A DNA stretch of 32,000 bases from Geotalea uraniireducens Rf4 (GTDB lineage: Bacteria; Desulfobacterota; Desulfuromonadia; Geobacterales; Geobacteraceae): assembly GCF_000016745.1 (NCBI RefSeq), contig NC_009483.1:2790001-2822000 (forward strand). The letters are read 5' to 3'. A program made the position numbers and the translations under genes. Positions 1 to 32,000 of this stretch are shown piece by piece. The notes under the pieces are model-generated. The model had not been told where the DNA came from. It saw nothing but the letters and a program-made list of their open reading frames with translations, and made no database searches. Numbering within the stretch: the stretch's first letter is position 1; each line of letters starts with the position of its first letter.

Positions 1-301
1 TGGTTTCGAAATTGCCTACCCTATCCCCGCCGATGCTGCCGTTGAAATCGGTATGGGTGATATCCAGCTCAGCGGCGATGTTCTTGTTTATGCCGTAGAT
101 GAAGCCGCCACCGCCGACGAAACCGGTATCAGTGTCGACATTAAATGTGGGAGAAGCGGAGGTATCCTCACTGTCCGCAGGGACCAGAAAACCGATCCGC
201 CCGGTAACGCCCACTTTTCCCGCGATGTTCTCCGCACAGGCGGTTCCTGCCATAAGGGCCACAGCCGCAACGCAACTGATCATAACGCACAATCTTTTCA
301 T
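1..301 (-). CDS. Outer-membrane beta-barrel protein (OmpW/OmpA-like beta-barrel type), N-terminal part; continues past the left edge
   Basis: Absent from the ORF track because no stop lies in the window. Minus-strand ATG at 301-299 is preceded by AGGAGGA. Translation MKRLCVMISCVAAVALMAGTACA/ENIAGKVGVTGRIGFLVPADSEDTSASPTFNVDTDTGFVGGGGFIYGINKNIAAELDITHTDFNG... shows a Sec signal peptide with an A-x-A site, then a Gly-rich alternating beta-strand pattern. Confidence 0.6.
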   Translation of the reverse strand, partial: MKRLCVMISCVAAVALMAGTACAENIAGKVGVTGRIGFLVPADSEDTSASPTFNVDTDTGFVGGGGFIYGINKNIAAELDITHTDFNGSIGGDRVGNFET

Positions 302-476
302 ATCTTTCCTCCTGTCATTGACATTGTTTATATTATTTTCTGTTTTTTCCGCGCACTTTGCGCGGAAGTTCACCCTGTCCGTCTGCCGCGAAAACCGGCG
401 ATTCCTGCATCCACCGCAGACAGATGTAACCGTGTACGTGTACCGCTTCACCACCTCCCTTCTGCCGATTTTCCAC

Positions 477-595
477 AAAAAAAAGCCGGGTTGCCGAATA
501 TCGTCTGATATTTCGGCAACCCGGCTGTCTGGCTTGAGACCCTTTAGGCTTTCCGCCCCATCCTCACGGATGGTTTAGTATTATCGTCTACCAAC
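477..595 (-). ncRNA. GEMM-I class cyclic-dinucleotide riboswitch (c-di-GMP-I, possibly cGAMP-type GEMM-Ib) with an intrinsic-terminator expression platform
   Basis: Minus-strand RNA: ACGAUAAUACUAAACCAUCCGUGAGGAUGGGGCGGAAAGCCUAAAGGGUCUCAAGCCAGACAGCCGGGUUGCCGAAAUAUC. It carries the GEMM-I core as I remember it: AAACC, a 4-bp stem AUCC/GGAU capped by GNRA loop GUGA, GGGGCGGAAAGCC (compare GGGACGCAAAGCC), and 3' GCCGGGUUGCCGA (compare GCGGGGUUACCGA). The 3' aptamer strand doubles as the 5' arm of a strong hairpin (485-525) followed by U8 (484-477 on the minus strand). It lies about 175 nt upstream of the OMP start at 301. Confidence 0.65.
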
Positions 596-674
596 TGCAC
601 GTGCTCATCTGTATTTCGTAACGCGGTACTGTTCTTACCAAAGAACCGCGCCGGATGTCAATGAAAAACACATT

Positions 675-778
675 ACACCCTCCCCCCACCCCCTCCCATC
701 AAGGGAGTGGAGCTTTAAAGTCCCCTCGCCCCTTGTGAACCCAAATTGCGGGTCTAAAGGGCTAGGGTGAGGGAGGAA
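675..778. repeat. G/C-tract hairpin intergenic repeat (REP-like), locus 1
   Basis: ccctccccccaccccctcccatcaagggag...tcccctcgcccc...ggtgagggagg. Runs of C5-7/G5-7 form short hairpins (CTCCC-atcaa-GGGAG). Same compositional class as loci at 7981, 9433, 12190 and 13981. Confidence 0.6.
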
Positions 779-788
779 GAAAAATGGA

Positions 789-1616
789 TTAATTGCGCTC
801 TTTCTCGCGGTGGCCGATGCCGAGGGCGGTAAGCCCTTTCTGCAGGTCGTGCAGGGCGGCGCCGAGCTGGGCATCCAGAACGGCTTGGTCGCTCCCCACG
901 GCTGTGAGGGTGATATCGAGCTCCCGTGTCTCGCCGAGGGTTCTGGCCAGGGACTTGATGTAAATGCTGGGGTGATCGTTGACCACCCGGCTGAGCACCG
1001 GTTCCATCAACGACTCGTCGTTGCTTTGCACGGTGATGGTCTGCATGACCGAGATGCCGCCGCGAAAGGTCTCTTGCAGGAAAGGCTGGAGGGAACTGTT
1101 GAAGATGCCTTTCAGTTCCGACGGAACACCGGGAAGGCTGATAATGGCAGCCCGTCCGGTCTTGAGCAGGACACCGGGAGCGGTGCCGACCGGATTTGAG
1201 AGCGGCACGGCCCCCTCGGGGAGCCAGGCCATCTTCTCCCGGGCCGGGTTCAGCCCTCCCTGGGTGAGCACCCCCTGGGCAGTCAACTCGTCATAGCGAT
1301 CCCTGACCATCTGCAGGGCCTGTTCATGGAGCCGCACCTCCACGCCGACACCCCGTGCCACTGCGGCAAGGGTAAGATCATCGGCAGTGGGGCCGAGGCC
1401 GCCTGAGGTGATAATAACTTCAGCGCCGCGCGCAAGCGCCGCATGCACCTCGCCGGCTATGACCGCGTCCACGTCGCGCAACAGCGTGACCCTGGCGACG
1501 CGTCCACCCAGGCTGTTGATTTCTTTGCACAGCCAGTGCGTGTTCGTGTCCTGGATATCGCCGATGAGTATCTCGTTGCCGATAATGAATATTTCCACAA
1601 TGACCGGTTCTGACAT
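789..1616 (-). CDS. CinA-like molybdopterin-binding (MoCF_biosynth/MoaB-Mog fold) domain protein, without the C-terminal PncC deamidase domain
   Basis: 275 aa. N-terminus EIFIIGNEILIGDIQDTNTHWLCKEINSLGG...VIITSGGLGPTADDLT is the CinA/MoaB signature. AGGAG lies 5 nt before the ATG at 1616. Confidence 0.8.
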   Translation of the reverse strand: MSEPVIVEIFIIGNEILIGDIQDTNTHWLCKEINSLGGRVARVTLLRDVDAVIAGEVHAALARGAEVIITSGGLGPTADDLTLAAVARGVGVEVRLHEQALQMVRDRYDELTAQGVLTQGGLNPAREKMAWLPEGAVPLSNPVGTAPGVLLKTGRAAIISLPGVPSELKGIFNSSLQPFLQETFRGGISVMQTITVQSNDESLMEPVLSRVVNDHPSIYIKSLARTLGETRELDITLTAVGSDQAVLDAQLGAALHDLQKGLTALGIGHREKERN

Positions 1617-1646
1617 GTTAACTCCTGAATCTGGAAATTAATGACG

Positions 1647-1811
1647 AGGAGTCTGTCGGACTTAGGAATGAATCTACTGCGAGAATGGCAAATCGGTCCA
1701 TATTCCCGTAAATTTTCGACGAATAGGTCCACTATTAGCTCTCAAATTACCGGAAATCTGTCCTCGATTTTCCATCCTCTCGCTACGATCCCCTAAGTCC
1801 GACAGACTCCT
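1647..1811. mobile_element. MITE-like 165-bp palindromic element with perfect 20-bp terminal inverted repeats
   Basis: aggagtctgtcggacttagg (1647-1666) is the exact reverse complement of cctaagtccgacagactcct (1792-1811). The interior arms are also imperfectly complementary (gcgagaatggcaaatcgg versus gcgagaggatggaaaatcgagg on the reverse complement). The interior is AT-richer than its flanks. No transposase is present. Confidence 0.5.
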
Positions 1812-2013
1812 AGGATTGTAACCCGATTGGCAGATACCAGGCAACCTTGACATCGAATTTTTTGCAATCCGGGTGCTTGCAATAATAGCTGTACGCAAAC
1901 GCAAGGCTATAAGGGCAACGGCAGGCATCATCCGCCAGGCATTTATATACCTGCCCATGGACATGGCGAATACTGCAAAAAGCCGCATCAGGAAATGTAC
2001 GGGGGGAATTCAT
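1810..2013 (-). CDS. Small Cys/His-rich hypothetical protein (67 aa)
   Basis: ATG at 2013 is preceded by AAGGAG with a 6-nt spacer. Translation: MNSPRTFPDAAFCSIRHVHGQVYKCLADDACRCPYSLAFAYSYYCKHPDCKKFDVKVAWYLPIGLQS. Its stop codon (1812-1810) lies inside the right inverted repeat of the MITE-like element. No family recognised. Confidence 0.4.
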   Translation of the reverse strand: MNSPRTFPDAAFCSIRHVHGQVYKCLADDACRCPYSLAFAYSYYCKHPDCKKFDVKVAWYLPIGLQS

Positions 2014-2107
2014 CGGCAACTCCTTTACCAGGTTGAATGATTGTCGGTTAACCATTTTCTTCTTCCCCCTGCACATTAAATCCTGCAATAAATGACAATT
2101 TTACCTA

Positions 2108-3523
2108 TCAGGCAGCGCCGCTCAAGAAGCCGTGGATGGCTGCGGCGGCCTGCTTGCCGTCCCCCATGGCGAGGATGACCGTAGCTCCGCCGCGGACGAT
2201 GTCTCCGCCGGCGAAAACACCGGGAATGCTGGTGGCGCCCTGCTCGTCGCTGACGATGTTCCCCCACTTGTTCAGGGCCAGATCAGGCGCAGTGGCGGTC
2301 AGGAGCGGATTGGACCTGGTGCCGATGGCGTTCACCACCACATCGACCGGCACTTCATATCTGGAATTGGCAACGGGAACCGGCTTGCGTCGTCCCGACT
2401 CGTCCGACTGCCCCAGTTCCATTTTTTCGCAGCTGAGCGCGGCCGTCCACCCCTTGTCATCGCCGATGATCTCCAGAGGCGCTGTCAGCATGACAAACTC
2501 CACACCCTCTTCCTTGGCATGCCTGATCTCCTCGATCCTGGCCGGCATTTCCGCTTCGCTTCGCCTGTAGATGATCATCGCCCGTTCCGCGCCAAGCCTT
2601 CTGGCTGTACGAACGCAGTCCATGGCGGTATTGCCGCCGCCGATGACCGCTACGGAGTTCCCCTTGATGATCGGAGTCGGGGAGTTGGGGTTGCACCCCG
2701 CCTCCATCAGGTTGACCCTTGTCAGGAACTCGTTGGCCGAGTAGACACCCTTCAGGTTTTCCCCAGGCATATTGAGCATCACCGGCAGCCCTGCTCCATT
2801 GGCGATGAAGACCGCATCGAACTGCTCGCGGAGCTGATCCAGTGTCATGGTCTTGCCGATGATGACGTTGCACTCAATCTCCACACCAAGGGCAAGGAGC
2901 CGGTCCACCTCCACGTCGATGATCTCCTTCGGCAGACGGAACTCGGGAATGCCGTACCGGAGAACCCCGCCGGTGTCGTGCAACGCCTCGAAAATGGTGA
3001 CAGTATGCCCTTTTCTGGCCAGCTCTCCGGCAGCGGTGAGCCCGGCAGGACCGCAACCGACAACCGCAACCTTTTTGCCTGTGCCGGTCGGGAGTGGCTC
3101 GCTGCGAAGCTTATCGGCATTGGTCATGGCCCAGTCAGCCACAAACCGCTCCAGGTAGCCGATGGCAACCGCCTCACCCTTCACTCCGCGCACACATCGG
3201 GCTTCGCACTGGCTCTCCTGGGGGCAGACCCGGCCGCAGACAGCCGGCAAAGCATTGTCGCCCTGGAGAATCCGGGCAGCTTTGGGGAGCTTTTCAGCAG
3301 CCAGGGCGTCGATGAACTCGGGGATGGAGACCCCCACCGGACATCCCTCGACACACGGGCGGGTCTTGCACTGGATGCAGCGTTGTGCCTCCCTGACCGC
3401 CTCTTCCCGGGCAAGCCCCTGATTGACCTCTTCAAAATTCCTGCTGCGCAGTTCCGCGTCAAGCTCGGGCATATGGACCCGATCGATGGCAAGCCGTTCT
3501 TTGGCTGTAAGGTTGTTACACAT
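2108..3523 (-). CDS. nfnB: NfnB/SudA/GltD-family NAD(P)H oxidoreductase large subunit (NADH-dependent reduced ferredoxin:NADP+ oxidoreductase beta-type)
   Basis: 471 aa. N-terminal Fe-S Cys clusters (CIQCKTRPCVEGCP; CGRVCPQESQCEARC). Two dinucleotide folds (VAVVGCGPAGLTAAGELARKGH; VAVIGGGNTAMDC). An 8-nt overlap (ATGTGTAA) with the upstream partner gene. Confidence 0.85.
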   Translation of the reverse strand: MCNNLTAKERLAIDRVHMPELDAELRSRNFEEVNQGLAREEAVREAQRCIQCKTRPCVEGCPVGVSIPEFIDALAAEKLPKAARILQGDNALPAVCGRVCPQESQCEARCVRGVKGEAVAIGYLERFVADWAMTNADKLRSEPLPTGTGKKVAVVGCGPAGLTAAGELARKGHTVTIFEALHDTGGVLRYGIPEFRLPKEIIDVEVDRLLALGVEIECNVIIGKTMTLDQLREQFDAVFIANGAGLPVMLNMPGENLKGVYSANEFLTRVNLMEAGCNPNSPTPIIKGNSVAVIGGGNTAMDCVRTARRLGAERAMIIYRRSEAEMPARIEEIRHAKEEGVEFVMLTAPLEIIGDDKGWTAALSCEKMELGQSDESGRRKPVPVANSRYEVPVDVVVNAIGTRSNPLLTATAPDLALNKWGNIVSDEQGATSIPGVFAGGDIVRGGATVILAMGDGKQAAAAIHGFLSGAA

Positions 3524-4370
3524 GGGCCACCCCCGTTGTTAGTTTGCATTCGTTCGCAGCATGGCAAAGGGCCGCCTCTTGGTCGCGATAGGTGGTGAGA
3601 CGATCGGAGAGGCCGGCAAAATCGACCAGGTGGCCGTCGAACTCAGGCCCGTCGACGCAGGCGAATTTGGATTCCCCGTCGACCACGACCCGACAGCCGC
3701 CGCACATGCCGGTGCCGTCGATCATGATCGGGTTGAGGCTGACGATGGTCTCGATGCCGTGGGGCCGGGTGAGCTCGGCAATGGCCCGCATCATGGGCAC
3801 CGGGCCGATGGCGAAGACCGCATCCGGCGTGCGGAGGGGATCGGCGATCAGCTCGGACAGCTCTGCGGTAACAAACCCCTTGCGCCCCAGGCTCCCGTCC
3901 TCGGTGGTGATGAGAAGCGTTTCGGAAAGTGCCGCCAGTTCATCGGCCAGGATCACGTACTGGCTGGAACGGCCGCCGATGATGGTGGTTATCTGGCTCT
4001 CGGTCGCGGCCAGGGCCTTGACGAGCGGGAAGAGGACCGCGGTGCCGACGCCGCCGCCGATGCAGGCGACCCTTTTCCAGTTGGCAAGATGGGTCGGCTT
4101 GCCGAGGGGACCGGCCACGTCCAGAATGGAGCCGCCGGCCGGGATGGCAACGATCTTCCGCGTCGAAGCGCCGATCGCCTGGATAAAGAGGGTGATGGTC
4201 CCGACCGCCGGGTCCGCATCGCCAATGGTGAGGGGTATCCGTTCATCGCCCCGCCCAACACGGACGATGACGAACTGCCCCGGTCGGCGAACCGGAGCAA
4301 TGCGCGGCGCCCGTATCACCATACGGTGAAGGTTCGGCGCCAGGATGTCGTTACTGATTACTTCGAACAT
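3516..4370 (-). CDS. nfnA: NfnA/SudB/PyrK-family ferredoxin-NADP reductase-like small subunit
   Basis: 284 aa. Flavin-reductase fold (RPGQFVIVRV, ERIPLTI) and a C-terminal 2Fe-2S Cys motif (DGTGMCGGCRVVVDGESKFACVDGPEF). GGTGG lies 8 nt upstream of the ATG at 4370. Confidence 0.85.
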   Translation of the reverse strand: MFEVISNDILAPNLHRMVIRAPRIAPVRRPGQFVIVRVGRGDERIPLTIGDADPAVGTITLFIQAIGASTRKIVAIPAGGSILDVAGPLGKPTHLANWKRVACIGGGVGTAVLFPLVKALAATESQITTIIGGRSSQYVILADELAALSETLLITTEDGSLGRKGFVTAELSELIADPLRTPDAVFAIGPVPMMRAIAELTRPHGIETIVSLNPIMIDGTGMCGGCRVVVDGESKFACVDGPEFDGHLVDFAGLSDRLTTYRDQEAALCHAANECKLTTGVAHV

Positions 4371-4407
4371 GTCTTAAACCACCTTTTTTGATTTTTATTG
4401 CCACATC

Positions 4408-4528
4408 AACGACGCCAGATTTGAGATGATAACAAGGCGGCGCGGAGAATGCGACGGAGACATAGTCTCTCTATGTCGAGGAGCTTTCGACAAGCCAACG
4501 CGGTTAGCGCTCAAATATGGCGTCGTTT
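4408..4528. repeat. Structured ~120-nt intergenic element closed by an 18-bp inverted repeat
   Basis: aacgacgccagatttgag (4409-4426) pairs with ctcaaatatggcgtcgtt (4511-4528), 17 of 18 positions. The enclosed sequence contains inner hairpins (gacatag-tctct-ctatgtc; gtcga-ggagctt-tcgac). It abuts the stop codon of the radical SAM gene. Confidence 0.45.
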
Positions 4529-5866
4529 CTAATCCAGGCAGCGGAATACCCCTGAGCTCCATAGACAACTACCGCACGGTTCCGCATTGGCATAGCAATC
4601 CTGGGCAAACGTATCCTTCTGGACCAGGTCGCAGGGAGAGCAGTTACAGCTGGAACAGACCGGATAATCGTGCCGCTGGACGTTTTCCCGGTAGGTGCGG
4701 AACTCCTTGCTGTTCCAGATTTCGAGAACGCCGCTTTCCGCCACGCTGCCGAATATCCTGGACTGCACGGGATGCAGCCAGCCGTTGGCAAAGGAGCGGC
4801 ACTGGTGCCAGAGATGATAGCAGGGATGCATCCGGCCATCCCAGGAGATGAATGCGCCCCCCTGTTCGACAAAATTGCAGCCCCGTCTTTCTCGCCGGAC
4901 TATTTCGGGAAGCCTCAGATCCAGCCCCGTTCTCCCGGCAATCTCCGTTGCCCGGTCAAACACCGCCAGAGTCTCTTCAAGACGCGTATAATCCATGTTA
5001 AAGAGTCTTTTCAGATCAAGGGCGATGCCCCGATCCTGCGCATCCGACTTAATGGCTTCGACGAAATCGACTATCCTCTGTTCATCAGGGCTCTTGCTGT
5101 ATTTCCAGAGAATTTCGAAATAGCGGAGGATATCCACTCCGACGATGTCGGCCTTGGATTTCCAGGTCTGAAACAGTAGTAACGCTTCGTCGGTGCAGAT
5201 GTCATAGGCACACTGATTGAGATGGGGTTCATCGAACGGGTGGAGGTGGGAGACAATGGCAAAGTCTGCCCCCCGTTCTGCGGCCCACTCCAATGCAGCA
5301 GGAAGCTGCTCCAGGTTGTCGCGCATGACGACGTATTCGACACCGATCTGCAGATCCGGCCGGGAACAGACCCCCTTGGCGGAGGCAAGTGCTTTCAAGG
5401 CCCATTCCAGATCGAGCAATTGGCTTCCCGCGCGGATTGCGCCGAAGGTTGTGGCATCGACACCATCCATGGACAGGCAGATCCTGTCGAGTCCCGCATC
5501 CAGCAGGGTAACGGCCCGCATGTTGGTGAGGAGGAGGCCGTTGGTCTGGAAGCCTACCCAGCTGTCTGTCGGCATCAGCTTTTTTGCCCTGGTTATGAAC
5601 TGTTCCAGATTGGGGTTAAGTAACGGCTCCCCTACCCCGTTGAGTACCAACGCTTCCAGGTTGTGAAATGCCGGTTCCAGCGCCGTAAATGTTTGCAGGT
5701 CCAGATCGCCGTCACAGGCGGTGTGATCGGGATTCTGCTTCATGCACATCACGCAGCTGAGATTGCAGCGGCTGGTCGTTTCGACGAAAAGTCTGGAGGG
5801 ATACTCCCGAAGTGCCGGAACAGGGGGGGAATCCCATTGCAAAGCTGCTGAAGATTGGATGGACAT
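4529..5866 (-). CDS. Radical SAM enzyme with C-terminal SPASM-like auxiliary-cluster domain (orphan; no adjacent peptide ORF)
   Basis: 445 aa. CNLSCVMC (Cys34/38/41) sits only about 30 residues from the N-terminus. The Cys-rich C-terminus reads GCNF...HPCYHLWHQC...VCSSCNCSPC...CYANAEPCGSCLWSSGVFRC. AAGGA lies 7 nt upstream of the ATG at 5866. Confidence 0.85.
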   Translation of the reverse strand: MSIQSSAALQWDSPPVPALREYPSRLFVETTSRCNLSCVMCMKQNPDHTACDGDLDLQTFTALEPAFHNLEALVLNGVGEPLLNPNLEQFITRAKKLMPTDSWVGFQTNGLLLTNMRAVTLLDAGLDRICLSMDGVDATTFGAIRAGSQLLDLEWALKALASAKGVCSRPDLQIGVEYVVMRDNLEQLPAALEWAAERGADFAIVSHLHPFDEPHLNQCAYDICTDEALLLFQTWKSKADIVGVDILRYFEILWKYSKSPDEQRIVDFVEAIKSDAQDRGIALDLKRLFNMDYTRLEETLAVFDRATEIAGRTGLDLRLPEIVRRERRGCNFVEQGGAFISWDGRMHPCYHLWHQCRSFANGWLHPVQSRIFGSVAESGVLEIWNSKEFRTYRENVQRHDYPVCSSCNCSPCDLVQKDTFAQDCYANAEPCGSCLWSSGVFRCLD

Positions 5867-5883
5867 ATGCGTTTCCTTGAATA

Positions 5884-5960
5884 CAGGATAAAGGATAAAG
5901 GATCGAGGATAAAGGAGCGAGGAACGAGGAAAACCTTTATCCTCGATCCTTTATCCTCGA
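5884..5960. repeat. Heptad-periodic palindromic repeat (11 heptads) in the intercistronic gap
   Basis: aggataa aggataa aggatcg aggataa aggagcg aggaacg aggaaaa cctttat cctcgat cctttat cctcgaa. Positions 5892-5914 and 5933-5955 form a perfect 23-bp stem around an 18-nt loop. Confidence 0.8.
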
Positions 5961-5968
5961 ACCTGAAT

Positions 5969-7927
5969 TTATCGCATTCCCTCGGCCACCACCTCGGCGA
6001 TATCCTTGACCCGGGTCTTGCCCGACTGACGGTCTTTCAGGCCGTCCTCGATCATGGTCATGCAGTATGGACAGGTGACGCAGATGGTGTCGGGGTTCTT
6101 GCCGAGCGCCTCAGTGACCCGGTTCAGGTTGATCCTCTCCCCCAGGTGCTCCTCCATCCACATCCTTCCGCCACCTGCGCCGCAGCAGAAGGAATTTTGC
6201 CGGTTCCGCTCCAGCTCAATGGGAGCGCTGCCGGTGGCTTGGGCAATGACCGAGCGCGGCGCTTCGTAGATGTCGTTGTGACGCCCCAGGTAACACGAGT
6301 CATGGAAAACGATATTGCCCAGATCCTTAACCTGCCGGTTCAGCTTCAGCCTCCCCTCGCGCATTAGCTGGTCGAGAAGTTCCGCATGGGGAATGACCTC
6401 CAGCTCCAGCCCGTACTGCCGGTAGTCGTTCTTCAGCGTGGTGAAGCAGTGGGGACACTGGGTGATGACCTTTGTGATCCCCTTCTCCCGGAACAGGGCC
6501 ACATTCTCGTTCGTCATCCGGTCGAAGACGAACTCGTTGCCGAGACGCCGCAGACTGTCGCCGCAGCACTTCTCCTCGCGGCCCAGAATCCCCCAGGAGA
6601 CACCGGCGGCATCGAGGATCTGCGCCATGGCCAGCGTCACCTGCTTGCTCCTGGAATCGAAGGCCCCGGCGCAGCCGACGAAGAACAGGTACTCCGTCTT
6701 GCCCGCCTCGAAGGGCTTCACCTCCAACTGGGCAGACCATTTGGTCCGCTCGGCCGGGGCGATCCCCCAGGGGTTGCTGCGCTGCTCCATGTTCTCGAAG
6801 AGGTTCAACAGCTCTTCCGGGAAATCGGCATCCATCTGCACCAGGTGCCTGCGCATCTTGACCAGCTTCGGCATCTGCTCGATAAAGACCGGACAGGCGG
6901 AGAGGCAGGAGCCGCAGGTGGTGCAGGACCAGATTGATTCCCTGGCAACACTCCCATCACCTTCGCCGATCAGCGGCAGGACCGGTGCCCCCTTCCTCTG
7001 CAGGAGCGGGCCGTTGGCCAGCAGGTTTTCCTTGATGTCATGGATCACCTGTCGCGGATTGAGAGGCTTGCCGGTAACGGCGGCAGGGCACGCCTGCTGG
7101 CAGCGGCCGCATTCGGTACAGGAAAAGGAATCGAAGAGATCCTTCCAGTTGAAGCTGTCGACACTGCCGACGCCGTAGGAATTTCCTTCTGTGAACTCTT
7201 CGCGTGGCTGGGTGTTGGGCTTCTCCAGGCTCTTGAAAAAACAGTTGGGGATGGCGGTAAGGATGTGCATATGCTTGCTGTAGGGGAGGTAATTCATGAA
7301 AACAAGCAGAACGGCGGCGTGCAGCCACCAACAAATATTGGCCAAAGGATCGAGGAACGAGGAGCGAGGAAAAAACTCGGCAATAGCGGAGGATATGGGC
7401 ATCCAGGCGGCTGCGGGTTCCTTCCCCATGGCAATCTCTGCGGCATGCATGCCGAAAAAGGCGAGCATGAGCAGACCGATCATGCCGAGGATGGCGAATG
7501 CCTCGCCGGTGCGCGCCCCGTCATAGGGCGGATTTACAACCCTTCTGACCAGTGCGATGCAGACCGCGGTCAAAGCCGCAATAGATACCAGATCAAAGAT
7601 AACCAGAAGCGGATGATAAACGACAGAAGGCAGCAGGCCGAGGCTTGCTGCGGGAAAGACTCCGCGCAGGAAAAACTCGCCATTGGCGAGCGCCAGCACC
7701 ATAAAGGACCAGAAGATGACAAAATGATTGAAACCGAAAGGGCGGCTCACCACCCTTTTCTGGCCGAAGGCGAACTGTAGCGTGTTCCAGAGGCGCGCGC
7801 CGACGTTGTCGAAGCGGTCCTCCCCGGCGCCGAGGCTGACCAGGCTGAAGCGCCGGTAGCAGCTCCAGGCGAAAATAAGCAGTGATGCTGCCAGAATGGG
7901 AGTGAAGATGGCTGGATTTGGTTGCAT
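5969..7927 (-). CDS. Membrane-bound HdrD/DsrK-like Fe-S oxidoreductase (Etf-associated quinone oxidoreductase type)
   Basis: About six N-terminal TM helices. Two ferredoxin motifs (CTECGRCQQACP, CTTCGSCLSACP). Two CCG-domain motifs (KCCGDS, FCCGAGGG). Directly downstream of etfBA. I prefer the ATG at 7927 (MQPNPAIF..., GAGG 6 nt upstream) over the track start at 7954. Confidence 0.85.
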   Translation of the reverse strand: MQPNPAIFTPILAASLLIFAWSCYRRFSLVSLGAGEDRFDNVGARLWNTLQFAFGQKRVVSRPFGFNHFVIFWSFMVLALANGEFFLRGVFPAASLGLLPSVVYHPLLVIFDLVSIAALTAVCIALVRRVVNPPYDGARTGEAFAILGMIGLLMLAFFGMHAAEIAMGKEPAAAWMPISSAIAEFFPRSSFLDPLANICWWLHAAVLLVFMNYLPYSKHMHILTAIPNCFFKSLEKPNTQPREEFTEGNSYGVGSVDSFNWKDLFDSFSCTECGRCQQACPAAVTGKPLNPRQVIHDIKENLLANGPLLQRKGAPVLPLIGEGDGSVARESIWSCTTCGSCLSACPVFIEQMPKLVKMRRHLVQMDADFPEELLNLFENMEQRSNPWGIAPAERTKWSAQLEVKPFEAGKTEYLFFVGCAGAFDSRSKQVTLAMAQILDAAGVSWGILGREEKCCGDSLRRLGNEFVFDRMTNENVALFREKGITKVITQCPHCFTTLKNDYRQYGLELEVIPHAELLDQLMREGRLKLNRQVKDLGNIVFHDSCYLGRHNDIYEAPRSVIAQATGSAPIELERNRQNSFCCGAGGGRMWMEEHLGERINLNRVTEALGKNPDTICVTCPYCMTMIEDGLKDRQSGKTRVKDIAEVVAEGMR

Positions 7928-7980
7928 GAAAACCTCGTTATGTATCACCAACACGGCGACAGATTGAAAAGTTCTTTTCT

Positions 7981-8064
7981 CCTCCCCTTAGATTAAGGGG
8001 AGGTCGGGAGGGGTTAGGCTTGGAGAAATAACTCCCCCCAGCCCCCTCTTACCTAAGAGGGGGA
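7981..8064. repeat. G/C-tract hairpin intergenic repeat (REP-like), locus 2
   Basis: Hairpins ctcccctta-gat-taaggggag (7982-8002) and ccccctctta-cc-taagaggggg (8042-8063). The module ataactccccccagccccctcttacctaagaggggg is near-identical to 13981-14016. The gggaggggtta module is shared with 14070-14080. Confidence 0.75.
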
Positions 8065-8095
8065 GTAGTTACGATCCATGTTGTAAATACGCGTT

Positions 8096-9421
8096 TTAAT
8101 GATTGCAATTTACCTGTTTCAGCTCCCTGAGCCGCTCGGTGATGGCAGGCACCACCTGGAACAGGTCGCCGACGATGCCGTAGGACGCCACCTCGAAGAT
8201 GGGCGCCTCCCGGTCCCGGTTGATGGCGATGACCATGTCGGAATCCTGCATCCCCACCAGGTGCTGGATGGCGCCGGAAATGCCGCAGGCAATATAGATC
8301 TTCGGTCGCACAGTCTTGCCGGTCTGCCCCACCTGCCGCTCCTGCGGCATCCACCCCGCATCCACCGCGCTTCGGGATGCGCCGACCACGCCGCCCAGCT
8401 CATCGGCCAGTTCCTTGAGCATGGCGAAGTTCTCTTTCGCCATCATGCCGCGACCGCCGGAGACGATAAACTCGGCGCCGGCGATGTCCACGTGATCCTT
8501 CCCCTTCTTGTCGCTGATGACTTCCAATACCTTGGTGAAGATATCGGCCTCATTGATGGCAAAGGACTTCCTGATGATTTCGCCGCTCCGCCCCTCGGTC
8601 TTCTCAGGCATGGGCATGACATGAGGGCGTACCGTGGACATCTGCGGCCGGAACTTGTCGCACATGATGGTGGCCATGATGTTGCCGCCGAAAGCGGGGC
8701 GGGTCTGCATCAGGTTCCGCTTGTCGTCGATATCGAGCCCGGTGCAGTCTGCTGTGAGACCGGTCTTGACCCGGGTGGCTACTGCGCCTGCCAGGTCGCG
8801 GCCGAGACCGGTCGCTCCCATGAGGACCACCTCCGGCTTGTATCTGTCGATGAGGTAACAGAGGGCATCCAGATAAGGGTCGGTCCGGTAATAGCGGAAC
8901 ACCGGCTGATCCAGGAGATAAGCCTTAGTTGCGCCGTAGCTGAAGGCCTCTGCGCAGAGATGTTCCACCTGGTGCCCCAGAACAACGGCACAGAGTTCCA
9001 CACCGAGATTCTCTGCCAGTTCGGCACCTTTCCCCAAAAGCTCCCAGGAAACCCGGGCGGCCTCCCCTTCTGTCTGCTCGATGAACACCCAGACACCCCG
9101 GTAAGAGGCAAGGAGTTCACGGCGCTGCTTCTCCCCTTCATCCACCTCTTCATCGGGAAGGTTTCCCTGCGCGGCCAATGCAGCCAGGATCTCCAGCTCC
9201 TCGGGTGTGTAAAAGATTTCCAGGGCTTTGCCGGGACAGGCCTTGACGCACTTGACGCAGCCGATGCACTTGGAAAGCTCTATCTCCGGCTCCCCCTGGG
9301 CATTCATCTCGATCCCGTCGACCGGGCAGCTGCTCTGGCAGCGGGCGCCGCAGGCAATGCACTTCCCTTCAATGAGGCGGACCTTGCCGCGGGTTTTTTT
9401 TATCTTTTTCTGTTCGGTCAT
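8096..9421 (-). CDS. etfA: Electron transfer flavoprotein alpha subunit with N-terminal 2x[4Fe-4S] ferredoxin domain
   Basis: 441 aa. CIACGARCQSSCP and CIGCVKCVKACP sit in the first 65 residues. ETF-alpha core and FAD domain follow (IVSGGRGM, GASRSAVDAGW, QVGQTGKTVRPKIYIACGISGAIQH). Confidence 0.9.
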   Translation of the reverse strand: MTEQKKIKKTRGKVRLIEGKCIACGARCQSSCPVDGIEMNAQGEPEIELSKCIGCVKCVKACPGKALEIFYTPEELEILAALAAQGNLPDEEVDEGEKQRRELLASYRGVWVFIEQTEGEAARVSWELLGKGAELAENLGVELCAVVLGHQVEHLCAEAFSYGATKAYLLDQPVFRYYRTDPYLDALCYLIDRYKPEVVLMGATGLGRDLAGAVATRVKTGLTADCTGLDIDDKRNLMQTRPAFGGNIMATIMCDKFRPQMSTVRPHVMPMPEKTEGRSGEIIRKSFAINEADIFTKVLEVISDKKGKDHVDIAGAEFIVSGGRGMMAKENFAMLKELADELGGVVGASRSAVDAGWMPQERQVGQTGKTVRPKIYIACGISGAIQHLVGMQDSDMVIAINRDREAPIFEVASYGIVGDLFQVVPAITERLRELKQVNCNH

Positions 9422-9432
9422 TTATATCTCTC

Positions 9433-9492
9433 GTAGGGGCGGGGTCCTCCCGCCCTGTTCTCCCGCCCCGGGCGGGGAAAACCCGCCCCTAC
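9433..9492. repeat. G/C-tract hairpin intergenic repeat (REP-like), locus 3
   Basis: The outer inverted repeat gtaggggcggg (9433-9443) / cccgcccctac (9482-9492) encloses further CCCGCCC/GGGCGGG hairpins. Confidence 0.7.
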
Positions 9493-9500
9493 AGTTGCAA

Positions 9501-10313
9501 TTACACCGCAAGCATGTCCTTGGCCAGCAGTTGCTCCACCAACAAACGGGCGGTGCCCACCGGATCGTTCATGCCGTCGCCGATGACCTCTCCCTTGCTC
9601 CGTTCCGGCGAAAAGATCCTGCTCACCCAGGTGGGGGAACCTTTCAGGCCGATACTGTTCACATCCAGTTTAAGCTGACCGTTGTCCCAGACCCTGACCT
9701 GGGCATTTGCCGATTTCAACCGCATGGGGACCGTCGGGTAGCGCGGCCGGTTGAGCTCCCGCACCACGGTGATCATCGCCGGCAGGCGCGCCTCGACGAT
9801 CTCGTACCGCCCTTCCAGTTTGCGCCGCACCCGGATTTTTTTTTCCATGAAGTCCAGATGCTCGATCCGGTCGACCAGCGTCAGCTGGGAAAATCCAAGC
9901 CGCACCGCGATGCCGGGTCCCACCTGGGCGGTATCGCCGTCGATGGTCTGCTTGCCGCAGAAGACGAGTCCCACCTCATCCTCTTCGGCAAGCTTCCTGA
10001 TGGCAGCCGCAAGAACATTGCTGGTGGAAAGGGTGTCGGCCCCGCCGAAGACCCGGTCGGAAAGGAGAACGGCATCGTCTACGCCGAGGGCGAGCGCCTT
10101 CTTCAGAGCCGCTTCCGCATTGGGAGGGCCCATGGAAAGGGCCGCGGCCCGGAATCCGTATTTCTCCTTCATCCGCAGACTCTCTTCCAGGGCATGGGTG
10201 TCGTAGGGGTTGACGATGAACGGAATCCCCTCCCGCACCAGGGTATTGGTGACCGGGTCTATCTGGACCTGGGTCGTGTCGGGCACTTGCTTGATACACG
10301 CAACTACGAACAT
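9501..10313 (-). CDS. etfB: Electron transfer flavoprotein beta subunit (resembles bifurcating-type EtfB by eye)
   Basis: 270 aa. MFVVACIKQVPDTTQVQIDPVTNTLVREG...NPYDTHALEE...DRVFGGADTLSTS...GKQTIDGDTAQVGP. GAGGA lies 7 nt upstream of the ATG at 10313. Confidence 0.9.
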   Translation of the reverse strand: MFVVACIKQVPDTTQVQIDPVTNTLVREGIPFIVNPYDTHALEESLRMKEKYGFRAAALSMGPPNAEAALKKALALGVDDAVLLSDRVFGGADTLSTSNVLAAAIRKLAEEDEVGLVFCGKQTIDGDTAQVGPGIAVRLGFSQLTLVDRIEHLDFMEKKIRVRRKLEGRYEIVEARLPAMITVVRELNRPRYPTVPMRLKSANAQVRVWDNGQLKLDVNSIGLKGSPTWVSRIFSPERSKGEVIGDGMNDPVGTARLLVEQLLAKDMLAV

Positions 10314-10357
10314 GGAAAATCCTCGTTATGGAATATTTTGCCGACCTTGACTTGTTA

Positions 10358-10552
10358 TCAGTTTTCCAGTGGTGTTTCCGCACTCATGGCCAGTTCCCAT
10401 CGTGCCTTGATCAGCGCGAAAGCATCGCGCATGAGATCCGATGCCTTGCTGTTCGTCAAATCCATTGCCTTCTGGACGATCTCCATCTCATCATCGCTGA
10501 TTCTCAAAGAGACAATGTTGGGTTTTTTGGGATTTTTGTATTTTCTCGTCAT
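10358..10552 (-). CDS. Small ribbon-helix-helix (CopG/Arc-like) protein, 64 aa
   Basis: I take the internal ATG at 10552 of track ORF 10358..10849 (GAGGAG 8 nt upstream), because the longer form would overlap the MOSC gene. MTRKYKNPKKPNIVSLRISDDEMEIVQKAMDLTNSKASDLMRDAF... shows a basic N-terminus, a beta-strand and two helices. Confidence 0.6.
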   Translation of the reverse strand: MTRKYKNPKKPNIVSLRISDDEMEIVQKAMDLTNSKASDLMRDAFALIKARWELAMSAETPLEN

Positions 10553-10601
10553 CTTCAGTTCTCCTCTCATTAACTTAATCTGTAGGACACATAAAGTACG
10601 T

Positions 10602-11033
10602 TCACAGCACCCTGATCTCATCCTGGGGCCTGACAACACCGCCCCTGACAACCTTGGCAAAGATTCCCTCTTTCGGCATGACGCAGTCTCCAGCCTGGTA
10701 ATAGATGGCGCAACGGGTATGACATTCCTTGCCGATCTGGGATATTTCAAGAAGCACCTCCCCGATGGCGAGTCTGGAACCGATCGGCAGGGCCGGCAGT
10801 TCGATCCCCTGCGTGGTGATGTTCTCGGCAAAGTCCCCTGCTCCCACATCTAGCCCCATCTTCTGCATCTTGCCTATGCTTTCCATGGCCAAGAGGCTGA
10901 TCTGGCGGTGCCACTCCCCGGCATGGCCGTCGCCGACTATGCCATGGTTCTCCCTGAGCAGAACCTCCGCCACGGGCGTCTTGCGCTCCCCTTTTTTCTC
11001 GCTGATACTGACTGCCACAACCTTCGGGGTCAT
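10602..11033 (-). CDS. MOSC domain protein (Moco sulfurase C-terminal domain family)
   Basis: 143 aa from the ATG at 11033 (GGAGG 7 nt upstream). MTPKVVAVSISEKKGERKTPV...GIVGDGHAG.WHRQISLLA...GDFAENITT.G...IGKECHTRCAIYYQAGDCVMPKEGIFAKV is typical of stand-alone MOSC proteins. The track's upstream extension runs through the heptad repeat. Confidence 0.8.
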   Translation of the reverse strand: MTPKVVAVSISEKKGERKTPVAEVLLRENHGIVGDGHAGEWHRQISLLAMESIGKMQKMGLDVGAGDFAENITTQGIELPALPIGSRLAIGEVLLEISQIGKECHTRCAIYYQAGDCVMPKEGIFAKVVRGGVVRPQDEIRVL

Positions 11034-11056
11034 AGATTTGCCTCCATAGGTTTTAA

Positions 11057-11112
11057 GTTTGATGTTCGATGTTCGAAGTTCGATGTTGTAACGTCGAACA
11101 TCGAACCTCGAA
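11057..11112. repeat. Heptad-periodic palindromic repeat (8 heptads) in the intercistronic gap
   Basis: gtttgat gttcgat gttcgaa gttcgat gttgtaa cgtcgaa catcgaa cctcgaa. Positions 11071-11087 pair with 11097-11113 (17 bp, one mismatch) around a 9-nt loop. Confidence 0.75.
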
Positions 11113-11126
11113 CCGGTTCTCAACGT

Positions 11127-12107
11127 TCACCCACCGATTTGCGACATGGCCACCGAGCCATGCGCCGTTTCATCTTCCGCCAGATGGTGACGGCCCGGCT
11201 TTCCCGTGACGATCCGCCGCAGTGTTTCCCGCAAAGGCCCATTGTCGGCTCCATGCAGAAGAGGCTTGAGATCAACCCCATTATCGGCAAACAGGCATCC
11301 CCGCAACAGACCTGATGCGGTTACCCTGATGCGGTTACAGCTATCGCAGAAGTGACCGGATATCGGCGTGATGATACCGATGGCCCCTGCCGAGCCTCTG
11401 ATTTTGAAGTTTCTGGACGGACCCGCCATTTCATTACCGACCAGCGGCAATAACGGATAATGCCGGCCGATGCGCTCAAGGATCTCACTCCCGGCCATGC
11501 ATTGGGAGTTCCACCCCTTATCCCTGAGGGTCGGCATGTATTCAATGAAGCGGACCGTGTACGGCTTATGGATAGTCAGTGCAGCGAAGTCCAGCAGCTC
11601 GTCGTCGTTGATCCCCTTCATGACGACCATGTTGATCTTCACCGGAGGAAAACCGGCCTCCTCCGCAGCGGCAATGCCGTCCACAACCTTGCGGAGATCC
11701 CCGCCTCGGGTAATCCGGGCAAAAGTCTCGGGCTTCAACGAATCTAGGCTGATGTTCAGACGCTGCGCCCCCGCCTGTCGCAAGGGAATGGCCAACTCGC
11801 CGAGAAGCAAACCATTTGTGGTAAGAACCAGCTCCTTGAGGCCGGGTATATCCGCCAGTCGCCCTATGAATTGGACCAGTCCCTTCCTGACGAGCGGTTC
11901 TCCGCCGGTAACCCGGATCTTTTCAATCCCCAGGGCAACAGATTCGCAGGCCACGCGATATAAATCCTCATAACTCAGCATCTCTCCATGCTGTAGCTTG
12001 GGGATTCCCTCGGCCGGCATGCAGTAACTGCAGCGCAGATTGCATCGATCCGTAACGGATAACCTGAGGTAATTTATGCGCCGGCCATATGAATCAATCA
12101 GTTCCAT
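11127..12107 (-). CDS. moaA: GTP 3',8-cyclase MoaA (radical SAM, molybdopterin biosynthesis step 1)
   Basis: ELIDSYGRRINYLRLSVTDRCNLRCSYCMP...TGGEPL...LTTNG..., with a C-terminal ...SQIGG. Start is uncertain: the ATG at 12107 gives the usual MoaA N-terminus, while the track uses TTG at 12128. Confidence 0.9.
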   Translation of the reverse strand: MELIDSYGRRINYLRLSVTDRCNLRCSYCMPAEGIPKLQHGEMLSYEDLYRVACESVALGIEKIRVTGGEPLVRKGLVQFIGRLADIPGLKELVLTTNGLLLGELAIPLRQAGAQRLNISLDSLKPETFARITRGGDLRKVVDGIAAAEEAGFPPVKINMVVMKGINDDELLDFAALTIHKPYTVRFIEYMPTLRDKGWNSQCMAGSEILERIGRHYPLLPLVGNEMAGPSRNFKIRGSAGAIGIITPISGHFCDSCNRIRVTASGLLRGCLFADNGVDLKPLLHGADNGPLRETLRRIVTGKPGRHHLAEDETAHGSVAMSQIGG

Positions 12108-12189
12108 ATCAATCCAGTTCCAAGTCAATCATCGCCCAGCAGGAAATATCTTTGAAAATCCCGATTAGCACCAATCTTCCGCTGAGAGA

Positions 12190-12279
12190 TCCCCCCCTTT
12201 GAGAAAGGGGGGTCAGGGGGGATTTGGTTTGCACCGTCAAAGGCAAATCCCCCTAAATCCCCCTTTCTTAAAGGGGGAC
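12190..12279. repeat. G/C-tract hairpin intergenic repeat (REP-like), locus 4
   Basis: Three hairpins: cccccctt-tgag-aagggggg, ggggatttg...caaatcccc and tcccccttt-ctt-aaaggggga. It contains ggggggtcaggggggattt, which resembles the minus-strand unit of the 29.6-kb tandem array. Confidence 0.7.
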
Positions 12280-12321
12280 TTTCCAAGAAATTGCTGTTGG
12301 CGGGGTGCGATGCTAATCAGT

Positions 12322-12663
12322 TCAAAAATCGAAGGGGGAAAACTCTTCATTAGGAACGTAAGGCAATTTCGATACCAATTTCTCTGCAGACGCTTTACAA
12401 AGGGCGTCACTATCACCGGCATGGCTGCCTATTGCTTTGACTACAGCGGAATGAGACGCTTTTCTAGTATTTGGGTGAAAAATGAAAATGGCAGGATCAA
12501 ACCGATATGGAAAAGCAATGGAGCCGTTCCAAAATACTACGCTTGCCCCGCAATGGAACGCTATAAACGTTCTCTTTTGGAACACCATCAACCAATCCAC
12601 ATTTAGCGTTGATAGGCAACGCAAATGCAACTCTCTGTTTTTGCGGGTTATTTGCAGAAACAT
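12322..12663 (-). CDS. Hypothetical ORF in an AT-rich divergent region (possibly a gene remnant or spurious)
   Basis: 113-aa ORF with no family recognised and no convincing RBS. Base composition is clearly AT-richer than the neighbours. Reported only because it is the sole long ORF in a 680-bp gap. Confidence 0.2.
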   Translation of the reverse strand: MFLQITRKNRELHLRCLSTLNVDWLMVFQKRTFIAFHCGASVVFWNGSIAFPYRFDPAIFIFHPNTRKASHSAVVKAIGSHAGDSDALCKASAEKLVSKLPYVPNEEFSPFDF

Positions 12664-12690
12664 TCAAAACAACATGACTAATGAGATTAT

Positions 12691-12705
12691 TGGTACAGGC
12701 TTTGC
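12691..12705 (+). promoter_or_regulatory. Sigma-54 (-24/-12) type promoter candidate for the alcohol dehydrogenase gene
   Basis: TGGTAC-aggct-TTGC matches TGGCAC-N5-TTGC at all but one position, with correct GG/GC spacing. It lies 100 nt upstream of the ATG at 12805. Confidence 0.4.
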
Positions 12706-12804
12706 GATAAGTTAGAAAACCGTTCTACAAAACCGTATGCGATATCGACCAACGCATACAGGTAAACAAGGCGGCAACACAAAAAAAGACAGGAGGAAGT
12801 AACA

Positions 12805-13968
12805 ATGGCATTAGGAGAACAGACGTACGGATTTTACATCCCAACAGTTTCATTGATGGGGATCGGCTGCTCGAAGGAAACAGGGGCGCAGGCCAAGGCG
12901 CTCGGCGCCACCAACCTGCTGATCGTCACCGATGCAGGGCTTTCCAAGATGGGTGTTGCCGACAAGATCAAGGCCCAGCTGGAAGAGGCCGGCCTCAAGG
13001 CCGTCATCTTCGACGGCGCAGAACCCAACCCGACCGACAAAAACGTCCATGACGGCGTAAAGGTCTATCAGGACAACAAGTGCGACGGCATCGTCTCCCT
13101 CGGCGGCGGCAGCTCCCATGACTGCGGCAAGGGCGTAGGCCTCGTCATCGGCAACGGCGGCCACATCCGCGACTTCGAAGGCGTCAACAAGTCTGCAAAG
13201 CCGATGCCCCCCTTCCTCGCCATCAACACCACCGCCGGCACCGCTTCCGAAATGACCCGTTTCTGCATCATCACCAACACCGACACCCATGTAAAAATGG
13301 CCATCGTCGACTGGCGCGTCACACCAAACATCGCCATCAACGATCCGCTCCTGATGGTCGGTAAACCTTCCGCACTGACAGCAGCCACCGGTATGGACGC
13401 CCTGACCCACGCGGTCGAGGCTTATGTTTCAACCATCGCCACCCCGATCACCGACGCCTGCGCAATCAAGGCAATCGAACTCATCGCTCAGAACCTGAGC
13501 ACAGCAGTAGCCAACGGCGAAAACCTGGAAGCCCGCGACGCAATGGCCTATGCAGAGTATCTGGCCGGCATGGCATTCAACAACGCCAGCCTTGGTTATG
13601 TACACTCCATGGCTCATCAGCTGGGCGGCTTCTACAACCTCCCGCACGGCGTCTGCAACGCCATTCTTCTCCCGGCCGTCAGCCAGTTCAACATTATCGC
13701 CTGTCCGAAGCGTTTTGCCGATATCGCTGCTGCCCTGGGTGAGAACATCACCGGCCTTTCAGTTGTAGAAGCCGCTGATAAGGCGATAGCCGCAATCCGC
13801 AGGCTTTCTGCTTCCATCGGCATCCCCGCCGGCCTCAAGTCGCTGAATGTTAAAGAAGAAGACCTGAAGGTCATGGCTGAAAATGCCAAGAAAGACGCTT
13901 GCCAGCTGACCAACCCACGCAAAGCTACCCTGGAGCAGGTCATCGACATCTTCAAGGCAGCAATGTAA
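12805..13968 (+). CDS. Iron-containing (group III) alcohol dehydrogenase
   Basis: 387 aa. Signatures SLGGGSSHDCGKG, TTAGTASE, GMDALTHAVEAY, HSMAHQLGG..NLPHGVCNA. AGGAGGA lies upstream of the ATG. Confidence 0.9.
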   Translation: MALGEQTYGFYIPTVSLMGIGCSKETGAQAKALGATNLLIVTDAGLSKMGVADKIKAQLEEAGLKAVIFDGAEPNPTDKNVHDGVKVYQDNKCDGIVSLGGGSSHDCGKGVGLVIGNGGHIRDFEGVNKSAKPMPPFLAINTTAGTASEMTRFCIITNTDTHVKMAIVDWRVTPNIAINDPLLMVGKPSALTAATGMDALTHAVEAYVSTIATPITDACAIKAIELIAQNLSTAVANGENLEARDAMAYAEYLAGMAFNNASLGYVHSMAHQLGGFYNLPHGVCNAILLPAVSQFNIIACPKRFADIAAALGENITGLSVVEAADKAIAAIRRLSASIGIPAGLKSLNVKEEDLKVMAENAKKDACQLTNPRKATLEQVIDIFKAAM

Positions 13969-13980
13969 CAAACAAAAAAC

Positions 13981-14082
13981 ATAACTCCCCCAGCCCCCTC
14001 TTAACTTAAGAGGGGGTATCAAATCCCCCTCCCCTTAAGCTAAGGGGACCCAAAGGGCCTAAAGAGGCCGGGAGGGGTTATG
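13981..14082. repeat. G/C-tract hairpin intergenic repeat (REP-like), locus 5, bounded by imperfect inverted ends
   Basis: ataactccccc...gggaggggttat ends. Internal hairpins ccccctctta-ac-ttaagaggggg and tcccctta-agc-taagggga. Its modules are shared with 7981-8064 but in a different order. Confidence 0.75.
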
Positions 14083-14099
14083 TGCCTTCAGCTCGCAAC

Positions 14100-14230
14100 A
14101 AACACATCATCTCCGAGCCTTTCAGCCTAAAAGGATAAACCTCATGGCGCCCGGCCAACGGGTTTCGCTGGAAACAGCGGAGCCTCCCTTTCGGAAAGGA
14201 GACCTATCCGCTCAGCGGATTTTAAAACAT
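14100..14230 (+). ncRNA. Moco (molybdenum/tungsten cofactor) RNA motif riboswitch candidate
   Basis: CAUCUCCGAGCCUUUCAGCC...GCUGGAAACAGCGGAGCCUCCCUUUCGGAAAGGAGA contains the blocks I associate with the Moco motif (CUCCGAGCC 5' junction, a GNRA-capped internal hairpin, GCCUCCC, AAAGGAG closing a helix with the 5' CUCC). A short hairpin auccgc-uca-gcggau plus U4 follows at 14206-14223. It sits directly upstream of a pterin-cofactor enzyme gene. Confidence 0.6.
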
Positions 14231-14248
14231 GAAAGGGAGCAATGAACA

Positions 14249-15979
14249 ATGGACAAAATTTTACGCGTAAACATGACCGACCTGACCACCAAGCTTGAGA
14301 CAGTGCCCACCGAATGGGCCGGTCTCGGCGGCCGCGGTCTGACCTCCACCATCGTCGCCGCAGAAGTGCCGGCCGACTGTCACCCCCTCGGACCCAACAA
14401 CAAGCTGGTATTTGCTCCGGGACTCCTTACCGGCACCGCCGCTGCCAACTCCGGCCGTCTCTCCGCCGGGGCCAAGAGCCCGCTCACCGGTGGCATCAAG
14501 GAAAGCAACGCCGGCGGCACCGCAGCACAGATGCTGGCCCGTCTCGGCATCAAGGCACTGATCATCGAAGGGCTCCCAAAAGCGGACAAATGGTACAACC
14601 TCCATGTGAACAAGGACGGCGTGACCATCCAGGAAGAAACGGAACTGCTCGGCAAGGGTAATTTCGCGGTAATAGAGGACCTTGAGGCCCGCCTGGGGAA
14701 GAAAACCGGCGTCCTGACCATCGGCCCTGCCGGTGAGTTGAAGATGACCGCCGCCAACATCTCCGTCAAGGACCCGGACAGCAAGATCCGCAGCCACGGC
14801 CGTGGCGGTCTCGGCGCAGTCATGGGCTCCAAGAAAATCAAGTACATCTCCATCGACGACGCCGGCGCTCCCGGAATCAAGATTGCCGATCCGGAAAAAT
14901 TCAAGGTGGCGGCAAGAACGTTCGCCAAGGCCCTGCTCGACCACCCGGTCAGCGGCGAAGGTCTCCCCACATACGGCACCAACGTGCTGGTCAACATCCT
15001 CAACGAGGCGGGCGGTCTGCCGACCCGCAACTTCACCGTAGGCCAGTTCGAAGCCCATGACAAGATCTCCGGCGAGACCATGCACGATACCATCGTCGCC
15101 CGCGGCGGCAAGCCGAAGCATGGCTGCCACGCCGGTTGTATCATCCAGTGCTCCCAGGTATACAACGACAAGGACGGCAAATACGTAACCTCCGGCTTTG
15201 AGTACGAAACCATCTGGGGACTGGGGGCCGACTGCTGCATCGACAACCTGGACGATATCGCCCGCGCCGACAACCTCATGGACGACATCGGCATCGACTC
15301 CATCGAAACCGCCGTCATGTTCGGCGTGGCCATGGAAGCCGGCATCCTCCCATTCGGGGACAGCAAGGAAATGCTCCGCCTCCTTACCGAGGAAATCGGC
15401 AAGGGAACCCCGCTCGGCCGCATCCTCGGCGGCGGCGCCGGTTCGGTAGGCAAGGCCTACGGCGTCACCAGAGTCCCGGTGGTGAAAAACCAAGGCATTC
15501 CGGCCTATGATCCCCGCTCGGTCAAAGGGATCGGCATCACCTACGCCACCAGCACCATGGGCGCCGACCACACCTCCGGCTATACCATAGCCACCAACAT
15601 CCTCAACGTCGGCGGATATGTGGATCCGCTGAAGAAAGACGGCCAGGTCGAGCTTTCCCGCAATCTGCAGATTGCCACCGCTGCCGTAGATTCCACCGGC
15701 ATGTGCATCTTCATCGCCTTCCCTGCCCTGGACATCCCCGAGTGCCTGCCGGCCCTGATCGACATGATCAACGCCCGTTTCGGCATCAACCTGACCGGTG
15801 ACGACGTCACCAACCTGGGCAAGCATATCCTGAAGGTGGAGCATCAGTTCAATATCGAGGCGGGTTTCACCAACAAGCACGACCGTCTCCCGGAATTCTT
15901 CAAGACCGAACCGGTGGCGCCCCACAATGCAGTATGGGATTTCACCGATGCAGAGATCGACGAGTTCTGGAATTTCTAG
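14249..15979 (+). CDS. aor: Aldehyde:ferredoxin oxidoreductase (AOR family, tungsto-/molybdopterin enzyme)
   Basis: 576 aa. AFOR N-domain (ILRVNMTDL...GLGGRGL...GPNNKLVFAPGLLTG...RLSAGAKSPLTGG.KESNAGG), Cys cluster KHGCHAGCIIQC, and C-domain motifs (GMCIF, DRLPEFF). Confidence 0.9.
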   Translation: MDKILRVNMTDLTTKLETVPTEWAGLGGRGLTSTIVAAEVPADCHPLGPNNKLVFAPGLLTGTAAANSGRLSAGAKSPLTGGIKESNAGGTAAQMLARLGIKALIIEGLPKADKWYNLHVNKDGVTIQEETELLGKGNFAVIEDLEARLGKKTGVLTIGPAGELKMTAANISVKDPDSKIRSHGRGGLGAVMGSKKIKYISIDDAGAPGIKIADPEKFKVAARTFAKALLDHPVSGEGLPTYGTNVLVNILNEAGGLPTRNFTVGQFEAHDKISGETMHDTIVARGGKPKHGCHAGCIIQCSQVYNDKDGKYVTSGFEYETIWGLGADCCIDNLDDIARADNLMDDIGIDSIETAVMFGVAMEAGILPFGDSKEMLRLLTEEIGKGTPLGRILGGGAGSVGKAYGVTRVPVVKNQGIPAYDPRSVKGIGITYATSTMGADHTSGYTIATNILNVGGYVDPLKKDGQVELSRNLQIATAAVDSTGMCIFIAFPALDIPECLPALIDMINARFGINLTGDDVTNLGKHILKVEHQFNIEAGFTNKHDRLPEFFKTEPVAPHNAVWDFTDAEIDEFWNF

Positions 15980-15990
15980 TAAATGCCAAA

Positions 15991-16026
15991 ACAGCCGGTG
16001 TGGCGTCTGCCACATCGGCTGTTTTT
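15991..16026 (+). terminator. Intrinsic terminator/attenuator after aor
   Basis: acagccggtgtggc-gtct-gccacatcggctgt forms a 14-bp stem with one G-U pair, followed by tttt. moaD starts 21 nt later on the same strand. Confidence 0.6.
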
Positions 16027-16046
16027 AACCATGATGGGACGCAACC

Positions 16047-16271
16047 ATGCATATCACCGTCAAGCTATTCGCCACATTCAGAAACGGAAGATTCAAGGTC
16101 GCTCAACAGGAGCACCCGGACGGGACCGACTGCCGAAAGATCGTCCTGGAACTGGGCCTGACCGAAGAAGAGATAGGCATCATCCTGGTCAACAGCCGTC
16201 ACGCCACCCTTGATCATCTGCTGCAAGACGGTGACACCCTGGCCCTCTTTCCCCTGGTCGGCGGAGGTTGA
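16047..16271 (+). CDS. moaD: MoaD/ThiS-family sulfur-carrier protein
   Basis: 74 aa, a beta-grasp-sized protein ending ...DTLALFPLVGGG (C-terminal Gly-Gly). Confidence 0.75.
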   Translation: MHITVKLFATFRNGRFKVAQQEHPDGTDCRKIVLELGLTEEEIGIILVNSRHATLDHLLQDGDTLALFPLVGGG

Positions 16272-16272
16272 T

Positions 16273-17121
16273 ATGAACAACATACTGTATTTTCTTCAGG
16301 AACGGCTGTCGGACGGCCTTCTTTCCTGGGCAGCGCAAAAAGAAGCTGCCGAACTGTTCGGCTTGAGCTACGCAACCGTCGAAGAGCTGGCCCTGGAAAA
16401 CGGCATGTTCCCTGCCAGGTACCAGCGCAACCGGAACATGATATCCGTCACGGAACAGTTGAAGTTGTACCGAAGCAAGGTCGCCGTGATCGGTTGCGGC
16501 GGTCTTGGCGGCTATATCATCGAGGAACTGGCCCGGCTCGGCATTGGCGGAATCGTAGCCATCGATCCGGACATATTCGAAGAACACAACCTGAACCGGC
16601 AACTGCTCTCCTCCCCCGGCGCCCTGGGGAAAGCCAAGGTGGAAGCAGCACTGGCACGGGTCAACGAGGTCAATCCGGCGGTGACGGTAACCCCGATCAA
16701 GGACGCTTTCTGCACGGCCAACGGCCCGGAACTCCTGAAGGGGGTGACCGTAGCGGTCGATGCCCTGGACAGCATCGCCTACCGTCTTGAACTGGCTGAA
16801 ACCTGCACGGAACTGGAAATCCCCATGGTTCACGGGGCGATCGGCGGCTGGTACGGTCATGTGGCCACCCAGTTACCCGGCGACACCACGGTGCAGAGCA
16901 TCTATCGCAACTGGGTTGAAGGAAAAGGGATTGAGAAGCAGTTAGGGAACCCGGCATTTACCCCGGCTGTAGTGGCAAGCCTGGAAGTGGCCGAAGTCTG
17001 CAAGATCATACTGGGCAAGGGTGAACTGTTGCGCAACCGGAAGCTCAGCATCGACCTGCTGGACATGGAAATCCACGAGATAAGCTATGATGTGCCGGTA
17101 GAATTGGTCAGCGCAGCATAG
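16273..17121 (+). CDS. ThiF/MoeB/HesA-family E1-like adenylyltransferase
   Basis: The ATG at 16273 lies 1 nt after the moaD stop; the track start at 16210 overlaps moaD. KVAVIGCGGLGGYIIEELARLGIG.IVAIDPD.FEEHNLNRQ is the ThiF nucleotide-binding signature. Confidence 0.8.
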   Translation: MNNILYFLQERLSDGLLSWAAQKEAAELFGLSYATVEELALENGMFPARYQRNRNMISVTEQLKLYRSKVAVIGCGGLGGYIIEELARLGIGGIVAIDPDIFEEHNLNRQLLSSPGALGKAKVEAALARVNEVNPAVTVTPIKDAFCTANGPELLKGVTVAVDALDSIAYRLELAETCTELEIPMVHGAIGGWYGHVATQLPGDTTVQSIYRNWVEGKGIEKQLGNPAFTPAVVASLEVAEVCKIILGKGELLRNRKLSIDLLDMEIHEISYDVPVELVSAA

Positions 17122-17275
17122 ATTTGCATATTTATCCTGAATCAAGAACCATCGGCTTTTATGGGCCTTTCCCCCTGCGGGAACTGGCCCTTTTTCATAA
17201 GTTAACGGGGAGCAACATCCCCATTAACCCGGCTAAAAATCAGTTAGTAAGTTGCGTCTGACTTTAAGGGCGTCC

Positions 17276-17389
17276 GCCTGTAGCCGGGGGATTCATCCCC
17301 CGGATTAGATGTCGCAATTTCCCCACGTCACGTACGTGACGTGATGAGATTTGTCCCGCTGACCGGGAATGAATTCCCCGGCTACAGGC
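17276..17389. repeat. Nested palindromic element upstream of the porin gene
   Basis: A perfect 14-bp outer inverted repeat, gcctgtagccgggg (17276-17289) / ccccggctacaggc (17376-17389). Each arm has a local hairpin (ccggggg-attcat-cccccgg; ccgggaat-g-aattccccgg). The centre is a perfect 20-bp palindrome, cacgtcacgtacgtgacgtg (17324-17343). Confidence 0.8.
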
Positions 17390-17474
17390 ATTCTGTCCCT
17401 TCGGGACGGAAGCAAAAACCTGATCGGACACTGCTGGCTAAAAATGAAATTTCAATTAATAATGGAGGAACATC

Positions 17475-18737
17475 ATGCGTAACAGATTAATTTCCATGCT
17501 GGCAGCGGCCATGCTGCTGACAGCAACCACAATAACACCGGCCGAGGCAGCGTTCGTCATCGGTGGAGAAAACGGCTGGCAGCTCAGCACAGACGGTATC
17601 GTCGACGTTTTCTCCGTCTATCAGTCTACCAGTCCAGCGCCTGCAGGCGCAGACGGCTCTAAGAGATTCACCTCTTTTCTCAGTGGTTCCACTGATCAGT
17701 TCCAGAATTTCGGGGTGAAGGTAGGGCTTCTGCCGTCGTTAATCGCATTCAACATCAAGGCCCCCACCGTCAATGGGGTCGACTCGAACGTACGGGTCGG
17801 TATCTATCCGAGTATTCAGAATAAGAACCAGGACACCAGATTTGAAGTCAATCCCAACATCGATTTCCGGGAATTCTACTACACCGCAAAGGGGACATAC
17901 GGCGAATTGCTTGCCGGCCGTGCCCTGAACCTTTACCAGGCGAAAAACATCCTGACCGACATGACGCTCCTTACGGCAGGCGTTGTTCCGGCACCCGGCA
18001 CCTCCACGACCCTGGGCCATATCGGCTACGGCTACCTCTACACCAACTTCGGCCCCCAGATCCGTTACACCACTCCCGATCTTAACGGCGTCAAGGTGGC
18101 CTTCAGTGTCAACGAGCCTTACAAGATCAGTTCCGATACCGCCAAGACCAACACCCCGCGCCTCGAAACCGAGATCTCCTACGCCACGGTCCTGAACGGC
18201 GGCACTACGCTGCAGGCTTGGGCGTCCGGCCTCTTCGAGACTGCAACCCGCAGTAAAGCGGCTGGCGTAGCACGTCCGGGTGAGCAGAACCAATCCATCG
18301 GCGGTGCGGCCGGCATCGAAGCCGGCTTCAGCGGCGTCGATCTTATGGCGTCCGGTTACGCCGGCGAGGGGCTCGGCATGATCAGTGCGCAGGACGGCGA
18401 TGCGTTCGGTTCCTCATCGACGGATGCCGCCGGCAAGGAGCGGACCCATTTCGGCTTCCTGGTCCAGGCGACCTACAAGCTGACCCCCGATATCAAGATC
18501 GGAGCCAACTACGGGCAAAACCGCCAGGTAGAAAGCGATGACGACAAGACCAAGCGCGGCGTAGGCGGTTCCTTCTCCCCCATGAAGAAACAGGAAGCGG
18601 CAGTGGGCATGGTCACTTACAACTTCAACAAGTTCACACAATTCATCGTTGAGTACGCCTATGCCCAGAACACCTGGCATGACCGCGCCACGCAGCATTC
18701 CAACAGCGTTGCGATAGGCACGATGTTTTACTGGTAG
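17475..18737 (+). CDS. Outer-membrane porin (beta-barrel)
   Basis: 420 aa. Signal peptide MRNRLISMLAAAMLLTATTITPAEA/AF. Gly/Asn/Tyr-rich alternating strands and a C-terminal ...AIGTMFYW aromatic terminus. GGAGGA precedes the ATG. Confidence 0.8.
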   Translation: MRNRLISMLAAAMLLTATTITPAEAAFVIGGENGWQLSTDGIVDVFSVYQSTSPAPAGADGSKRFTSFLSGSTDQFQNFGVKVGLLPSLIAFNIKAPTVNGVDSNVRVGIYPSIQNKNQDTRFEVNPNIDFREFYYTAKGTYGELLAGRALNLYQAKNILTDMTLLTAGVVPAPGTSTTLGHIGYGYLYTNFGPQIRYTTPDLNGVKVAFSVNEPYKISSDTAKTNTPRLETEISYATVLNGGTTLQAWASGLFETATRSKAAGVARPGEQNQSIGGAAGIEAGFSGVDLMASGYAGEGLGMISAQDGDAFGSSSTDAAGKERTHFGFLVQATYKLTPDIKIGANYGQNRQVESDDDKTKRGVGGSFSPMKKQEAAVGMVTYNFNKFTQFIVEYAYAQNTWHDRATQHSNSVAIGTMFYW

Positions 18738-18774
18738 GCCGGCCCTGAGACGGGTTGAGCAACAAACGTGATAT

Positions 18775-18814
18775 AAAAAAAAGAGGGTGGCCGATATGGG
18801 CCATCCTCTTTTTT
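18775..18814. terminator. Bidirectional intrinsic terminator between the convergent porin and radical SAM genes
   Basis: aaaaaaaa-agagggtggcc-gatat-gggccatcctct-tttttt: a GC-rich stem flanked by an A-run and a T-run. Confidence 0.7.
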
Positions 18815-18845
18815 CACTCCTTATTCAACCTTAAATCCGACCTGT

Positions 18846-20150
18846 TCAATGTTTTTCTGACACCGGCCTGAGTTTTATATCCTGCAAAATATATGTCTCC
18901 AGGGCCGCATCGAGATAATCCTTCCTGCAATCCACCCCGTCGATCCTGCCGTCCCGCAGCAGCTTGAGGAATCTGCACCCGCCAAAGCATATGGGGAGGT
19001 AGGCGCAGTCGAGGCATGCATCGTTTTTCCACAGGTCGAGCTTGTGCGAATCACGGTAATCCTGAATACCTGTGCGCAGATCACCGACGGCAAATTCCTT
19101 CCTGCCGATGAAGGCAGGGCATTTGTAGATGGTCCCGTCAAAACCGACGATGATGTTATCGGGAGCTTCCACCATGCAGGAGGAGGACCTTATCTTGGGG
19201 GTGTTGAAGCCGCGCTTCAGAATCTCTTGACGGAGGAACAGACTCGCCTCGATGAGCCATGGTTCTTCGGTGGAATCGCACCCTTCCCTGAATTCAGGGA
19301 GGCCGTACTCGGCCATGGTACTAGTCACGGGGGCGAACATGACCATCGCCAGCTTGTCCGGTGTGATCCCCTCTGCCAGGATATGGTCGAGGAGGCGGGG
19401 AAACTCCCGGTAATTATCGCGGGTGTAATTTCCGGTAAACTGGATCCCGACTAACTCACAGGTGGCCTTGACGTTCCTGACGATTGAGTCGAAAGAGCCG
19501 GCACCCGATACGAAAGGCCTGAACGCATCATGGATCTCCCGCGGCCCGTCAATGGTCACCTTTGCCTTGCGCAGCCCAAGTGGCACAAGCTCCCTGGCCA
19601 GTTCCGCGGTCAAAAGGGTCCCATTCGTGACCAGGTTGAAGGTGTACTCCCCTCCCCTCTTTTCCACGAGAGGCTTCAATCTCCCGGATACGTACCTGAT
19701 CAGGTCAACGCTCAGGAGCGGCTCCCCGCCGTAAAAATCAAGGTCAACGGACTTGCCTGCGGCGAGATGATTCTTTTCGACAAAATCGATGAAGAGGTCC
19801 GCCGTCTCCAGCGTCATGTAGCGTTTCCCCTTCAAACCACCTTCATAGCAGTAAGTGCAGTCCAGGTTGCAGTCCATGTTCAGGACCAGCATGGCGTTGA
19901 ACTCCCTGCCGGCGCGGTTTGTCCGGTCGAAAAGCGTGAGCATTTCCTGCCGCTCGTCATGATCGTCGGGGACCAGGAAGCCAAGGCGGTGCAAGGTCTC
20001 CTGGTTGGCCTGAGAGAGCGTGCCTTCTCTTGCCGCCTTTAACGTAGCTTCGTTGAGCAGTATGACGGACGCACGTCTGGTGGAATAAAGGAGGGAGTAA
20101 CCTGGCTTTTCCGCGTAAGGATAGATTTTGATGTATCGAGAAAGTCGCAT
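18846..20150 (-). CDS. Radical SAM/SPASM peptide-maturase-like enzyme with N-terminal RRE-sized extension
   Basis: 434 aa. CNLDCTYC at Cys94/98/101, preceded by about 90 residues (MRLSRYIKIYPYAEKPGYSLLYSTRRASVILLNEATLKAAREG...LHRLGFLV...). C-terminal SPASM pattern SSCMVEAP...GTIYKCPAF...CLDCAYLPICFGGCR...DCRKDY. No Shine-Dalgarno sequence before the ATG at 20150. Confidence 0.85.
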   Translation of the reverse strand: MRLSRYIKIYPYAEKPGYSLLYSTRRASVILLNEATLKAAREGTLSQANQETLHRLGFLVPDDHDERQEMLTLFDRTNRAGREFNAMLVLNMDCNLDCTYCYEGGLKGKRYMTLETADLFIDFVEKNHLAAGKSVDLDFYGGEPLLSVDLIRYVSGRLKPLVEKRGGEYTFNLVTNGTLLTAELARELVPLGLRKAKVTIDGPREIHDAFRPFVSGAGSFDSIVRNVKATCELVGIQFTGNYTRDNYREFPRLLDHILAEGITPDKLAMVMFAPVTSTMAEYGLPEFREGCDSTEEPWLIEASLFLRQEILKRGFNTPKIRSSSCMVEAPDNIIVGFDGTIYKCPAFIGRKEFAVGDLRTGIQDYRDSHKLDLWKNDACLDCAYLPICFGGCRFLKLLRDGRIDGVDCRKDYLDAALETYILQDIKLRPVSEKH

Positions 20151-20160
20151 AATGGAATGG

Positions 20161-20182
20161 AAAAAGGGGAGAAGTTCTCCCC
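20161..20182 (-). terminator. Terminator-like hairpin (attenuator) between the peptide ORF and the maturase gene
   Basis: Minus-strand GGGGAGA-acu-UCUCCCC followed by UUUUU. It lies 27 nt after the peptide stop and 10 nt before the maturase ATG. Confidence 0.55.
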
Positions 20183-20209
20183 TTTTTGGTTAGAAGCTGT
20201 TAGAAGGAT

Positions 20210-20329
20210 TTACCTGTAGATGGCATAAAATCCCGTGCAGCATATTACCGGGCCTGTTGGCGCCATGCCGGCGTCGAGGATCACGATGAACTCCTGCCCT
20301 ACTGCAACCTTTTTACCCTTCACTTTCAT
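20210..20329 (-). CDS. 39-aa candidate RiPP precursor peptide (absent from the ORF track, which lists nothing under 60 aa)
   Basis: Minus strand reads AAGGAGG-ctgac-ATG (ATG 20329-20327), stop TAA at 20212-20210. Hand translation, codon by codon: MKVKGKKVAVGQEFIVILDAGMAPTGPVICCTGFYAIYR. Lys-rich N-terminus, a hydrophobic leader-like stretch, and a Gly/Pro/Cys/aromatic C-terminus. It sits immediately upstream of the rSAM/SPASM gene. Confidence 0.6.
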   Translation of the reverse strand: MKVKGKKVAVGQEFIVILDAGMAPTGPVICCTGFYAIYR

Positions 20330-20406
20330 GTCAGCCTCCTTGGTTGGTTATAATTGCCCCCGCAAATGAGGGCATAAAAACATGGACTAAAAGCCGCCCA
20401 CGACGG

Positions 20407-22305
20407 CTAGAACCTGAACCTGACCCCACCCTCGAACCACCTGCCCGGGGTCCTGAACTCCGAAAAGTAGAACTGGGAGCTGTTGAAGAGGTTGCGGGCG
20501 CTGAAAAACGTCTCGACCGTCCGACCATCCCCGGTAAATATTTTTTTCGCCAGGTAAAGGTCCCAGATGAAGGCATTGTGCGCCGTGTCGGCATCCCATC
20601 CGATGTAATGCCCCCTCAGGTTTCCCGAGAAGGACCGCTGGTCGTCGTACTGAAGGCCGATATCGTAAGTTATACGGCCAGCGCCCGTCACCCTTTCACC
20701 GGTGTCCCGATCTCTCAAATCGACAAAGGCAAACCCCGCCAGAAGGGACATATTGTACAAGGGAAGGCTCTTCAATTCCACCTCCCCCCCCTGTTTACGT
20801 TGCCTTCCGTTGTTGATTATCCTGATCGAATCATTGCCTGTTGTTTCGAAAGCGAGCACGTCCGTTACGTCATGGCGGAACAGGGTGGTCTTAAGCCAGA
20901 GGTATCTGACGGGGGCCGATTCCAAGCCGACTTGGTACGACCAGACTTTCTCCATCTTCAGGCCGGGGTTCGGCAGGGAGAAGAGACCGGTGCCGAAGGT
21001 GGCGAAAAGGGGAGGAATGCTGAACCCCCGGGCAACGGAGGCCCGCAGAATGGTGCTTTCCGCCGGAGTATAGGTCACGCCAAAACTTGGGCTGAAGAAA
21101 TTGCCGTTGGTGCTCGTCTGGTCATAACGGATGCCGGGGGTGAAGGAAAATTTGTCGATGGCGATGGTGTCGTTGGTAAACAGCGCCCACTTTTCAAGGC
21201 GTTGTTTACCATTGCTCATGGTGTCGGATTGCAGGTCCCTGTTGGTACTATCAAGTTCCCGGTTGTCGTAATCGGCGCCGACCAGAAGGTTGTGCATCCC
21301 CTGCCGCCAGACAAGTTTGGCGCTCCCGCCGATGGTCGCCTCGTCCCCGCTCATTTTCGTCACCGGGGCACCGGTACTGAACCGGCTCCGGAAAAAATCG
21401 TCGTGCTGCTTCAGCCCCCTGGCGGAGAGATGCAGATCCAGGTTGTCGGACAGGGCGTGGTCCAAAGCCAGGGTGGTAAAGAGATGCTCGAAGTCATTTC
21501 GGATAGAAAAGTCGTACACCTGCGACTCACCTGCTCCACGTGTGCCGTAGATGTATCCCAGAGTGAAGAGAAGGCCGGTCTTGTCGGTCGGCTCCCAGCG
21601 TAGTTTGGTGTAGACGTTGTTCCCGTCGAAGGAGGTGCTTGGGGTGAGGCCGTCGGAAAGGAGCTTGCCGGTGGAGAGGTAATAGCCCAAATCGCCGGAC
21701 TTGCCGGAGGCCTCACCCCGGTAGTCGCCGGTATTTCTGTCGCCAATGGAGGCGGAGGCCGTGCCGCCGAAGACGCGCATCTCATCCGGCGACTTGGTGA
21801 TGACGTTGATGACGCCGCCGAGCGACGACCCCCAGGAGGATGACGCCGGCCCCTTGATGATCTCGACCTTTTCGATCTCCTGGACAGGTAGTGAGCCGAA
21901 ATCGGCAGCATTGTCGGACAGGTTGTTCAATGTCACGCCGTCGATCATCACCAGCACATGGCGGAATTCGGAACCCTGAACGAAGATATTTGCTATGCTG
22001 CCGGAGCCGCCCCGGCTATCCACCTGCACGCCGGGGATATAGTTGAGGATGTCGGTCAGGGTATGGGCATTGATCGCCTCGATCTCTGCGGCGGTGACGA
22101 CGGTGATGTTCTCCGCCACCTGGGCAATCGGCTTGGGATAACGGGTTGCAGTTTCCACGAGGTCTTTTTCCTTGTAAAACATCTGCAGTACCTTCAGTTC
22201 TTCTTCAGGCTCATCCGGCTGGGCATAGAGCGGAGTAGGAAGATAAAAGGCGATTGACAACACATATAAAAACAAGAATGTTCTTTTCAAAGAATTCCTA
22301 TACAT
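20407..22305 (-). CDS. TonB-dependent outer-membrane receptor
   Basis: Signal peptide MYRNSLKRTFLFLYVLSIAFYLPTPLYA/Q from the ATG at 22305. Plug motifs (ENITVVTAAEIEAINAHTLTDILNYIPGV, IEKVEIIKGPASSSWGSSLGGVINVITK). A long barrel ending ...GGVRFRF. The track start at 22365 adds 20 non-signal residues and lies upstream of the predicted -10. Confidence 0.85.
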   Translation of the reverse strand: MYRNSLKRTFLFLYVLSIAFYLPTPLYAQPDEPEEELKVLQMFYKEKDLVETATRYPKPIAQVAENITVVTAAEIEAINAHTLTDILNYIPGVQVDSRGGSGSIANIFVQGSEFRHVLVMIDGVTLNNLSDNAADFGSLPVQEIEKVEIIKGPASSSWGSSLGGVINVITKSPDEMRVFGGTASASIGDRNTGDYRGEASGKSGDLGYYLSTGKLLSDGLTPSTSFDGNNVYTKLRWEPTDKTGLLFTLGYIYGTRGAGESQVYDFSIRNDFEHLFTTLALDHALSDNLDLHLSARGLKQHDDFFRSRFSTGAPVTKMSGDEATIGGSAKLVWRQGMHNLLVGADYDNRELDSTNRDLQSDTMSNGKQRLEKWALFTNDTIAIDKFSFTPGIRYDQTSTNGNFFSPSFGVTYTPAESTILRASVARGFSIPPLFATFGTGLFSLPNPGLKMEKVWSYQVGLESAPVRYLWLKTTLFRHDVTDVLAFETTGNDSIRIINNGRQRKQGGEVELKSLPLYNMSLLAGFAFVDLRDRDTGERVTGAGRITYDIGLQYDDQRSFSGNLRGHYIGWDADTAHNAFIWDLYLAKKIFTGDGRTVETFFSARNLFNSSQFYFSEFRTPGRWFEGGVRFRF

Positions 22306-22331
22306 AACATTTAATGTTGTGATATTAAACC

Positions 22332-22382
22332 TTGCCAACGAGCCTTTTTCGGGTATTATACTCATCCAAAGTTATTTGTCTA
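22332..22382. promoter_or_regulatory. Compact divergent sigma-70-like promoter pair with overlapping -10 hexamers
   Basis: Plus strand: TTGCCA (22332-22337)-16 nt-TATTAT (22354-22359). Minus strand: TAGACA (22382-22377)-16 nt-TATAAT (22360-22355). A 13-bp palindrome, aacatttaatgtt (22306-22318), abuts the receptor ATG. Prediction by eye only. Confidence 0.3.
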
Positions 22383-22396
22383 TAGTGGACTCATTA

Positions 22397-23293
22397 ATGG
22401 TTAAAATTTTTTCGATAATAATACTTTCACTGACACTCTTTCAGGAAACGGCGGCAGGCTCCCAGGAAGTCGTGGTTGTCCAGAGCCTCAGGGTCAAACC
22501 GTATGATGACGCCCTGCGGGGCTTCAAATCCGTGTATGCCGGCAAGATCAAAAAGCTGATCCTCCCGGAAACGGAAGGAGCGGATGCCGTCAGGACGGTG
22601 CGCGAGGCAAAGCCGGGCATGATCCTCGCCATCGGGGCGGAAGCCCTGGCGAAGGTCAGAAGGATCAAAGACATACCCATCGTTTATCTCATGGTATTGA
22701 ATCCGCACGCCCCCCTCCAGGGTGAAGAGAACATCACCGGCGTCAGCATGAGTATTCCTCCGGAAAAGCAGTTAGCAGCGCTACAGAAGGTCCTGCCCAA
22801 TGTCCGGAGAGTCGGGCTCCTCTATGACCCGGCCAAAACCGGCTTTCTTGTCAAAAAAGCGCAGCTTGCCGCCAGGGCAGCGGGCATCGAGCTTGTGGCA
22901 AAGGAAGTGCACAGGCCGAAGGATGTCCCGGAGCTGGCAAACAGCATGAAGGAGCATATCCAGGCTTTCTGGATGTTCCCCGACACCACGGTGGTTACAC
23001 CGGAAACCGTCAATTTCCTGCTTCTCTTTTCCATGGAAAACAGGATACCCATGTTCGCCTTTTCCAACAAATACGTGGAGGCGGGAGCTCTGATGTCCCT
23101 GGACATAGACGCTTTCAACCTGGGGAAACAGGCCGGGGAAGCGGCCGGGAAAATATTGTCCGGCGCCGATGTAAGGGAAATTCTTAGGTTCGATGCAAAG
23201 AACGCGGTTTTGACGATCAATGTCAAGACGGCAAAAAAAATGGGTATAACCGTCAGCGATGAAGTCATGACCAAGGCCAGGAAGGTGAGGTAA
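22397..23293 (+). CDS. Periplasmic substrate-binding-protein-like protein (ABC_sub_bind/PF04392-like fold), no cognate permease or ATPase nearby
   Basis: From the ATG at 22397: MVKIFSIIILSLTLFQETAAGSQ signal peptide, then VVVVQSLRVKPYDDALRGFKS...AIGAEAL...VGLLYDP...FWMFPDTTV...AGALMSLDID, typical of this SBP family. Its stop lies 5 nt before the kinase ATG. Confidence 0.65.
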   Translation: MVKIFSIIILSLTLFQETAAGSQEVVVVQSLRVKPYDDALRGFKSVYAGKIKKLILPETEGADAVRTVREAKPGMILAIGAEALAKVRRIKDIPIVYLMVLNPHAPLQGEENITGVSMSIPPEKQLAALQKVLPNVRRVGLLYDPAKTGFLVKKAQLAARAAGIELVAKEVHRPKDVPELANSMKEHIQAFWMFPDTTVVTPETVNFLLLFSMENRIPMFAFSNKYVEAGALMSLDIDAFNLGKQAGEAAGKILSGADVREILRFDAKNAVLTINVKTAKKMGITVSDEVMTKARKVR

Positions 23294-23298
23294 GTGTG

Positions 23299-25269
23299 AT
23301 GAAAATATCCTTCCCATTTTTAAAAAAACAGCATGAGAGTTTCAGCACAAGGATATTCTTCCTTTTCAACATTTTCATCATAGTTATTTCCGTGTCGTTC
23401 ACCGCATTCTTTTTCCAGCAGCAGCGCAAGGCTCTGAAACAAGGCCTGACGAATGAAGGGGTGTTGCTTGCCAAGCTCCTGGCGTACAATTCAAGGCTTG
23501 GCGTCTATGTCGAAAATGAGGAACTGCTGAGTGACGCCGTTGACGGCATCGTACGGCACAAGGAAGTGCTGTTCGTTTCGATACATACCCTGACGGGAAC
23601 CCCCCTGAAGGAGCAAGGGCGAAAGCCTTCCGCAAGGGCCGGTGAAACGGCTGCATCCAATTGGCAAGCCAAGGCTGATCTGCTGAAAATAAACCGGGAG
23701 CCCCTTGTCGTGGAAGGCGTCGACACCTTCGAATTCCTGGCGCCGGTGGTTTCAAGCCCGGCTTATGCATCGGAAGAGGCCCTGCTTACAGATGAAAGCC
23801 CCTTTAAACCCAAAGAGCGCATCATCGGCTTTGTGCGGCTCATTCTCGACAAAAAATTTCTCGACCAGCGGCTGCAGACCCTCCTGTTTACCAGCATTCT
23901 CCTGGCGCTTGTCTTCCTGGTATCCGGCTCGATCATCACCTATCTCATCGTAAAGGGAATCACCCAGCCGCTCAACAGGTTGACGGCAGGGGTCAAGGCC
24001 CTGGGGACCGGCGGGACTTTCAATAAGATACCGGTCGAGACCAGGGATGAAATCGGCAACCTGGCAACCGCCTTCAACACCATGTCCGAGTCTCTGCAAA
24101 ACAGGGAAGCCGAGAAACAGCACCTTGAAGAACAACTCCGCCATTCGCAAAAGATGGAAGCCATCGGTACGCTTGCGGGCGGCGTTGCCCATGACTTCAA
24201 CAACCTCCTCACCGTTATAACGGGTTTCGGCAATCTCATGCAGATGAATCTGCAAGAAGACACCCAATTAATGACCTACGCCGACCAGATACTAATTGCA
24301 AGCGACCGTGCGGCGGTTCTTACCAAGAGGCTTCTTACGTTCAGCAGAAATCAGATCATCAATCCCAGCCCGATGAATATCAACGTGATCATCAAGAGCC
24401 TGGAAAACATATTGGTGAGGGTTATCAGCGAGGATGTGGAGTTTAAAGTCGATCTGGGCGGAGAAAATCTGACCGTCATGACCGATTCCGGCTTGATCGA
24501 CCAGATAATCATAAACCTGGCCGCCAATGCCCGTGATGCAATGCCCAATGGCGGAATGCTGACGATCCGGACAAATATTGCCGAGCTGGGCGGGGAATCA
24601 CTGTCGCCGGGCGACCACGGAAAACCAGGGAAGTACGCACTGATAACGGTCACAGATACGGGTTCGGGAATGGAAGAAGAAACCGTGGAAAGAATCTTTG
24701 AACCCTTCTTCACCACCAAAGAGGTCGGCAAGGGAACGGGACTGGGACTTTCGATGGTCTACGGATTAGTCAAGCAGCATAAAGGTGTCATAAGAGTCGA
24801 AAGCGCACTTGGCCGTGGGACAACCTTCCGGATATATCTTCCATTAATCGAGTCATCGGCAGAGGAAAAAAAATCGGAAACCTTATGCTTTCCCAAGGGC
24901 AATAATGAAACATTATTGGTGGCAGAGGACGACAAACTGGTCATGGGACTTACCAGGGAGATACTGGGAAAGCATGGCTACAGGATAATCGAAGCAGCAG
25001 ACGGGGAAGATGCGGTCGCTAAATTCACGGAAAATGCAGACAGAATCGAGATGGTTTTACTTGACGTCATCATGCCGAAAAAAAACGGCAAAGAAGTCTT
25101 CGAGGAGATAAAAAAGATAAAGCCCGGCATCAAGACCCTCTTTATGAGCGGCTACACAAACGACATCATAGCCGGCAAAGGGGTCATTGAAGAGGGGATA
25201 AACTTCATCTCAAAACCGGTCCAGCCCGGCGAGCTTTTGCATAAAATAAAAGAAGTGCTGCAGCAATGA
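23299..25269 (+). CDS. Hybrid sensor histidine kinase (TM-periplasmic domain-TM-HAMP-HisKA-HATPase-REC)
   Basis: Two TM segments flank a periplasmic region of about 170 aa. HAMP ([15 protein letters not shown]...[13 protein letters not shown]), H-box [13 protein letters not shown] boxes ([26 protein letters not shown]), and a C-terminal receiver (LLVAEDD...[10 protein letters not shown]...LFMSGY). Confidence 0.9.
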
Positions 25270-25311
25270 TCTCTATCGCTCCATCTGGTCCTGCATCGAG
25301 ATGCGGTTGTG

Positions 25312-25470
25312 TCAATCATCCCCCTCATCTCCAGCGCTTTTGTCGATCTTCGGTGGCTCCTTTTTTTGCCTGATGTAGAAATAAATGATGACAAACAGAA
25401 CAAGTACGATAATCGCCGCAACAAGCCAGCTGAATGTAAACCCAAACCATTCCCCTTTGACGTCTGTCAT
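25312..25470 (-). CDS. Small single-TM membrane protein (52 aa), hypothetical
   Basis: MTDVKGEWFGFTFSWLVAAIIVLVLFVIIYFYIRQKKEPPKIDKSAGDEGDD from the ATG at 25470. One hydrophobic helix and an acidic tail. Confidence 0.4.
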   Translation of the reverse strand: MTDVKGEWFGFTFSWLVAAIIVLVLFVIIYFYIRQKKEPPKIDKSAGDEGDD

Positions 25471-25504
25471 GACCTTAACCCCCTTTTCAGTGGATTGCGC
25501 TCCA

Positions 25505-25771
25505 TCAGTCCTCACGTTTCACGGTTTTATAGGCAGAATCAGGGTCGCATTCGGGACGCAGATACCGCTCCAGATCATCAAACAGCTCATCGGCCATCAA
25601 ATGGATTGCCTCCACCTTGTCAAAATCCGGCGGCATCGCTTGTGCGAGATAAGCATCATGCATCTGCGCAATGGAAGTCTTCAAGTCGCGCAGCCTGCAA
25701 TATACAATCTCAAGCTCCCGATACTCACTCTCCCCTAGTTCCTCCAGCATTTTCGTATCCATTTTCTCCAT
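25505..25771 (-). CDS. Hypothetical acidic protein (88 aa)
   Basis: The ATG at 25771 is preceded by AAGGAGGAAGG. MEKMDTKMLEELGESEYRELEIVYCRLRDLKTSIAQMHDAYLAQ... is predicted helical. No family recognised. Confidence 0.45.
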   Translation of the reverse strand: MEKMDTKMLEELGESEYRELEIVYCRLRDLKTSIAQMHDAYLAQAMPPDFDKVEAIHLMADELFDDLERYLRPECDPDSAYKTVKRED

Positions 25772-25896
25772 TATGCCTTCCTCCTTCTCCGGCCCAATAG
25801 GGAACTCCATTCTTGAATTTTACCACTAAAACAGGTGTCCACTAGTTTTTGATTCGGAAAGCGGGGGAGTATTTGTTATGGAGTCCTGGCAAGAAA

Positions 25897-25926
25897 ATAG
25901 AAAAGCCCGCACAAAGCGGGCTTTTA
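25897..25926 (-). terminator. Intrinsic terminator after the PBP1A gene
   Basis: agcccgc-acaaa-gcgggct is flanked by an A-run and a T-run. On the minus strand the stem is followed by UUUUCUAUUUU. Confidence 0.7.
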
Positions 25927-25968
25927 CGTTGGGCGAAACAGGAGGGAAACCCCGAATTCCAAAGAGGC

Positions 25969-27972
25969 TTACCGGCTGCTGACAGGCTGCTGCCCTTCTG
26001 CATTCGGCAGAGTCGGGGGTGGAGTTATCGGATTGAGGGGATCTCCGCCGTGCTTGGGACAGTTCGAGGTCGGCTGGGTACCCGAAATATAAAACTCGTC
26101 CCGTTTTTCCGGACAGTCCGCATTCGCCGGATAGCCTGTTGTCGGGTCAATGGAAACGGAAACGACCGTATCCGGTTTCGGGAAGTCAACGGCAGGTCTG
26201 GCGGACAACGCCGTGCGCATGAACCGTTCCCAGATAGGGGCAGCGACAGCCCCTCCCGTAAAGCCTTTACCCCCCGGCCGGGGCTTGTCATACCCCACCC
26301 AGATGCCGGTTATCACCTGTGGAGTATAGCCTACAAACCAGGCATCCCGATAATCATCGGTGGTGCCGGTCTTCCCTGCGGACGGATGTTCCTGACTGAA
26401 TTTTTTCAGAGATTTGGCGGTGCCGTACACCATGACGTCCTTAAGCATACGGGTTGTGACAAAGGCGGCAGCCGGCGACAGGGCCGGGGTGACTAACGGA
26501 GGATTTTCCGCCCAGGCCCGCCGATTGCGATCATAAATACGGATAATGGTTCGTGGTTCGGTCCGCAAGCCACCGTTGGCCAAGGGGGTGTAAGCCCGTA
26601 CCAGATCGTGCAAGGTGACCTCATCCGTGCCCAGAGCCAGGGAGAGACCATTCTGTGCCCGTAACGGCAGCCCAGTTTTCCCGGCAAAATCGACAAAATA
26701 CGGGACCCCGATGGTCTCCAGCAACTTTACCGTAACGACATTGTTCGAGTAGGCCAGGGCCTGCCTGAGGGAAAGCTCCCCATACTGTTCCCTGCCATAG
26801 TTCAGCGGCTGCCAGATTTCATTATTGCCACGATTGTAGGCTGCAGGCGTATCGTTCCAGATGCTGGCGGCAGTAATCCCTTTTTCCAGGGCCGCGGCAT
26901 AGATCAGCGGTTTGATGGCCGAGCCGGGCTGACGCCTGGCATAAAAGGCGCGGTCATAGCCGCTCTTGCTGAAATCGACTCCCCCGACAGCCGCCAGCAG
27001 ATCCCCTGTAGCGGGGTCCAGGCTCACCAATGCGCCCTGCAGCTGTGGCGAAATCCGTTTAACCCCTTCACGCAAGGTCTTTTCCGCCAGCTTTTGCAGG
27101 TTCAGATCCATGGCCGCGGTTACTTCCAGCCCGCCCTGTTCAACGATCTCCTTGCCGTAGCGCTCGATCAGTTTGTTGCGGACATGCGCCGTGTAGTACG
27201 GGGCCTGACCGGGTTGGGTAAAGGTGACGCGCTGGCCTCTCAGTTTCTGCTTCTGCCGGGGAGTGATGATTTTGAGCTCAGCCATCCGTTTGAGGACCAC
27301 ATCCCTCCGCCCCGCTACGTTGGCCGGTTTTCCCAAAGGATTGTAGCGCCCCGGGTTCTTCGGCACTCCGGCCAAAAGGGCGCATTCCGCGTCGGTCAAC
27401 TCCTCCGGCCTTTTATCAAAATAGAGACGGACAGCCTGGGCAATCCCCCAGGCGCCATTCCCGTAATAGATTTCGTTTAAATACATCTCCAGGATCTGCT
27501 TCTTTGTGTACTTCTTTTCAAACTCAACGGCCATGAGGCCTTCCTTGAGCTTCCGGTCGATGGTCTTCTCCCCGGATAAATACTTGTTCTTGATCAGTTG
27601 CTGGGTGATCGTCGATCCCCCCTCGGCCAGCTTCCCTTTCACCACATCCTTCACCAACGCACGTGCGATCCCGCGGATATCGATCCCGCCATGTTCATAA
27701 AAGCGGGAGTCCTCAACAGCCACCACCGCCTTTTGCAGGAAAGCGGGAATACGGTCAATGGAAACCCAGTATCTTTTTTCCGGCATGATCCGGCCGACGA
27801 ACCGCCCTTCTCTGTCAAAGACTTTAATGGAGGTATAGGCGGACGGCAGGAGGGGATAGGTGGCGATTGATTCCTGGGCCCGGGCCGATGGGACGAGGCA
27901 TAAGACAAGGAAAAGGCCTAAGATCATGGAATATAATGCTTCTTTGAGAAGCGAGGGAAAATGGGAAAACAA
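25969..27972 (-). CDS. mrcA: Class A penicillin-binding protein 1A (bifunctional glycosyltransferase/transpeptidase)
   Basis: 667 aa. GT51 motifs (EDSRFYEHGGID, GGSTITQQL, RKLKE). Transpeptidase motifs SAIKP (SxxK), YSNN (SxN) and KTGTT. N-terminal TM anchor. Start TTG at 27972 as in the track; the start is uncertain. Confidence 0.9.
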   Translation of the reverse strand: MFSHFPSLLKEALYSMILGLFLVLCLVPSARAQESIATYPLLPSAYTSIKVFDREGRFVGRIMPEKRYWVSIDRIPAFLQKAVVAVEDSRFYEHGGIDIRGIARALVKDVVKGKLAEGGSTITQQLIKNKYLSGEKTIDRKLKEGLMAVEFEKKYTKKQILEMYLNEIYYGNGAWGIAQAVRLYFDKRPEELTDAECALLAGVPKNPGRYNPLGKPANVAGRRDVVLKRMAELKIITPRQKQKLRGQRVTFTQPGQAPYYTAHVRNKLIERYGKEIVEQGGLEVTAAMDLNLQKLAEKTLREGVKRISPQLQGALVSLDPATGDLLAAVGGVDFSKSGYDRAFYARRQPGSAIKPLIYAAALEKGITAASIWNDTPAAYNRGNNEIWQPLNYGREQYGELSLRQALAYSNNVVTVKLLETIGVPYFVDFAGKTGLPLRAQNGLSLALGTDEVTLHDLVRAYTPLANGGLRTEPRTIIRIYDRNRRAWAENPPLVTPALSPAAAFVTTRMLKDVMVYGTAKSLKKFSQEHPSAGKTGTTDDYRDAWFVGYTPQVITGIWVGYDKPRPGGKGFTGGAVAAPIWERFMRTALSARPAVDFPKPDTVVSVSIDPTTGYPANADCPEKRDEFYISGTQPTSNCPKHGGDPLNPITPPPTLPNAEGQQPVSSR

Positions 27973-28160
27973 GATGGTTGTTTACTCCTTCAGAGTGACC
28001 GGGGTCTGGTTAGATTTTCTGCCATTCAAGACAGTTTGTCACACCTGTTAAATGGCAGCAAGTCTAATCTGAACCAATAGGCCAGGGCGGTCTCCCGCTC
28101 GCCGCTTCGCAGTGTCACGGCGTACTCCTTCATGGGCTGCCTCCGTGGCACCGCAGCCCC

Positions 28161-28325
28161 TTAGCTCTTCTTGCTCGTCTTCGCGTAGAAGGCTGTGTAC
28201 TGCTGCACGACCGAGGTCCCCTTGCACTCGGGGCAGGTCATCTCCCCCTTGTCGTGCTCCGCAATGTGCATGATGACCGAAAAGTTCTTTGCACACTTTT
28301 CGCAGCGATACTCGTAGATTGGCAT
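28161..28325 (-). CDS. FmdB-family zinc-ribbon protein (CxxC...CxxC)
   Basis: From the ATG at 28325 (GGGAGG upstream): MPIYEYRCEKCAKNFSVIMHIAEHDKGEMTCPECKGTSVVQQ..., the classic MPIYEYxCxxC N-terminus of this family. Confidence 0.8.
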   Translation of the reverse strand: MPIYEYRCEKCAKNFSVIMHIAEHDKGEMTCPECKGTSVVQQYTAFYAKTSKKS

Positions 28326-28471
28326 GTCGATCATCCTCCCCGATGATAAAGTGCAGGCCGTGTCGCCCTGCTCCATTAAATTTAGAGGACATTCGACGTT
28401 TGTCAACACGAAGCCGGGTAACTCCGGGGACGGCGAAAATAGTGTCCATCTGATTTGCCAAAGTCCCCAAA

Positions 28472-29371
28472 CTACTTCTGCGGCTTGCTATCCCCGGTGG
28501 CGGCCGGCGCCTGCTGTACCACTTCCAGCCCCGCCTCCTTGGCCAGCTTGTCGAGAAACTCCCGGGCTTTTTTCTGCTCGAACTGCCCCTTCAGGGTTGT
28601 TCGGATATAATCCTTCGCCTCGTCGAAACTGGCGGTCCGTTGGTCGGTCCGCTCGTCAACCCTGATGATGTGGTAGCCGAATGGGGTCTCCACCACGGGA
28701 CTCGTCTCTCCGGCTTTCAGAGCAAATGCCGCCTTCTCGAATTCCTTCGAATTGGTCTTGCCGGGCGAGAGGACGCCGAGATCCCCTCCCTTGGAGGCCG
28801 AATCGGCATCTTCGGAGGATGCCCGGGCAACGGCGGCAAAATCGGCACCTTCTTTCAGTTGCTTGAGAATCGCCTCGGCTTTGGCCTTTGCCTTTTCCTT
28901 TACCTCAGGGGTGGCATCCTTCGCCGCCTCGAAATAAATATGACGGACCCTGGCACTCTGGGAAATGAGGAAGTCCTTTTCATGTTCCGCATAGTACTTT
29001 TTCAGTTCCTCCTCCGGGATCGCCACATCGGCCGTAACGACCTTGCGCAAATATTGGTCGGCGAGGTAGTTGTCGATCACATAACCGAGTTCTTCCTTCA
29101 CCTCCGGCTTCTTGTCGAAGCCTTCCTTCCTCGAACGGGCTGCCACCGCTTTCGTCAGCAGCAGCTGCCTGACGATTTCGGCGCGCTGTGCCGGATCGTC
29201 CTGCAACTTCTTCAGTGCCTCAGGCGACTGATAGCTGAGCAGTCGCTCCAGGTCCGCTTCCCGAAGGACAAAATCCCCCACCCTGCCGATGACCGGATTG
29301 ACCTCTTCTGCCAGTGCCGGTCCTGCCAGTAGGATTGAAATGGTGATGCCGAGCAGCAGGTTTCTGAACAT
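28472..29371 (-). CDS. Periplasmic parvulin-type peptidyl-prolyl isomerase (SurA/PrsA-like)
   Basis: From the ATG at 29371 (AAGGGGA upstream): signal peptide MFRNLLLGITISILLAGPALA/EE. Chaperone-like helical region, then a parvulin domain (ARVRHIYF...GGDLGVLSPGKT..EFEKAAFALKAGE.S.VVETPFGYHIIRV). Confidence 0.85.
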   Translation of the reverse strand: MFRNLLLGITISILLAGPALAEEVNPVIGRVGDFVLREADLERLLSYQSPEALKKLQDDPAQRAEIVRQLLLTKAVAARSRKEGFDKKPEVKEELGYVIDNYLADQYLRKVVTADVAIPEEELKKYYAEHEKDFLISQSARVRHIYFEAAKDATPEVKEKAKAKAEAILKQLKEGADFAAVARASSEDADSASKGGDLGVLSPGKTNSKEFEKAAFALKAGETSPVVETPFGYHIIRVDERTDQRTASFDEAKDYIRTTLKGQFEQKKAREFLDKLAKEAGLEVVQQAPAATGDSKPQK

Positions 29372-29606
29372 ATTTGTCCCCTTTTTCAATTGTCGCTCTT
29401 GATCCAGATTATAAGAATTGCCTTATAACATATGCCCTGCTTGGTTTCAAGCGAGTTTAAACCGCAACTTTCGGATTAATCTCTTCAAGCGGTTAAGTAT
29501 TGTGGCCCCAAACCCTAAGCCACCGGAGTTCGATTTCTTGGAGCGTGAAACAGGATTCGAAAACTAAATTCAGGGAGATTCAACATGCAAATGCTTAAAT
29601 GTCAAT

Positions 29607-29727
29607 CCTGACCCCCCAGATTTCCCCCTGACCCCCCAGATTTCCCCCTGACCCCCCAGATTTCCCCCTGACCCCCCAGATTTCCCCCTGACCCCCCAGA
29701 TTTCCCTGACCCCCCAGATTTCCCCTG
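29607..29727. repeat. Tandem direct repeat, 6 copies of a ~20-bp unit (accccccagatttccccctg)
   Basis: Unit starts at 29611, 29631, 29651, 29671, 29691 and 29709, giving spacings of 20, 20, 20, 20 and 18 nt. There are no spacers. It ends 3 nt before the stop codon (29731-29733) of the membrane-protein gene. Confidence 0.95.
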
Positions 29728-29730
29728 GTA

Positions 29731-30219
29731 TCAGCTGTTTCGGGCATAAACCAGCCAGGCATGCAAGTTGTGAAAGATCAGGAACAGCCCGGATAACACC
29801 AGGTAAATCCTGGAGCTGTAGGGCATTGCAGAGATGGTCAGAGTATCTCCAATCAAGGCGATGCCCGCCAGCCAGACGACCGGGGTGTATGCAGGCGCCA
29901 AGAAACCGGCGGCACTGGTACTCCAGGCACTTTCCGGAAATGCAATCTGTACCCACCACGATGCGAAGTAGAGCACGATCCCGACCAGATATAACCAAAG
30001 ACCAACCCTTTGACTCAGTGTGGAAATGCTGAATCGCATGACCAGTGGCAGAATCATAACCGCTATGCGCAGAATGTTTTCAGCCAGGGAAATCCAACCG
30101 GGAATGTCCTTCCAGAACTGATCCGTCTTGTATGCGCTCGGAAGATAGCGCGCGAAAATAACGTTGAACACCAGAATTGGTAGCAACAGCCAGAAAGTGT
30201 TTGCCAACAGTGACCTCAT
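29731..30219 (-). CDS. Hypothetical polytopic membrane protein
   Basis: From the ATG at 30219: MRSLLANTFWLLLPILVFNVIF..., about five hydrophobic helices. ATGA start/stop overlap with the upstream gene (30216-30219). Confidence 0.6.
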   Translation of the reverse strand: MRSLLANTFWLLLPILVFNVIFARYLPSAYKTDQFWKDIPGWISLAENILRIAVMILPLVMRFSISTLSQRVGLWLYLVGIVLYFASWWVQIAFPESAWSTSAAGFLAPAYTPVVWLAGIALIGDTLTISAMPYSSRIYLVLSGLFLIFHNLHAWLVYARNS

Positions 30220-30617
30220 GAATTGCGTTGCTCCCTTTTGGCCCAGATGCATGACGGGATAAACGTGGCATATATCACGCCGTACAAAACGAACATCGGC
30301 ATCAGCTTTGGCAGCGCTATGAATTGCGACATGGCGACAAGCACGGCGGCAATAGCCAGAATGCTCACGACAGGGAACAACGTAATCAGCAGAATGTCGG
30401 CACGCTCAATCGGTTTCTTTTGCGCCCAGAACAACAGCACCGTCCAGCCGAGCATCAGCGCACCGGCAACACGTGAGACATAGAGATATACCGGGGATAT
30501 CTCGAATGGCAGCGGTTGAAGCACGGAATTGGCAACCGTTGGTGAGAAGAGCAGCAGCGATGCCACAACATCGGCGACAATTCCGATCCAGTAGGAAGTG
30601 ATCAGGAGTACTTTCAT
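30216..30617 (-). CDS. Hypothetical polytopic membrane protein (133 aa)
   Basis: MKVLLITSYWIGIVADVVASLLLF..., four hydrophobic helices. Translationally coupled to the downstream membrane protein. Confidence 0.6.
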   Translation of the reverse strand: MKVLLITSYWIGIVADVVASLLLFSPTVANSVLQPLPFEISPVYLYVSRVAGALMLGWTVLLFWAQKKPIERADILLITLFPVVSILAIAAVLVAMSQFIALPKLMPMFVLYGVIYATFIPSCIWAKREQRNS

Positions 30618-30697
30618 TGAACCTCTCGTTGCAGGCCTTCAGATGTTCAAATTCGTGCCGGAAAAACTATTTCGGTAGTGATAGATTCGCCCGTGTG

Positions 30698-31609
30698 TCA
30701 GTAGTAGTTCAACGACTGGAATGAGCGGCGAATGGCCTTCCGGTGCGGACTGGCGTGATAGCCCATGATCAGGATGATCTTCGGCGAATTCCCCTCGGGA
30801 AGCCCATATTTTTTCAACAAATCCCGTCGTCGCCCCACTACAGGAGCCGAGCAGCCGATCATACAGGTCCCCAGCCCCAGGGATTCGGCGGCAATCATGG
30901 CATAGGTGCAGGCGATTATTGCATCAGCGCTGTCACAATAGGGTGAGGAATGAAACATGAGGGCCGCCGGCGCGTTGTAGAAAACATAGTCCGTCCCTCG
31001 TTCCTTGCCTTTGACCAGAATACGGCCCAGCGGCAGGATGAAGCTCTGGAACTGCTGCCAGACGCTTTTTTTCATGAACAGCCTGGAAAGCTGTTTCATG
31101 GCAGCGTTGTCGAACAGCTTCAAAAAACCCCGATACGAGTCGGCCGTGTCCCTTGCCAGTTCGGCGACCTTGTCCCGCCCATGAAAGACGGTCACGCCAA
31201 CCTCCCAGGGGGGTATCCCCATCGGTGCCGTAGCCGCAACTGCCAGCACTTGGTCGATCACCAGGCGCGGAACGTCATCCCCGGTAAATTTACGTATGCT
31301 CCGCCGTGCCAGCAGCAGCGCTGCCAACTGATCCGCATCCGCCCGGGATTCGAGCATGGGGAGATCGACAATATCGTCCGGATGCAGCCTGCGTCCCGTA
31401 ACGCTGATGCAATGTGCAGGGCAGACCATCATGCATTGACCACAGGCAATGCAACCGAACATGGCGGCATTGTCGATGGCGATCCCGGTGGCCGTTTGTG
31501 TCAGGACTTCGAGCGGGCAGATGGCTGCACACGCGCCGCATGCCGTGCAGGAGTTCCTGTCGATGACCGGATTGCCCGGCGCATCGCCGAGACTGGATAT
31601 GACACCCAT
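30698..31609 (-). CDS. Ferredoxin-domain/nitroreductase-family fusion protein
   Basis: 303 aa. CTACGACAAICP and CIACGQCMMVCP, then a nitroreductase fold (LLARRSIRKF...PWEV...; ...IILIMGY). AAGGAG lies upstream of the ATG at 31609. Confidence 0.8.
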   Translation of the reverse strand: MGVISSLGDAPGNPVIDRNSCTACGACAAICPLEVLTQTATGIAIDNAAMFGCIACGQCMMVCPAHCISVTGRRLHPDDIVDLPMLESRADADQLAALLLARRSIRKFTGDDVPRLVIDQVLAVAATAPMGIPPWEVGVTVFHGRDKVAELARDTADSYRGFLKLFDNAAMKQLSRLFMKKSVWQQFQSFILPLGRILVKGKERGTDYVFYNAPAALMFHSSPYCDSADAIIACTYAMIAAESLGLGTCMIGCSAPVVGRRRDLLKKYGLPEGNSPKIILIMGYHASPHRKAIRRSFQSLNYY

Positions 31610-32000
31610 ACGTTAACTCCTTTTGCATTCAATGATAAAAGATGCACTCAGCGGGGTCGTACCCATTCATTAGTATTCCCAGCGCGTAGTTTTCAAAGCG
31701 ATTGCCGACCACATCGACCAGAAGGTTCTGATCAATACTCAATCATTCGAGTTATCTCGTGTCAATACAATTTTCTACCCAAAAAACGTAGAAAATAACT
31801 TCTAACTTACTAAAGTGGTCATTACATGCCTTTTTGATCATGTCAGTTAGAGTCGTTGCCAGCTCTCCGATACAAATCGAACCATATGTTTTATTAGATG
31901 GTCACAATATCTTCTGGATGCCGGTCGCATTATCTTTTCCCATTAGTCACCACTATTTACATTTTATCTCACCTACAAGCGCTTTGTCGCAAACCTGATG

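Follow-up and report, generated by a model that had tools for sequence, protein, structure and literature searches.

The window analysed here is the whole stretch of 32,000 nucleotides from Geotalea uraniireducens Rf4. On its minus strand, the locus carries the genes of a short peptide, a radical SAM/SPASM enzyme, and a TonB-dependent receptor, and on its plus strand, those of a periplasmic binding protein and a hybrid histidine kinase. The features are as follows.

18788..18803, minus strand: terminator-like hairpin with a T-run, 3' of the maturase stop codon
18846..20150, minus strand: geopeptide radical SAM/SPASM maturase, 434 aa (ABQ26604.1 / WP_011939294.1)
18927..19178, minus strand: SPASM region with seven Cys (C325, C344, C379, C382, C388, C392, and C408), invariant in a 24-member alignment
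19848..19871, minus strand: radical SAM cluster motif C94-x3-C98-x2-C101 (CNLDCTYC), invariant in the 24-member alignment
19896..20150, minus strand: N-terminal domain of the maturase (approximately residues 1–85), modelled by AlphaFold2 as three strands followed by helices, RRE-like
20161..20187, minus strand: 12-bp hairpin (AAAAAGGGGAGA/UCUCCCCUUUUU) followed by a T-run, a terminator-like match in the 59-nt spacer between peptide and maturase
20210..20329, minus strand: geopeptide precursor gene, 39 aa, with the translated ORF MKVKGKKVAVGQEFIVILDAGMAPTGPVICCTGFYAIYR
20335..20341, minus strand: Shine-Dalgarno sequence AAGGAGG, 5 nt ahead of the peptide ATG
20407..22305, minus strand: TonB-dependent receptor, approximately 627–632 aa, with Pfam Plug and barrel domains
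22332..22382, both directions: overlapping divergent promoter-like sites, consensus matches only
22397..23293, plus strand: periplasmic PF04392 (ABC_sub_bind) binding protein, approximately 298 aa, with a signal peptide (Pfam E 8e-40)
23296..25269, plus strand: hybrid histidine kinase (ABQ26607.1), from Pfam domains

The preliminary description of this DNA had left the radical SAM/SPASM subfamily of the enzyme to be assigned and had regarded the system as uncharacterised. The enzyme matched TIGR04280 over its full length with 723.2 bits (cutoff of 400, E 1e-217), which provides the assignment. The system had already been named the geopeptide system (TIGR04280/TIGR04229), and RefSeq gives WP_011939294.1 itself the name "geopeptide radical SAM maturase"; the view of an unrecognised system was thus abandoned. 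The SPASM cysteines are arranged as C325-x13-G339-x4-C344, then C379-x2-C382-x5-C388-x3-C392, and then C408, a pattern that, G339 included, is invariant in the 24-member alignment and is compatible with two auxiliary [4Fe-4S] clusters.

Approximately 90 residues lie ahead of the SAM cluster, and the N-terminal domain was modelled by AlphaFold2 (pLDDT of approximately 90) with strands at residues 7–11, 18–23, and 28–33 and helices at 34–42, 47–55, 63–71, and 73–80. The closest solved structure to the maturase was CteB (E 9e-32 for the sequence profile and 3e-18 for the fold). From the predicted strand-strand-strand-helix fold and the full-length structural match to CteB, the domain is predicted to be RRE-like. 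The earlier statement that the enzyme bears an RRE is retained in this predicted form, but PqqD in Pfam gave no match among the ten N-terminal domains searched.

CteB with SCIFF (thermocellin) and PapB (freyrasin) are thioether-forming radical SAM/SPASM maturases. They share with the present enzyme the CX3CX2C motif, the seven-Cys SPASM pattern, an N-terminal domain before the SAM core, and a short Cys-containing substrate encoded next door. However, the enzyme scored far below the cutoffs of both families (110 vs 425 for the SCIFF maturase and 140 vs 340 for PapB), the geopeptide has one Cys-Cys where their substrates have six Cys or CX3D repeats, and the geopeptide hosts are Gram-negative, with a TonB-dependent receptor in the system. 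The runner-up families (TIGR04463, CefB, PapB, nif11 maturase, and SCIFF maturase) all act on Cys-rich peptides. By this analogy, putative thioether chemistry on the Cys-Cys has an even chance of being correct.

The SPASM fold of the maturase also matched anSME and SuiB. The rank of anSME as the second-best structural match favors an anaerobic sulfatase-maturating or other non-RiPP SPASM enzyme, beside which the small ORF would occur by chance. Such an explanation is extremely improbable, as the N-terminal extension is absent from anSME, no sulfatase gene was found in the window, and the small ORF was kept at related loci (see below). The sulfatase maturase was rejected from its score of 68.6 bits against TIGR03942 (cutoff of 349) compared with 723 bits against TIGR04280, in agreement with the distinction from such enzymes drawn previously.

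The peptide gene had been reported as a 39-codon ORF opened by AAGGAGG-N5-ATG and placed 59 nt before the start codon (20150) of the 434-aa radical SAM enzyme, and all these sequence statements were confirmed. AAGGAGG-N5-ATG (20327–20341, minus strand) was unique in the 32 kb window, with a chance expectation of 0.10, and AAGGAGG or GGAGG was found ahead of the peptide start at most related loci. The precursor comprises a Lys-rich N-terminus, the leader motif FIVILDAG, an 8-residue linker, Cys30-Cys31, and the 8-residue tail TGFYAIYR. As in the geopeptide system, it lies in the defining position beside a full-length, above-cutoff TIGR04280 member and aligns in register with the 22-position TIGR04229 model over residues 15–33, which run from leader motif to Cys-Cys, but it differs in scoring below the TIGR04229 cutoff (11.5 vs 30 bits). 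The peptide is a divergent geopeptide. Its sub-threshold score is probably the reason for the missing GenBank annotation; only two accession numbers lie between ABQ26604 (maturase) and ABQ26607 (kinase), and these are taken up by the receptor and the binding protein, which leaves the peptide without one. The identical peptide sequence was recorded in Logan and MetaClust only.

It had also been asked whether the small ORF is conserved next to maturase orthologues. A small ORF of the same architecture was found in the same position at 21 of the 22 related loci, and in close strains, it was kept open at 38–40 codons although its dS was 0.36–0.79; a chance ORF was rejected on these grounds. The Cys-Cys was invariant in all 25 peptides (from 24 loci), the tail was 7–10 residues long in 23 of them, and the leader motif hydrophobic-LD(E)G was present in 19, ending 6–12 residues ahead of the CC. 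The tails varied among close strains (TGFYAIYR, TGALQIFR, FGAIMYYR, FGTFQIFR, and WGPYGAIY). Only one of the ten peptides tested from neighbour loci passed the TIGR04229 cutoff; the enzyme family thus extends far beyond the peptides that this model captures. The family assignment and the conservation of the small ORF strongly support the proposed pair, a geopeptide precursor and its maturase, to which we give a probability of approximately 0.97, and we consider the locus to be the geopeptide RiPP system of G. uraniireducens Rf4.

The hairpin in the spacer had an MFE of -17.6 kcal/mol (z = -3.26). A GC-rich hairpin was present in the same spacer at 16 of 17 loci and was followed by a T-run in approximately 13. 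It is a candidate partial terminator, with which the peptide transcript would exceed the enzyme transcript. Upstream of the receptor, TAGACA-16-TATAAT (11/12 matches) points toward the receptor operon, and TTGCCA-16-TATTAT (10/12 matches) points toward the binding protein and kinase; both are consensus matches only.

In the receptor, a signal peptide and the TonB-box-like DLVETAT, read from its sequence and from DLVVTPT as the family consensus, accompany a plug and a barrel of 22 strands; an N-terminal signalling extension is lacking. The AlphaFold2 model (pLDDT 80, 22 strands) was BtuB-sized (TM 0.79–0.85, identity of 19–20%), Cir bound to microcin V was one of its structural neighbours, and the receptor reached the cutoff of none of the specific NCBIfam receptor families. 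As the fold is generic and BtuB-like, it is uninformative on the ligand. At each of the 22 loci, the receptor gene was adjacent to the peptide and maturase genes, whichever strand it occupied, and this synteny supports the functional link that had been suggested.

The binding protein and kinase (22397–25269), which the preliminary description did not mention, are divergent from the receptor operon. The best NCBIfam match of the binding protein was TrpX, far below the cutoff (99.8 vs 390 bits), and its ABC permease partner is absent. The kinase gene, always after the binding-protein gene, encodes TM1, a periplasmic domain of approximately 150 aa, TM2, HAMP, HisKA, HATPase, and receiver (TM segments read from the sequence), and the periplasmic part had a weak sCache_4 match in relatives. 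In ORF clustering of 19 loci, only four neighbour families were conserved (receptor, maturase, binding protein, and kinase), and no inner-membrane transporter was among them; the set thus contains all that periplasmic sensing needs but lacks parts for cytoplasmic uptake. The association persists with varying gene order and strand, and at L004, L006, L082, and L086, the receptor and binding-protein genes run together in one string, and the peptide and maturase are divergent from it. At 16 of the 22 loci, both the binding protein and the kinase were kept; neither was seen at the other six, one of which (L084) has full 8-kb flanks, so sensing through that pair is not obligatory. The conserved pair favors a signal-like reading over nutrient uptake.

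Working producer genes are missing from two loci at which the receptor, binding protein, and kinase persist. At L169, the receptor (51% identity), binding protein, and kinase are present, and the peptide and maturase are absent; at L018, the maturase is internally deleted, and the peptide is missing. This receiver-only pattern is compatible with a shared extracellular ligand. Among close strains, synonymous divergence was 3–5 times as high across a block made up of the receptor barrel, peptide, and maturase as in its flanks (dS of 0.44–0.86 in the receptor barrel, the peptide value given above, and 0.35–0.49 in maturase residues 1–90; 0.06–0.17 in the kinase and PBP1 genes), and the dN/dS of the enzymes was approximately 0.15. 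Amino-acid changes in the receptor were not significantly enriched in the extracellular part (0.32 vs 0.26, p = 0.21), so the divergence of the block resembles the outcome of allele exchange more than that of selection focused on the loops.

Pfam scans of the larger ORFs of the window found no protease or exporter, as stated previously, and no exporter or leader protease was conserved across the related loci. MacB-type pumps were seen near L161 and L168 only, and an MFS fragment near L173. The peptide carries no Sec or Tat signal. These absences, the BtuB-like receptor fold, and the precedent of PQQ and mycofactocin, SPASM systems that yield intracellular cofactors, would fit an intracellular cofactor-like or regulatory peptide, to which the receptor, binding protein, and kinase would be linked otherwise, e.g., because they import and sense some compound from outside in whose processing the peptide system takes part. 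We regard this as improbable, because the core is hypervariable in close strains, unlike a cofactor precursor; the receiver-only loci argue for a receptor ligand from outside, from other cells; the divergence reaches from the receptor barrel over the peptide to the entire maturase, in which the N-terminal domain has a high dS, and this argues for co-variation of all three; and no cobalamin riboswitch was found in the window. The hypervariable core and old alleles could also belong to a narrow-spectrum, bacteriocin- or microcin-like antimicrobial exploiting the TonB-dependent receptor of competitors. TonB-dependent receptors are the entry route of many microcins, and the Cir–microcin V complex is among the structural neighbours. 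Such a role is highly improbable, as no immunity gene or exporter is conserved, a matching receptor gene in the operon of the producer itself would be unexpected, and the binding protein and kinase would be left without a role.

The constant receptor and the usual sensor pair suggest a self-made, re-imported signal or metal carrier. An extracellular product recaptured by the receptor is slightly favored, and geopeptide identity plus recapture, taken as one statement that excludes the signalling chain, stands at even odds. As the Cys-Cys alone is invariant and the rest of the core varies freely, a metal-binding product fits equally well. In a chalkophore- or siderophore-like system, the modified Cys-Cys would bind metal, the released peptide would be recaptured through the receptor, and the binding protein and kinase would report the availability of the metal–peptide. 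The methanobactin operon encodes MbnA, MbnBC, the MbnT receptor, and the MbnE binding protein. Like the geopeptide locus, it has a short precursor in which few Cys are conserved and the core varies, and it encodes both a TonB-dependent receptor of its own and a periplasmic binding protein, for which the operon provides no matching ABC permease. The receiver-only loci resemble siderophore piracy, and the divergent receptor-and-product cassette of close strains parallels the pyoverdine/FpvA types of Pseudomonas aeruginosa. However, the geopeptide maturase is a radical SAM/SPASM enzyme, and MbnB/MbnC-like genes were not found in the window; the locus has a binding protein and hybrid kinase in place of a sigma/anti-sigma pair and lacks a MATE exporter, and its receptor lacks the signalling extension. 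Moreover, the conserved neighbourhood includes neither an inner-membrane transporter nor a reductase or metal-responsive regulator, the partner of the binding protein is a kinase and not a permease, and the ligands of solved PF04392 proteins are aromatic amino acids, not metal chelates (PMC10443332). We consider a metal carrier unlikely on this evidence.

A signal rather than a metal carrier is our tentative reading. LuxP-LuxQ and TorT-TorS likewise have a periplasmic binding-protein gene beside a hybrid kinase with a periplasmic domain, and they sense the ligand in the periplasm without cytoplasmic transport, as is proposed here. They differ in that the geopeptide binding protein is a PF04392 protein and an outer-membrane TonB-dependent gate precedes the sensor in the geopeptide locus; the kinase scored 92 bits against the LuxQ model (cutoff of 1200). 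A radical SAM RiPP cluster with its own TonB-dependent transporter is also found in Bacteroides thetaiotaomicron, the Itf cluster (radical SAM ItfD, precursor ItfA, and transporter ItfF), which, unlike the geopeptide locus, adds a YcaO enzyme and a C39-peptidase ABC exporter and has no binding-protein/kinase pair (PMC11002830).

In the mechanism that we propose, the RRE-like N-terminal domain of the maturase would dock the hydrophobic-LD(E/A)G strand of the leader, and the SAM cluster and two auxiliary clusters would modify the invariant Cys-Cys, most probably by thioether cross-links to residues of the 7–10 residue tail, as in the nearest relatives, CteB and PapB. The intergenic hairpin with its T-run may hold peptide transcripts above enzyme transcripts. 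The product would exit the cell via a non-dedicated route and return to the periplasm through the cognate receptor, where the binding protein may present it to the hybrid kinase, constituting a TonB-gated, self-produced peptide signal. Specificity types would be set jointly by the variable peptide, the receptor barrel, and the maturase.

The geopeptide family was already known from its computational definition (TIGRFAMs/NCBIfam) in Geobacter-like bacteria, and our literature search found no paper on it. Documented here for this family are its receptor/binding-protein/kinase context, the receiver-only loci, and the divergence of the cassette.

The 434-aa radical SAM/SPASM enzyme was assigned to the geopeptide radical SAM maturase family (TIGR04280) at 723.2 bits (cutoff 400, E 1e-217), with residues 1-427 aligned over positions 1-427 of the 428-position profile, and RefSeq names it 'geopeptide radical SAM maturase' (WP_011939294.1, equivalent to ABQ26604.1). 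Together with the small ORF preceding it, the enzyme forms a geopeptide-family precursor/maturase pair. The preliminary description, which had proposed assigning the enzyme to an NCBIfam family as a check, took the locus to be a candidate uncharacterised RiPP system. The RiPP pair was borne out, and the claim that it was unrecognised was not; as the family is catalogued (TIGR04280 for the enzyme and TIGR04229 for the peptide) and RefSeq already names the enzyme, the system was filed as already known. The features of the locus are as follows.

18846-20150, minus strand: radical SAM/SPASM maturase
20161-20187, minus strand: 12-bp hairpin followed by a T-run, in the peptide-maturase spacer (-17.6 kcal/mol, z = -3.26)
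20210-20329, minus strand: geopeptide precursor ORF of 39 codons, between the receptor stop (20407) and the radical SAM start (20150)
20381-20402, minus strand: weak terminator-like hairpin immediately past the receptor stop
20407-22305, minus strand: TonB-dependent receptor
22332-22382: overlapping promoter-like sites between the receptor and binding-protein genes
22397-23293: PF04392 binding protein gene, transcribed divergently from the receptor
23296-25269: hybrid histidine kinase gene (ABQ26607.1), transcribed divergently from the receptor

The precursor, MKVKGKKVAVGQEFIVILDAGMAPTGPVICCTGFYAIYR, is preceded by AAGGAGG-N5-ATG, a motif that occurs nowhere else in the window (0.10 sites expected by chance), and is separated from the maturase gene by 59 nt. 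The gene seems to be absent from the GenBank annotation, as had been supposed, because the accession numbers between the maturase (ABQ26604) and the kinase (ABQ26607) suffice for the receptor and binding protein only, and the exact peptide is on record from Logan and MetaClust only. Against TIGR04229 the peptide scored 11.5 bits (E 0.21), below the cutoff of 30, and its residues 15-33 aligned in register with profile positions 1-20. Of ten peptides adjoining bona fide TIGR04280 maturases, one passed this cutoff (Geotalea toluenoxydans, 40.5 bits). The peptide model is thus narrow, far narrower than the enzyme family, and precursors are consequently left uncalled beside recognised geopeptide maturases. 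The locus exposes a systematic annotation gap, in which the maturase is recognised and its precursor is not called.

Downstream of the precursor, a GC-rich hairpin occupied the same spacer position in 16 of the 17 loci examined, followed by a T-run in about 13. This hairpin would likely cause partial termination favouring precursor over enzyme transcripts. With the second hairpin (20381-20402) after the receptor, the peptide gene has hairpins on either side; a scan of the 77-nt receptor-peptide spacer found no sigma-70-like promoter.

Family loci were collected from species-representative genomes (L001-L007 and L018, among the matches listed), from metagenomes (L081-L090 and L128, among the matches listed), and by exact-protein look-ups (L161, L164, L166, L168, and L170-L173). 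The collection scans used back-translated patterns of generic SPASM and SAM motifs; among the matches listed, the true family members amounted to about 8 of the 80 loci from genomes and about 12 of the 80 from metagenomes, and the remaining loci were set aside as other SPASM families. Relatives of the enzyme number in the hundreds in groundwater and sediment metagenomes. Of the 22 loci having upstream DNA, 21 had a small ORF immediately before the maturase, so the proposed conservation of the small ORF beside orthologous maturases was confirmed; the sole exception was L018, a genome locus whose maturase carries an internal deletion.

The 25 peptides from 24 loci share a common architecture of a leader strand motif, a Cys-Cys pair, and a short tail. 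The pair (Cys30-Cys31 in the window) was invariant in all 25, and the N-termini ranged from strongly basic to strongly acidic. In 19 of the 25 there is a hydrophobic strand motif whose last residue is Gly (IVILDAG, IVVLDEG, IIVLDKG, VIVLHKG). A linker of 6-12 residues separates it from the pair, and the tail comprised 7-10 residues in 23, often with Gly two positions after the pair (CC+2) and with Arg or Lys close to the C-terminal end. Two Nitrospirae-type or metagenomic precursors (L003, 7709-7948; L083, 1348-1518) had very long Lys/Thr-rich N-terminal repeats of the KKKT type, 56-79 aa in total, and kept the Cys-Cys tail without the usual LDEG motif. In L166, one maturase was flanked by two distinct precursors (8989-9093 and 10603-10704), MEKEEILILDEGDDSPIGPMAACCAVMFGPYRGF and MENEEIIVLEEFEESPDGPEVLCCSLTYLPLRG. 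A paralogous system with a maturase of 54% identity was found in L173 (9737-9880), its peptide, MKKKGIVVIDKGIKEGTGRSCCASAFIPYRS, being uncalled as a gene; this locus was read from a different assembly, and in a close relative the system seems to lie on one contig with that of L164. Upstream of this peptide is a perfect TTGACA-17-TATAAT promoter with an overlapping palindrome, TTGACATTCAGGTCAA, and past the hybrid kinase come a sigma-54 response regulator and additional kinase genes.

The enzyme's radical SAM motif CX3CX2C (CNLDCTYC; Cys94, Cys98, and Cys101) and its complete set of seven SPASM cysteines (C325, C344, C379, C382, C388, C392, and C408) were invariant across 24 relatives. The preliminary description of the sequence was accurate throughout, from the 39-codon ORF, its AAGGAGG-N5-ATG start, and the 59-nt spacer to these cysteines. 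The closest solved structure was the SCIFF thioether maturase CteB (sequence profile E 9e-32; Foldseek E 3e-18 over the full length), followed in the structural ranking by anSME, SuiB, ChlB, and SkfB. In the AlphaFold2 model (pLDDT 78), residues 7-80 are predicted at a pLDDT of about 90 as three strands then helices, which is the topology of a peptide-recognition element (RRE). The N-terminal domain is likely such an element on the strength of this model. The enzyme had been called RRE-bearing with a PqqD-like domain in mind; the predicted fold and the CteB match agree with the former, and Pfam gave no PqqD match at E <= 10 in any of 10 isolated N-terminal domains.

The next-best NCBIfam families (TIGR04463, CefB, PapB, nif11 maturase, and SCIFF maturase) all act on Cys-rich peptides and all scored far below their own cutoffs; the identities of SCIFF maturase (TIGR03974, 110.1 bits versus 425) and PapB (NF047865, 139.9 bits versus 340) were rejected. 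The enzyme had also been contrasted with anaerobic sulfatase maturases, and the contrast was upheld by a TIGR03942 score of 68.6 bits against a cutoff of 349.45, by its N-terminal domain of 85-90 residues, and by the lack of a sulfatase gene among the Pfam-scanned larger ORFs of the window. We infer that the N-terminal domain would bind the leader strand and that the SPASM enzyme would then cross-link the Cys-Cys pair to residues of the tail, most likely through thioethers, on the model of CteB and PapB.

When the neighbourhood ORFs of 19 loci were clustered all against all, only four families proved to be conserved, namely the TonB-dependent receptor, the maturase, the PF04392 periplasmic binding protein, and a hybrid histidine kinase with a HAMP domain. 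The receptor was adjacent in all 22 loci, and the binding protein and kinase were found in 16 of 22; the receptor is thus an obligate partner, and the binding-protein/kinase pair a frequent one. With full 8-kb flanks, the metagenomic locus L084 contained the receptor, peptide, and maturase only, amid housekeeping genes, which defines a three-gene minimal core. Gene order varied: the window and L002 combine a co-linear receptor, peptide, and maturase with a divergent binding protein and kinase, L003 and L005 have all five genes co-linear, and the receptor is strung with the binding protein, divergent from peptide and maturase, in L004, L006, L082, and L086. As the association persists through these rearrangements, there is good evidence for a functional link.

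Other features noted in the window are as follows.

512-589, minus strand: c-di-GMP-I riboswitch (47.5 bits; gathering score 35)
789-1616: MoCF_biosynth gene
4529-5866, minus strand: second radical SAM/SPASM enzyme, 445 aa (TIGR04311, 635 bits; cutoff 400)
5969-7954: HdrD/CCG-type Fe-S protein, adjoining the TIGR04311 enzyme
8096-9421 and 9501-10313: ETF genes, adjoining the TIGR04311 enzyme region
11127-12128: MoaA
14099-14217, plus strand: Moco (molybdenum/tungsten cofactor) riboswitch (62.3 bits), directly upstream of the next gene
14249-15979: aldehyde:ferredoxin oxidoreductase (AFOR) gene
16210-17121: ThiF/MoeB-like gene
17475-18737, plus strand: 420-aa ORF with no Pfam or NCBIfam match

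MoaA, the ThiF/MoeB-like gene, and a MOSC-domain ORF lie near the Moco riboswitch and, with AFOR and MoCF_biosynth, were counted as a tungsten/molybdenum enzyme island apart from the geopeptide module. This island was treated as unrelated, and a tungsten/molybdenum link was rejected, since conservation beside other geopeptide loci does not extend to AFOR, MoaA, the ThiF/MoeB-like gene, the Moco riboswitch, or the TIGR04311 maturase. The TIGR04311 enzyme ('putative metalloenzyme maturase') lacks an N-terminal extension and is a relative of the tungsten-oxidoreductase maturase. The 420-aa ORF looks like an outer-membrane protein because of its signal-peptide-like start and C-terminal ...MFYW; a copy of 78% identity lies beside a ThiF-like gene in L161, and the ORF was not conserved in the other geopeptide loci.

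In the receptor, a signal peptide is followed by a TonB-box-like sequence (DLVETAT; family consensus DLVVTPT), a plug, and a predicted 22-strand barrel, and the protein fell within no specific curated receptor family at NCBIfam cutoffs. JGI labels its homologs as the vitamin B12 receptor BtuB, and its own fold is of BtuB size, with an identity of only 19-20%. This identity was rejected, as the scores were 137 for TIGR01779 (cutoff 599.7) and 135 for NF007926 (cutoff 836), and an Rfam search of the window gave no cobalamin riboswitch. The clustering of 19 loci showed no conserved exporter, protease, or inner-membrane transporter, and Pfam scans of the larger ORFs found no exporter or protease in the window, as the preliminary description had stated. 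MacB-type pumps were found beside L161 and L168 only and an MFS fragment beside L173 only, the latter a 189-aa fragment overlapping the maturase stop codon. In L161, whose maturase is 86% identical to that of the window, a MacB-type efflux set (ABC, FtsX/MacB, MFP, and OEP; 9385-13987) lies between the maturase and the outer-membrane-like gene, an insertion absent from the window (about 18740-18846); L168 carries a similar set and a TetR gene just downstream of the maturase. The MacB-type set may serve as an occasional, unconserved exporter.

Two loci retained the receiving genes only. L169 (3886-9013) has an intact receptor (51% identical), binding protein, and kinase without peptide or maturase, and in L018 (2570-8504) the same three genes are intact beside an internally deleted, decayed maturase without a peptide. 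Such loci are the expected pattern if the receptor ligand is a shareable extracellular product.

The window was compared with close strains (L164, L170, and L171/L172) and the more distant L161. The close strains matched the window at protein identities of 95-98% in PBP1, 96-98% in the kinase, and 91-94% in the binding protein, whereas the receptor (84-89%), maturase (89-91%), and peptide (49-69%) were less alike. The excess divergence was both synonymous and non-synonymous: dS between the window and L171 was 0.09 (PBP1), 0.08 (kinase), and 0.16 (binding protein) versus 0.40 (receptor), 0.44 (peptide), and 0.27 (maturase), and dN/dS was about 0.15 for all enzymes and 0.3-1.1 for the peptide. 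Over 21750-27750, DNA identity was 92-100% with a few lower bins at 88-91%; over about 19750-21750, a stretch spanning the receptor barrel, peptide, and N-terminus of the maturase, it was 74-91%. Within genes, dS was 0.12-0.30 for the plug, 0.44-0.86 for the barrel, and 0.35-0.49 for maturase residues 1-90. The block was as divergent in the closer strains as in L161, and the peptide tails of all these strains were unlike one another (TGFYAIYR, TGALQIFR, FGAIMYYR, FGTFQIFR, WGPYGAIY). By these sequence comparisons, the receptor barrel, peptide, and maturase look like a cassette whose alleles are exchanged or have long persisted. The predicted extracellular part of the receptor showed no significant excess of amino-acid changes among the close strains (p = 0.21), and thus loop-directed selection is not claimed.

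Under the proposed mechanism, the cross-linked product would exit the cell, return through the receptor, and be detected in the periplasm by the binding protein and hybrid kinase. A serious rival is a metal carrier, in which the product would capture a metal and be taken back via the receptor; the two cysteines alone are invariant in the peptides, the methanobactin operon offers parallels in MbnT/MbnE, and the cassette divergence resembles that of pyoverdine/FpvA types. The likeness to the methanobactin operon is limited to the receptor and binding protein; MbnB/MbnC beside the precursor are methanobactin's own, and Pfam scans of the larger ORFs found neither in the window. The conserved genes supply everything that periplasmic sensing needs and nothing for cytoplasmic uptake, and for this reason we place a signal slightly above a metal carrier. 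A product that stays inside the cell is less likely than either, as is a bacteriocin. Such a signal would act in Gram-negative anaerobes (Geobacteraceae, Nitrospirota, and Desulfobulbia), exchange of the peptide, receptor barrel, and maturase as a cassette would create mutually exclusive 'pherotypes', and receiver-only genomes would be eavesdroppers. A self-made signal with all of these parts together, from cross-linking, release, TonB-gated return, and binding-protein/kinase readout to cassette pherotypes and eavesdropping, is a tentative reading, to which we give roughly one chance in four.

A full-text literature search returned no paper on the geopeptide family, the matches for 'geopeptide' being 'gageopeptide' lipopeptides. 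The Geobacter SPASM enzyme SbtM was set aside as a different system acting on a selenopeptide, and a 2014 survey of RiPPs in anaerobes gave a lasso cluster alone for this genome. The family is catalogued, yet experimentally uncharacterised in the searchable literature.

The comparative data make geopeptides testable through the three-gene core, the frequent sensor pair, the receiver-only loci, and the strain-level cassette divergence, and Geotalea uraniireducens Rf4 is a cultured strain that permits such testing. We know of no described counterpart of the proposed architecture in Gram-negative bacteria, and the signal reading, if true, would represent a new kind of peptide quorum sensing for them. 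Should the product turn out to be a re-imported signal or metal carrier, this would have implications for the subsurface communication or the trace-metal acquisition of Geobacter-type metal reducers.
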